Shown: positions 1-64,000 of the stretch, piece by piece
Layout: the number at the start of each line of letters is the position of its first letter
How positions within the stretch are numbered: position 1 is the stretch's first letter
DNA from: an uncultured bacterium
GTDB lineage: Bacteria; Omnitrophota; Omnitrophia; Omnitrophales; Aquincolibacteriaceae
Assembly: GCA_964482725.1 (NCBI GenBank)
Contig: CAYZYT010000010.1
Coordinates: 15,794-79,793, forward strand
Length of the DNA stretch: 64,000 nt
Reading direction: 5' to 3'
Notes under the pieces: model-generated
Database searches by the model: none
What the model was told of the DNA's origin: nothing
Seen by the model: the letters and a program-made list of their open reading frames with translations, nothing else
Program-made: the position numbers and the translations under genes

Positions 1-318
1 TTTCTTCCCGTGGTGATCGGCTTGCCGGAAATTCATGCCATCAAATTGAAGCTCGGCAACGTCAAGCCCCCGCGGCCGATGACCCATGACCTAATGCTCA
101 AAATCGTCCAAGAGCTTGGCGGCAAACTCCAGAGAGTGGTGATTGATAAACTCGAGAATAATACGTTCCATGCCAAGCTGCATATTCTCAATGAAAATGG
201 GCAAGAGGTGGTGATTGATTCCCGACCCTCCGATAGCGTGGCGATTGCCTTGCGCGCCCAAGTGCCTGTTTTTGTCGAAGACGAGATTTTGAAAGCAGCG
301 AGCGTTTACGAGGTCTAG
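1..318 (+). CDS. bifunctional nuclease (DUF151/BFN domain) protein, 5'-truncated by window edge
   Basis: Frame open to base 1; motifs 'PRPMTHDL' and 'RPSDSVAIALRA' are typical of DUF151 proteins; about 100 aa C-terminal part. Confidence 0.55.
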   Translation, partial: FLPVVIGLPEIHAIKLKLGNVKPPRPMTHDLMLKIVQELGGKLQRVVIDKLENNTFHAKLHILNENGQEVVIDSRPSDSVAIALRAQVPVFVEDEILKAASVYEV

Positions 319-321
319 AGC

Positions 322-1248
322 GTGGAAAACAAACTTTATGACGTGATGATCATTGGGGGCGGGGGAGCGGGGCTGACAGCAGCCCTCTACACATCACGCG
401 CCAATCTTTCCACGATTCTTTTTGAAAAATTAGTTGTGGGAGGGCAGATCGCCTCCACGGACCTCGTGGAGAATTATCCCGGTTTTACGGAAGGTATCCT
501 GGGAGCCGAGATCGCTCAGAAAATGGAATCCCAGGCCGTACGCTATGGCACGCAAATTATTTACGAAGAGGTTAAGGGCCTCTCGCGCAAAGGAGATGTT
601 TTTGAAGCCATAAGCGGGGAGACGTGCTATAGCGCTCGGGCGGTTATCCTCGCGATGGGCGCTTCGTTTCGCATGATCGGGGTTCCCAATGAAAAAGAAC
701 TCACGGGGAAAGGCGTTTCTTATTGTGCCACCTGCGATGGGGCTTTCTTTAAAGGGAAAAAGGTTATTGCGGTGGGGGGCGGGGATTCCGCGCTTCAGGA
801 GGGGATCTTTTTGACGCGATTTGCCGAGAGGGTGACGATCGTTCACCGCCGGGATAAATTGCGTGCGAGTCCGATTCTGCAGGAACGCGCTAAAATGAAC
901 GCTAAGATAAGCTTTATTTGGGATGCCGTTGTTGATAAAATTGAAGGCGAAAAGAAGGTAGAGGCCGTTCTTTTGAAAAATGTAAAGACGGGCGAGGTCC
1001 AAAAGTTCCCGACGGAGGGTATTTTTGTTTTTATCGGACATGATCCCAACAGCGGGCTTGCGAAGGGTTTTGTGGCGCTTGATGAAAAGGGGTATGTGGT
1101 GACCGATGTCTCGCTTGCGACTTCTGTCCCCGGGGTTTTTGCTGCCGGGGAAGTCCGACAAGGAGCCGTGCGTCAGTTAGTGTCAGCTTGTGGCGAAGGC
1201 TGTGCAGCAGCGTTGTCGGCCCAGGCTTTTTTGGACGAGCAGCGTTAG
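322..1248 (+). CDS. trxB: thioredoxin-disulfide reductase
   Basis: GTG start; FAD motif 'IIGGGGAG'; redox-active 'CATCDG'; NADPH motif 'VGGGDSA'; 308 aa. Confidence 0.9.
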   Translation: MENKLYDVMIIGGGGAGLTAALYTSRANLSTILFEKLVVGGQIASTDLVENYPGFTEGILGAEIAQKMESQAVRYGTQIIYEEVKGLSRKGDVFEAISGETCYSARAVILAMGASFRMIGVPNEKELTGKGVSYCATCDGAFFKGKKVIAVGGGDSALQEGIFLTRFAERVTIVHRRDKLRASPILQERAKMNAKISFIWDAVVDKIEGEKKVEAVLLKNVKTGEVQKFPTEGIFVFIGHDPNSGLAKGFVALDEKGYVVTDVSLATSVPGVFAAGEVRQGAVRQLVSACGEGCAAALSAQAFLDEQR

Positions 1249-1288
1249 AGCGAATGTCCTTGTAACACTTTTTTTGAAAGGTAACCCC

Positions 1289-1606
1289 ATGGATTTTGAT
1301 AAGGAATTTGAGCAGAACATGAAGCAGCTGATGCTCCTTCTTAAAAAGATCATGAGCAGCCAGCACCCGATGGAGGGGAAAAGTCCCGCCGAGATGATGA
1401 AATTTCTAAGAGAGATGAAAGACAAGAGCTCCGATGTGAATATTTTCATTCTTAATATGGCGCCTCTTTCTCCTGAGGAATTCGACGAGATCGAAGAGAT
1501 GTTTGAGGGCGGGGCGATGAGCGAACATCACAGGTCGGGAGAACTTAACTGTGAGCTCAATGATGATGATCATGTTTTTCTTAAACAAAACGGTATCCGC
1601 TTCTAG
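1289..1606 (+). CDS. hypothetical acidic protein
   Basis: ATG at 1289 after trxB stop (the ORF-track start at 1190 overlaps trxB); no recognised motif. Confidence 0.35.
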   Translation: MDFDKEFEQNMKQLMLLLKKIMSSQHPMEGKSPAEMMKFLREMKDKSSDVNIFILNMAPLSPEEFDEIEEMFEGGAMSEHHRSGELNCELNDDDHVFLKQNGIRF

Positions 1607-1618
1607 GACAATAACCCC

Positions 1619-2446
1619 ATGACACTTCCCGGAAAAATTGTTGCGGCGTTCTTTTGCCTTTTATGCTTTTTTCCTGCCGGGCTTCACGCAGGGACAGCTT
1701 TTGACTACTCTGTCTGGGACGCCTTTCTCTCTAAAAATGTGAACGAAAAAGGCGAGGTGGATTATCAGTCAATCAAGAAAGACCCGAAGGCGCTGAAGGA
1801 TGCTCTGGCGACTTTGACGGCGGTGAATGAATCTCTGATCGGCTCATGGCCGCGGGAAGAAGCCATGGCTTTCTGGCTGAATGCGTATCACGCCGCTCTG
1901 ATCCAACAGGTGGTCGAAAATTATCCCGTGACTTCCGTCCAAAAGATCCCGAGTTTTTGGGATATCGCATTATTCCATTTTGGCAGCAGGGTCCAGGGAC
2001 AAAGGCAGTACAGTTTGAATGATATTCGAGTGACGAAACTGGTCGGGGTCTATCGTGATGAGAAGATCCATCTGGCGCTTTCTGTAGCGGCCAAGGGAGG
2101 TCCTCAGTTGATGCGCGAAGCTTTCACGGGTCCCAAGGTGGAGGGACAGCTTTTTCTTTTAACCCGGAAATTTGTGACGGATCCCGCCTATGTGGATATT
2201 ACCCCGGGCCGGAAAAAGATCCGGATCTCCAAGATCTTTTCGTGGTACGCAAAAGATTTTAAACTGGATTTTGGGACCCCCGAACCGAGGGGGAAATTTT
2301 CAGAGAGCGATAACGCGGTGCTTTCTTTTTTGGCCTATTATCTTGAAGATGAAGCTAAGGGAGAATATCTTCAGGAAGCCAAATACAAGATCGAATATCC
2401 CGCCTTTGATTGGTCTCTGAACGATTGGAAAAAACGAGCCGCCTAG
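1619..2446 (+). CDS. secreted DUF547 domain protein
   Basis: N-terminal signal peptide; 'AFWLNAYHAALI' matches the DUF547 'W.NAYNA' signature. Confidence 0.55.
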   Translation: MTLPGKIVAAFFCLLCFFPAGLHAGTAFDYSVWDAFLSKNVNEKGEVDYQSIKKDPKALKDALATLTAVNESLIGSWPREEAMAFWLNAYHAALIQQVVENYPVTSVQKIPSFWDIALFHFGSRVQGQRQYSLNDIRVTKLVGVYRDEKIHLALSVAAKGGPQLMREAFTGPKVEGQLFLLTRKFVTDPAYVDITPGRKKIRISKIFSWYAKDFKLDFGTPEPRGKFSESDNAVLSFLAYYLEDEAKGEYLQEAKYKIEYPAFDWSLNDWKKRAA

Positions 2447-2464
2447 GCTCGCCCCGTTTTTTTT
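2427..2464 (+). terminator. hairpin with flanking A-run and T8 run overlapping the stop codon (intrinsic terminator-like)
   Basis: aaaaaacGAGCC-gccta-GGCTCgccccgtttttttt; stem CGAGCC/GGCTCG; A6 and T8 flanks can extend the stem. Confidence 0.45.
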
Positions 2465-2528
2465 GACAGGCCCATCCAAAAACGTCTAACTCTTTTTATT
2501 TCAATGAGTTGCGGTTTTTTAAAAAGCA

Positions 2529-2557
2529 TTGACAGTCCCAGTGAATTCTCATAAGAT
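2529..2557 (+). promoter_or_regulatory. sigma70-like promoter upstream of rplU
   Basis: TTGACA (2529-2534), 17-nt spacer, TAAGAT (2552-2557), 33 nt upstream of the rplU ATG. Confidence 0.45.
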
Positions 2558-2589
2558 ATGCGCTCTCTTAAAGTCAAAGGAGTCATTTC

Positions 2590-2913
2590 ATGGAAAAATA
2601 TGCGATCGTTGAGACGGGTTCCAAGCAGTATTGGGTGGCGCCCAAGCAGGTGATCGAAGTCGAATTGTTGGAAGTTGCCGAAGGCCAAAAAGAGGTTGTT
2701 TTGGACCAGGTGATGCTTGTTCAGGATGCGGGGCAAGTGAAGGTCGGGACCCCGGTGATCGCGGGAGCCAAAATTATTTGCGAAAATCTGGGGGAGTTCC
2801 GAGGCCCCAAGCTGGTTCATTACCGGATGCGTCGCCGTAAGTCGTCGAGGAAGAAGCAAGGGCATCGGCAGGATCTCCTCCGGCTGCTTGTCAAAGAGAT
2901 TAAAGTTAGCTAA
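2590..2913 (+). CDS. rplU: 50S ribosomal protein L21
   Basis: 'MEKYAIVETGSKQYWV...KQGHRQ' matches the L21 family; conserved rplU-rpmA-obg order. Confidence 0.9.
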   Translation: MEKYAIVETGSKQYWVAPKQVIEVELLEVAEGQKEVVLDQVMLVQDAGQVKVGTPVIAGAKIICENLGEFRGPKLVHYRMRRRKSSRKKQGHRQDLLRLLVKEIKVS

Positions 2914-2934
2914 GAACATTTTTTAAAGGAAACC

Positions 2935-3177
2935 ATGGCACATACAAAAAGTCAGGGAAGTACAACTAACGGAAGAGACTCCAATTCCAAACGCTTGGGC
3001 GTCAAAGTCTATGGCGGACAGAAGATCAAAGCGGGCAGCATTATCGTTCGTCAGCGTGGGACGCGGTATCATCCCGGGAATTTTGTCGGGCTTGGTACTG
3101 ATTACACTCTTTTCGCAAAGCGAGCTGGCATTGTGGAGTTCCGGGCGAACCGATCTGTCCATATCATTCCGAGTTAA
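2935..3177 (+). CDS. rpmA: 50S ribosomal protein L27
   Basis: '[24 protein letters not shown]' is the canonical L27 N-terminus. Confidence 0.9.
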
Positions 3178-3253
3178 TCCAGTTTCAACCAAGTTTGAAA
3201 AGGCTAAAAAGCGATCCTAAGCTTTTTGGCCTTTTCTCTTTTTAAGGACCTCT

Positions 3254-4225
3254 ATGCTAGTTGATAAGATACATCTAAAAATCCAGGGCGGCCGTGGTGG
3301 CAAAGGCTGTGAAAGTTATAACCATCGCAAGGATCACAAGAAGGTCCCCAACGGTGCCGACGGGGGGGACGGTGGAAGTGTGATCTTTCGCGCTTCCCAT
3401 AACGCTCCGGGGCTCGATCGCCTCAGGTTGAAGCAACACTTGGACGCAGATTCCGGTGAGCATGGTAGTAGTGATAACAAACGTGGATGCAAAGGGGAGG
3501 ATCTGATCGTGTTGGTTCCGATCGGGACTTCGATCTTTCGTCGCGAGAATCATCTTCCGATCCGGGATCTCTATCTTGAGGGAGAGGAAGTGATCGTGGC
3601 GCGTGGGGGCCGGGGTGGGTCGGGGAATATCGGCGATAAAACGGCGACTTCGGGGGAAGACGGTGAAAAACTTGAAATTGATGTGGAATTTCGCATCATG
3701 GCGGATGTTTTTCTGGTGGGGCTTCCGAGTTCTGGGAAATCCTCCCTGCTACATCATTTGACGCGTGCCCCTGTGGAAGGTAAGGATTATCCTTTCGCAA
3801 CGCGCAGTCCGGTGCTGGGCGTTCATCCCTATGACGACTACAAGCAGATCAACTTTTGCGAGCTTCCGTCCATTTTTGAAGGGTCCACGGACGGGCGGGG
3901 TTTGGGGACCGATTTTTTAAGGCACTTGGCTCGCGCCAAGTTGATCGTATTCATGATCGACGCGACCTTGAAGTTCTGTCATACCGCCATCGAAGGATTG
4001 AGCGCCTTGCAGCGGATCGTTTATGAGCAAGATCCCGCTTTTCGTCAGATCCCCAGTGTGGTGGTGGTGAACAAGATCGATCTAGGGCATGATATCGAGA
4101 AGATCCAGGAAGAGCTGCGGAGTTCGGGGCAGATCTATTTTTTGATTTCGGTGAAAACCGGGGAAGGGGTCGAGTCACTTATGAAGTTCATTCATGAGAG
4201 GATCGAGAACGAAGGCCATGTCTGA
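3254..4225 (+). CDS. obg: GTPase Obg
   Basis: Gly-rich Obg fold 'GGRGGKGC...GGDGGDGG'; G1 motif 'GLPSSGKSSLL'. Confidence 0.9.
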   Translation: MLVDKIHLKIQGGRGGKGCESYNHRKDHKKVPNGADGGDGGSVIFRASHNAPGLDRLRLKQHLDADSGEHGSSDNKRGCKGEDLIVLVPIGTSIFRRENHLPIRDLYLEGEEVIVARGGRGGSGNIGDKTATSGEDGEKLEIDVEFRIMADVFLVGLPSSGKSSLLHHLTRAPVEGKDYPFATRSPVLGVHPYDDYKQINFCELPSIFEGSTDGRGLGTDFLRHLARAKLIVFMIDATLKFCHTAIEGLSALQRIVYEQDPAFRQIPSVVVVNKIDLGHDIEKIQEELRSSGQIYFLISVKTGEGVESLMKFIHERIENEGHV

Positions 4226-5333
4226 TCGCGTCCGACGGGCCCAAAAGATCGTTATCAAGATAGGTACGAGCATTCTCAAAACTCGCGGGGAAAGTTTTTC
4301 CCATAAAGAGCATGCCCGTGTCTGTCGGGAGATCTATTCGCTTATCCGGAAAGGTCGGCGTCCGGTCCTGGTGAGTTCGGGAGCGATCGCTCTCGGAATG
4401 AAAAGTTGCGGTTTTAAAAAAAGGCCAAACGAAATGGCGGAACTTCAGGCCTGCGCCGCCATTGGGCAGGGGAAGCTCATGCATGCTTACGAGAGCTTTT
4501 TCGCGAAGAAAAAAGTTCATACGGCGCAACTGCTTCTGACGCGCGACGGCCTCGAGGATCGCAAACGGTTCCTTTGTGCCCGCAATACTCTCGAGACGCT
4601 TCTGAAACTTAATATTCTTCCCATCGTTAACGAGAACGATACCGTGGCGGTCGAGGAGATCGCTTTTGGGGACAATGACATTCTTTCGGTCCATGTGGCG
4701 CACTTGGTGGGCGCGGATCTTTTGATCAATCTTTCGGATGCGGAAGGTTTCCTCCTGAAGGACGGAACGCGTGTGCGGGAAGTGACCTCCGAAGATGAGA
4801 TCGACAATAAACTCGTGTTGCATCTGGCGGACAAAAAGCGCGAAGAGACCGTCGGCGGCATGCGAGCAAAGCTTAAAGCGGCCCAAGTGGCCATGCGCCT
4901 CGGCATCCCTTTCATGATCGTGAATGGGCATAAGCCGCATATTCTTCAGGAAATCATCAACGGAAAAGATGTTGGGACTTTATTTATCACCTCGGGCGCC
5001 AAAAAAGATATGAGACACAAGTGGATCGCATTCTCAGCGACTCGGAGTGGCAGTATTATCGTCGACCTCGGCGCCTATCAGGCCCTTCTCGCGAAAAAGA
5101 GTCTTTTGCCCCGTGGGATCGTAAAAGTCCAAGGGAATTTTGATGAGGGACAGGTGGTGGAACTTGAGGCTCAGGACGGAAAGGTATTCGGGCGTGGCGT
5201 AGTTCATTATGGCAGTCGTGATCTTAACCGCATCGCGGGGAAGCGGACGGATGAGATTCAGGCGATCCTGGGGAAAAAGTCTCATGATGAAGTGATCCAT
5301 CGGAACGATCTTGTCATCTGGAGCGAGCGATGA
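4218..5333 (+). CDS. proB: glutamate 5-kinase
   Basis: ATG at 4218 overlaps the obg stop (ATGTCTGA); 'KIVIKIGTSIL', 'VSSGAIALG'; C-terminal PUA domain. Confidence 0.88.
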   Translation: MSDRVRRAQKIVIKIGTSILKTRGESFSHKEHARVCREIYSLIRKGRRPVLVSSGAIALGMKSCGFKKRPNEMAELQACAAIGQGKLMHAYESFFAKKKVHTAQLLLTRDGLEDRKRFLCARNTLETLLKLNILPIVNENDTVAVEEIAFGDNDILSVHVAHLVGADLLINLSDAEGFLLKDGTRVREVTSEDEIDNKLVLHLADKKREETVGGMRAKLKAAQVAMRLGIPFMIVNGHKPHILQEIINGKDVGTLFITSGAKKDMRHKWIAFSATRSGSIIVDLGAYQALLAKKSLLPRGIVKVQGNFDEGQVVELEAQDGKVFGRGVVHYGSRDLNRIAGKRTDEIQAILGKKSHDEVIHRNDLVIWSER

Positions 5334-6586
5334 ATTGGAAACGCGAATTAGAAAAAGTGCTTGTGACTGCGCGGCAAACCGCTGCGGATGCAGGACAGAT
5401 GTCTCCCGATTTCAAAAAAAAGATTCTGGAGGACATTGCCTCCAGGATCGAGAAAAGGGCGAAATGGCTTGTCGGCGAGAATCGCAAGGACCTTGCGAAT
5501 GCCAAGGCGAGCGGCCTTTCATCGTCGATGATCGACCGTCTGATGCTCAACGAAAAACGTATTCGGGGCATGGCGGAGGGTGTCCGGGCCGTGGCGCGTC
5601 TCAAAGATCCTATCGGTAAAGTTCAGGCGAAATGGTCGAGGCCCAATGGCCTTAGGCTTCAAAAGGTGATCGTTCCGCTGGGTGTGATCCTTATGATCTA
5701 TGAATCCCGTCCGAACGTGACTGTCGAGTGCGCTGCGCTTTGTCTCAAGAGTTCGAACGTGGCGATCCTTCGCGGAGGACGTGAGGCGATGGCTTCCAAT
5801 CGTGCGCTTGTCTCCATCTTTAAAGAGTCCCTCAAGCAGCACGGGCTTTCGTCTTTCCATGTAAATCTTGTGAAAACGACGGACTATGCGGCTCTTGATT
5901 TTCTTCTGAAACAGGAGGGCCGGATCGATCTTGTCATCCCTCGCGGCGGGGAGAAGCTGATCCGCCGGGTCGTGAGAAACGCGCGTATTCCTGTGATCAA
6001 GCACTATCAAGGCATCTGTCATGTGTATGTCGATAAAAAGGCCGACCTCAAAAAAGCGGTTGCGATCACGCTGAACGCTAAATTGCAGCGTCCGGGAGTT
6101 TGTAACGCATTGGAGACGCTTTTGGTGCATCAGGCCGTTGCTGCAAAATTCCTTACGAGGGTCGCTGACCCGTTAAAACAAGGTGGCTGCGAAGTTCGGG
6201 GCGATGCGGCGACATGCCGTTTTATCCCTTGGGCGAAGCGCGCGAAAGCGGCCGACTATGGCCATGAATTTCTGGAAAAGATCCTCGCGGTGCGTGTTGT
6301 TAAGGACCTCGATGAAGCGATCCGGCATATTGAAACTCAGGGTTCTCATCATACGGATGCGATCGTGACGGAAGACAAGAAAGCGGCCCAAGTCTTTAAG
6401 GCCAAAGTCGATTCCTCATCCGTGATGGTCAATGCCTCAACTCGTTTTTCCGACGGATTCGAGTACGGGTTCGGTGCCGAGATCGGTATTTCGACCGACA
6501 AGATCCATGCTCGGGGGCCGATGGGCCTTGAGGGACTCACATCGTACAAATATATCGTGGAAGGGAATGGCCACATACGCATTTAA
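5330..6586 (+). CDS. proA: gamma-glutamyl phosphate reductase
   Basis: ATGA overlap with proB; aldehyde dehydrogenase fold; 418 aa, typical of ProA. Confidence 0.88.
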   Translation: MNWKRELEKVLVTARQTAADAGQMSPDFKKKILEDIASRIEKRAKWLVGENRKDLANAKASGLSSSMIDRLMLNEKRIRGMAEGVRAVARLKDPIGKVQAKWSRPNGLRLQKVIVPLGVILMIYESRPNVTVECAALCLKSSNVAILRGGREAMASNRALVSIFKESLKQHGLSSFHVNLVKTTDYAALDFLLKQEGRIDLVIPRGGEKLIRRVVRNARIPVIKHYQGICHVYVDKKADLKKAVAITLNAKLQRPGVCNALETLLVHQAVAAKFLTRVADPLKQGGCEVRGDAATCRFIPWAKRAKAADYGHEFLEKILAVRVVKDLDEAIRHIETQGSHHTDAIVTEDKKAAQVFKAKVDSSSVMVNASTRFSDGFEYGFGAEIGISTDKIHARGPMGLEGLTSYKYIVEGNGHIRI

Positions 6587-6601
6587 AAGCGGTTTTTCCG
6601 C

Positions 6602-7186
6602 ATGAAGATCGGTATTTTGGGAGGGACCTTCGATCCTGTCCACCGCGGGCATTTGAAGCTTGCCCAAAATGCCCGGGATCAATTCTTGCTCGATAAGGTT
6701 ATTTTTGTCCCAGCCTCTCAGCCTCCCCATAAACAAGCACTTCCTTCTCGTGCATCCGCTAAAGACCGTTATGCAATGGTCCGGTTGGCCATCGAGGGGG
6801 AGCCTTTTCTGGAGATTTCAGATTGCGAGCTCCAAAGAAAGGGGGCCTCTTATACTTTTGATACACTCTGTGAATTCGAGAGAAAATATCCCCAAGACAC
6901 ATTTTATTTGATCCTTGGCAAAGATGCGTTTGAAGGGATCAATGCCTGGCAGCATGCTGCCGAGCTTAAGAAAAAAGTCCGATTCTTGGTGGCAAAACGA
7001 GGATTGGGTGAAGTCTGTGCAGTCGAAGGGGCCCTCGCCGAGTGGATTCAGATGCCTTTATGTCCGATTTCTGCCTCCGGGATACGTGAGGGGCTCAATG
7101 GAGGAAAGGATGTGGACGATCAGATAACTCCGAAAGTCCTTCAGTATATCCATGAGCATGAGCTCTATCGGAAAGTGTGGCCATGA
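6602..7186 (+). CDS. nadD: nicotinate-nucleotide adenylyltransferase
   Basis: 'GILGGTFDPVHRGH' HxGH nucleotidyltransferase motif; follows obg-proBA as in many genomes. Confidence 0.85.
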   Translation: MKIGILGGTFDPVHRGHLKLAQNARDQFLLDKVIFVPASQPPHKQALPSRASAKDRYAMVRLAIEGEPFLEISDCELQRKGASYTFDTLCEFERKYPQDTFYLILGKDAFEGINAWQHAAELKKKVRFLVAKRGLGEVCAVEGALAEWIQMPLCPISASGIREGLNGGKDVDDQITPKVLQYIHEHELYRKVWP

Positions 7187-8418
7187 ATACAACTTTTCAT
7201 CTAGTGATTTTGGGAGTGCTCTTCCTGTTCTCCTTTTTCTTTTCTGCTGCGGAGACGGCTCTTTTTTCTCTCTCTAAACTTGATAAGCGCAAGCTCAAGG
7301 AGCAATACCCGCATCTTTCGAAATGGATCTTTGAACAGCTGCAAGCACCGCGCAAGACGCTCGGTACGGTCCTTATGGGTAATTTGGCGGTGAATTCGCT
7401 GGCGACGGCAACCGTTACATTGGTAGTGCTCAAACTTTTTGGGGATGCGCGGCTTGGCATGATCATGGCGGCGTTCACTATTTTCCTGATCGTTTTTTGC
7501 GAAATGCTTCCCAAGATCCTTGCGGTCCGGTCACGGGTCAAAATGGCTTTGCTGGTGTCCTTGCCGCTCAAGTTCTTCGCCGTATTGTTCGCTCCCTTCC
7601 GGGTTCTGATGCGTTTTGTCACCGATCGAATTCTTTCCTTTCTTGTCCACGAAAAGATCGATCAGTCGGATATGATCTCGGAAAAGGAACTTAAGGTGCT
7701 CGTCAAGATCGGAGAAGAAGAGGGCGTTTTGGGAGGGCAGGAGCGTCACATGATCCAAAAGCTTCTGGAATTGGGGGAGCGGCCGGTCAAGGATATTATG
7801 ACGCCGCGCACCGACTTGGTGGGTTTGGATATCGAAGAGCCTTCTCAAAAGCATGAGGAGCTTATACGGAAATTTCACTTTACGCGACTGCCTGTTTTTC
7901 AGGGTTCGCTCGATCATATTCTCGGGGTTGTCGAGTCCCAGAACTATCTTCTCCAGGAGCCTCTCCCCGATGTAAAACAAGTGATGGCGATGCCCCTTTT
8001 CGTGCCGGAAAGCAAACGGATCGATGACCTGTTAGAAACATTTCGAAGCAAGAATGAGCGTTTTGCGGTTTGCGTGGATGAATTTGGTGGGACGGCCGGG
8101 GTGGTGACGCAGGAAGACATTCTTGAGGAGATTTTTGGGGAGTTTTATGATGAGTATTCCAAGATCGAAAATCCCATCCGGCGCTTGGGCGAGGATCTTT
8201 ATTTGGTGGAGGGCAAGGTCAGTCTTGCGGAGTTCAATGATTCATTTTCCGCGCATTTGGTGGCGGAGGAGGCCGCGACGCTGGGGGGCTATCTTTTTGA
8301 AAAAATGGGAGTGGTCCCTGTCAAAGGCGCGGTTCTCAATACGGAGCAATTCGATTTTGTGATCCAGGATATGATCCGTCAGCGCATTCACCAGGTCACG
8401 GTCAGGAGGAAGTCGTGA
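7177..8418 (+). CDS. CNNM/hemolysin-family transporter (DUF21 + CBS pair + CorC_HlyC)
   Basis: Four N-terminal TM helices (DUF21), tandem CBS region, C-terminal transporter-associated domain; 413 aa. Confidence 0.78.
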   Translation: MAMNTTFHLVILGVLFLFSFFFSAAETALFSLSKLDKRKLKEQYPHLSKWIFEQLQAPRKTLGTVLMGNLAVNSLATATVTLVVLKLFGDARLGMIMAAFTIFLIVFCEMLPKILAVRSRVKMALLVSLPLKFFAVLFAPFRVLMRFVTDRILSFLVHEKIDQSDMISEKELKVLVKIGEEEGVLGGQERHMIQKLLELGERPVKDIMTPRTDLVGLDIEEPSQKHEELIRKFHFTRLPVFQGSLDHILGVVESQNYLLQEPLPDVKQVMAMPLFVPESKRIDDLLETFRSKNERFAVCVDEFGGTAGVVTQEDILEEIFGEFYDEYSKIENPIRRLGEDLYLVEGKVSLAEFNDSFSAHLVAEEAATLGGYLFEKMGVVPVKGAVLNTEQFDFVIQDMIRQRIHQVTVRRKS

Positions 8419-9368
8419 TCGGTCTCCTGGTTCTGTTTCTCTTGTCTCTGGTGGCATCCGCGTTCTTCTCGGGGGCCGAGATGGCTTTTGTTTCCGCGAA
8501 CAAGCTGAAGCTTCGCGAAATGTCGGATGCTGGAGACAAAAAAGCCAGGTTCATCCTGCAGCTCCAGCAGCATCCCAATTATTTTTTGACAGCGATCCTG
8601 ATTGGGAATAACGCGGTAAACGTTACGGCGATCTCGATCGCCACTTACATTTTTAAGGAATATTTCGGTTGGAACAGTGAATGGGCCGTAATGTTGGTGA
8701 TCGCTCCCGTATTGATTGTTTTCGCGGAGATGGTCCCCAAGGATTATGGCCGTTTGACCGCCATTCCATTTTTGTTGGGACAGACCTTCTGGCTCAAAGG
8801 TCTTAAGGCGGTCCTGTATGGCCCCATCATCTTGTTCTTCAAGGCGTTGAGCTTCTTCTGGCCCTCGTTCCAGCAGGGCGTGGTCCGGGATATTTTTGTG
8901 AACGAGGAGGAATTCCGTTCACTTATCGAGGAGAGCACGCAAAGAGGCATCGTGGGACCCCAGGAAGAAAAATTGATCCATACCATTCTGGACTTCGAAC
9001 GGATCCATGTCTCGTCGGTGATGGTTCCTGTGGGGAAGGTGCCGATGGTGGATATCCATAGCAAGATCGAGGATGTCAAACAGATCGCTCGAGAGACCCA
9101 TGTTCGCATGATGCTTGTTTATGAAGAGATACCGTCCATCGTCATGGGGATGGTCTATGTCTTCGATATCCTCTGGGAAGAGGAGAACGCCCAGGGGTTG
9201 CATGATTTTCTTCGAGCGCCCATTTTTATTCCTGAGGACACCTCCTTGGAGAAAGCTTTCCTAACCCTCCAGAAAAAGCGCCAATCTTATGCTGTGGTGA
9301 CCGATCGAGCCGGAGATGTCAAAGGAATCGTTCCGATCGAGAGGCTTCTTATGTTCGAGAAACACTGA
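8415..9368 (+). CDS. DUF21-CBS domain membrane protein (short CNNM paralog lacking CorC_HlyC)
   Basis: ATGA overlap with upstream gene; DUF21 TM region plus CBS pair; 317 aa. Confidence 0.72.
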   Translation: MIGLLVLFLLSLVASAFFSGAEMAFVSANKLKLREMSDAGDKKARFILQLQQHPNYFLTAILIGNNAVNVTAISIATYIFKEYFGWNSEWAVMLVIAPVLIVFAEMVPKDYGRLTAIPFLLGQTFWLKGLKAVLYGPIILFFKALSFFWPSFQQGVVRDIFVNEEEFRSLIEESTQRGIVGPQEEKLIHTILDFERIHVSSVMVPVGKVPMVDIHSKIEDVKQIARETHVRMMLVYEEIPSIVMGMVYVFDILWEEENAQGLHDFLRAPIFIPEDTSLEKAFLTLQKKRQSYAVVTDRAGDVKGIVPIERLLMFEKH

Positions 9369-9566
9369 GTGCCACCCGTTTTCGTGCGTCCGATAAACCT
9401 TCCAAGGCCATAGATCTTACTAAAGCGGTTCCTGCTTTTTTCTAATCTTGCCGATTTCCTTCCGAACATTCCGACCTCGCCTAGGGTGCTTTCATTACTA
9501 TAAAGCTTTACTAAGCGAAGCCGTTACATTAACACCAGTTATTTTCCCTTCAAGGAGACGAACTTT

Positions 9567-10667
9567 TTGAGAATTATCGCGATTGCCAACCAAAAGGGCG
9601 GATGCGGGAAGACCACGACCAGTATCAATTTCTCGGCCTGTCTGAATTTTCTTCAGAAGAAAGTTCTCTTGATCGATCTGGACCCGCAAGGGCATTCCAC
9701 GATCGGGCTGGGGATCAAGACCCAGAAGGGGATTTTGACCCTCTATGACCTTTTAAGCCCACTTCAACGTATCGCTCCTCCTTTTTCCCAAGTCGTTCGG
9801 AACCTGAAGCCCGATTTTGATCTCCTTCCCTGCAATGCCAGCCTGAATGCGCTTGAAGAAGAATTTGGGTTTATGCCCAATTACCATCTCAAGCTTCGTG
9901 ATCTTTTAACCCGGATCGAGGAAGATCAATGTCGTTATGACTTTGTGGTCCTGGATTGTCCCCCCAATCTTGGGATCCTTACCTGGAATGCTCTCAACGC
10001 GGCGGATGAGGTCGTGGTCCCGGTCGAGCCGTCTTTTTTTTCACTGCACGGGCTGGCGAAGATCTCTGAGACCCTCCAGGTTGTGAACCGGAGTCGTGAA
10101 ACGCCTTTGGCCGTTCATGCGCTTTTGACGCTCTTCAACTCCCAGGTGAATTTTTCTCACGAGATCTATGATGAAGTGAAAGCTCATTTCCGTGACCGGC
10201 TTTTTACGACGATCATTCATGAACATGTGAGTTTGAAAGAGTCGGCGGCCGCGGGGCAGAGCATTGTCCAATATGCCCCCCAATCCTCAGCTTTTCAGGA
10301 TTATTTGAATCTCGCGGTGGAATATCTAGAGCGGGATTGGAACCGGAAGCTTCCTGAAAAAGAACTCGGATGGGAGCAGGTCTACAAAAATCATTTCGGG
10401 CCGCGTCAGATCTCGGATGGGATCCTTTTCCAGTTCTCGAGCAAAACGGCGTCCTCGGTTGAAATCGCCGGGGATTTTAATCACTGGGTCCCGGAGCCAC
10501 TCGTGCGCCGTGATCAGGAGGGTCTTTGGCAGAAAGTCGTTTCGGTGGAGCTCAAGACGTTCCGGTACAAGTTCATTGTGGACGGCGAGTGGCAAGTGGA
10601 TCCTAGCCAGCCGACGCAGAAAGAAAACGCCTATGGCGGGGTCGATTCTTACATGGAGTTTGCTTGA
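9567..10667 (+). CDS. ParA/MinD-family ATPase with C-terminal CBM48/AMPK-beta glycogen-binding-like domain
   Basis: TTG start with AAGGAG RBS; deviant Walker A 'KGGCGKTT'; C-terminal 'GDFNHW...YKFIVDGEWQVDPSQP...NAYGGVDSYMEF' matches the AMPK-beta GBD/CBM48 signature. Confidence 0.7.
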   Translation: MRIIAIANQKGGCGKTTTSINFSACLNFLQKKVLLIDLDPQGHSTIGLGIKTQKGILTLYDLLSPLQRIAPPFSQVVRNLKPDFDLLPCNASLNALEEEFGFMPNYHLKLRDLLTRIEEDQCRYDFVVLDCPPNLGILTWNALNAADEVVVPVEPSFFSLHGLAKISETLQVVNRSRETPLAVHALLTLFNSQVNFSHEIYDEVKAHFRDRLFTTIIHEHVSLKESAAAGQSIVQYAPQSSAFQDYLNLAVEYLERDWNRKLPEKELGWEQVYKNHFGPRQISDGILFQFSSKTASSVEIAGDFNHWVPEPLVRRDQEGLWQKVVSVELKTFRYKFIVDGEWQVDPSQPTQKENAYGGVDSYMEFA

Positions 10668-11479
10668 TGACGGAAGATCCTAAGAAACTCGTTCGTGGGT
10701 TGAAAGATGTCTCGCCGCTTTTCAGCGCAGCTTTCGAAGAGGTTTCTGTCCGTCGTTCTCCCGAGATTCAGGTGTTGGGAGTTTCGAGTCCCGACTGTGA
10801 AGGCGATTCGCTTCTCTTGAATACGTTCTTTGCTTCACAGCTCACATCGCCGGATAAAGAATGTTCTCTTCTCAGCATCCTGTCGCGTTGCGCCAAGGTC
10901 CCTTCCGCAATTGAGGAGGACATGCCAGAATTGTTTGGACGTCATCTTGAACGGTATTGTCTTTATTGGGATGAGCTTCGGGATCTTATCAACGGGCCTT
11001 CATCGCCTCGATCCGAGGGAATATTACAAAGCCGGGATATCTTTCTGGATTTTGAGTATCACCATCTTCTTCATTTTGAAAAGGTTGTTTCTTTGCTGGA
11101 TAAATGGGTCTTGCTTCTAAAACCGACGGCGGAGTCCCTGACGGAAGGTTACAAAATGATGAAAGTGGGGCTTGCGCTCAATTCGGAAATGGAGTTCTAC
11201 ATCGCGCTGTCTGGCAAGGCGGAAGGTTCTCAGGGGGAGATGATCTTCGAGAGGTTCTCAGATTTTTCGGCCAGGCATCTTGATGTCAATCTAGGGTGGT
11301 TAGGGTGGATGGATCTCGCGGACCCCACGCGGCATTTTTCCGCGGCCCTTCACACGGAGCCTTTGAAATATCAATCTTGGAATGTAAAGCCCCGTCTTCA
11401 GAAGTTCATGTTGGCCGGATGGATCGAATCTTTGAAGAGAAGAACGCGGGCCAGCACCTTTGCGGAGGTATCTCGATGA
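10667..11479 (+). CDS. hypothetical protein, translationally coupled to the ParA-like gene
   Basis: ATG overlaps the upstream stop (TGATG); no recognisable family; possible degenerate P-loop-like N-terminus (see findings). Confidence 0.4.
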   Translation: MTEDPKKLVRGLKDVSPLFSAAFEEVSVRRSPEIQVLGVSSPDCEGDSLLLNTFFASQLTSPDKECSLLSILSRCAKVPSAIEEDMPELFGRHLERYCLYWDELRDLINGPSSPRSEGILQSRDIFLDFEYHHLLHFEKVVSLLDKWVLLLKPTAESLTEGYKMMKVGLALNSEMEFYIALSGKAEGSQGEMIFERFSDFSARHLDVNLGWLGWMDLADPTRHFSAALHTEPLKYQSWNVKPRLQKFMLAGWIESLKRRTRASTFAEVSR

Positions 11480-12012
11480 TCGCGACCCAGGAGTGCGTGG
11501 CCCGGCAGGAGATCTTTCAATCGATTCGTTCTTCAATTCAGGAACTTCATGCAGATAAAGTGATTCTCGAAGATGTGGACGGCACGCCGTTTCTTTTTAA
11601 AAGCAAGGATGCGCAGATCTGGGCGCGGATCTTTTATCGGTCGATGCGGGATTTTTCCGTGGAAGAATTACAGCAGGAGATCAAGAAACTTTGGGTGTTG
11701 ATGCCCAACGACGCGGTGCTCTACCTCTTCTATCCGGAACTGGATCGTGAACAGATCTTCAGGATGAATGGCTTCAGCGATCGCTTGAGCTTTTTTGAAT
11801 ATGCCGGTTTTTGTGGCGTGGAGAGAGAAAGAATGGGTGTCCGGATCTGCAAATGGATACCGTCATCGGCGCATGTCCTCAGCCCTGACCCAGAGGGGGA
11901 GTCGTCCTCTCACGTTCATATTTCTACAAAAAGTTTCTTGCAGAGCGGGCGCCTGACGCCCCAGGAAATTGCGGGGCTTGCAGAATTATCTCTAGCCTTG
12001 CGGCGGGTCTGA
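11476..12012 (+). CDS. hypothetical protein, translationally coupled (ATGA overlap)
   Basis: ATG at 11476 overlaps the upstream TGA; the longer ORF-track start at 11296 overlaps the upstream gene in another frame. Confidence 0.4.
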   Translation: MIATQECVARQEIFQSIRSSIQELHADKVILEDVDGTPFLFKSKDAQIWARIFYRSMRDFSVEELQQEIKKLWVLMPNDAVLYLFYPELDREQIFRMNGFSDRLSFFEYAGFCGVERERMGVRICKWIPSSAHVLSPDPEGESSSHVHISTKSFLQSGRLTPQEIAGLAELSLALRRV

Positions 12013-12088
12013 AGCGGTCCGCTTGGACAATCTTCCTGTATTTCGTCCTTGATGGTGCCTGACATCTCTTCTATAATCCTCGCTACCT

Positions 12089-12805
12089 ATGGCAAGCCCT
12101 ATTACTCAGAATCTTGATGTCCTAAAAAAAGCCCAGCACTTGGATAGTGAGATCCATCACTCCCATATTCTCCTGGAAGAGATCCCGGCGCAGCGGGCGC
12201 AACTCAAATCCGAACTGGAGCTTGAAAAGATCCGTTTGAATGAGCTGGAGAAATCCCTCAGGGATATTCAATTGAAGCTCAAGGATAAAGAACTGGAGCT
12301 TTCCCAAAAAGAGACCCAGATCAAAAAGCTCGACGGGCAACTCTCCCAGGTGAAAACAAATAAGGAATACGGCGCTCTTCAGCAGGAGATCGCTTCTCTC
12401 AAGGCGGACAATTCACTCCTCGAAGAGGGGATCATCCATATTCTTGATGAGGTGGATGCGGCCAAAGAAGAGACTCGCAAAGAAAAGGAGAAGCTTGCAT
12501 CCATTACAAAATCTTTTCAGGACCGTGATAACGAGATGGCGAGTCAAGAAAAGGCTTTGCAGGGGCGCCTAGCGGATCTGAAGAAGCAGCGCGAGGAATC
12601 CGTTGCTCAGTTGCCTCATGAACTTGGAGAGCTTTACAGCCGGATCGCTCTCAAGAAGCAGGGGCTTGCTCTTGCTGTTGTGAGCGGCGAGGTTTGTGCT
12701 GCTTGTCAAATGAAGTTGCGTCCGCAACTTATCAACGAAATTCGGCTTGGCGAGCAGATCATTGTTTGTGAGAACTGCTCTCGCATCCTCTACTTCGAAA
12801 ATTAG
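12089..12805 (+). CDS. COG1579-type zinc-ribbon coiled-coil protein
   Basis: Long coiled coil followed by C-terminal 'C..C...(17)...C..C' zinc ribbon; about 240 aa, typical of the family. Confidence 0.65.
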   Translation: MASPITQNLDVLKKAQHLDSEIHHSHILLEEIPAQRAQLKSELELEKIRLNELEKSLRDIQLKLKDKELELSQKETQIKKLDGQLSQVKTNKEYGALQQEIASLKADNSLLEEGIIHILDEVDAAKEETRKEKEKLASITKSFQDRDNEMASQEKALQGRLADLKKQREESVAQLPHELGELYSRIALKKQGLALAVVSGEVCAACQMKLRPQLINEIRLGEQIIVCENCSRILYFEN

Positions 12806-12964
12806 TCTTCCTTCGTTCTGAAGGCTCGTCCTCACCCCGCTAGGGCCATTCTTCTCGGTCTTTTCTTCCCATAGAAGTGTGCCTCTACGCCCTTCGGCTC
12901 CCTATAGAGAAATGTCTTAGGACTGGGGTTTGCCAGTTCAACGGATTCCCAATAAAAAAGAATG

Positions 12965-12993
12965 TTGACACTATATTAAGGGAAATATATACT
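12965..12993 (+). promoter_or_regulatory. sigma70-like promoter of the mraZ operon (Pmra)
   Basis: TTGACA (12965-12970), 17-nt spacer, TATACT (12988-12993). Confidence 0.5.
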
Positions 12994-13005
12994 ACCGCCG
13001 ATAAT

Positions 13006-13034
13006 AAAGTGGGGCAAAGTGGTAGAAAGTGGGA
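13006..13034 (+). promoter_or_regulatory. MraZ operator: three direct repeats AAAGTGG(G/T) at 10-bp spacing
   Basis: aaagtgggg / aaagtggta / aaagtggga at 13006, 13016, 13026; matches the known MraZ box (GTGGG repeats, 10-bp period) immediately downstream of the -10. Confidence 0.5.
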
Positions 13035-13056
13035 ACCCTGAAAGGAAAGAAAATCC

Positions 13057-13494
13057 ATGTTTTATGGTGAATTCGAACATGTGATCGATACCAAAAGCCG
13101 CGTGATGATCCCCGCCAAGTTCCGCGAGATCTTTAAGGAACGCTATGTGGAGCGTTTTTTCATCACCCGTGGTCTCGATCAATGTTTGTTTGTTTTCACG
13201 GAAGAGCAATGGAAAACGGAAGAAAAGAAGTTCCGCGATATGCCTTTCACCAAAGCTGAATCCAGAACTTTCAACCGGCTTTTCTTTTCGGGCGCCTCGG
13301 AAGTTCTCTGTGATAAGCAGGGAAGGATCCTTATTCCGGATTATCTGAAGACCTATGCCGACATTAAAACGGAGGTCATGATCGTCGGCGTTTCTAGCCG
13401 CATAGAGATCTGGTCAAAAGAAAAATGGCAGGGATTTTTCGATCATCATAAGAACCATTTTGAAGAGCTTGCGGAAAAATTAGCAGCAGAATAG
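13057..13494 (+). CDS. mraZ: transcriptional regulator MraZ
   Basis: 'MFYGEFEHVIDTKSRVMIPAKFRE' canonical MraZ N-terminus; two MraZ repeats; 145 aa. Confidence 0.9.
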   Translation: MFYGEFEHVIDTKSRVMIPAKFREIFKERYVERFFITRGLDQCLFVFTEEQWKTEEKKFRDMPFTKAESRTFNRLFFSGASEVLCDKQGRILIPDYLKTYADIKTEVMIVGVSSRIEIWSKEKWQGFFDHHKNHFEELAEKLAAE

Positions 13495-13507
13495 AAAAGG
13501 AGTCATT

Positions 13508-13846
13508 ATGGTCTATCACGCCAGGACGAAGATCGGAGTGGATGTGTTGCGTTTCAACGGGGATCTTGATGCTCTCAGTATGATCAAGATGAAAGATCGG
13601 ATGAACCGGCTGCTTAACAGGAATCACAAACGTCTTTTGCTGGATCTTAAAGACACGAAACATGTGGAATTAGCCGGTGTCGGTATCCTTGTGGATCGCC
13701 TGCGCAAGGTGCGCGAACAAAATGGGGATATCAAATTGTGCAATTTGCGCCCTGAAGTGGAAAGGACTTTCCAGATGATCGGGGTCAATGGACTGATGGA
13801 AAGTTTTTCAACGGAAGAAGAGGCGATCCTTAGTTTTGCGTCATAA
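13508..13846 (+). CDS. STAS-domain anti-sigma factor antagonist
   Basis: 112 aa; 'VLRFNGDLDA...LLLDLKDTKHVELAGVGILV' is an SpoIIAA-like STAS fold. Confidence 0.65.
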   Translation: MVYHARTKIGVDVLRFNGDLDALSMIKMKDRMNRLLNRNHKRLLLDLKDTKHVELAGVGILVDRLRKVREQNGDIKLCNLRPEVERTFQMIGVNGLMESFSTEEEAILSFAS

Positions 13847-14744
13847 TCCCGTTCTTTTACAAGAAGTTCTTGAGCATTTAGCCTTAAGATCCGGGGCTGT
13901 TGTGATGGATGGAACCCTCGGGAGCGGGGGACACTCGGAGGCGATCCTTCGAGAAATCGGCTCCACGGGAAGATTGATAGGTTTTGATCAGGACCCTGAA
14001 GCGATCGCCAGATGTCGGGCGTTGTTCCAAGGGGATGCGCGGGTGACGTTGGTTCACGAGAACTTCAGGAATTTAGAGCGAGTTTTTTCAGGATTGGGCG
14101 TGGAGGCATTCGACGCCGTCTTATTAGATATCGGGACTTCGTCAGAACAGTTGGCGGATGGGAAGCGCGGTTTCAGTTTCCAAACGGAAGGGGAATTGGA
14201 TATGCGGATGAACCCGGAAGTCGGTCGTAAAGCTTCAGAGCTAATTGCGCAGATGTCCGAGGTCGAGCTCGCGGACCTTTTCTACCATTATGGAGAAGAG
14301 CGCAATTCGCGGCGTTTTGCCCGTGTGATTGTTGAAAGGCGGCGCGAGAATCCCATCCGGACCATTGAAGATCTCAACCAGACGCTTGAGCAAGCATTGC
14401 CCGCCCACATGCGATTTAAGAAAGGGCACCGACCTTCCTGGGCGCGCCGCCATCCGTCGACCAAAGTATTTCAAGCGCTACGGATCGGAGTGAATGATGA
14501 ACTGGAGGCGCTGAAGGAAGGTATGGGCGCAGCGTTTAGTCATCTGAAAAAAAATGGGCGGCTCGGCATCATCAGTTTTCATTCCATTGAAGACAGGATT
14601 GTGAAGCAGCAGTTCAGGAAATGGGACAGTGAAAAACTCGGAAATTTGATTTTTCGAAAACCTTTGGTTGCAAACCGTTCGGAAATATTGAATAATCCAA
14701 AAGCACGAAGCGCCAAACTGAGAGTGATCGAGAAAATATCATGA
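13836..14744 (+). CDS. rsmH: 16S rRNA (cytosine1402-N4)-methyltransferase
   Basis: TTG start overlapping the STAS gene; 'HNPVLLQEVLEHL', 'DGTLGSGGHS' SAM-binding motif. Confidence 0.88.
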   Translation: MRHNPVLLQEVLEHLALRSGAVVMDGTLGSGGHSEAILREIGSTGRLIGFDQDPEAIARCRALFQGDARVTLVHENFRNLERVFSGLGVEAFDAVLLDIGTSSEQLADGKRGFSFQTEGELDMRMNPEVGRKASELIAQMSEVELADLFYHYGEERNSRRFARVIVERRRENPIRTIEDLNQTLEQALPAHMRFKKGHRPSWARRHPSTKVFQALRIGVNDELEALKEGMGAAFSHLKKNGRLGIISFHSIEDRIVKQQFRKWDSEKLGNLIFRKPLVANRSEILNNPKARSAKLRVIEKIS

Positions 14745-15133
14745 AGGGTAGCGGAAAGATATTAGTACTCATTGCTATATTGACCTGCGGGATGCTTTTT
14801 TATGTGCATCTGCAGGTTGCTTCCGTCCTCGTCTCCTTCGAGATCCATAAAAACTCCAATGCCCTTGCCGAGAAACAAGAATTGCTCCGAAGATTCCAGT
14901 TCAAAGTGGACCAGTTGCGGGCTCCTCGGCTTCTTGAAGAAAAAATGAAACGTCACGACATGGGTTTGGCGCTTCCCAACAAGATCCAAGTGGTGGAAGT
15001 CCCTCCCGCCACTGAGCTTGTTATCCCGGTGGCGTCGGAACAAAAGGTCACGCGCACCTTTTCCTCCGAGGTCACGAGTTTTCTTGGCCGATGGATCCAA
15101 ACGGCTCAAGCCAAGACCGATATCTCCTCTTAA
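14741..15133 (+). CDS. ftsL: cell division protein FtsL-like (small bitopic membrane protein)
   Basis: ATGA overlap with rsmH; single N-terminal TM helix plus coiled coil; positioned between rsmH and ftsI. Confidence 0.5.
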   Translation: MKGSGKILVLIAILTCGMLFYVHLQVASVLVSFEIHKNSNALAEKQELLRRFQFKVDQLRAPRLLEEKMKRHDMGLALPNKIQVVEVPPATELVIPVASEQKVTRTFSSEVTSFLGRWIQTAQAKTDISS

Positions 15134-15136
15134 AAA

Positions 15137-16891
15137 ATGCGTGCGTTGCTTTCGCCGCGTCGATTCTGGTTCCTCTACATCGTTCTCTTCGTTCTTTTTG
15201 GCCTCGTAATTTATCAAATCGTCCAGCTGACCTGGTTTCATCAATCCTCACTTCTTGCGTTGGCGCATCGCCAACATTATTTGACGATCGATGTGCCGGC
15301 GTTGCGTGGCCCCATTACAGACCGTAATGGAAAAGAGTTCGTAACCAATCTCAAGATCCCCTCCATTTATGCGGTACCGCGTGCCCTGAAGGATGAGGAA
15401 CGCGCGGCCCTCAGCCGCGAAATCGCTAAGATCCTGGGGCTTGACCGGACGTGGGTGATGGAACGTTTGAGTCGGGATAAATCGTTTGTGTGGCTCAAAC
15501 GTCGCGTCACGTTTGAAGAAGCGGAGAAGATCCGAAAACTCGAGTGTCCCGAACTTGGCATTCTTGAAGAATATAAACGATTTTATCCCCAAGGGACCAT
15601 GCTCGCACAAGTGCTCGGATTTTCTACTGTGGACAATCAGGGTGTGGAGGGGCTCGAGCGATCCATGGATGCTGATCTTCGCGGGAAGCCCGGAAAACGT
15701 GTGACCCAGCGCGATGCCAAGGGACGGGAGATCAAGGCCTTTGAAATGAAGAGTTTGCCGGTGATCGATGGTAATCGTATTGTATTGACGATTGATCAGC
15801 ATCTTCAGTATCTAACTGAAAAAGCACTCGAACAGGCCTTCAAACAGTGGAAGGCCAAAGGTGCTTGGGCGGTTGTCATGGATCCCAAAACGGGCGAGAT
15901 CCTGGCGATGGCGAATCAGCCCGGGTTTGATCCCAACCGTTACGCGAATGCCGGGCCGGATGCGAAGCGCAATCGTGCGATTACCGACATGTACGAGCCG
16001 GGGTCTGTATTCAAGATCGTCGCAGCGAGTGGTGCTCTTAATGATGGGACCGTTACGCCGGAGACGGTCATTAATTGTGAAAATGGTAAATGGAATTATG
16101 GTTTCAAGGTGCTACACGACGTTCATCCTTATGGCATGTTACCGATGATGGAAGTGATCGTTAAATCAAGCAATATCGGGACTGTGAAGATTGCGCTCAA
16201 AATGGGGGCCCAGAAATTCCAAAATTATGTAAAAGGTTTCGGATTCGGGGCTAGCACCGGCATTGATCTCGCCGGGGAGGCCCCTGGGTATACGAGGCCG
16301 CCGTCTCAGTGGTCGAAGACCTCTCCCTATAATATTCCCATGGGGCAGGAAGTCATGGTGACGTCGTTGCAAATGGTGATTGCCATGTCTGTGGTTGCCA
16401 ATGGCGGCTATCTGGTAAGACCTTACATCGTTTCTAAGGTCCAGGATTCGGCGGGAGTAACGATCAAAGAAAGGAAACCGTTTATCAAACAGCGCGTGAT
16501 CAAGTCTGAAACGGCTGCGACCATGCGTGAGATTTTGACCCAAGTCGTCGAGAGGGGTACGGGAACCAAGGCGAAGATCCCGGATGTGCTCGCGGGAGGG
16601 AAGACCGGCACAGCCCAGAAGATATTGCCCGGGGGTAAAGGGTATTCTCATGCGGCTTTCATGTCCTCTTTTGTGGGATTTGCGCCTGCCGATAATCCTC
16701 GCTATGCCATGGTCGTCGTGTTGGATGAAGCCAGGCCTCTTTATTACGGAGGAGTTGTGGCGGCTCCCGTTTTCAAAGAAGTCATGGGAGCTGCTCTTTT
16801 GACCCAAAGTGCGCAACCACACCATGAAACTGTTTTGCTGCCCACGCCTGAGCAGGCGGCTGCCGTCGCCGATCTGGCTGTCGCCGATTAA
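15137..16891 (+). CDS. ftsI: peptidoglycan D,D-transpeptidase FtsI (class B PBP)
   Basis: N-terminal TM helix; SxxK 'SVFK', 'SSN', 'KTGTA' transpeptidase motifs. Confidence 0.85.
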   Translation: MRALLSPRRFWFLYIVLFVLFGLVIYQIVQLTWFHQSSLLALAHRQHYLTIDVPALRGPITDRNGKEFVTNLKIPSIYAVPRALKDEERAALSREIAKILGLDRTWVMERLSRDKSFVWLKRRVTFEEAEKIRKLECPELGILEEYKRFYPQGTMLAQVLGFSTVDNQGVEGLERSMDADLRGKPGKRVTQRDAKGREIKAFEMKSLPVIDGNRIVLTIDQHLQYLTEKALEQAFKQWKAKGAWAVVMDPKTGEILAMANQPGFDPNRYANAGPDAKRNRAITDMYEPGSVFKIVAASGALNDGTVTPETVINCENGKWNYGFKVLHDVHPYGMLPMMEVIVKSSNIGTVKIALKMGAQKFQNYVKGFGFGASTGIDLAGEAPGYTRPPSQWSKTSPYNIPMGQEVMVTSLQMVIAMSVVANGGYLVRPYIVSKVQDSAGVTIKERKPFIKQRVIKSETAATMREILTQVVERGTGTKAKIPDVLAGGKTGTAQKILPGGKGYSHAAFMSSFVGFAPADNPRYAMVVVLDEARPLYYGGVVAAPVFKEVMGAALLTQSAQPHHETVLLPTPEQAAAVADLAVAD

Positions 16892-16900
16892 TGCCTTTGA

Positions 16901-16929
16901 TTGAATACTCTTCGTGAGAGTGTTATAAT
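16901..16929 (+). promoter_or_regulatory. near-consensus sigma70-like promoter between ftsI and tRNA-Pro
   Basis: TTGAAT (16901-16906), 17-nt spacer, TATAAT (16924-16929). Confidence 0.45.
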
Positions 16930-17129
16930 CCCCGCCGTTTTGTGATTCCGCCTGAAGCGATACATCCCGGAATGGATTGCACCCATTTGTTTGGGAGTTG
17001 TGCCGAGTCGGGTGTGGGGTCTCATAGCCCCAAATAATTTTTGTCGGGGCGCCTTGATTTCTATATCGAAACTTTAAAGAAATCAGGACTGCCGCCGATG
17101 TTTCGATGGATTCTTATAAAGAGGTTACG

Positions 17130-17204
<75 letters not shown>

Positions 17205-17238
17205 CTCTTTTCTCTTATCGCCCGAGGTAGCTCCGCTG

Positions 17239-17442
17239 ATGGAATGCAATATCGACGTCAACAAGCAGCGTTGTAATTGCTCCTACGACCCTTGCCCTCG
17301 CAAAGGGATCTGCTGCGAGTGCATTTCATATCACCGGAGGCTGAACCAATTGCCCGCCTGTTACTTCCCTCAGGACATCGAAAAAACATATGATCGGTCT
17401 GTCGGAAAATTTCTTTCGGTTCATTTGCCCAAAAAGGGATAA
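17239..17442 (+). CDS. small cysteine-rich protein (8 Cys in 30 aa: C-N-C...C...CCEC)
   Basis: '[32 protein letters not shown]'; the upstream part of ORF 17041..17442 is discarded because it overlaps tRNA-Pro. Confidence 0.4.
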
Positions 17443-17501
17443 TTGTCGCCACGATTTTATTGATCGTCACAAACCAGAATCCTAAAAAAAAGGAGATAAC
17501 G

Positions 17502-18143
17502 ATGAGATCCAGCATTCCGAAGTGGGTCTGTGTTTCTTTGCTCGTTTTGGGGCTTAGTGTGGGCGGAAGCCTTGCTTTTGCGGAAGATGAAAATTCGAAT
17601 CCCGGAGGCTGGAGCAAGGGTGAGAAGAAAGGCTGGGCGGGGAGCGTGCCCCCCGGGCAGGAAAAAAAAGAGAACGAAAAAGGTGTCAAAAAGGTTGAAG
17701 GCGAGATGCGTAAATTTGGAAGGGAAACTAAGGATGAAGTAGGCAAAGGCGCTCGTAAAGTTGAAGACGAGATGCGCCGAGCCGAAAGAAAGGCTCAGCA
17801 GGAAGCTGAAAAGATCGAGAAGAAATCCGGAGATGAACAAGGCCGGGTTGAGAAAGATGCCGAGAGGCAGAAGTTGAAGGCTGAGAGAGAAGCTGAAAAA
17901 CAGAAGTTGAAGGCTGAGAGAGAAGCTGAAAAACAGAAGTTGAAGGCCGAGAGAGAAGCTCAGAAACAGCAACGCGAGGCTGAAAAGGAAGCTAAGAAAA
18001 AACAGCGCGAAGCTGAAAAAGAGACTCAAAAGAAGCAGCGTGATGCTGAAAAAGCCAAGCGGGATGCCGAACGTGAAGCTGAAAAGGCAAGCCGTGAAGC
18101 TGAAAAAAAAAGGGTTCAAGCTGAAAAATCTGCTGTGATGTAA
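17502..18143 (+). CDS. secreted Lys/Glu-rich repeat protein
   Basis: ATG at 17502 with AAGGAG RBS; signal peptide '...GGSLAFA|EDE'; K/E-rich with 3 x 11-aa 'QKLKAEREAEK' repeats. Confidence 0.6.
   Translation: MRSSIPKWVCVSLLVLGLSVGGSLAFAEDENSNPGGWSKGEKKGWAGSVPPGQEKKENEKGVKKVEGEMRKFGRETKDEVGKGARKVEDEMRRAERKAQQEAEKIEKKSGDEQGRVEKDAERQKLKAEREAEKQKLKAEREAEKQKLKAEREAQKQQREAEKEAKKKQREAEKETQKKQRDAEKAKRDAEREAEKASREAEKKRVQAEKSAVM
17868..17966 (+). repeat. 3 x 33-bp tandem repeat inside the KE-rich gene
   Basis: 'cagaagttgaaggctgagagagaagctgaaaaa' repeated three times; third copy slightly diverged. Confidence 0.8.
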
Positions 18144-18159
18144 TAGGCCAGTCAAGAGA

Positions 18160-18191
18160 GGCGCTACCTTTCCTAGGATAGCGCCTTTTTT
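18160..18191 (+). terminator. rho-independent terminator
   Basis: GGCGCTA-(loop 12)-TAGCGCC followed by TTTTTT, 17 nt after the stop codon. Confidence 0.6.
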
Positions 18192-31100: not shown

Positions 31101-34100
31101 ATTGGCGGGGAAACAGTTGAGTGACCTAACGATTTTGGGAGCCTATGGACTAAAAAGTACTCTTCATGTGAACGGTGCTCTGAGCGTGACGGGGGCGGGC
31201 GGACTCGATGTTGAGAATAACGTGATGACGCTTGGGGGCAGTCTTGACCTGACGAATATCGATCGTGTGGGGGACGTGACACTCGATGGCTCTTCAGGTT
31301 CCATCCGATCGTCGGGTGTGGAGATGAATAGCTTGACCCTCTCAGGGGCTTATACATTGTCGGATGCTCTTTATGTGAAGGAGGAACTCAATATTCAGGC
31401 GCCGGGCACGCTTGATGCCCTGGGGAAGTCCATTAGCGCAGGTGGTAACTGGTCTTTCGACCGTCTTTTCAACCCCGGGGATGTCACACTCACGGGTGCA
31501 GGCAGCATCTCTTCAAGCGGGAGTGAATTTGGTAATTTGACGATCTCGGGGGCCTATGTGCTCGAGAATGCGCTTCATGTGAACGGTGTATTGAATGTGG
31601 TGGAAGAAACGGGCGAGCTCGATGCCGCGGGCAAAGCGATCACGGTCGCAAAAAATCTTTACCTTACAAACATCGAGGGGGTTCAGGATGTGACGCTAGA
31701 AGGTGAGGGATACTTTAAATCAGACGGGGACATTTTGAATAGCCTTACCATTTCAGGAGCGTATGTGCTGGAGGATCCGGTCACGGTGACACAGGATCTA
31801 GCGATAACGGAGACGGGCTCGCTCAATGCCATGGAATTTGCTATCAGCGAAGGCGGGGACTGGTCCTTCGACCGACTTTTGAATCGTGGAGATATCACGT
31901 TGACAGGTTCTTCCAAAACGATCACTACCGGTGGGCTTCCATTCAGGAACCTGACGATTTCGGGGGGGTACACGCTTGCGGGGGCGCTTCTTGTGACCAG
32001 CGTTTTGGATGTGACGGAGACGGGAACGCTTGATGCCAATTTCAATTCGATAGAGCTTGGATGTGATCTTAATCTTTCGAACATTTCCAATCCGTGGGAT
32101 GTGACGCTCTATGGCTCCGGGTCTCTTAATTCGGCAGAAGAAAGAGAGTTGAATAACCTGACGTTCATGGGAACGAATTCGCTTGGGAGCGCGATATTTG
32201 TGAACGGGGTGTTGGATGTCGTCGCAGGCACGGGTACTCTCGAGGCCAGGGGGAACGCGATTACGGTCGCACAGAGTCTTGATCTCACCTATATTTCTGA
32301 TGCTGGGGATGTGACTCTTACGGGTTCGGGTTCTCTTATCTCCGGGGGGCAAGCACTCGCCGGTCTGACGATCTCGGGGGATTACAGCCTTTCAGATAAT
32401 GCGCATGTGACCGGTGAACTGACGGTGACGGATACGGGGGCTCTCAATGCCAACGGGAAAAACATGATACTCGGGGGAAGCCTCGATCTCACGAGGATCG
32501 AAAATTATGCGGACTTGACGCTTGAGGGTTCCGGTTCGATCAAATCGGATGGCAAGGAGATGACTAATTTGACGATCTCAGGGTCGGGGGTCTATACCCT
32601 GGACGGTGCGCTTCATGTGAATGGCGTCTTCGATGTCTCGGCGGGGAATTTGGATGCTCGTTACACCGATATGACGATTGCCGGGGACCTGGATCTTACG
32701 AATATTTTGGATCCGGGCAATGTGACGCTTGATGGTTCTTCGGGCTTCATCAATTCGGCGGATAAGGCCGTAAGAGACTTGACGATCTTGGGAAATTATT
32801 CATTGCGGGATGCGCTTCATGTGAACGGTGAGCTGACGGTGACCGGGACGGGGCTTCTCCATATCCTGGGCCAATCGATGACGCTCGCTCAGAGTCTTGA
32901 TCTCACGAAGATCCCGGACGCTCAACACGTGACACTCGATGGCTCGGGGACGATCACCTCGGGGACAAATTCCATCGCCAGTTTGACGATCGCGGATACA
33001 GGATCCTATACGCTTCGGGACGCACTCACCGTGACGGGGGATCTTGTGCTGCTAGGGAGGGGAACACTTGACGCTGGTTCAATGGCCATTAGCGAAAGCG
33101 GGAATTGGGCCTCGCTGGGTATTTCCAACCTTGGAGCTGTGACACTGACAGGCTCCGGCAAGACGCTCACTTCCAGCGGTATTAGTTTTGGAAGTTTGAC
33201 GGTGACGACAGGGACTTATACGTTGTCCCTATCAGACCCGCTCACCGTGACGGGGGAATTGGATATCCAGGGGGCGGGCAGGCTCAATGCCTCGGGAAAT
33301 AATATCAGTGAAGGCGGCAACTGGTCTTTCGACCGTCTTTCTAATTACGGGAATGTAACGCTCACGGGATCGGGAAAAACGATTACGTCCGGTACAAATA
33401 CATTCAGTAATCTGACGGTTTCTGGGACTTATTCGCTCATCGATGCGCTTCGTGTAAGCGGTGCTTTGAATGTGCCGGCCCCGGGGAGTCTTGATGTTGC
33501 GGGCCAAGCGATGACCCTTGCCCAGGATCTTAATATTTCAGGGCTGTCGCATGCCGGGGATATAACCCTCACCGGTTCAGGCATCATTACTTCCGGCGGG
33601 AATCAATTCACGAGTCTGACAATCACAGGGGCTTACACACTGGCATCCTCCGACCCGCTCACCGTAACGGGGGACCTGGATATCCAGGGTTCGGGAACTC
33701 TCAATGCTTCAGGAAATACCATTAGCGAAGGCGGGAACTGGGTATTTACAAATCTTTCCAATTATGGAGCGGTGACGCTGACGGGTTCCGGCAAAACGAT
33801 CACTTCGGGCGGGAACGCATTCAGTGATCTTAGAGTCTCAGGAGACTATTCCTTGGTGGACGCGCTTCATGTGAATGGGGCGCTCAATGTGACCGGGACT
33901 TTGAATGGCGAGGGCAAGGCCATGACGCTGGCTCATGATCTTAACCTTACAAAGATCTCGAATGCCGGCAATGTGACGCTCGATGGTTCGGGTTTCATCA
34001 CCTCCGGCGGAAGATCCGTGCAGGATCTTACGATCTCCGGAACTTATTCCCTCGTGGACGCGCTTACTGCGGCCGGAAATCTTAGTATCCCGGGGACACT

Positions 34101-36567
34101 GGATGCCTCAGAAAAAGACATCAGCGTGGGCGGGGACTGGGCCTTCCTGGGCGGTCTTTTGAATCTCGCGAATGTCACTCTGACAGGTTCCGGAAAAACG
34201 ATCACTTCCGGGGGGAATGCATTTAATGATCTGACGATCTCGGGGCTCTATTCTCTGGTGGATGCGCTCCATGTGAACGGAGCGTTGGATGTGTCGTCCG
34301 GAACCTTGAACGCCTCGAGCAAAGCGATGACGATCGGGGGCGATATTGATCTCTCGAACATTACGAATGCTCAAGGTCTGACCTTGGATGGTTCAGGGTC
34401 GATCACTTCCTCGGGCCGTCAGGTGAGTGGTCTCACGATTACGGGAGCTTATACGCTGGCCGATGCGTTGTCCGTTAGTGGCGCGTTGAATATGACGGGT
34501 ACTTTGGATGCCGCAAACCAGGCAATGACCCTTGCTGAAAGTCTTGACCTTACGAAGATTTCGAATGCCAGGGATGTGACGCTCACGGGTTCGGGGTCGA
34601 TCAATACGGCGGGTCAAGCGTTGAACAACCTTTCCGTTTCCGGCGCCTATTCCCAGGCGAGCGATCTGAGCATGAATGGGGATTTTTCCGTGCTCGAGGG
34701 CGGTAGCTTTACGGATGCATCTCCGCTGAGCCACGCGTTTACGGTCGCCGGAAATTTCTCGGTGGCGTCTGGCACGAATGCTTTCCGCCGGTACACGGGG
34801 AGCGGTACCGCGAGCGATCCTTTTGTGGTCTTGACGGCGTATGACCTTCAGGGAATGAAAGGAAATCTGGCCTCTCATTTTAAATTGAGCGGCAATTTGA
34901 ATATGGACAGTTTCTCCGGCTGGAATGACGATGCGGGTTTTGATCCGATCGGTGACGCGACGAATGCCTTCACCGGGAGCTTGGATGGGAATCAGAAAGT
35001 GATCTCGAATCTTTCCCTGAACCGGGCGGGAAGTGATTATCAGGGGCTCTTCGGAAATATTGGTTCAACAGGAAGTGTCACTAATCTTGGTTTAGAAAAG
35101 GTCAGCGTTTTCGGTGGAAATTATGTCGGCGGTCTTGCCGGGTTGAATGCCGGTGGTCTGTCGAATGTTTATACGACCGGGGCTCATACCGTGAGTGGCG
35201 TGAATTATGTGGGCGGATTGGTGGGGAGTAATACGGGACTGATCGGGAACGCTTACTCTTCGTCTCGCGTGATCGGTACGGGGAGTGTGGGCGGTCTTGC
35301 GGGGGCCAATAGCGGCACGATCGATAAGACTTACGCGATGGGGTGGGTGACGGGGACTAGCAATACCGGGGGCCTTGTAGGGGCGGGCGCCGGGTCCGTG
35401 ACGAACTCGTATTGGGATATCGATTCGACGGGACGCGCAGCACGGGCGGGTGTGACTGAAGGTGTGGGGAAAACCACATCGGAAATGATGCTCTCAAGAA
35501 CTTATTCGGGATGGAGCGATATGAATACGGCGGGCGGGACTTGGGTGATGGCGGAGGGTGGAACCTATCCTCACTTCCAGTTCCGTTATCCCAGCGGAGT
35601 GCGCGGGGTGAGCGGGGATGTGTATAGCGCCCCTGGGACTTTGGCGGGTCCCGGAACCTTGGTTTCTATTTATTCCATAGTCGAGGGATCTTCTTCCGAA
35701 ACTTTGCTCGAAGAGACGATGACCGATGCTTCAAGCGGTTACTATGTTGCGCTCAGCCAAACTTTGGTGGGGGATACGGACTATGTGATGAGTGGAAGTC
35801 TTAGTGGCACTTCAAGAATGATCGCGGAGGCGGGTAGTATTTATCCTCTTTATGTTATAGCCAATCAGGATCTCACGCTGATTCATTCCGGTCCCACTCC
35901 GAATCCCACGCCTGTTGTGATCACTCCTGTGGCGGAGGTCCCGATGATGGTCCTCCGAAGTCTGGTGGATGCCGGAGACATCCCGACCCCCCGGCCTTCT
36001 TTGAGCCCTGCCCCTCACGTGACGATCGTTGATGAGACTGAGATCCCTATTGCGGAAGCCGCTTTTGCCCCAGAAGCGAATTCTCTAGTTGAACCGTCGC
36101 ATTCGTCCGTGGTGACTTTTGAGCCGCCAGAGCGTCCGGCAGTTAGTTCCAAGTTGCAGAATCGAACGGACAACAGCTCCAATAACAGCGCAAAACTTTC
36201 TATCGTCACAGAACCTCCGGCGGGTCATGAACCTGTTCCCGAGGTGTCGGAATCGCAGAGCTTCGGAACGAATTCTTCATGGCGCAGCGAGCACGGGGGA
36301 AGAGAAGTTACTACGGATATTCGGATGAGTGAAAGCGGGCAAGGGGTCGAAGAAATCACGACAGATATCCGGATGGATGAAGGCGGAGTTTTTTCAGTCG
36401 AGAGCGGCGAAGTCAATGCCTTCGGTGGCGCGCCAGGGGTCGAAGAAATCACGACAGACATTCGGATGGATGAAGGCGGAGTCTCTTCTTTCGAAGCAGT
36501 CGGAGTCAATTCTTCGTGGCGCAGCGAGCAAAGGCTGGGGGCCCAAAGTCAGGTGTTAGGTTCATAA
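25147..36567 (+). CDS. giant (3806 aa) TpsA/filamentous-hemagglutinin-like exoprotein with TPS domain, GLUG-motif modules and PATR-like beta-helix repeats
   Basis: Signal/TM segment 'VTALVTVFAFVWSMCITPVMA'; TPS (haemagglutination activity) domain motifs 'NxGG...NIFG...N..GI.IGA.G.IN...LASTL'; three modules with 'PY.I.D.YGLQGM.GF' plus repeated 'VGGLVG.N' GLUG motifs; about 50 copies of roughly 33-aa 'LTGSGKTITSGG...LTISG.Y' repeats; true start may be TTG 25315 or GTG 25324. Confidence 0.85.
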   Translation: MENMKMENDLDQLWESSDVERGMWDGPQATSHKAHGIFMLSRCQPARSNGPIRPGRLTKVTALVTVFAFVWSMCITPVMAETVNLEGGSVDVNIQDNTTNWNVQGNPVWNVPEFNVPQGSTYNIAGLGQGSSLALLVNGGNASNIFGTMNLSNLAFILQNIAGINIGATGLINLDRASLLASTLPLNLDATQFLAQDYQFNGKGGFLMNEGKIIGNHADLVALISNAIENRGVIDVPMGTVALATGSMVTVGISGDGFVSIGVDESTANDMGLSDQIRNTGTISADGGRVILSAKAMDGLFEKAISLEQDGSALSAVKANNGSVEFVSFDDFYNSGSLSATNGHILVDSKGNITNEGTVSALSGSVEMTAGQSVYNKNLIEALGGKVEITAKEGGVKNTGTIDATDGVLTVNAREDVMNEALMKVVNGEIKATSTEGAIINAGTLDAEKGSIELNAAGTIETTGSLKAETFRERGATFRLGGHYQVGVSYHDNLDGALKMIPTHTGTSLSGTITDAGDVIVEAGTAVTLTGHTTIIADDDVNGFGFFEMLSGSSIAGGGFNLSITAGDRTGGTATENRLGSISNIGILSLNASAGGTPTYLSDPTAAIWTGITDFRISSGKLNRFTGTGSLATPYVIYDVYGLQGMQGFRDSGIYFQLDDSIDASSTLGWNGGLGFDPVGSSTASTENAPTDPFMGTLNGRNFIITGLKINRPSENFVGLFGATKDATIKNLGLGGGSVVGGDNVGSLVGYNFNTSVADFYASTSVSGGNYVGGLVGLNSGWSIITNSYVSGDVAGTGDRAGGFAGRNYQATITNSFATGVVTGGGAYRGGFIGEDTSSIYANNWWWKETAEGGHNYGLLDTGNNGDISDTKIAVEDTLADFYSSAHPVYVSSTTEGWDFDVEWLTSAGDLPTFGINPNTYLWTGTGSWSDPMNWNKSAVPGEGDVAGFNGTSIANSNIDDAFGGTLARIRIKVDYTGTITQDRSLAITGNYIQEGGIFRSDPIAQPVFSATNFYLPGGKFNRFTGTGTSGDPYMIHDIYGLQGMKGFVASGTYLELANDINASPAERWNYKGSGDAGDSANYFGFDPIGNREGNFSGVFDGAFHKITGLAINRPGTSNVGLFGRANNGNVHNVGLVGGSVIGASSVGGLIGYNYQSVVANSYSTLNVTGTEWVGGLVGTNDKNSSITRSYATGNVTNTGNTRGAGGLVGYNYDLSAITNSYATGRVSGYTDVGGLVGANENMVASFTCLAYSYSTGQVLYRGLASYAGGLVGWFASGLATKNYWDTTTSGMSNSSGVEKLPDGVTVIPGYVEGKTTAQMQQMTTFSGWNPGIWGLKAGVSYPELSLYHTRWTGAGSDSNWSTPENWSNNIVPDANTLVFFNDIGSAKASTIDAGFSGSVGYLGIGSGYGSTIDSTITQNRTLTTGDFSQSEGNFIGGDSINLHGFVLQGGSFTAPTTLNLTGGWSKSGGTFLSNSGTVNINGTGSQWLTSGGSSFNVLTINRTGTLQLQDALTVADQLTVTSGTLDVNSKNLSQGGDWSFTNLLNVGNVTLTGDGKTITSGGTSFPLLTTLTISGNYSLVDAMTIRNALNVTGTLDAATLAMTFERNVNIANVTRVGATTASGLGYTITSSGQPFASLRISGTYTLSPSDPITVTGDLATQGTGTLNAAGNAITEGGNWLFTGLSGLGAVTLTGSGKTITTPDPLINQFNDLTISGTYALAGDVDITKNGIHINGTLSVPGGTLNANSRNMTVAGSFDLTNISNAGNVVLDGSSGVITPAGKSLTSLSISSGAYSLLGPLSVGSLGVAGSLNVMSNTITTWGGIDLTNISGIQTLLLTGTGSLTSGSRVIQDLSISGTYSLASALSVNGVLSFSGAGALDALSNTMTFAQSLDLTNITNARDVVLTGSGSITSSTGKEMRNLTIASGLGVYTLEDALHVNNALDVSGGKLDADGFAMTIAGDLDLANISNAASVTLDGTTGSLTLAGKQLSDLTILGAYGLKSTLHVNGALSVTGAGGLDVENNVMTLGGSLDLTNIDRVGDVTLDGSSGSIRSSGVEMNSLTLSGAYTLSDALYVKEELNIQAPGTLDALGKSISAGGNWSFDRLFNPGDVTLTGAGSISSSGSEFGNLTISGAYVLENALHVNGVLNVVEETGELDAAGKAITVAKNLYLTNIEGVQDVTLEGEGYFKSDGDILNSLTISGAYVLEDPVTVTQDLAITETGSLNAMEFAISEGGDWSFDRLLNRGDITLTGSSKTITTGGLPFRNLTISGGYTLAGALLVTSVLDVTETGTLDANFNSIELGCDLNLSNISNPWDVTLYGSGSLNSAEERELNNLTFMGTNSLGSAIFVNGVLDVVAGTGTLEARGNAITVAQSLDLTYISDAGDVTLTGSGSLISGGQALAGLTISGDYSLSDNAHVTGELTVTDTGALNANGKNMILGGSLDLTRIENYADLTLEGSGSIKSDGKEMTNLTISGSGVYTLDGALHVNGVFDVSAGNLDARYTDMTIAGDLDLTNILDPGNVTLDGSSGFINSADKAVRDLTILGNYSLRDALHVNGELTVTGTGLLHILGQSMTLAQSLDLTKIPDAQHVTLDGSGTITSGTNSIASLTIADTGSYTLRDALTVTGDLVLLGRGTLDAGSMAISESGNWASLGISNLGAVTLTGSGKTLTSSGISFGSLTVTTGTYTLSLSDPLTVTGELDIQGAGRLNASGNNISEGGNWSFDRLSNYGNVTLTGSGKTITSGTNTFSNLTVSGTYSLIDALRVSGALNVPAPGSLDVAGQAMTLAQDLNISGLSHAGDITLTGSGIITSGGNQFTSLTITGAYTLASSDPLTVTGDLDIQGSGTLNASGNTISEGGNWVFTNLSNYGAVTLTGSGKTITSGGNAFSDLRVSGDYSLVDALHVNGALNVTGTLNGEGKAMTLAHDLNLTKISNAGNVTLDGSGFITSGGRSVQDLTISGTYSLVDALTAAGNLSIPGTLDASEKDISVGGDWAFLGGLLNLANVTLTGSGKTITSGGNAFNDLTISGLYSLVDALHVNGALDVSSGTLNASSKAMTIGGDIDLSNITNAQGLTLDGSGSITSSGRQVSGLTITGAYTLADALSVSGALNMTGTLDAANQAMTLAESLDLTKISNARDVTLTGSGSINTAGQALNNLSVSGAYSQASDLSMNGDFSVLEGGSFTDASPLSHAFTVAGNFSVASGTNAFRRYTGSGTASDPFVVLTAYDLQGMKGNLASHFKLSGNLNMDSFSGWNDDAGFDPIGDATNAFTGSLDGNQKVISNLSLNRAGSDYQGLFGNIGSTGSVTNLGLEKVSVFGGNYVGGLAGLNAGGLSNVYTTGAHTVSGVNYVGGLVGSNTGLIGNAYSSSRVIGTGSVGGLAGANSGTIDKTYAMGWVTGTSNTGGLVGAGAGSVTNSYWDIDSTGRAARAGVTEGVGKTTSEMMLSRTYSGWSDMNTAGGTWVMAEGGTYPHFQFRYPSGVRGVSGDVYSAPGTLAGPGTLVSIYSIVEGSSSETLLEETMTDASSGYYVALSQTLVGDTDYVMSGSLSGTSRMIAEAGSIYPLYVIANQDLTLIHSGPTPNPTPVVITPVAEVPMMVLRSLVDAGDIPTPRPSLSPAPHVTIVDETEIPIAEAAFAPEANSLVEPSHSSVVTFEPPERPAVSSKLQNRTDNSSNNSAKLSIVTEPPAGHEPVPEVSESQSFGTNSSWRSEHGGREVTTDIRMSESGQGVEEITTDIRMDEGGVFSVESGEVNAFGGAPGVEEITTDIRMDEGGVSSFEAVGVNSSWRSEQRLGAQSQVLGS
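25272..25321 (+). repeat. perfect 22-bp inverted repeat with 6-nt spacer (TTGTCAACCTGCCAGGTCGAAT-gggcca-ATTCGACCTGGCAGGTTGACAA)
   Basis: Verified base by base; explains the mirrored peptides in the + and - ORF-track entries at 25215..25403 and 25183..25533. Confidence 0.9.
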
Positions 36568-36669
36568 ATAATTGAAGTGTCTTGCCGAAATAAAGCCGAG
36601 AAAATCATCCGTCGTCTCATTCCTTTGCGCCTCTCCAGTGTGAAGTGTTCTTTGCCGATATGGAAAGGG

Positions 36670-37593
36670 ATGGATACTCTTCCAAACATTGCAGAGAAAC
36701 TGAAGGACAAGAACTCGCTTCTTTTTGAGGAGTTCCTGAACTATCTTTCCGTGGAAAAAGGGTTGGCGCGGAACACTCTGGATGCTTACCGGCAGGATTT
36801 GACGCGCTATGATGCGTTCCTCAAGAAAGAAAAGGTTTCGGACTGGGGCAAGGTCTCGCGAACGCATATTTTGAAATTTCTGAACTCTGAAAGTAAGCGC
36901 GGGCTCGAATCTTCTTCGATCGCACGAGGGCTTGTCTCGGTCAAGCTTTTCCATCGTTTCCTTACCAAAGAGCGCTATGTCTCCAGCGATATCACTAGCG
37001 TTCTGGAATCACCCAAGCTTTGGAAAAAATTGCCGCATTTTCTGACCACGCAGGAGATGGACTCACTTCTCAAAATGCCGGATGTCAAAAACCCGGTAGG
37101 GATACGCGACCTAGCTCTTTTGGAATGTCTATACGCGACCGGGATGCGGGTCTCCGAGATTACGGAACTCACGGCGGAACATGTGTATCTGGATAATAAA
37201 TTCATCAAGTGCCGCGGCAAAGGTGACAAGGAGCGGCTTGTGCCGATCGGAGGTGTCGCGGTTTCCGCGTGTCAGACTTATTTGGATCGGGTTCGTTCAA
37301 AGCTGAAGACGAAGACCGATCATTTTTTTCTGGGGCGGAGCGGCGAAGGGCTGACGCGGCAATTCGTTTGGCAGATGATCAAAAAATATGCGCGGCTTGC
37401 CGGAATCACTAAAGACATCACGCCCCATACGTTCCGACATTCCTTTGCGACCCATCTTTTGGAGCGAGGGGCGGACCTGCGTGTTGTCCAGGAACTTCTC
37501 GGCCATGCCGATATTTCCACGACCCAGATCTACACCCACGTCTCCGGCAACCGCCTCAAATCCGTCCACAAGCAGTTTCACCCTCGCGGCTGA
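36670..37593 (+). CDS. xerD: tyrosine site-specific recombinase XerD-like
   Basis: ATG at 36670 (the ORF-track start at 36577 has an unsupported N-terminal extension); R..H..R..Y catalytic residues 'HTFRHSFATHLL...LGHADISTTQIYTHV'; XerD-like C-terminus 'FHPRG'. Confidence 0.8.
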   Translation: MDTLPNIAEKLKDKNSLLFEEFLNYLSVEKGLARNTLDAYRQDLTRYDAFLKKEKVSDWGKVSRTHILKFLNSESKRGLESSSIARGLVSVKLFHRFLTKERYVSSDITSVLESPKLWKKLPHFLTTQEMDSLLKMPDVKNPVGIRDLALLECLYATGMRVSEITELTAEHVYLDNKFIKCRGKGDKERLVPIGGVAVSACQTYLDRVRSKLKTKTDHFFLGRSGEGLTRQFVWQMIKKYARLAGITKDITPHTFRHSFATHLLERGADLRVVQELLGHADISTTQIYTHVSGNRLKSVHKQFHPRG

Positions 37594-37719
37594 CAGAAAG
37601 CCGCAAGGCCACAAGGGTTTCATGTGGCATGTGTCTTTGTGGCATGTGGCCCCAAGTTCGCTTGTTTCCCGTTTTGCGTTTAGTGAAGCTATGGTATACT
37701 CCCGCTCGAGGTGAATCTT

Positions 37720-37998
37720 ATGAAAAAACTTGTAGTGGCTTTGGTTTTGGGCATGTTGTTTCTTTCGGTCTCGCTCCCGATTTTGTGGGCAGAAGAGAGC
37801 GAAGCAGTCGGGATGGGAATGAGTGGAACTCCGGCGGAATTTTCCGATATGGAAAAGACCCTCAAGCAGGATCGTGCAGATACGCTTGAACGGCGCGTCT
37901 CGGACTTGGAACAGGCGAACCGGTTCATGTCGGAACGCGTGAAAATGCTCGAGAAATCCGTGTACGATTTGAAGGACAAGGTTGACCGGAAGTTTTAA
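37720..37998 (+). CDS. small secreted coiled-coil protein
   Basis: ATG with GAGGTG RBS; signal peptide '...LPILWA|EES'; amphipathic C-terminal helix. Confidence 0.45.
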   Translation: MKKLVVALVLGMLFLSVSLPILWAEESEAVGMGMSGTPAEFSDMEKTLKQDRADTLERRVSDLEQANRFMSERVKMLEKSVYDLKDKVDRKF

Positions 37999-38031
37999 AC
38001 TGAATTCTGGGGAATTCGGGGCGAGTGTCCG

Positions 38032-38060
38032 TTGACATTCTATGGGGGCATCGCTATACT
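38032..38060 (+). promoter_or_regulatory. sigma70-like promoter upstream of tRNA-Glu/purB
   Basis: TTGACA (38032-38037), 17-nt spacer, TATACT (38055-38060). Confidence 0.45.
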
Positions 38061-38247
38061 GAAAACGTTCTCAGCACTTTTTCCTCTCGCAGTTTTTCAA
38101 TCGTGAGTTAAATTGTTGCAGGCCGCGTGTTTTTTTAGCGCCTGATTTATAGAATTATTAGGGCGCTTGATTTTCCATAATAGAAATGAATCGTGGAATC
38201 AATGCTGCCCTAATGGGACCCTATAGAAAATAAATTGGATCCATCAG

Positions 38248-38325
38248 GGCGCTATCGTCTAGCCTGATCTAGGACGCTGCCCTCTCAAGGCAGAAACACG
38301 GGTTTAAATCCCGTTAGCGCTACCA
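38248..38325 (+). tRNA. tRNA-Glu (anticodon CUC), CCA encoded
   Basis: Manual fold: acceptor GGCGCTA/TAGCGCT(+A+CCA), D-stem GTCT/GGAC, anticodon stem CTGCC/GGCAG with loop CTCTCAA, T-arm ACGGG-TTTAAAT-CCCGT. Confidence 0.78.
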
Positions 38326-38358
38326 TTTGTTGTGGCCCTTAAGAAAGGTTAAGACAAG

Positions 38359-39669
38359 ATGATCTCTCGTTACTCGCGCCAGGAAATGGCGAAGATCTGG
38401 ACGGAAGAAAACAAGCTCCAAAAGTGGCTTGAGGTGGAACTGGCCGCGCTTGAGGGGCTCGCACGGTACGGCTATATCCCCAAAGATGTTCCTGCCAAAG
38501 TTCGCGCCCGCGCGAAATTCGATGTTGAGCGCGTTAAAGAAATCGAGAAGGTCTGCAATCATGACGTTATCGCGTTTCTGACCAATGTTGCCGAGCACGT
38601 TGGCCCTGTGGGGCGCTATGTTCACTTTGGTCTGACCTCCTCAGATATCTTGGATACGGGCCTTTCGCTCCAGGTTCAGGAAGCCTCGGATATCCTTATC
38701 CGTGAGCTGAAAAAACTAATCTCACTGCTCGGCAAAAAAGCCAGAGAGCATGCCCAGACCCTGATGGTCGGCCGCTCGCATGGCGTCCACGCTGAACCTA
38801 TCACTTTTGGTCTTAAGATGGCGCTTTTCCATGCCGCGTGCGAACGCGGTCTCGTGCGCCTTGAAGCGGCCAAAGAAAATCTTCGCTATGGCAAGATCTC
38901 CGGAGCGGTCGGAACTTTCGCAAATGTGGATCCCAAAGTGGAAGAATTTGTATGCAAGAAGCTCGGGCTGAGCCCGGCTCCGGTTTCGACGCAAGTCCTT
39001 CAGCGCGACCGCCATGCGGAATTTCTTTCGGCGATCGCGATCGTCGGGGGGTCGCTCGAGCAGCTTGCGACCGAGATCCGGGGTTTGCAGAAAACCGAGA
39101 CCTTTGAAGTCCAGGAGTTTTTCTCCAAAGGCCAAAAAGGTTCTTCGGCCATGCCGCACAAGCGCAATCCGATCACGTGCGAACGCGTGGCGGGACTTTC
39201 ACGCATCCTTCGTGGAAACGCGCTAGCGGGTTTTGAGAATATCGCTCTCTGGCATGAGCGGGACATTACCCATTCTTCTGTGGAACGCGTTATTTTTCCT
39301 GACAGCACGATCCTCTTGGATTACATGCTCGGACTCATGCAGAACGTCATCGAGAACCTGGTGGTCAATAAAGACCGGATGCTCAAGAATCTGGAGCTAA
39401 GTCGAGGAATGGTTTTTTCTCAGGGGTTACTCCTTGAACTTGTGGAAAAGGGCCTGACGCGGGAGGATGGTTACAAGCTTGTGCAGGACGCGGCCAAGAA
39501 ACTTTGGGAAGATGAAAAGCTTCAGCTGGAACAAGTGGTGTTGAAAGACGAAAAGATCTTAAAAATTCTGACGCCCAAAGAAATCCGTTCGGTCTTCAGC
39601 TATGACAGGCACCTTAAGAATGTTCCGGTTATCCTGAAACGCGCCGGGATTCTCTCATCCTCTAAATAA
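38359..39669 (+). CDS. purB: adenylosuccinate lyase
   Basis: 'MISRYSRQEMAKIWTEENK' PurB N-terminus; fumarate-lyase signature 'SSAMPHKRNP'. Confidence 0.9.
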   Translation: MISRYSRQEMAKIWTEENKLQKWLEVELAALEGLARYGYIPKDVPAKVRARAKFDVERVKEIEKVCNHDVIAFLTNVAEHVGPVGRYVHFGLTSSDILDTGLSLQVQEASDILIRELKKLISLLGKKAREHAQTLMVGRSHGVHAEPITFGLKMALFHAACERGLVRLEAAKENLRYGKISGAVGTFANVDPKVEEFVCKKLGLSPAPVSTQVLQRDRHAEFLSAIAIVGGSLEQLATEIRGLQKTETFEVQEFFSKGQKGSSAMPHKRNPITCERVAGLSRILRGNALAGFENIALWHERDITHSSVERVIFPDSTILLDYMLGLMQNVIENLVVNKDRMLKNLELSRGMVFSQGLLLELVEKGLTREDGYKLVQDAAKKLWEDEKLQLEQVVLKDEKILKILTPKEIRSVFSYDRHLKNVPVILKRAGILSSSK

Positions 39670-39680
39670 GGGAGCTCAAT

Positions 39681-40607
39681 ATGGTCAGCGATCTTGATAG
39701 GAACGACGCAATCCTCGAAACGCATTTGCCGCTCCCGCGCGTTGCGGTGGGAAAAGTTCGGGACATCTATAGTGTGGGCGCCGATAAACTTTTGATCGTG
39801 ACCACAGACCGGTTAAGCGCTTTTGACGTGGTGATGCCGGATCCCATCCCGATGAAGGGGAAAGTGCTCAATCAGATCACGCTTTTCTGGATGGAACATT
39901 TCAAGGATATCCTGCCGCAGCATTTGATCACGGCCAATGTGGATGCGATGGGCCTGCCGGCGGAGGTTGTGAAAAACTTTCGTCATGAACTCGAGGGGCG
40001 TGCGGTACTTGTTAGAAAAGCAGCACCGCTCGAGATTGAGTGCGTGGTGCGCGGCTATATTACGGGTTCGGGGTGGAAGGATTATTTAAAGACCGGTAAG
40101 GTTTGCGGGCACACACTGCCGGCAGGCCTCAAACAATGCCAGAAGTTCCCGGAGCCGCTTTTTACTCCGTCTACGAAGGCGAAGGTCGGGCACGACATCA
40201 ACATTGATTTCAGCGAAGCGATCCGGATCGTGGGGAAGGACATCGCCCAGCAGGCGAAGGACCTTTCCATCCTTCTATACAAGAAAGGCCAGGAATATGC
40301 GGCGTCGAAAGGGATCATTATTGCGGATACGAAATTTGAATTCGGCATCTATGACGGAAAGATGATGCTGATCGATGAGATTCTGACACCTGACAGTTCT
40401 AGGTTTTGGCCAGCCGGCCAGTATGAGACCGGTCATGACCAGCCGAGTTTTGATAAGCAGATCGTTCGGAATTATCTCGAGACGCTCTCGTGGGACAAAC
40501 GTCCTCCCGCGCCGGAACTCCCGGGGGATATCATCGAAAAGACAACCGAAGCTTATTGCGAGATTTTTAAACGCCTATCCGGAAAAGATATCCGTAGCCA
40601 AAAGTAA
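39681..40607 (+). CDS. purC: phosphoribosylaminoimidazole-succinocarboxamide synthase (long form)
   Basis: 'GKVRDIYSVG...LLIVTTDRLSAFD' SAICAR synthetase motifs. Confidence 0.88.
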   Translation: MVSDLDRNDAILETHLPLPRVAVGKVRDIYSVGADKLLIVTTDRLSAFDVVMPDPIPMKGKVLNQITLFWMEHFKDILPQHLITANVDAMGLPAEVVKNFRHELEGRAVLVRKAAPLEIECVVRGYITGSGWKDYLKTGKVCGHTLPAGLKQCQKFPEPLFTPSTKAKVGHDINIDFSEAIRIVGKDIAQQAKDLSILLYKKGQEYAASKGIIIADTKFEFGIYDGKMMLIDEILTPDSSRFWPAGQYETGHDQPSFDKQIVRNYLETLSWDKRPPAPELPGDIIEKTTEAYCEIFKRLSGKDIRSQK

Positions 40608-40770
40608 GTAGTGCCGAGTCATGGCAATGGTTACGAGACCCGTATCGGTTAGGGGCATGGTGACGTAACCCTGGCCGAAAGACGAAACGGGCATCGTTGC
40701 CGTCGCCGGAAGACATAACCAAGACAAACACAGATTTGTTTCGAATTTTTAAAAGAAGGGTTTAAAAATC

Positions 40771-41025
40771 ATGAAATTTAAAGCCACCATTCATACCAGT
40801 TTAAAAAAGTCAGTGTTGGATCCCCAAGGGCAAACGACGCTTCACGCGCTCGAGTCCATGGGGTTTAAAGAGGCGAAGAGCCTGAGGATCGGGAAGTATT
40901 TCGAGCTTGTTCTTGAAGCGGACGATTGCGCGAAGGCTAAAGAAAGCATTCATGTCATGTGCGACAAGCTGCTTCATAATCCTGTCATTGAAGAGTATTC
41001 GTTCGAAATTCAAGAAGCGCTCTAG
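40771..41025 (+). CDS. purS: phosphoribosylformylglycinamidine synthase subunit PurS
   Basis: 84 aa; 'VLDPQG' PurS motif; immediately upstream of purQ-purL. Confidence 0.85.
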   Translation: MKFKATIHTSLKKSVLDPQGQTTLHALESMGFKEAKSLRIGKYFELVLEADDCAKAKESIHVMCDKLLHNPVIEEYSFEIQEAL

Positions 41026-41193
41026 CTTTTTTAAAAAATATAGACCGCTAGGATTTTTCTGGTTTTCTGTTGGTCGTTGATATTTAAAATCAAGTTTTGC
41101 TATCCTAACTTAAAAGCGTAGGGCGGGTAACGAAGATCGGGGAACGAGTTGCGTTCCGCGCTCAACGTTTCCCGTTCCTCGAGGTGTTTGATC

Positions 41194-41883
41194 ATGAAAG
41201 CCGCGGTCATTGTTTTCCCGGGTTCTAATTGCGATACGGATTGTTTTCACGCGCTTAAAGATGTCGTCAAAGTGCCCGTGGAATATGTCTGGCACAAGGA
41301 GAGGACCCTTCCCAAGGTGGATCTGGTGGTTATCCCGGGGGGGTTCAGCTACGGTGATTATCTCAGGACCGGAGCGATCGCGCGTTTTTCGCCGGTTATG
41401 GAATCCGTGATCAAGCATGCCAACGAAGGGCGTGCCGTGATCGGGATCTGCAACGGGTTTCAGATCCTTCTGGAAGCCGGACTTTTGCCGGGCGCGATGC
41501 TCAGGAATAAGACGCTGGAATTTGTTTGTAAACATGCCTGGATACGCACGGAAGAGAATCTGACGATTTTTACCGGCCAGATGGAGCCGGGAGAGACGCT
41601 TTGCGTTCCCATAGCACACGGTGAAGGGAATTATTATTGCGATGAGGATACGCTGAAATCTTTGCATGACCACTCGCAAGTCGTTTTCCGTTATTCGTCC
41701 GAAGACGGAAAACTCGGGGAAGAGTTCAACCCGAACGGTTCCAAAGACCATATCGCGGGTATCGTGAACAAGAAAAAGAATGTTTTGGGCATGATGCCGC
41801 ATCCGGAGCGGTCGAGTGAGGACATCCTTGGTTCTTCCGACGGACGCAAGATCTTCGAAAGTATTTTAAACGCACTGGAATAA
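41194..41883 (+). CDS. purQ: phosphoribosylformylglycinamidine synthase glutaminase subunit PurQ
   Basis: ATG at 41194 '[14 protein letters not shown]'; catalytic 'GICNGFQIL'; the ORF-track start at 41149 extends into the structured intergenic region. Confidence 0.88.
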
Positions 41884-44154
41884 ATGATGGCAACACTCAA
41901 TTCGACAACCCCTATCACTTCGGAATTGGTCGCGGCGCACGGGATCACCCCGGAAGAGTACCAGCATATCCGGGACATTCTCGGCCGGGACCCTAACATC
42001 ACGGAACTCGGGATGTTCAGTGTGATGTGGAGTGAGCATTGCTCTTATAAGAACTCCAAGTCCATCCTCAAGCTTTTTTCTAAGATGAATGCGGAACTGC
42101 CGCGTCAGGAACATCTTCTCGTGAAGCCGGGGACTGAGAACGCCGGGATCGTGGATATCGGCGACGGCTATGCGGTGTGTTTCAAGATTGAGAGCCATAA
42201 CCATCCTTCGGCGATCGAGCCTTTTCAGGGCGCCGCGACGGGCGTGGGAGGCATTCTCCGGGATATTTTTACGATGGGCGCACGGCCGATCCTTATCATG
42301 AATTCTCTTCGATTTGGGGATCTCGCGCAATCGGTGAGTCAGCGGCTTTTTCGCGGCGTGGTTGCCGGGATCGCACATTACGGTAATTGCATGGGGATAC
42401 CGACGATCGGCGGCGATATCTATTTTGACGCTTCTTATGAGGGGAATCCCCTCGTGAACGCGATGGCGCTCGGGCTCATCAAAAAAGACGAGATCGTGCG
42501 CGGAGCGGCACACGGCATCGGCAATCCTGTTTACTACGTGGGAGCCACGACGGGTCGCGACGGACTCGGGGGCGCGGCCTTTGCTTCCAAAGAACTCTCG
42601 GAACAAAGTCATGAGGATCGTCCTGCCGTGCAAGTGGGGGATCCCTTTATGGAAAAACTTTTGATGGAAGCGTGTTTGGAACTTCTTCGGACCGACGCAC
42701 TGGTCGGGATGCAGGATATGGGCGCTGCGGGGTTGACCTGTGCCGGTTGCGAGACCGCGTCCCGCGCGAGCACCGGGGTTGAGATCGACCTCGCCAAAGT
42801 GCCGCGGCGTGAACCCGGCATGACCCCTTATGAAACCTTGCTCTCAGAATCACAGGAGCGCATGTTGGTCATTGTCAAAAAAGGAAAAGAAAAAGAGGTT
42901 GAGGATATTTTTAAGAAGTGGGACCTTCACGCTGTGAAGATCGGGGAGGTCACTCGGGGGGACAAATATCGCGTGTTGGACGGAGGCAAGATGGCCGCGG
43001 AGATCCCGGCAAAGGCCCTAGCCGATGACGGCCCTGTCTATACTCGCGAAGAAGAAAAACCGGTCTATCTCGCCGAAGCGCAGAAACTGGATCTGGCAAC
43101 TATTACCGAACCCCAGGATTTTAGCGCCGTGCTCAAGCGGTTGCTCTCCCATCCTTCGATCGCTTCCAAGGCCTGGGTTTGGCAGCAGTATGACCACATG
43201 GTCCGAACGGACACTGTTTTTTATCCGGGGCATGATGCCGCGCTGATCCGTATCAAGGGAACGCAAAAAGGGATTGCGGTCTCAACCGATTGCAACAGCC
43301 TTTATGTTTATCTTGATCCGTTCGAGGGCGGGAAGATCGCGGTCGCGGAAGCGGCGCGTAACGTCGTTTGTTCCGGCGCCCGGCCGATCGGGGTGACGAA
43401 CTGTCTTAATTTCGGTAATCCCATGAAGCCGGAGATCTTTTGGCAATTTCATAGCGCGGTGTCCGGGATCATCGAATCCTGCAAGGCTCTTGAGGTTCCG
43501 GTGACCGGCGGGAATGTTAGCTTCTATAATGAGAGCCCGCAAGGCGCCATCTATCCGACGCCCACGATCGGCATGGTCGGTCTTTTAGAGAATATCGAAA
43601 AGCGCGTTCCTTCGGCATTTCGAAATGCGGGTGATATTATTTTCCTTGCGGGGGAAACTTTTAACGAGCTTGGCGGGAGTCATTACCTGATGATCGAACA
43701 CGGCTTGAAGCAGGGGTTGCCGCCGCGGCTTGATCTCGCGCGTGAAAAAGCGCTCCATCAATTCATCCTTGCCGCCGCGGACGGAAAAAAGCTCGCCTCG
43801 TGTCACGATCTTTCCGAAGGGGGTCTTGCGGTCGCGCTTGCCGAATGTTGCATCAAAAGCGCTGGGGGCTTGGGAGCTGGAGTGATGGATCTTGACGCTG
43901 TAATGAAAGGCCAGAAAAACCTTCGTGCAGACGCGCTTTATTTCGGCGAGAGCCAATCGCGCGTGGTGATCTCGGTCAAGCCCGAGCATCAAAAAGATAT
44001 TAAGACTTTGGCTCAGAAACAGGGAGTGCCTCTGTTTGAGATCGGGAAAGTGGGCGGGGATGCGCTCATCCTGGGAGATCGGGTCCGGTTGATGGTCGGG
44101 GACATGGTGAATCTTTTCGAAAATAGGATCCCCAACATTATGGAGCTTAAATAA
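41884..44154 (+). CDS. purL: phosphoribosylformylglycinamidine synthase subunit PurL
   Basis: 756 aa; AIR-synthase-related duplicated domains; 'SEHCSYK' motif. Confidence 0.9.
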
Positions 44155-45575
44155 TGGGCGGCGAAAACATTAAGCATCATTGTGGCATCTTCGGTATTTA
44201 CAATCATCCCCATGCGGCGCGTATCACGCAGCTGGGGCTTTTCGCACTTCAGCACCGGGGCGAAGAAGCGGCCGGGATCTGCACAAGTGACAGCTCAGAC
44301 CTTTATCTTGTCAAAAAAATGGGGCATGTGGGGGAGGCCTTCGATGAGGAGTCCTTTGCTCAGCTTCCCGGTAAGAATGCCATCGGGCATGTTCGCTATT
44401 CCACGACCGGAGCCTCGACGCTTTTGAACGCCCAGCCTTGTAAGGTCGATTATTCACGCGGGCAGATCGCGATCGCGCATAACGGGAACCTTGTGAACGC
44501 GCAGATCCTTCGCGCGGAGTTGGAGGCGTACGGCTCTATTTTTGGGAGCACGATCGATTCGGAGGTCTTTGTGCATATGATCGCTAAGCCCTCCTATCGT
44601 TCTCATGAAGAAGGCGTGATTGGGGCGACGAAGCGTGCGAAAGGAGCTTTCAGCTTGGTGCTTCTGACCGAGGATCACTTGTTTGGAGTTCGCGACCCGC
44701 ATGGGTTCCGTCCGCTCTGCCTTGGGAAATTAGGCAACAGCTATGTGCTCGCGTCCGAGACCTGTGCGTTCGATCTTATTGAGGCGGAATTTATCCGCGA
44801 GATCGAGCCGGGCGAGATCGTCGTGATTGATAGCAAGGGGATCCGCAGCCATTTTCCTTTTAAAGATGAAAAGATCAGTAAGGCTCAGTGCATTTTTGAG
44901 CACGTCTATTTCGCCCGGCCGGATTCCAATATTTTCCACGATAGTGTGGGGCTTGTGCGCGAAAAATTGGGTCGTCAGCTTGCCAAAGAGCATCCCGTTG
45001 ACGCGGATATCGTGATCCCGGTGCCGGACTCCGGCAGTTTCGCGGCTTTGGGCTTTTCGAGGGAATCGGGGATCCCTTTTTCGCATGGATTTATCCGAAA
45101 TCACTACATCGGACGCACTTTTCTCAGTCCGTCGGAGGCGGGGCGTATCCTTAAAGTAAAGATCAAATTGAACCCGATCCGCCCCGTCGTGGACGGCAAG
45201 CGCGTGATCGTGGTGGATGATTCGATCGTGCGCGGGAACACGGCGAAGAACCGGGTGAAACTTTTGAGGAGTGCGGGCGCCAAAGAAGTTCATATGCGGA
45301 TCAGCTGTCCGCCGCATATTTCGCCCTGTTTTTACGGGATCGATTTTCCCTCCAAGAAAGAGCTTTTGGCCTCCAATAAGACCCTCGATGAGATCACGAA
45401 GTTTCTTAATGTGGATTCGCTCGGATACCTGAGTCTTGAGGGGATGCTCGGGGCGACCACGCAAGATCCCAAAGATTTTTGCGCGGCATGTTTTAGCGGA
45501 AAATATCCGACCAAGATCTATGATGCAGACGACAAGTATAAACTCGAGCACAAAAGGAATTGCTGCAAGATATGA
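44154..45575 (+). CDS. purF: amidophosphoribosyltransferase
   Basis: TAATG overlap; N-terminal nucleophile 'HHCGIFGI'; PRTase motif 'VIVVDDSIVRGNT'; C-terminal Cys cluster for 4Fe-4S. Confidence 0.9.
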   Translation: MGGENIKHHCGIFGIYNHPHAARITQLGLFALQHRGEEAAGICTSDSSDLYLVKKMGHVGEAFDEESFAQLPGKNAIGHVRYSTTGASTLLNAQPCKVDYSRGQIAIAHNGNLVNAQILRAELEAYGSIFGSTIDSEVFVHMIAKPSYRSHEEGVIGATKRAKGAFSLVLLTEDHLFGVRDPHGFRPLCLGKLGNSYVLASETCAFDLIEAEFIREIEPGEIVVIDSKGIRSHFPFKDEKISKAQCIFEHVYFARPDSNIFHDSVGLVREKLGRQLAKEHPVDADIVIPVPDSGSFAALGFSRESGIPFSHGFIRNHYIGRTFLSPSEAGRILKVKIKLNPIRPVVDGKRVIVVDDSIVRGNTAKNRVKLLRSAGAKEVHMRISCPPHISPCFYGIDFPSKKELLASNKTLDEITKFLNVDSLGYLSLEGMLGATTQDPKDFCAACFSGKYPTKIYDADDKYKLEHKRNCCKI

Positions 45576-46591
45576 GCGCCTGGACTTATGAAAAGGCGGG
45601 AGTGCCGCACCTGAAAGGCGATCCTGCGTACAACCGGAAGATTTCAGGTCTCATCCGTTCGACCCATACGCCCGGAGTTTGCGGCGACACGCTGGGGTTT
45701 GCCTCCCTTTTTGATCTCAAGAAGACCGGTATCAAGGACCCTTTGCTTGTGGCCTCGACCGATGGGGTGGGGACCAAGCTGGAACTCGCGCGACTCCTTG
45801 GGAAACACGACACGATCGGGATCGATCTTGTCGCTATGTGTGTGAACGATCTCATTACTTCCGGAGCGCGCCCGCTTTTCTTTCTGGATTATTACGCTGC
45901 CGGGAAATTCCAGACGGATGTGATCGGCGAGGTCTTAAAAGGCGTCACCGAAGGTTGCCGGCAGTCGGGCTGCGCGCTGGTGGGCGGCGAGACGGCCATC
46001 ATGCCGGGATTTTACACGGACAAGAGGACGGCGCTCGCGGCCCAATATGATGTTGCGGGATTCTCTGTCGGTGCGGTGGACCGTAAGAAGGTAGTGACTG
46101 GGAAGAAGATCAAATCGGGGGATATCATTCTTGGCATTCAATCCTCTGGATTCCATTCGAACGGGTATTCTCTTATCAGGAAGATCTTTTCTGAAAAAGA
46201 GCTTCGCGGTCCCGTAGGACGAAAGCTTTTGACCCCGACGATTCTCTATGTGAAATCGATTCTGGCGCTTGTGAAAAAATTGCCAGTGAACGGGATCGTT
46301 AATATCACGGGCGGCGGTTTTTACGACAATTTGCCGCGTGTGATTCCCCAAGGCCTGGGGGCCCAGATCGATCGCAATGCGTGGAAAGTCCCCGAGATCT
46401 TCCGCGTCGCGCAAAAGGCCGGGGGTATCTCCGATCATGAAATGTACAAAACCTTCAATATGGGCGTCGGGATGGTGGTGATCCTCGGGAAACGGCACGT
46501 TCTTCCCGCGCAAAAGATCCTGAAGCGTTTTAAACTGAATTCCTGGGCGATTGGACAGATTACAAAACGAATCGGGGTCACGGTCTCATGA
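45572..46591 (+). CDS. purM: phosphoribosylformylglycinamidine cyclo-ligase
   Basis: ATGA overlap with purF; 'TYEKAGV' start; 'VASTDGVGTK' AIR synthase motif. Confidence 0.9.
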   Translation: MSAWTYEKAGVPHLKGDPAYNRKISGLIRSTHTPGVCGDTLGFASLFDLKKTGIKDPLLVASTDGVGTKLELARLLGKHDTIGIDLVAMCVNDLITSGARPLFFLDYYAAGKFQTDVIGEVLKGVTEGCRQSGCALVGGETAIMPGFYTDKRTALAAQYDVAGFSVGAVDRKKVVTGKKIKSGDIILGIQSSGFHSNGYSLIRKIFSEKELRGPVGRKLLTPTILYVKSILALVKKLPVNGIVNITGGGFYDNLPRVIPQGLGAQIDRNAWKVPEIFRVAQKAGGISDHEMYKTFNMGVGMVVILGKRHVLPAQKILKRFKLNSWAIGQITKRIGVTVS

Positions 46592-47871
46592 AAGTCCTTT
46601 TGATCGGCTCCGGAGGCAGAGAACACGCGCTTGCGTGGAAGATCTCGCAAAGCCCTCTTCTGACAAAAATTTATGCGGCTCCGGGGAATGCCGGGATCAG
46701 CCAGCATGCCGAATGTGTTCCTATCGCGTCAGATAATTTGAGCGGCCTCCTGGAATTTGCGCTTCGTGAAAAGATTGATCTGACTATTGTAGGTCCCGAG
46801 GTTCCGCTTGTGGCGGGGATCGGCGATACATTCCGGGAAAATGGGTTGCTGCTCTTTGGACCTTCCAAAGAAACCGCGCTTCTGGAGGGGAGTAAGGCCT
46901 TTTCCAAGGATATCATGACAAAATATGGCGTGCCCACGGCCGGTTACGAAGTTTTTACGAACGTGATGGAGGCCAAGCATTATGTGATCGAGGCCGAAAT
47001 GCCGCTGGTGATCAAGGCGGACGGACTCGCGGCGGGTAAGGGCGTGGTGATCTGTGACAGTTCTGAACAAGCGGTTGCGACGCTGACACAAATGATGGAC
47101 GAGAAGATCTTCGGGGACGCGGGCGCCAAGGTCATCATTGAAAAAAAACTCGAAGGCGAGGAGCTTTCGATCCTGGTGCTGACGGATGGAAAAAAAATCA
47201 TTCCTTTGGCGAGCGCGCGCGATCACAAGCGGGCGTATGACCATGATCGGGGTCCCAATACGGGCGGCATGGGCGCTTTTTCACCGAGCATGAAAATTGC
47301 GGAGTCTGAGATCGGCGGCATTATCGATATCGCGGTGCGCCCGATCCTTGAGGGCATGGCCCGGGACGGGATGCCTTATCGGGGCGTCCTTTATGCGGGA
47401 ATCATGCTGACCAAGGACGGGCCGTTCGTCCTCGAATATAATTGCCGGTTCGGGGATCCCGAGACCGAGGTGATCCTGCCGCGTCTTAAATCCGACCTTT
47501 TGCCGGTGATGGTGCAGATCGCCAACGGATGTTTGGACACGGAAAGTCTTGAATGGTACGACAAGGCGTGCATTACGGTTGTGATGGCCTCAGGCGGGTA
47601 TCCGGGGTCCTATGAAAAAGGCATGCCGATCCGGGGGCTTGAGACAGCGCAGGGGCAATCGGATGTGGCGGTTTTTCACGCGGGGACCGCATGGAACGCC
47701 CAAAAGCAGATCGTAACAGCCGGAGGGAGAGTTCTCGCCGTGACAGCCTGGGGCGATACGCTGAAGGCCGCCCATGACCGTGTTTATCAGGTGATCGAAA
47801 AAATTCATTTCGACGGCGGTTTTTGCCGCCGGGACATCGGTCAGAAGGCCATTGCACTGCATAGGGTCTAA
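46588..47871 (+). CDS. purD: phosphoribosylamine-glycine ligase
   Basis: ATGA overlap; 'MKVLLIGSGGREHALAWK' canonical PurD N-terminus; ATP-grasp. Confidence 0.9.
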   Translation: MKVLLIGSGGREHALAWKISQSPLLTKIYAAPGNAGISQHAECVPIASDNLSGLLEFALREKIDLTIVGPEVPLVAGIGDTFRENGLLLFGPSKETALLEGSKAFSKDIMTKYGVPTAGYEVFTNVMEAKHYVIEAEMPLVIKADGLAAGKGVVICDSSEQAVATLTQMMDEKIFGDAGAKVIIEKKLEGEELSILVLTDGKKIIPLASARDHKRAYDHDRGPNTGGMGAFSPSMKIAESEIGGIIDIAVRPILEGMARDGMPYRGVLYAGIMLTKDGPFVLEYNCRFGDPETEVILPRLKSDLLPVMVQIANGCLDTESLEWYDKACITVVMASGGYPGSYEKGMPIRGLETAQGQSDVAVFHAGTAWNAQKQIVTAGGRVLAVTAWGDTLKAAHDRVYQVIEKIHFDGGFCRRDIGQKAIALHRV

Positions 47872-47971
47872 AACCTAGGGGTATGCGGTGCAATACGGTT
47901 CAAATTTTCATTGGAGAACAAGTGCTATTAACCCCTAAAATTCAAACAGAGAACAGTCTAGAGGTGTTGCG

Positions 47972-48475
47972 ATGAATGAACTTGTTTCGATCGTGATGGG
48001 AAGTGATTCGGATCTGGAAGTCATGCAGGAATGCGCTGACGTGCTCAAGGAATTTGGGGTCAGTTTTGAGATGCAGGTGCTCTCGGCTCATCGGACACCG
48101 ATCCTTGTCGCGGATTTCGCGACCCAAGCAACGCAAAAGGGTCTCAAGGTCCTTATCGCCGGTGCCGGCGGGGCCGCGCATTTGGCCGGGGCTGTGGCCG
48201 CGAATACGATATTGCCGGTGATCGGGGTGCCGTTGTCGGCGACTCAAATGAATGGTCTGGACGCGCTCTTGGCGACGGTTCAGATGCCGGCCGGAGTTCC
48301 GGTTGCTACGGTCGCGGTGGGAAAACCCGGCGCGCGCAATGCGGGTCTTTTGGCGGTGCAGATCCTGGCGCTTTCCGACGCGAAGCTGGCGGAAAAGCTT
48401 AGGAAATACAAAGATGCTTTGGTGGAAAGCAGCCGGGAAAAGAATAAGAAATTGCAGGAGAAGCTCAGGCAATAG
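47972..48475 (+). CDS. purE: N5-carboxyaminoimidazole ribonucleotide mutase
   Basis: 'VSIVMGSDSDLEVMQ' and 'SAHRTP' PurE signatures. Confidence 0.9.
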   Translation: MNELVSIVMGSDSDLEVMQECADVLKEFGVSFEMQVLSAHRTPILVADFATQATQKGLKVLIAGAGGAAHLAGAVAANTILPVIGVPLSATQMNGLDALLATVQMPAGVPVATVAVGKPGARNAGLLAVQILALSDAKLAEKLRKYKDALVESSREKNKKLQEKLRQ

Positions 48476-48518
48476 GCGGGCTCGGGATTTATTAATAAGT
48501 GGGGGCTTTGAGCGAATC

Positions 48519-49592
48519 GTGATAGCAACGCCTGGAGTGATCAAGATCGATAGTCATGATCCGGATATGACGCGGATCCGGGAAGTGGCCCATGCTTGCA
48601 AAGAGGGCAAGGTTATTGCGTTTCCCACGGAAACGGTTTATGGGATCGGCGGGCGGATGAGCGCGCCCGCGATCGAAAAGCGTCTCCGTGAGATCAAGGG
48701 GCGTTCGGATACAAAACCCTTTTCCTATCACATCGGGGACTGGGGGATGCTGGACACTCTCAAGGTCAAGAAAACGCCGCTTGTTCGTGCGATGGCCCGG
48801 CAGTTTTGGCCCGGGCCGGTGACTTTGGTCGTTTTAGATAGGGCCGGTCACAAGATCGGGATACGATTTCCGAAGAACAAGATCGCGCTTGCTTTGATCC
48901 AGGAAGTCGGGGAGCCGCTTATCGCGACCAGCGCGAACCTAAGCGAAAAACCGTCGCCGCATACGGCGCACCAGGTGGTGGAACAATTGCAAGGCGCCTT
49001 CGATCAACTGATCGATGGCGGCAGGACCGAGCTGATGCTCGATTCGACGGTCGTGGATGTTACGGGAGAAATTCCTGTCGTTCTCCGTAAAGGAGCGCAG
49101 GGCGCGGAGGTGGAGAAGACGGTCGGAAAGATGAACTCCGGGAAATGTCCGCGCAAACATATCTTGATCGTTTGTACCGGGAATTCTTGTCGTTCCCCGA
49201 TGGCGGAAGGGTGGCTCAGGCACGAGATCGAGAAAATGGGATTGTCCTCCGAGATCGAGGTGTTTTCCTGCGGGACGAACGCGCGGGACGGACTCCCGTG
49301 TACGTCAGAGGCGGAACTCGTGTTGCGCAATCGTGAGATCGACATGAGCGGGTTTCGCAGCCGGCGCTGTCGAAAAGGAGATCTGTGGAGCTCGGATCTG
49401 GTTCTTGCGATGGCGGAACAGCATGCGGAAGATGTTGCGGCGATGCTGCCCGCGGTGCGGGAAAAGACGATCACGTTGAATGTGGAAGACCCGATCGGCA
49501 TGGGGATGCAGGTTTATGAAAAAACCTTGCTTGATATCGAATCAAAAATGAAACAACATATGAACCAGATCCTCCGGTTGGAGCAACCTTAA
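48519..49592 (+). CDS. tsaC: fusion protein: L-threonylcarbamoyladenylate synthase (TsaC/YrdC/YwlC domain) + low-molecular-weight protein phosphatase (LMW-PTP/YwlE-like)
   Basis: GTG start chosen after the purE stop (the ORF-track start at 48252 overlaps purE out of frame; alternative ATG at 48567); YrdC motif 'KVIAFPTETVYGIG'; LMW-PTP P-loop 'CTGNSCRS'. Confidence 0.72.
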   Translation: MIATPGVIKIDSHDPDMTRIREVAHACKEGKVIAFPTETVYGIGGRMSAPAIEKRLREIKGRSDTKPFSYHIGDWGMLDTLKVKKTPLVRAMARQFWPGPVTLVVLDRAGHKIGIRFPKNKIALALIQEVGEPLIATSANLSEKPSPHTAHQVVEQLQGAFDQLIDGGRTELMLDSTVVDVTGEIPVVLRKGAQGAEVEKTVGKMNSGKCPRKHILIVCTGNSCRSPMAEGWLRHEIEKMGLSSEIEVFSCGTNARDGLPCTSEAELVLRNREIDMSGFRSRRCRKGDLWSSDLVLAMAEQHAEDVAAMLPAVREKTITLNVEDPIGMGMQVYEKTLLDIESKMKQHMNQILRLEQP

Positions 49593-49603
49593 AGGCGGAA
49601 ATT

Positions 49604-50074
49604 ATGATGAAACCTAAGATCGCAGTCGCGACCGATCACCGCGGCATTCAGCTGAAGAGCGCGTTAATTGATTTTCTTAAGAACAAGAATTTTGAGGTGG
49701 TCGACTGTGGCGCCTTTACCGACGAATCCTGCGATTATCCGGATTTTATTTTTGCCGCGGCTGAGAAAGTCGCCAGCAAAGAATGCCACCGGGCGATCGG
49801 GATCTGCTATACAGGGATCGGGAGCACGATCGCGGCCAATAAGGTGAGCGGTGTTCGCGCGGCGCTTTGCCAGAATATCGAACAGGCACGTCTTTCCCGC
49901 GGCCATAATGACTCCAATATGTTAATCCTCGGCTCGGGGTTTTTGCCGCAGGATATTATTTTTCCGCTCGTCGATACTTGGCTCAATACACCATTTGAAA
50001 GGGGTCGCCATGAGGTCCGTGTTAACAAAATTAGGGCTTATGAAAAGAAGCATTGTCGATCAAACGCAGCTTAA
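49604..50074 (+). CDS. rpiB: ribose-5-phosphate isomerase B
   Basis: '[14 protein letters not shown]', '[15 protein letters not shown]' RpiB/LacAB motifs. Confidence 0.85.
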
Positions 50075-51305
50075 GAGGACCGATCCGGATATTTACAATG
50101 CCATCCGGGCGGAAGTTCGCCGGCAGAACGAAAATATCGAGCTGATCGCGAGCGAGAATTTCACTTCGATGTCTGTCCTCGAGGCGATGGGTTCGGTCTT
50201 GACGAATAAATACGCGGAAGGGTATCCGACGAAGCGTTGGTACGGCGGTTGCGAAAATGTGGACGTGGTCGAGCAGCTTGCGATCGATCGCGCGAAGCAG
50301 CTCTTCGGAGCCGAGCACGCGAATGTTCAACCCCATAGCGGGACTTCGGCCAATATCGCGGTCTTTATGGCGCTCTTGGAACCGGGAGATAAGATCCTGG
50401 GCATGGATCTGACGCATGGCGGTCATTTGTCGCATGGCCATAAAATGAATTATTCCGGGAAATTTTATACGATCATTCCGTATGGGGTCAGTCCGAAAGA
50501 CGAACAGATCGATTATGATGCTCTCGAGCAGCTGGCGAAAGAGCATAAGCCCAAGATGATCCTTTTGGGCGCTTCGGCGTATCCGCGGATCATTGATTTT
50601 GCGCGCGGCCGGAAGATCGCCGACCAGGTCGGGGCGCTTTTGATGGTGGATATGGCGCATTTCGCGGGCCTTGTGGCCACGGGGCATCACCCTAGTCCGG
50701 TGCCTTACGCGGATGTGGTGACCACGACGACGCATAAAACACTTCGCGGCCCTCGCGCGGGTCTCATCCTCTGCAAAGAAAAATACGCGAAAGCGATCGA
50801 TTCCGCCGTGTTCCCGGGGATCCAGGGTGGACCGCTCATGCACGTGATCGCGGCGAAGGCCGTGGCGCTCAAGGAGGCCTTAAGCCCCGAGTTTAAAGAA
50901 TATAGTGCTCAGGTCGTGAAGAATGCCAAGACCCTTGCGAGCGCGATGGCGGCGCGCGGTTGGAGGATCGTTTCCGGTGGCACGGATAATCATTTGATGC
51001 TTGTCGACGTGACGGTGAAGGGCTTTAACGGTAAGCAGGTCCAGGAGCTTCTGGATAAAGTGAAGATCACGGTGAACAAGAACATGATTCCGTTCGACAA
51101 GGAATCGCCTTTCAAGGGCTCCGGGGTTCGGCTGGGAACGCCCGCGGTGACGACTCGTGGAATGAAAGAGAAAGAGATGGAGCTGATTGCCGAACTCATC
51201 GATGAAACGCTTAAGGCTCCCGCGGACGAAGCGAATCTCGCGAGCGTTCTTTTTCGGGTCGAAGCCCTAACTCAAAAGTTCCCGCTTTATCCGGAGCTTC
51301 AATAG
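50040..51305 (+). CDS. glyA: serine hydroxymethyltransferase
   Basis: Start at the third in-frame ATG (50040), matching the usual GlyA N-terminal length; 'ELIASENF', PLP-lysine region '[12 protein letters not shown]'. Confidence 0.9.
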
Positions 51306-51320
51306 AAGAAAAGAGATCTC

Positions 51321-51779
51321 ATGCGTTGTCCTTTCTGCAAGCAGGATTCTGATAAGGTGATCGATTCGCGTGCCGCGAATGAAGGGGAAGTCGTCCGCCG
51401 AAGGCGCGAGTGTACAGCGTGCAGTAAGCGATTCACGACTTATGAGCGGGTCGAGGAGATTCCGATGTTCGTCGTAAAAAAAGACCAGCGGCGTGAGGCG
51501 TATGAGCGCTCCAAGGTGCTTGCCGGGGTCTACAAGGCTTGTGAAAAACGTCCCGTGCCGCTCGCGGCTCAGGAAAAGGTGGCGGATGATCTCGAGACCA
51601 CGATCCGCGAAAAATATGACAGGGAAGTTCCTTCCCGAATCATCGGGGAATTTATCATGCAACGGCTCGCCAAGATCGATCAGGTGGCGTATGTGCGGTT
51701 TGCCAGTGTCTACCGCGATTTTCAGGATGTGAGTCATTTTATGAAAGAACTGAAGTTTCTGCTGGCGAAGCCGAAATAA
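51321..51779 (+). CDS. nrdR: transcriptional repressor NrdR
   Basis: 'MRCPFCKQDSDKVIDSRAA...RRRECTACSKRFTTYE' zinc ribbon plus ATP-cone. Confidence 0.9.
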   Translation: MRCPFCKQDSDKVIDSRAANEGEVVRRRRECTACSKRFTTYERVEEIPMFVVKKDQRREAYERSKVLAGVYKACEKRPVPLAAQEKVADDLETTIREKYDREVPSRIIGEFIMQRLAKIDQVAYVRFASVYRDFQDVSHFMKELKFLLAKPK

Positions 51780-51943
51780 TCTTTTAATATACGGTAGCCT
51801 TATTTAACAAAAGAGACTTAGACGGAAAAGCTTTATTGTTGTCTTTGAAACTGTATTGTATGATATCAACCTAGTAAAGCCGTGGGCGCGGGTCCGGGAC
51901 ATCGGATGCGGGAACTCGGTTCAAACCAAAAGGAGAAAGCATT

Positions 51944-52198
51944 ATGGCGAAAGCGAATTCAGCGTTTATGAAGCCGATGAATATCAGTGAAGAGCTCGCG
52001 ATTGTGGTCGGCAAGGGACCGATGCCTCGCAGCGAAGTCGTGAAAAAACTTTGGGAATACATCAAGAAGAATAAGCTTCAAGATGAGAAGAACAGGCGCA
52101 ATATCAACGGGGATGCCGCGCTCAAGACTGTGTTCGGTGGCAAGTCGGTCGTCAATATGTTCGAGATGACCAAGCTCGTCAGCAAGCACCTTTCTTAA
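51944..52198 (+). CDS. SWIB/MDM2-domain protein (chlamydial-type)
   Basis: 'NSAFMKPMNISEELAIVVGKGPMPRSEVVKKLWEYIKKNKLQD...NRRNINGD...MFEMTKLVSKHL' closely resembles bacterial standalone SWIB proteins. Confidence 0.8.
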   Translation: MAKANSAFMKPMNISEELAIVVGKGPMPRSEVVKKLWEYIKKNKLQDEKNRRNINGDAALKTVFGGKSVVNMFEMTKLVSKHLS

Positions 52199-52219
52199 GG
52201 CCTCTTTCGTTTTTCATCG

Positions 52220-52310
52220 CTCTGCCCCCCGTTGCAAAACGGAGGACAGAGTCCATGTAAAAGTTGGGCGGGAGGAAAGGATCTGGAAGGGAAACTTCCG
52301 GATCCTTTCC
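52220..52310 (+). terminator. stacked hairpins downstream of SWIB-1 (imperfect 12-bp hairpin, then a 16-bp compound hairpin with GGAAA loop), followed by a T-rich tract
   Basis: ctctgcccccg...cggaggacagag; ggaaaggatc-t-ggaag-ggaaa-cttcc-g-gatcctttcc. Confidence 0.4.
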
Positions 52311-52394
52311 GGCCCGAGACTTTCGGGTGGTTCAACAGGAATTTTCGTTTCTCTTTTTTTTAGCTGAAGACAAAAAGATTATGAAAAGGGCTTT

Positions 52395-53342
52395 ATGGGC
52401 AAGCTGGGTATCCTTTTAGCATTTCTGCTTTCCGTTGCCGCCGCGGGTGGCTCTTACTATTTGTATCAAGGTTGGGTCGAAGAACGTACTGTGCGTAGCA
52501 GCGTTGAAGCCAAGTACGATCAGGTCAAAGAAAAAATGATCACCGTCCAGTCCGAGAAAGATCAGATCAAGGCTGAGAAAGAACAAATTTCTGCGGAGAA
52601 AGATCAGATCACGGCCAAAAGCGAAGAATATCGCACCAAGGCCGAAGCGATGCAGGCTCAGCTTGAGAAACTTCAAACCGAACAAACTCGTATTGATTCC
52701 GAGAAAGCGGTTCTCGAAAAGCAGCTGAAGAGCCATCAGGAGATGATTGCGGAGCTTCAGACGAAAATGGGAGAGCTTGAGAAAAAGGCCAAGGAAGCTC
52801 AAGCCGCCTGCGGAGTGACTCCCGCCGACCTGAAGACGGATCCTTTTTATGCACCCCAATCTTTTACAAGTCCAGCAGCCTCCACAACGTCTTCGGGGGG
52901 GGCAGGACCTTCGCCGCTTGTTTTTAAACCGGTCACTTCCATCGGGACAAACGCTGTCAGCGCGTCTATGCCGGAACCTTCAGCTCCCGCGAGTGTGGTC
53001 CCTGCAGTTCAAGCTGTTTCTGTGATCACAGGGACGTCTGTTTCTGAGGCTCCGAAAGTTACAGCCCCGGAGCCTGTGCCATCTCCTGACGTCTCTGTAG
53101 CTGCCGGGGCAACGGCAGGCGCTAAAGTCCTCACGGTGAACCGCAAATTTAATTTTGTGGTTATCAACCAGGGCCTTCAGGAAGGGCTCAAGATGGGGGA
53201 CAAACTGAAGGTCTTCAAACAAGGCAAGGAGAGCGCGACGGTCCAGATCGAAAAACTCTATGACAAGTTTTCTGCGGCCACCCTTGTGGAAGAAGACCCC
53301 AAGCAGCAGGTCGTTGAAGGCGATGAGATTCGCAAGGCCTAA
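52395..53342 (+). CDS. membrane-anchored coiled-coil protein with Ser/Ala/Pro-rich linker and C-terminal beta-rich domain
   Basis: N-terminal TM helix; repeats 'EKDQIKAEKEQISAEKDQI'; low-complexity SAP linker; C-terminal 'VNRKFNFVVINQGLQEGLKMGDKLKV'. Confidence 0.5.
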   Translation: MGKLGILLAFLLSVAAAGGSYYLYQGWVEERTVRSSVEAKYDQVKEKMITVQSEKDQIKAEKEQISAEKDQITAKSEEYRTKAEAMQAQLEKLQTEQTRIDSEKAVLEKQLKSHQEMIAELQTKMGELEKKAKEAQAACGVTPADLKTDPFYAPQSFTSPAASTTSSGGAGPSPLVFKPVTSIGTNAVSASMPEPSAPASVVPAVQAVSVITGTSVSEAPKVTAPEPVPSPDVSVAAGATAGAKVLTVNRKFNFVVINQGLQEGLKMGDKLKVFKQGKESATVQIEKLYDKFSAATLVEEDPKQQVVEGDEIRKA

Positions 53343-53559
53343 GCTTCTTATCTTATCCTTGTTCCTGGGGGGGGTTTTTGTGGTTTCCTCAGCGTTCGCG
53401 GCCGAAGAACAGCCCTGGGCCACGCAAATGAAGAGCGATCTCAGCGATATTAAAACTCGTTTGGCGACCCTTGAGGAACGCCAGAAAGAGATCATCGCCA
53501 AAGAAGATAAGATACTCCAAGAGCTCGATCGCATTCGTATGTGGGTCCACAAGAGATAA
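53323..53559 (+). CDS. small secreted coiled-coil protein
   Basis: ATG at 53323; signal peptide '...SSAFA|AEE'; short amphipathic helix; same architecture as the 37720..37998 product. Confidence 0.35.
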   Translation: MRFARPKLLILSLFLGGVFVVSSAFAAEEQPWATQMKSDLSDIKTRLATLEERQKEIIAKEDKILQELDRIRMWVHKR

Positions 53560-53568
53560 TCTTTTTTC

Positions 53569-54861
53569 ATGTCCTCCCTTTCATTTACAGGTCCCGGCCA
53601 GTTCCGCGGGACTTACGCCCCTCCGGGTGATAAATCTATTTCCCACCGAGCGATCCTTTTTGGTGCTTTATCCGAAGGGGAGAGCGTCTACGAGAATTTC
53701 CTGGAAGCTGAGGATTGTCTTCATACTCTGGAGGCGATGCGCCGGATGGGCGTTCAGATCCAACATGAAAAAGGAACGGGACAGGTCCGGATATCAGGGA
53801 AGGGCCTTCATAAACTTTCCGCTCCGGGCCAGGAACTTTATCTCGGAAATTCCGGGACTTCTATGAGGCTTCTCCTGGGGATCCTGGCGGGTCAACGGTT
53901 TGAAACCGTGCTTACCGGGGATCCCTCTCTTTCAGTCCGGCCCATGCGCCGTGTGACGGATCCCTTGAAACAGATGGGCGCACAGATCAAGGGCAAAGAG
54001 AATGGCAACTTCGCGCCGCTTACGATCCGTGGCGGCAAACTTCGCGGGATCGATTTTGATAATAAACTTTCGAGTGCGCAGGTCAAGTCTGCGCTGCTTT
54101 TCGCCGGGATGTTCGCCGAAGGAAGAACCATGGTTCGTGAGGCGATTCCCTCGAGGGATCACACGGAACGGTTTCTTGAGGCCGCCGGGGCGCGTTTTCA
54201 AAAAATCGATAACCATCTGATCGTTGAAAAGACGGAAATGCTTTTGCCGTTGCACGCGCGTGTTGCGGGCGATATTTCATCCGCTGCTTTTTTTATCGTA
54301 GGAGCGGCGATGATCCCGGGCTCTGAGTTGACCGTTCTGGATGTGGGGCTCAATCCCACACGGACCGGACTTCTCGAAGTTCTAAAACGCATGGGCGCGA
54401 AGATTGAAATCGAAGTCAAGCAAACGGTTCCGGAACCGATGGGGACGATCCACGTGTGTGGCGCGAAACTGAAAGGTACAGGGATCACGCACGGGGAGAT
54501 CCCGTCCCTGATCGATGAACTCCCGGTCCTGATGGTCGCGATGGCACTTGCGGAAGGGGAAAGCCTTATTTCAGGTGCGGCGGAGCTACGCGTCAAAGAA
54601 ACCGATCGTATTCAATCCATGGTTCGGAATCTTAAGGCGATCGGAGCGTCGATCGAAGAGCTTCCGGATGGGTCTCTTATAAGGGGAGTGGAGAAATTTC
54701 ACGGCGCCACGGTCGAGAGTTTTGGAGATCACCGGACGGCGATGAGTATGGGGGTGGCCAGCCTCGCTTCGGAGGGAACGATCGAAGTCACGGACACGGC
54801 ATGCATCGCGACTTCTTACCCCGCTTTCATGGACCCTTTTCTCCGGTTGCTCAAGTCCTGA
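53569..54861 (+). CDS. aroA: 3-phosphoshikimate 1-carboxyvinyltransferase (EPSP synthase)
   Basis: 'GDKSISHRAILFGALSEGES', 'LGNSGTSMRLL' EPSP synthase motifs. Confidence 0.9.
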   Translation: MSSLSFTGPGQFRGTYAPPGDKSISHRAILFGALSEGESVYENFLEAEDCLHTLEAMRRMGVQIQHEKGTGQVRISGKGLHKLSAPGQELYLGNSGTSMRLLLGILAGQRFETVLTGDPSLSVRPMRRVTDPLKQMGAQIKGKENGNFAPLTIRGGKLRGIDFDNKLSSAQVKSALLFAGMFAEGRTMVREAIPSRDHTERFLEAAGARFQKIDNHLIVEKTEMLLPLHARVAGDISSAAFFIVGAAMIPGSELTVLDVGLNPTRTGLLEVLKRMGAKIEIEVKQTVPEPMGTIHVCGAKLKGTGITHGEIPSLIDELPVLMVAMALAEGESLISGAAELRVKETDRIQSMVRNLKAIGASIEELPDGSLIRGVEKFHGATVESFGDHRTAMSMGVASLASEGTIEVTDTACIATSYPAFMDPFLRLLKS

Positions 54862-54963
54862 AAAAATGCGAGTTTGTTTTGGTTTGACAGTGAAAAAAGC
54901 TTTCGATATACTACGGCCTCTATAAACGCTAGCCCACACAACAGATACGAAAAGGCAGAGCCT

Positions 54964-56016
54964 ATGTTTTTGATCGATCGATTGTTAGGATTCTTTTCCA
55001 GCGATATTGGTATCGACCTCGGAACCGCAAACACCCTCGTTTACGTTAAAGGCCAAGGTGTTGTGTTGTGTGAGCCTTCCGTGGTTGCCATTGACCGTAC
55101 GACCCACCAGGTTCTTGCTGTCGGGGAAGAGGCCAAGCGCATGCTCGGCCGAACGCCCGGCAACATCGTGGCCATCCGTCCTATGAAAGACGGCGTCATC
55201 GCGGACTTTGATATCACCGAAGCGATGCTCCGTTATTTTATCCGTAAAGTTCATCGCCGCAAAACGGGTATCAGCCCGCGTGTTGTGATCGCGGTTCCTA
55301 GCGGTATTACCGAAGTCGAAAAGCGCGCCGTGAAAGATTCTGCGGAACGGGCCGGAGCTCGCACGCCGGTTTATCTTGTGGAAGAACCTATCGCTGCGGC
55401 GATTGGTGTTGGGCTTCCGATCCATGAGCCGGCCGGGAATATGATCATTGATATCGGCGGCGGGACGACCGAGATCGCCGTGATCTCTCTTTCAGGGATC
55501 GTGTTTGCCAAAAGCATTCGTATCGGCGGCGACGAATTTGATGAGTCGATCATGTCGCATCTGAAGAAGGCCTATAATTTGATGATCGGGGAGCGCACAG
55601 CCGAAGAGATCAAGATCCGCATCGGTTCCGCGTACCCGCTCGAAGAAGAAACGACTCTGGATGTCAAAGGACGCGATGTCCTCGCCGGATTGCCGAAAAC
55701 GATCAGTGTCACAAGCGAAGAGATCCGGGAAGCTCTCTCTGAGCCGCTTTCCTCTATTCTCGAAGCTGTTCGCATTGCGCTGGAGCGGACACCGCCGGAA
55801 TTATCTGCGGATCTGATCGATCGGGGTTTGATCTTAGCCGGAGGAGGATCTCTTTTGAGGGGATTTGACAAGTTGATCAGCGAAGAAACAGGGCTTCCTG
55901 TTCACATCGCGGATGATCCTCTCACCGCCGTGGCGCTTGGTACGGGTCGTTATTTGAGCGATTTCCACCTTCTGAAGCGTTTGACGGTGAATAGCAATGC
56001 TACTCGGGAATACTAG
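54964..56016 (+). CDS. mreB: rod shape-determining protein MreB
   Basis: ATG at 54964 '[28 protein letters not shown]' canonical MreB N-terminus (the ORF-track start at 54874 adds an unsupported extension). Confidence 0.9.
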
Positions 56017-56174
56017 AGCGCTGCGTTTCTATTGATTTTATGAGGTTGCAGTGCTTAGCCGCTAACTCATAAAAACAAATAAAAACGGTGCTGTTTTTTT
56101 TTCTCTTTTAGCGCCCCTCCGAAAGTGGCCTCCTGCAGCTGAAGTAGACGTTTTTTCAGGATCTTTTCTGTCTT

Positions 56175-56999
56175 GTGCTTATCGGAGATGTTGCCCTCAT
56201 GCGGCGCTGGCGTTCGTATTATTTTATTGCGGTTCCCGTCATTGTCCTCATCGCTTTCTCCCAATACCCCCGGTTGAACGAGTCCGTCCATTCTGTTTTT
56301 TCCACTCTTGCGCGGCCCGCGTTCGCGTTCGGAAGCAGTCTGCGGGAAGGCTTCTATGCGATTCGTTATCAATCTGGCAATTTTTTTGATGCCGTGGGAA
56401 AACAGAAGGAATATCTCGCGCGCATTCAAGAACTTGAGGGTCTGCTGATCCGTTCTCGTGAAGTGGATCGGGAGAACCAGCGGCTCAAGAAGCTTCTCAA
56501 CTTCAGTCTTCCTCTGGCCACGCGCACCATCGGTGCACGGGTGATCGGGGAGGATGTAACGCCTTGGAAAAAAGTGGTTCTTCTTGATAAGGGAAGTCGT
56601 CACAATCTCAAGAAGGATCTAGCGCTGGTGGTGCCAGAAGGGTTGGTGGGACGCATTCTGGAAGTCGAGCCTTACACAGCTCACGCGATCCTTTTGCCCG
56701 ATCCGGATTGCCGTGTGAGCGCATTGACCGCGACAAGCCGTGCGCAGGGAATCGTCGCCGGGACCGGCACCGATAAGCTTCAAATGAAATATCTGGCGCT
56801 GGATGCCGAGATTGAGATCGGGGAGGATGTAACCACCTCCGGTGTTGGGAGTATTTTTCCTAAGGGACTTCTGATCGGAAAGATCGAATCCATTGAACGC
56901 GACGGCGATGGTCTGCATCTTCTCGCCCTCGTCAAACCTTCCGTACCTTTTTCCAAGCTTGAGGAAGTGCTATGTCTCGTCTCGCCTCTGCAAAAGTAA
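56175..56999 (+). CDS. mreC: rod shape-determining protein MreC
   Basis: N-terminal TM helix, coiled coil, C-terminal beta domains with 'VVTSGVGSIFPKGLLIGKI' MreC motif. Confidence 0.8.
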   Translation: MLIGDVALMRRWRSYYFIAVPVIVLIAFSQYPRLNESVHSVFSTLARPAFAFGSSLREGFYAIRYQSGNFFDAVGKQKEYLARIQELEGLLIRSREVDRENQRLKKLLNFSLPLATRTIGARVIGEDVTPWKKVVLLDKGSRHNLKKDLALVVPEGLVGRILEVEPYTAHAILLPDPDCRVSALTATSRAQGIVAGTGTDKLQMKYLALDAEIEIGEDVTTSGVGSIFPKGLLIGKIESIERDGDGLHLLALVKPSVPFSKLEEVLCLVSPLQK

Positions 57000-57487
57000 T
57001 TCTCTATTTTCTCTTCCTCGCGGTCCTGGACGGGTCGGTGATGCCAGCCTTTCAGATCCGTTCGGTGTATCCCAGTTTCCTGTACCTCTTCATTTGTTAT
57101 GCTGCTTTTGAGTGGGGGGCTCCCAAGACCGTTTATGTTGCGTTTTGGGCGGGACTTTTAAGGGATTTTCTTGGGGGCGGTGTGATCGGGCTCGAAGCGA
57201 CCCTTCTGGTCACTTTAGCTCTTGCGCTCGATTTTTTAGTCCAAAAAATGGAACGGCAATTGCCGGGGATCTATTTTATCGTCACGTTCCTTTTTGTTTT
57301 TTGCGCCGGAGTTCTAAGACTTCTGGTGAGTTCCGTGGGCGAATTGCCGCCGTCTCTCGTCTGGAGGTATTTGGGGTTGATCGCGATGACCGCGCTTTAC
57401 ACGAGCGCGCTCTTGCCTCTCTTTAATTTCCTGACGAACCGGTGGCTGGGGTCTAGCGCTGCCCGGCAATATGAGCTTTTCCGCTGA
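56972..57487 (+). CDS. mreD: rod shape-determining protein MreD
   Basis: Five-TM small hydrophobic protein between mreC and mrdA. Confidence 0.6.
   Translation: MSRLASAKVILYFLFLAVLDGSVMPAFQIRSVYPSFLYLFICYAAFEWGAPKTVYVAFWAGLLRDFLGGGVIGLEATLLVTLALALDFLVQKMERQLPGIYFIVTFLFVFCAGVLRLLVSSVGELPPSLVWRYLGLIAMTALYTSALLPLFNFLTNRWLGSSAARQYELFR

Positions 57488-64000: not shown

Follow-up and report, generated by a model that had tools for sequence, protein, structure and literature searches.

What an ATPase of the ParA/MinD type might do with a carbohydrate-binding module is the question raised by a three-gene cassette in a 64,000-nucleotide stretch of DNA from an uncultured member of the Omnitrophota, a stretch that we refer to as the window. 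ParA/MinD ATPases are a general bacterial means of placing chromosomes, plasmids, carboxysomes, chemoreceptor arrays, flagella and the divisome, and to our knowledge the distribution of glycogen granules at bacterial division is essentially unstudied. No carbohydrate store is listed among the cargos in a 2024 review of the ParA/MinD family (PMC11407121), and a literature search that had subscription journals mostly outside its range returned no description of a ParA–CBM48 or ParA–glycogen system.

Architecture of the cassette

The first gene of the cassette encodes a ParA-type ATPase fused to a C-terminal CBM48 domain, and is followed by two further genes, here ORF2 and ORF3. The features of the locus are:

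9422..9438, + strand: terminator-like stem-loop and run of T, separating the CNNM gene upstream from the cassette (consensus scan only)
9553..9557, + strand: Shine-Dalgarno sequence AGGAG, 9 nt ahead of the ATPase TTG (read from the sequence)
9567-10667, + strand: ParA–CBM48 ORF, 366 aa, start codon TTG
9567..10337, + strand: ParA/Soj-type ATPase domain, residues 1-257 (Pfam and structure matches)
10338..10394, + strand: linker of the ParA–CBM48 protein, residues 258-276 (alignments)
10395..10664, + strand: CBM48/AMPK-beta-type carbohydrate-binding module, residues 277-366 (Pfam, alignment to 1z0m and 4yef)
10667..11479, + strand: ORF2, partner protein, 270 aa, disordered N-terminus followed by a MinD/FlhG-like fold
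10682..10723, + strand: ORF2 N-terminal peptide KKLVRGLKDVSPLF, residues 6-19 of the 270-aa protein
11476..12012, + strand: ORF3, 178 aa, alpha/beta core (residues 1-130), variable linker and C-terminal helix
12089..12805, + strand: CT398/CdsZ-like coiled-coil and C4 zinc-ribbon gene (Pfam Zn_ribbon_9, CT398_CC)

An earlier reading, made from the sequence alone, had linked the three genes through TGATG and ATGA overlaps, and both junctions were confirmed: in the former the ATPase stop codon TGA (10665-10667) and the ORF2 ATG (10667) have an A in common, and in the latter the ORF3 ATG (11476) overlaps the ORF2 stop (11477-11479). An alternative ORF2 start, TTG at 10664, occurs in a mechanical list of ORFs; the called gene and a 100%-identical database protein both give 270 aa. 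The terminator-like element, detected by consensus scan only, suggests that the cassette is a separate transcription unit.

The ATPase domain

The N-terminal domain is recognised by Pfam as AAA_31 (residues 1-179, E 1.2e-47, 162.5 bits against a cut-off of 27) and as CbiA (E 2.4e-16, 60.3 bits, cut-off 25.4), and contains a deviant Walker A motif KGGCGKT, a DLDPQG motif and a Walker B motif VVLDCPP. The residues K10-G-G-C-G-K15-T16 and the Walker A' and Walker B aspartates D37/D39 and D130 are invariant in the alignments and place the protein within the ParA/MinD superfamily. Its closest solved structures are ParA 8ray (E 6e-49), Thermus Soj 1wcv (2e-42) and Helicobacter pylori Soj 6iub (3e-35), while McdA of Cyanothece is a distant match (E 8e-12) and the bacterial MinD model of NCBIfam scores 43.4 bits against a cut-off of 212.9.

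With some 40-45% identity to chromosomal ParA/Soj structures, and source annotations that read 'chromosome partitioning protein' or 'AAA family ATPase', the protein could be taken for an ordinary chromosomal ParA (Soj) with a decorative extra domain, followed by unrelated ORFs in chance synteny. We regard this as highly improbable, given that the three genes are translationally coupled and that two family signatures of the ATPase, C13 and EPSFFSLHG, travel with the CBM; they accompany it in the kept genome and metagenome matches whose C-terminus lies on the contig, with one possible exception (L138).

The DNA-contact residues of Soj are kept unevenly across the family. R189 of Bacillus subtilis Soj, which we take to be a non-specific DNA-binding residue, is matched by Q193 in the window. 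H. pylori Soj contacts DNA through four lysines, K199, K227, K230 and K247 (PMC6393308), and the window ATPase has H198, E219, S222 and Q239 at these positions. The K230 equivalent is basic in none of 29 core Omnitrophota sequences, about half of which have R at the R189 position; both positions carry K or R in the divergent Omnitrophota and the other phyla.

The CBM48 domain

The C-terminal domain is matched by AMPK1_CBM (PF16561; residues 293-359, E 5.2e-11, 43.0 bits against a gathering cut-off of 26.8) and by CBM_48 (PF02922; residues 277-342, 30.2 bits, cut-off 22.4), with higher scores, up to 58.5 bits, in the orthologues of other phyla. The claim of the sequence-only reading that a ParA-type ATPase with KGGCGKT is fused to a CBM48 domain thus stands, the Pfam scores exceeding the curated thresholds. 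Searched alone, the C-terminal 93 aa best match the AMPK beta1 CBM structures 4yef and 1z0m (E 4e-7), and then pullulanase, SEX4 and GlgB.

That CBM48-type domains can also serve in protein interaction or regulation, as the AMPK one does, counts against a glycogen-granule function. A residue-level alignment to 1z0m equates W307, K335 and W342 with W100, K126 and W133 of AMPK beta1, and G357 and D360 probably correspond to its G147 and N150, a match that requires a one-residue gap. Glycogen binding by AMPK beta1 is lost in the mutants W100G and K126Q and reduced in W133L and G147R, and AMPK is inhibited by glycogen via the same CBM residues (PMC6274970). W307, K335 and W342 are invariant in 29 Omnitrophota sequences; both tryptophans are invariant in all the phyla aligned (Omnitrophota, Nitrospirota, Zixibacteria and Gemmatimonadota), in which the probable G147 equivalent is likewise conserved, and the K126 position changes from K to R in Zixibacteria and Gemmatimonadota. 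The domain is therefore not the generic Ig-like fold devoid of carbohydrate-binding residues that the sequence-only reading had named as the case against itself. A second such case, in which the domain would be found on unrelated partners, applies in part: the nearest CBM relatives are bacterial proteins with 3-18 tandem AMPK1_CBM/CBM48 repeats, but these arrays are themselves carbohydrate-binding.

It is conceivable that the CBM48 ligand is something other than cytoplasmic glycogen, be it ORF3, ORF2, another protein or a different glucan, and that the three proteins position another cargo, the CBM serving for interaction alone. The linker is strongly conserved within the core Omnitrophota (W258, P263, L267-G268-W269) and not in other phyla, G278-P279 immediately past it are conserved as well, and the near invariance of linker and CBM within the Omnitrophota would also fit a protein–protein interface. 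The conserved positions are, however, exactly the sugar contacts of AMPK beta1, among them tryptophans on the surface which an interface between proteins only would not have to keep, and the closest CBM relatives are the tandem CBM48 arrays. We consider a different ligand unlikely.

ORF2 and its N-terminal peptide

ORF2 was reported by the sequence-only reading, together with ORF3, to have no recognisable family. This holds for Pfam and NCBIfam, in which neither protein has a match, but not for structure, since the fold of ORF2 can be recognised and that of ORF3 shows a weak resemblance. The ORF2 model places a MinD/FlhG-like fold behind a disordered N-terminal peptide, at 16-18% identity to FlhG-type structures, and its Walker A motif is replaced by 'SSPDCEGDS', so that the protein can be described as a pseudo-ATPase. 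A ParA paralogue recognisable by sequence was rejected, as hhalign gave a probability of 0.1% between the ORF2 and ParA–CBM48 families; the kinship is visible only in the fold and in a less diverged Nitrospirota orthologue.

The peptide has the consensus KKLxRGLKDxSPLF in ORF2 and the general form L-x-R-G-L-x-D/E-I/V-S-x-x-F. Thirty Omnitrophota ORF2 sequences keep its L, R, G, L, S and F without exception, L-x-R-G-L is invariant in 11 partner sequences of other lineages, and about 127 of the 149 matches to a loose form of the motif in 1.6 Mb of scanned DNA lie directly downstream of a ParA–CBM48 gene. Over about 6-8 residues it resembles the ParA-activating LGRGLxALL end of ParB, the compared N-termini of Thermus Spo0J and Caulobacter ParB being GLGRGLEALL and GLGRGLSALL. 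A profile of the peptide run against the PDB found neither Spo0J nor ParB, and only a chance 8-mer in Lin1832, for which reason the likeness to ParB is kept here at the level of a motif. On this likeness the peptide is a candidate ParA-ATPase-activating motif, and the partner looks as though it were made for switching the ATPase off.

Partner genes of different lineages are homologous (hhalign probability 99.3%), and in most loci, across five phyla, the gene after that of the ATPase encodes an ORF2 homologue or at least a protein with the peptide. The body of the partner varies between lineages, as would be expected if cargos differ, which is a point for a CBM ligand other than glycogen. The earlier proposal that the downstream ORFs are candidate partners is borne out for ORF2 by this conserved pairing, and sequence comparison supports a role for ORF2 as the cognate partner of the ParA–CBM48 protein.

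ORF3 and the CdsZ-like gene

The conserved core of ORF3 (residues 1-130) bears, in its predicted structure, a weak resemblance to an inactive PD-(D/E)xK (NucS-like) fold. Its C-terminal helix is conserved (FLQxxRLTxxEIAGLxELSLAL), which would suit a protein ligand for the CBM. The CT398/CdsZ-like gene that follows has its own promoter-like site at 12049-12077 (promoter scan), and is a constant neighbour in the Omnitrophota only, being found beside the module in no other phylum; it probably lies outside the core module.

Distribution and genome neighbourhood

Proteins of the same length and architecture occur in more than 120 clusters at 90% identity, in 119 species genomes and in at least 580 metagenome stretches, and because the architecture recurs in this way the fusion is not a chance one. 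That it is real, ancient and under constraint is supported. The ParA–CBM48 protein and a peptide-bearing partner are found together in the Omnitrophota, the phylum of the window, and in Nitrospirota, Zixibacteria, Gemmatimonadota and Desulfobacterota. The partner is the only universally conserved neighbour, all others changing between lineages, a pattern that speaks against an ordinary Soj in chance synteny and can be set beside a protein ligand for the CBM. No parB lies beside the module in any locus inspected and no ParB family occurs among some 270 neighbour proteins, which again would be surprising for an ordinary Soj. Neither repeat arrays, strong palindromes nor centromere- or parS-like repeats were found in 9300-12200, and carboxysome (ccm/cso) genes were found neither in related loci nor in the window, as far as its genes were scanned or annotated by synteny.

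The window locus sits in conserved housekeeping synteny, and throughout the Omnitrophota, down to 40% ATPase identity, the cassette is fixed upstream of the CdsZ-like gene, mraZ, STAS, rsmH, ftsL and ftsI. These conserved neighbours are cell-division genes and not glycogen genes, an observation that counts against a glycogen-granule function. Membership of a dcw/mraZ operon was rejected as a general feature because the linkage is restricted to the Omnitrophota, being absent in Nitrospirota, Zixibacteria, Gemmatimonadota and Desulfobacterota.

The same position invites another explanation, namely that the protein is a glycogen-sensing regulator in which the CBM48 domain is a sensor, as in AMPK, and not a cargo handle. 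Glycogen or an oligosaccharide would tune ParA dimerisation or ATPase activity, and the tuned ParA would control chromosome segregation, replication or division-site placement, like Soj, MipZ or PomZ, thereby coupling the status of the carbon store to the cell cycle. Besides the fixed place upstream of the division genes, this could draw on the closeness of the ATPase domain to chromosomal Soj/ParA, on the R189 and K230 equivalents kept by most members outside the core Omnitrophota, on a MerR-type HTH gene immediately upstream of the module in nine metagenome loci, and on the use of the same CBM residues in the inhibition of AMPK by glycogen (PMC6274970). The dcw link is, however, missing in the other four phyla, and therefore may be plain gene-order conservation within one phylum; ParB, MinC/E, FtsZ-binding and PomX/Y-like partners are all absent, the cassette flanks carry no parS-like repeats, and the window's clade has neither K nor R at any of the four H. 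pylori Soj DNA-contact lysine positions and has lost the R189 equivalent too. A regulator of this kind seems to us improbable.

Alpha-glucan genes around the module

Glycogen synthesis is encoded in Omnitrophota metagenome-assembled genomes (PMC8542988). A Pfam scan of 148 downstream and 121 upstream neighbours had no alpha-glucan family in its top 25 by frequency, glycogen genes lay beside the module in none of 80 genome loci examined, and crude regex scans of 1.6 Mb of DNA for GlgA, GlgC, GlgP and GH13 motifs found none. The window has no glg gene among the ORFs that were scanned or identified by synteny, a set that leaves out a 3806-aa ORF and several small ones.

Of about 66 diverse loci given targeted checks, 3 had glycogen genes next to the module, where chance would give about 1. 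In the Omnitrophota locus L108 the module is followed by a DUF4912 protein bearing the same peptide as ORF2 and then by a GH57 branching enzyme; in L110 a glycogen synthase–phosphorylase fusion lies directly upstream, and L105 has a GH57/DUF3536 gene 1.1 kb upstream. This adjacency is close to chance, except for the peptide on the DUF4912 protein beside the GH57 branching enzyme. A search for DUF4912 in plasmid records gave no match, and one of the literature found nothing relevant. Neighbourhoods with no recurrent glycogen gene would suit a ligand other than glycogen, whereas the three loci beside glycogen enzymes, and the peptide in the one DUF4912/GH57 pair, would not. The positioning of glycogen granules proposed by the sequence-only reading is accordingly upheld as regards the fusion, the glycogen-contact residues and the cognate partner, but finds no recurrent alpha-glucan gene among the roughly 270 neighbours.

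A proposed switch on glycogen granules

The reading that we favour, with slightly less than even confidence, is that of a ParA-type ATPase switch acting on alpha-glucan (glycogen) granules. On binding ATP, ParA/MinD ATPases form a sandwich dimer, MinD dimers owe their membrane affinity to two amphipathic helices, and the N-terminus of ParB/Spo0J triggers ATP hydrolysis by Soj. By analogy, the ATP-bound ATPase would be a sandwich dimer and would therefore present two CBM48 modules, which would grip the polyvalent surface of glycogen by avidity, as the MinD dimer does the membrane. The N-terminal peptide of the partner would dock on the dimer and bring about ATP hydrolysis, as ParB/Spo0J does on Soj, upon which the ATPase would let go of the glycogen, and cycles of binding and release could partition the granules or space them out. 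In most family members the cycling would take place along the nucleoid, because the non-specific DNA-binding Arg and Lys of Soj are kept; since the window's clade has other residues at these contacts, the ATPase may there cycle on the granule itself. The pseudo-ATPase body of ORF2, together with ORF3, would serve as a scaffold or adaptor, and the DUF4912 protein with the same peptide beside the GH57 branching enzyme, at one Omnitrophota locus, may be a second client.

The classical diffusion-ratchet places the activating partner on the cargo. Here the ATPase itself would carry the cargo-binding domain, and this too counts against the glycogen-granule reading. Partners in the ParA/MinD family act via their N-terminal regions, with C-terminal regions binding the matrix (PMC11407121).

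Comparison with known systems

The chromosomal ParABS systems (Soj/ParA with ParB/Spo0J; type Ib Walker partition systems) share with the cassette the deviant Walker A ATPase domain, at 40-45% identity, and a partner gene immediately downstream, whose product shows a motif-level resemblance in starting with a basic stretch followed by L-G/K-R-G-L-x-x-(L/I/V). They differ in that the ATPase here has a C-terminal CBM48 domain, that the partner has a P-loop-less MinD/ParA fold in place of a ParB/Srx or HTH domain, and that parS-like repeats are absent (9300-12200) and the Soj DNA-contact residues substituted in the window's clade. McdA/McdB and other ParA systems with non-DNA cargo also use a ParA-type ATPase for a cytoplasmic structure other than DNA, a role that is putative here, and in such systems the partner, small and variable between lineages, works by way of its N-terminal region (PMC11407121). 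McdB binds the cargo and McdA only the nucleoid, whereas here the putative cargo-binding domain is on the ATPase; carboxysome genes are absent nearby and McdA is a distant match only.

The likeness to MinD lies in a C-terminal appendage whose surface affinity would be effective only in the ATP dimer, and in a partner (MinE for MinD) that works via a short peptide. The appendage is, however, a carbohydrate-binding domain of 80-90 aa (a CBM48 beta-sandwich) and not an amphipathic helix, and the neighbours are ORF2 and ORF3, minC and minE being absent. The CBM48 domain of the AMPK beta-subunit is the best solved match to the C-terminal domain, with the glycogen-contact equivalents kept, but is joined in AMPK to a kinase scaffold subunit and here to a P-loop ATPase. 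ORF2 differs from FlhG/FleN in lacking the Walker A lysines and glycines, in its ParB-like N-terminal peptide and in having no flagellar context.

Implications

It is possible, if rather doubtful as a whole, that the fused CBM represents a third mode of surface engagement by ParA/MinD ATPases, besides DNA and membrane, and the first dedicated system for partitioning or positioning glycogen granules, in which a pseudo-ATPase partner with a borrowed ParB-type peptide resets the ATPase and DUF4912-type proteins are extra clients. If this is true, a major carbon store would join the cargo list of the ParA/MinD family, and the ATPase would bear its own surface-binding module, a MinD-like avidity switch on a polysaccharide. 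The partner would be of a new type, a copy of the ATPase fold that has no Walker A and bears an activating peptide like that of ParB, and DUF4912 proteins would gain their first functional lead, from the one locus beside a GH57 branching enzyme. The system is small, of two or three genes, and widespread in uncultured phyla.

Architecture of the ParA–CBM48 ATPase

The genes in the cassette part of the window all lie on the forward strand, and three of them form the cassette itself:

9567-10667, forward strand: ParA–CBM48 ATPase gene, 366 aa, TTG start with AGGAG 9 nt before it
10667-11479, forward strand: ORF2, 270 aa
11476-12012, forward strand: ORF3, 178 aa

The sources label the first product no more precisely than 'chromosome partitioning protein' or 'AAA family ATPase'. 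Its residues 1-179 are covered by the Pfam family AAA_31 (E 1.2e-47), with further matches to CbiA, BcsQ and MipZ. Among solved structures the N-terminal 273 aa most resemble chromosomal-type ParA/Soj proteins (8ray, E 6e-49; Thermus Soj, 2e-42; Helicobacter pylori Soj, 3e-35), with MinD and McdA much more distant. The C-terminus matches two further Pfam families, AMPK1_CBM at residues 293-359, where a score of 43.0 bits clears the gathering threshold of 26.8, and CBM_48 (30.2 bits, threshold 22.4), and among solved structures the C-terminal 93 aa are best matched by the CBMs of AMPK beta1 and beta2 (E 4e-7), followed by pullulanase, SEX4 and GlgB. The ATPase stop codon overlaps the ORF2 ATG at 10667 (TGATG), and ORF2 and ORF3 are joined by an ATGA overlap at 11476. 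Taken together, the domains, structure matches and gene junctions show that the sequence-only reading, which had described a ParA-type ATPase with a CBM48 C-terminus heading three overlapping genes, was right in all particulars of its observation.

The CBM48 domain

W307, K335 and W342 of the ATPase align at residue level with W100, K126 and W133 of rat AMPK beta1 (1z0m), and G357 and D360 align with G147 and N150 given one gap. Glycogen binding by AMPK beta1 is abolished by W100G and K126Q and weakened by W133L and G147R (PMC6274970). All five residues are invariant in 29 Omnitrophota sequences (56-85% identity); across Nitrospirota, Zixibacteria and Gemmatimonadota both tryptophans are again invariant, with K/R at the K126 position and D/N at the N150 position. 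With the CBM alone as phmmer query against 1.84 billion representatives (5853 matches at E up to 1e-3), the best-scoring matches were proteins built from 3-18 tandem AMPK1_CBM/CBM48 repeats. A generic Ig-like fold had been the alternative to the CBM48 assignment; the conserved contact residues and the tandem-CBM48 relatives rule this out, and on this sequence evidence the domain is a predicted member of a bacterial clade of alpha-glucan-binding modules.

Among the representatives matching the CBM, P0360-P0509 are a large and apparently uncharacterised bacterial protein group whose members are made up almost entirely of 3-18 such repeats. Many of them are of ~470-490 aa with four copies.

The partner protein and its N-terminal peptide

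Neither ORF2 nor ORF3 has a match in Pfam or NCBIfam, and to that extent the earlier statement that they belong to no recognisable family stands. For ORF2 it gives way to a predicted MinD/ParA fold in the AlphaFold2 model (pLDDT 80.7, pTM 0.78; residues 1-29 disordered). The Walker A position is occupied by SSPDCEGDS, without Gly-Lys-Ser/Thr, so that ORF2 is, as modelled, a MinD/ParA fold copy lacking the P-loop. A Nitrospirota orthologue scores above threshold for Pfam CbiA, from profile position 15 on, and profile-profile comparison of the ORF2 family with the ParA–CBM48 ATPase family was not significant.

The disordered N-terminus, K-K-L-x-R-G-L-K-D-(I/V)-S-P-L-F, is the best-conserved stretch of the protein in a 30-sequence alignment. 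In ParB and Spo0J an N-terminal stretch stimulates the ATPase of Soj/ParA, and the ORF2 peptide is like it in its L-G/K-R-G-L core, the hydrophobic positions after and basic residues before this core, and its disordered N-terminal site (compare Thermus Spo0J, MSRKPSGLGRGLEALLPK, and Caulobacter ParB, ..EGRRGLGRGLSALLGE). The likeness to ParB is short, and a 26-position peptide profile did not retrieve ParB from the PDB. According to a review of the ParA family, the N-terminal region is the acting part in many partners (PMC11407121), and we regard a role for the ORF2 peptide as a putative ATPase-activating peptide as well motivated.

ORF3

The ORF3 model (pLDDT 72.7) gives weak but consistent matches to PD-(D/E)xK nuclease folds, the top Foldseek match being NucS/EndoMS (probability ~0.9 but E ~0.1), and this resemblance tempers its lack of a family. 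Judged by eye, the D...(D/E)xK catalytic residues are not retained. The C-terminus consists of a variable linker and then a conserved helix. In locus L073 an ORF2-like protein of 328 aa (7229-8212, forward strand) ends in an ORF3-type C-terminal helix motif (LTTQEFIALSRLGIELRSQRF), which suggests that ORF3 may have been fused or replaced in that lineage.

Distribution and conserved linkage

Judging by how its close homologues are named, the window belongs to Candidatus Omnitrophota. In one scan a full-length ParA–CBM48 relative was present in 119 of 185,579 species genomes, mostly Omnitrophota, at 95-40% identity, and MAGs of Nitrospirota, Zixibacteria and Gemmatimonadota carry one at 38-41%. 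Metagenomes contributed at least 580 confirmed ParA–CBM48 stretches, some of whose carriers are, going by source names, Desulfobacterota ('Deltaproteobacteria', Desulfatiglandaceae). The gene order in Omnitrophota, nadD – CNNM – CNNM – ParA-CBM48 – ORF2 – (ORF3) – CdsZ-like – mraZ – STAS – rsmH – ftsL – ftsI, is retained as low as 40% ATPase identity. This dcw linkage and the Soj-like ATPase core speak for an AMPK-like sensor that would couple glycogen status to segregation or division, a main rival of the model proposed below that we nonetheless consider unlikely.

Beyond Omnitrophota all the listed neighbours are lost and the partner alone stays. There the gene after the ATPase encodes an ORF2 homologue (hhalign 99.3%, E 1.6e-20) that starts (K/R)-L-G-R-G-L-E-(D/E)-(I/V)-S-x-(I/V)-F, in support of the proposal that ORF2 is a partner of the ATPase; in Nitrospirota an ORF3-like gene comes next, for which homology to ORF3 has no more than weak support (77%, E 2e-5). 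Of 4697 long reading frames in 1.6 Mb of DNA, 149 matched a loose regular expression for the peptide, ~127 of them directly downstream of a ParA–CBM48 gene. The peptide-bearing partner is missing from a minority of loci, and in some lineages the peptide is borne by a different protein body; it seems to be a portable element. Because the neighbours are lost but a peptide-bearing gene is kept across phyla, the conserved unit is, as judged from gene content, the ATPase–CBM48 and a protein with the N-terminal peptide. A conserved partner that is not ParB, along with family-specific signatures, makes the trivial reading of a plain chromosomal ParA highly improbable.

Four loci encode short peptide-bearing proteins of ~125-185 aa:

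L088, 1276-1827
L089, 2927-3301
L100, 1195-1731
L105, 9101-9643

They share an N-terminal (R/K)G(F/L)x(D/E)IS/AxxF, and those of L088 and L105 have a Cys motif in the body. None of the four gives a sign of the pseudo-ParA fold, and a Pfam scan of those from L088, L100 and L105 returned no match.

Other genes of the window

12089-12805, forward strand: CT398/CdsZ-like coiled-coil and C4 zinc-ribbon gene, with its own promoter-like site at 12049-12077
13508-13846, forward strand: STAS-domain gene (anti-sigma-antagonist-like), between mraZ (13057-13494) and rsmH (13836-14744)
22907-24868, forward strand: 653-aa ORF just upstream of the giant ORF, no Pfam match
25147-36567, forward strand: giant single ORF, 3806 aa
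48252-49592, forward strand: Sua5/YciO/YrdC and low-molecular-weight phosphotyrosine phosphatase fusion, one protein of 446 aa

In Omnitrophota the CdsZ-like gene always lies between cassette and mraZ, whereas in other phyla it is not beside the cassette; the STAS insertion occurs in all Omnitrophota loci covering the region. The division/cell-wall cluster (13057-16891) goes no further than ftsI, unrelated genes coming next, and a separate mreB-mreC-(171 aa)-PBP2-rodA block lies at 54874-60274, 38 kb downstream. Giant genes are reported for Omnitrophota (bioRxiv 10.1101/2023.11.21.568195).

DNA-contact residues

R189 of Bacillus subtilis Soj, which serves in non-specific DNA binding, corresponds to Q193 in the window ATPase. 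In H. pylori Soj, DNA is contacted through four lysines (K199, K227, K230, K247), and replacing all of them leaves a protein that does not bind (PMC6393308); the window ATPase has H198, E219, S222 and Q239 at these positions. Of the 29 core Omnitrophota sequences none has a basic residue at the K230 position, and roughly half have Arg at the R189 position; divergent Omnitrophota and other phyla have K/R at both. On this pattern, nucleoid binding is plausible across the family in general, but for the window's clade it is doubtful.

Links to glycogen metabolism

Glycogen synthesis is commonly encoded by Omnitrophota MAGs (PMC8542988). No glg gene was found among the ORFs scanned in the window, and when 269 neighbours from diverse metagenome loci were scanned against Pfam, no alpha-glucan family recurred; the sole recurrent family was an upstream MerR-type HTH (8 of 121 proteins scanned). 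That the CBM has a ligand other than glycogen is a further reading, to which we give a low probability.

Directly upstream of ParA–CBM48 in L092, L096 (7267-7734), L097, L118, L123, L131, L133, L150 and L158: MerR-type HTH gene

This small protein ('...ISRRQLQYW...GGHxRYxFxDL...AGVSVQRIR...'), which occurs in one subgroup of the metagenome loci from outside Omnitrophota, may regulate the module or serve as its DNA-binding component. Another upstream protein, of ~190-200 aa, starts MTRDEIYDHLAQVYLGKK and continues with a hydrophobic segment:

L120, 1422-2015; L141, 7287-7892; L144, 3361-3933; L160, 2149-2721: MTRDEIYDHLAQVYLGKK protein

L120 and L160, the two with enough downstream sequence, have no LGRGL-type partner downstream.

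A targeted follow-up found glycogen genes near the module in three loci. L108, from an Omnitrophota MAG, encodes, in this order, ParA–CBM48, a pseudo-ParA partner (KKLGKGLDDISYLFL), an ORF3-like protein, Cu-oxidase_4, a DUF4912 protein and a GH57 branching enzyme (Glyco_hydro_57 and BE_C domains):

L108, 4587-6434, forward strand: DUF4912 protein MBU1087819.1, with a long Lys-rich N-terminus, DUF4912 and a glucodextranase-B-like C-terminal domain

The lysine-rich region of this protein contains KKLGKGLEDISTLFL, nearly identical to the partner's peptide; the searchable literature held nothing relevant on DUF4912. In L110 (Deltaproteobacteria MAG) the gene immediately before the module encodes a glycogen synthase-DUF3417-phosphorylase fusion of 1434 aa, and in L105 (Desulfatiglandaceae) a GH57/DUF3536 gene lies 1.1 kb upstream. 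Such adjacency in 3 of ~66 loci is only marginally more than the roughly 1 that we estimate by chance, and the second peptide copy on a protein beside a branching enzyme is qualitatively more telling than this count.

Proposed function

The ParA ATPase, the CBM48 and the N-terminal activating peptide are each of a known kind; the searchable literature held no description of a CBM-bearing ParA with a pseudo-ATPase partner carrying a ParB-like peptide and a small third protein that weakly resembles a nuclease fold. The best-supported model, which we hold tentatively and at a little under an even chance, casts the module as a ParA-type switch for alpha-glucan particles, some probability being left to readings beyond those discussed here. 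ATP would drive formation of a dimer whose bivalent CBM48 grips glycogen, and the partner's peptide would trigger ATP hydrolysis and release. Repeated cycles would then spread the granules, on the nucleoid where the DNA-contact residues are retained.

Follow-up and report, generated by a model that had tools for sequence, protein, structure and literature searches.

A conserved stem-loop in the 5' leaders of two paralogous SWIB genes from Omnitrophota

Structured 5' leaders are known from several bacterial genes, and three groups of them offer points of comparison for the leader described here. The rnc and pnp leaders contain RNase III processing hairpins in their 5' UTRs. The autoregulatory leaders of rpsF (S6:S18), rne (RNase E), cspA and hfq are bound by the proteins that they precede; in them, a gene-specific hairpin of the 5' UTR, with its conserved internal loop, stands ahead of the coding region of a small, abundant protein that binds nucleic acids. 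An invariant internal loop and lower stem below a variable apex is typical of hairpins that are recognized by proteins. To our knowledge, no promoters or UTRs have been characterized in Omnitrophota. The closest described systems are the ompA, papA and aprE mRNAs, which are stabilized by 5' stem-loops (references 92-95 and 109 of PMC3997798).

Here, we analyze the leaders of two SWIB genes in a 64,000-nucleotide stretch of DNA from an uncultured member of the Omnitrophota, hereafter the window. We find that the leader hairpin is a real, previously undescribed and conventional 5'-UTR stem-loop. Like the leaders of ompA and papA (E. coli) and aprE (B. subtilis), it is a single hairpin, near the predicted 5' end and upstream of a strong, exposed Shine-Dalgarno sequence (SD) that it does not overlap, and it precedes a short and presumably highly expressed gene. 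It differs from those leaders in lacking sequence homology to them, in being longer, and in being interrupted by a conserved purine-rich internal loop.

Two SWIB genes and their predicted transcription units

Protein searches with the window gave their closest matches exclusively in Omnitrophota MAGs. Pfam PF02201 (SWIB/MDM2 domain) matches both of the genes that an earlier note on this DNA had recognized as SWIB paralogues (Table 1). Copy 1 sits within the gene order SHMT - nrdR - SWIB - coiled-coil - 78-aa ORF - aroA (49995-54861 in the window), which is kept in related Omnitrophota contigs (L100-L120), and copy 2 lies downstream of an mreB-mreC-mreD-pbp2-rodA cluster. The coiled-coil protein encoded after SWIB, about 290-340 aa long, diverges fast in these contigs (40-68% identity), and NrdR is 86-97% identical. 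Genes of the copy-2 class (L009, L011, L027, L081, L089 and L095) bear a Lys/Ala N-terminal extension and occupy other genomic contexts; rodA synteny was looked for among these copy-2 orthologues and not found. Copy-2-type genes elsewhere in genomes nevertheless retain the promoter and leader, the leader having a common variant in this class, GGGUUCGG...GUCCGGAC.

The extension itself (60423-60452 in the window; also L009, L011, L027, L089 and L095) is Lys/Ala-rich and variable in length, with versions that include MAKAKAN (86-aa protein), MAKAKAKAN (88 aa), MAKAKAKSKGKAN (92 aa, the window copy) and MAKAKAKTKAKGKAN (94 aa). In sequence, it resembles a histone tail: a low-complexity tract that apparently lengthens and shortens.

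A tree built on a 240-nt core of the coding sequence (CDS) recovers the copy-2 class as monophyletic in 151 of 200 bootstraps and places copies 1 and 2 as sisters in just 11 of 200, which indicates that the SWIB duplication predates the divergence of these genomes. Judged from these comparisons, the promoter, hairpin and ribosome-binding site (RBS) form a self-contained cassette that is retained in both SWIB lineages after an old duplication.

Table 1. Features of the two SWIB loci, in window coordinates
Feature	Position	Strand	Details
nrdR	51321-51779		upstream of SWIB copy 1
Copy 1 putative promoter block	51825-51864	+	GAAAAGCTTT 51825-51834; -35-like TTGTTG 51836-51841; 17-bp spacer
Copy 1 -10 TATGAT	51859-51864	+	
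Copy 1 initial single-stranded 5' segment, AUCAACCUAGUAA	51865-51877	+	unpaired in all folds
Copy 1 leader stem-loop	51878-51921	+	44 nt; RNAfold MFE, RNAalifold consensus, pair counts, selection test
Copy 1 A-rich linker CAAACCAA, SD and 8-nt spacer to ATG	51922-51943	+	unpaired in all folds
Copy 1 SD AAGGAG	51930-51935	+	
SWIB gene copy 1	51944-52198	+	84 aa; Pfam PF02201, E 9e-30
Terminator-like hairpin after copy 1	52219-52252	+	without U-tract; fold of 52196-52330: -64.3 kcal/mol, z -4.8
Copy 2 putative promoter block	60303-60340	+	GAAAAGCTTT 60303-60312; aligned to copy 1
Copy 2 -10 TATGAT	60335-60340	+	
Copy 2 leader stem-loop	60355-60398	+	44 nt; RNAfold; covariance-model match 81.7 bits
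Copy 2 A-rich linker, SD and spacer to ATG	60399-60419	+	unpaired
Copy 2 SD AAGGAG	60406-60411	+	
SWIB gene copy 2	60420-60698	+	92 aa; N-terminal KAKAKSKG extension; Pfam PF02201, E 2e-29
Terminator-like hairpin after copy 2	60709-60757	+	inner 13-bp stem 60718-60747; without U-tract; fold of 60696-60800: z -5.3

The TATGAT motif reported earlier is indeed present upstream of both SWIB copies, and the leaders as first delimited (51881-51943 and 60357-60419) align almost without gaps, with the original coordinates and alignment correct. We infer that the TATGAT block functions as a promoter from which the leader is transcribed, with copy 1 transcripts starting at about 51871-51873. A simple sigma-70 scan did not call this TATGAT promoter because its -35 element is weak. 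Overlapping the copy 1 -10 is a perfect palindrome, TGATATCA (51862-51869). At this site the orthologues read TGATACTA, TGATAATA and TGATGCCA, and neither an NrdR box nor the palindrome is kept in them; since it is not conserved, the palindrome is probably fortuitous.

At the other end of each unit, the very strong hairpins that directly follow the stop codons are succeeded by CAUG(U)AAAAGU, and copy 1 has an extra, perfect 16-bp hairpin (52274-52311). The terminator stems of the two copies look like restructured homologues. Termination in this organism may be able to do without a U-run.

Fold, strand and specificity of the leader

SWIB loci were collected from three sources: a protein search with one genome per species, from which we used the best 80 of at least 555 genome matches; a DNA pattern run on metagenomes that fixed only the promoter, SD and start codon and placed no condition on the hairpin; and exact protein look-ups. 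Alignment A2 holds the 23 distinct leaders that can be aligned to the window leaders, and several divergent leaders were considered besides.

In copy 1, an outer stem (AGCCG.G/C.CGGUU) and an inner stem (CG.GUCCGG/UCGGAU.CG) flank a purine-rich internal loop, GGGC(G)/GGGAA, and the apical loop is GACA. In copy 2 the outer stem is AGCUGAG/CUCGGUU and the inner stem CGGGUUCGG/CCGGACUUG, closed by a GAGU loop. Both hairpins are imperfect, with an inner stem of 8-9 pairs and an apical loop of 4 nt, and folded alone with RNAfold they reach -22.8 kcal/mol (z -2.9) for copy 1 and -21.0 kcal/mol (z -3.7) for copy 2. The substitutions that separate copy 2 from copy 1 keep or improve pairing: a U·U mismatch becomes A-U, and the remainder are C-G/U-G and G-U/G-C exchanges. 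This long stem-loop replaces the GAAC/GUUC mini-hairpin proposed previously, which occurs in no minimum-free-energy or consensus fold; CUCGGUU is instead the 3' strand of the outer stem and pairs with AGCCGUG, and the L089 leader breaks the mini-hairpin while its long stem gains a pair.

We give little weight to the hairpin-only z-scores across leaders (-1.2 to -3.7), because the hairpin boundaries were set after folding. Whole-leader z-scores, which run from +0.3 to -2.7, are too weak to carry the case, so we turned to comparative evidence instead. RNAalifold run on the 23 leaders recovers the same hairpin, and 98.7% of stem cells in these leaders are paired, compared with 13-48% when the partners are slid by 1-3 columns. 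Covariation is weak inside the close family, with one double change and 4 of 500 shuffles reaching the observed score. A covariance model built on A2 also aligns the divergent L092, L008 and L007 leaders, and with these added there are double, compensatory changes in 5 of 13 pairs and none of 500 shuffles reaches the score, in an alignment that is model-fitted. In the outer stem, for example, G-C is replaced by A-U and C-G by U-A.

Counts of wobble pairs tell on which strand the structure forms. The stem cells contain 56 G·U, distributed over seven pairs, against one A·C, an imbalance that points to a structure in plus-strand RNA rather than to a DNA palindrome or an antisense RNA. The same counts disfavor the protein operator that the earlier note had listed among its options. 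If the element acted as DNA, it could be an inverted-repeat operator downstream of the promoter, for a dimeric repressor or for SWIB itself, or it could affect promoter escape through the initial transcribed region. The repeat does span about +8 to +52, within the range of roadblock repressors, and SWIB-type proteins bind DNA, as small SWIB-only proteins do genome-wide in Waddlia (PMC6426960). We nonetheless consider action as DNA very improbable: the complementarity is strand-asymmetric, with G·U pairs that would be mismatches in DNA or on the opposite strand, the G-C/G-U/A-U exchanges preserve pairing in RNA only, and the central "spacer" of the supposed operator, which is the apical loop, is its least conserved part.

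An RNA element in a 5' UTR might also be a riboswitch, an RNA thermometer or a CsrA-type translational switch. Its location is one that it shares with the bacterial cis-regulatory families of Rfam, and both window copies present a GGA on the 5' flank of the apical loop and another in the SD, about 20-30 nt away. This reading is scarcely credible, however, since the leader folds into one hairpin, lacks a multi-stem junction and has too plain an architecture for an aptamer, and its SD is unmasked; neither the SD nor the AUG is ever paired, there is no alternative terminator or U-tract, no Rfam family matches at E up to 10 beyond noise, and the apical-loop GGA is missing in L001, L111, L116, L092, L007, L008 and L006. 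The thermosensor that had been suggested specifically is disfavored by geometry, with AAGGAG lying 9-10 nt outside the hairpin and unpaired in every fold.

Four further candidates were considered and rejected. An intrinsic attenuator would be at odds with the lack of a U-tract after the hairpin, and a terminator scan called none in the leader. A CsrA site is suggested by loop-edge GGA in W1, W2 and many other leaders, but this is not conserved among them. A K-turn was judged by inspection only: with 4 x 4 nt (GGGM/GGAA) the internal loop is symmetric, and it has neither the 3-nt bulge nor the tandem sheared G·A pairs of that motif. Finally, no SD precedes the sole in-leader GTG or ATG, and indels of 1-3 nt (a loop insertion in L011 and G/A insertions in columns 15-17) break any frame that a leader peptide or upstream ORF could use.

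The element is specific to SWIB genes. The window contains exactly two instances of the 16-mer GGGAACTCGGTTCAAA, and the covariance model, run with filters off, finds only the two SWIB leaders in these 64 kb. The third match (17423-17504; 11.1 bits, E = 3.2) is taken as chance. The further copies that the earlier note had proposed to look for were not found: across the window and about 213 kb of related loci, the model matches only SWIB leaders, and we reject a regulon-wide motif on this basis. An Rfam 15 cmscan of the whole window gave no match at the gathering threshold, and both leaders searched at E up to 10 gave just chance matches to eukaryotic lncRNA and snoRNA models. Our literature search returned no paper tying an RNA motif to SWIB genes.

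Selection on the leader in orthologues and distant relatives

Comparison of the two window copies was the original argument for selection; its observations are confirmed in part, and the argument itself fails. Leader identity is 48/62, or 77% (51881-51943 against copy 2), clearly above the 56% found upstream of the -10 and the 51% found downstream of the stop codon, so that the leader is better conserved than flanking non-coding DNA, as had been stated. The coding regions, described as about 80% identical, are in fact 87% identical at both the nucleotide and the amino acid level, and their fourfold-degenerate sites are 83% identical (24/29). The leader has therefore not been kept while the CDS diverged: it falls below both figures, and being no better conserved than fourfold sites, it provides no evidence of selection within the paralogue pair alone. 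Two objections foreseen at the outset thus fare differently, in that synonymous CDS divergence is as low as leader divergence, whereas the leader, far from being confined to one genome, is conserved in many others.

The evidence for selection comes from orthologues. Taking copy 1 as the reference, we compared it with each of 13 orthologous nrdR-SWIB loci in other Omnitrophota. Over the 42 nt compared, divergence of the hairpin from copy 1 is 0-12% in 12 of the 13 loci and 26% in L084, while nrdR fourfold sites differ at 27-54%; hairpin divergence is significantly below this neutral rate in every comparison (Fisher p 5e-3 to 9e-9). SWIB fourfold sites, at about 22% divergence pooled over orthologues, are about three times as diverged as the hairpin. 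The surrounding DNA is less constrained: the 190 nt after the SWIB stop codon are 25-31% divergent and carry indels in addition, and identity in the intergenic DNA upstream of the -35 is just 49-68%, with large indels, in those comparisons that align more than 11 bases. Orthologues match copy 1 at 87-96% of positions in the promoter block, counted from -46 through the -10, and at 89-97% in the whole leader (81% in L084). Pooled by element, the SD shows 0% divergence, the linker 3%, the stems 4.4% (about 4% for the outer stem in the close family) and the internal loops 7%; the apical loop reaches 25% and the single-stranded 5' segment 20%. On these comparisons, the leader is under purifying selection that bears the signature of an RNA stem-loop, and its standing as a selected candidate cis-acting RNA, which the paralogues could not secure, is upheld by the orthologues.

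These data also bear on the simplest view of the leader, in which it has no function beyond promoter and RBS and its similarity is a duplication relic or the product of recent exchange of a SWIB cassette. In keeping with that view, the 77% leader identity of the paralogues does not exceed the 83% at their fourfold sites, SWIB genes have been reported among horizontally transferred genes (PMC12455944), and SWIB fourfold divergence, at about 22%, is less than the 27-54% of nrdR. It does not explain why the hairpin is about three times less diverged than SWIB fourfold sites and far less than the downstream 190 nt, why constraint tracks the partition into stems and loops, or why unrelated hairpin sequences hold the same position in distant relatives, and the duplication itself is old. 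We regard this view as largely refuted and assign it only a very slight probability.

One metagenomic locus, L090 (Ga0247841_10074457), stands apart. From the upstream intergenic DNA through promoter and leader it matches the window at 100%, yet its nrdR fourfold sites differ at 13% and its SWIB fourfold sites at 3/35. This pattern could reflect cassette recombination or exchange between related strains, or very strong constraint.

Beyond the close family, the hairpin changes in sequence. The syntenic loci L006, L007, L008, L092/L094 and L012 keep the promoter TTGTATGAT and the RBS AACCAAAAGGAG and differ in the sequence between them; in L006, L007, L008, L092 and L012, this differing sequence again folds into a hairpin at the same position. 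Across nine leader types, the hairpin starts 9-16 nt past the -10, comprises 9-16 pairs and in most types is 41-47 nt long, with shorter versions at the same place in L006 (33 nt, 11 pairs) and L012 (24 nt, 9 pairs). In all but one of the nine types, 9-10 nt separate its 3' end from GGAG, GGAG lies 7-10 nt before the AUG, and the AAGGAG SD is unpaired in every fold. The fold of L005, a distant syntenic locus, has no clear hairpin.

Candidate roles of the stem-loop

We propose that the hairpin acts post-transcriptionally, as a constitutive determinant of expression. In this model, each SWIB gene would be its own transcription unit, consisting of a promoter, a 5' leader of about 80 nt, the CDS and a terminator hairpin. 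Near its 5' end, starting at a position of about +2 to +9, the transcript would fold into an imperfect stem-loop of about 44 nt, followed by a fixed, A-rich single-stranded linker of 9-10 nt and then by a strong, exposed AAGGAG 8 nt before the AUG. From its position immediately ahead of the ribosome footprint, and together with the strong RBS, the stem-loop would protect the short mRNA from 5'-end-dependent decay. The SWIB mRNA is probably abundant and the gene highly expressed. By analogy with ompA and aprE, a 5' stem-loop that sets mRNA stability or expression is the most likely role of the element, one to which we give somewhat less than an even chance; the stabilizing effect itself is likewise inferred from that analogy.

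Two observations sit less easily with a simple stabilizer. A start 7 nt after the -10 would leave 6-9 unpaired nucleotides before the hairpin in most leaders, so that, if the predicted 5' end is right, the SWIB leaders may differ from those of ompA, papA and aprE in this respect as well. In E. coli, 6-9 unpaired 5' nucleotides would weaken protection against 5'-end-dependent attack by RNase E and RppH. In addition, differing sequences form the hairpin across lineages, yet members of the close family have almost the same sequence, internal loop included. Divergence of 7% in the internal loop (GGGM/GGGAA) and about 4% in the outer stem, against a neutral 27-54%, seems over-constrained for a generic stabilizer and hints at a specific partner.

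Such a partner could be a trans-acting RNA-binding protein, SWIB or another, for which the hairpin would be the binding site and through which the joint SWIB dosage of both paralogues would be set. Across the 23 leaders, near-invariance of the internal loop and lower stem contrasts with variation in the apical loop and upper stem; the element occurs at SWIB genes only and was retained by both paralogue lineages after the old duplication; and the small SWIB-only proteins of Waddlia bind nucleic acid genome-wide (PMC6426960). The leader resembles the autoregulatory leaders in being a gene-specific 5' UTR hairpin with a conserved internal loop, in preceding a gene for a small, abundant nucleic-acid-binding protein and, in this case, in being present in both paralogues. 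It differs from them in that the hairpin stands off the RBS and that its sequence is replaced where the protein is nearly unchanged: the SWIB proteins of L008, L092, L007 and L006 are 85-86% identical and yet their hairpins differ in internal loop and sequence, and homologues in CPR bacteria, at about 80% identity, have unrelated leaders. With the leader sequence turning over while the SWIB protein stays fixed, sequence-specific contact between SWIB and the RNA is not expected, and with the hairpin 9-10 nt clear of the SD and start codon, simple occlusion is unlikely. RNA binding by SWIB domains is, moreover, undocumented in the literature that we found. We therefore hold a protein-binding site to be unlikely, if well worth weighing, and the more specific form, in which SWIB protein would bind the invariant purine-rich internal loop as an RNA operator and the paralogues would be titrated by their joint product, to be quite improbable. 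If it were true, bacterial SWIB-only proteins would be RNA-binding autoregulators, and the leader would offer a first way into the function and dosage control of a protein that is exceptionally conserved across Omnitrophota and CPR.

Alternatively, the hairpin might be a processing site of the RNase III type, with cleavage in the 5' UTR setting the decay rate or the mature 5' end. Its helix of about 20 bp-equivalents with internal loops, roughly two turns, recalls the imperfect helices of about 20 bp in the rnc and pnp leaders, and its length is mostly 41-47 nt, with conserved sequence in the lower stem and internal loop. Versions with 9-11 pairs at the same position in SWIB relatives have no counterpart in that comparison, and the L006 (11 pairs) and L012 (9 pairs) hairpins would be poor substrates. 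Sequence does not separate processing from protection, and we give processing a small chance.

Whichever of these roles applies, and with constitutive stabilization as our preferred reading, the element adds a lineage-specific, undescribed 5'-UTR stem-loop to the known bacterial leader structures and defines the promoter, leader and RBS architecture of a probably highly expressed chromatin-type gene in an uncultured phylum. SWIB transcription units in Omnitrophota could be annotated with its help, and it might also be used as a portable module for expression or stability. A conserved 5' hairpin will not surprise a specialist, and it opens no long-standing question.

The cross-phylum conservation of the SWIB protein is maybe a more interesting lead than the leader hairpin. 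The 84-aa protein of this Omnitrophota genome is 77-89% identical to those of dozens of Patescibacteria/CPR MAGs (L010-L080). Such identity is unusually high between phyla and, on the sequences compared, is compatible with extreme constraint as well as with horizontal transfer; for groundwater Patescibacteria, PMC12455944 counts SWIB genes among those predicted to be horizontally mobile. The leaders of the CPR/Patescibacteria homologues, besides being unrelated to those of Omnitrophota, are AT-rich. In 5-7 of 60 CPR SWIB leaders (L010, L014, L019, L079 and others), AAAGGTCG/AAGGTAG followed by an AT-rich run stands about 32 nt before the ATG, and this motif may be a lineage-specific promoter or leader signal.
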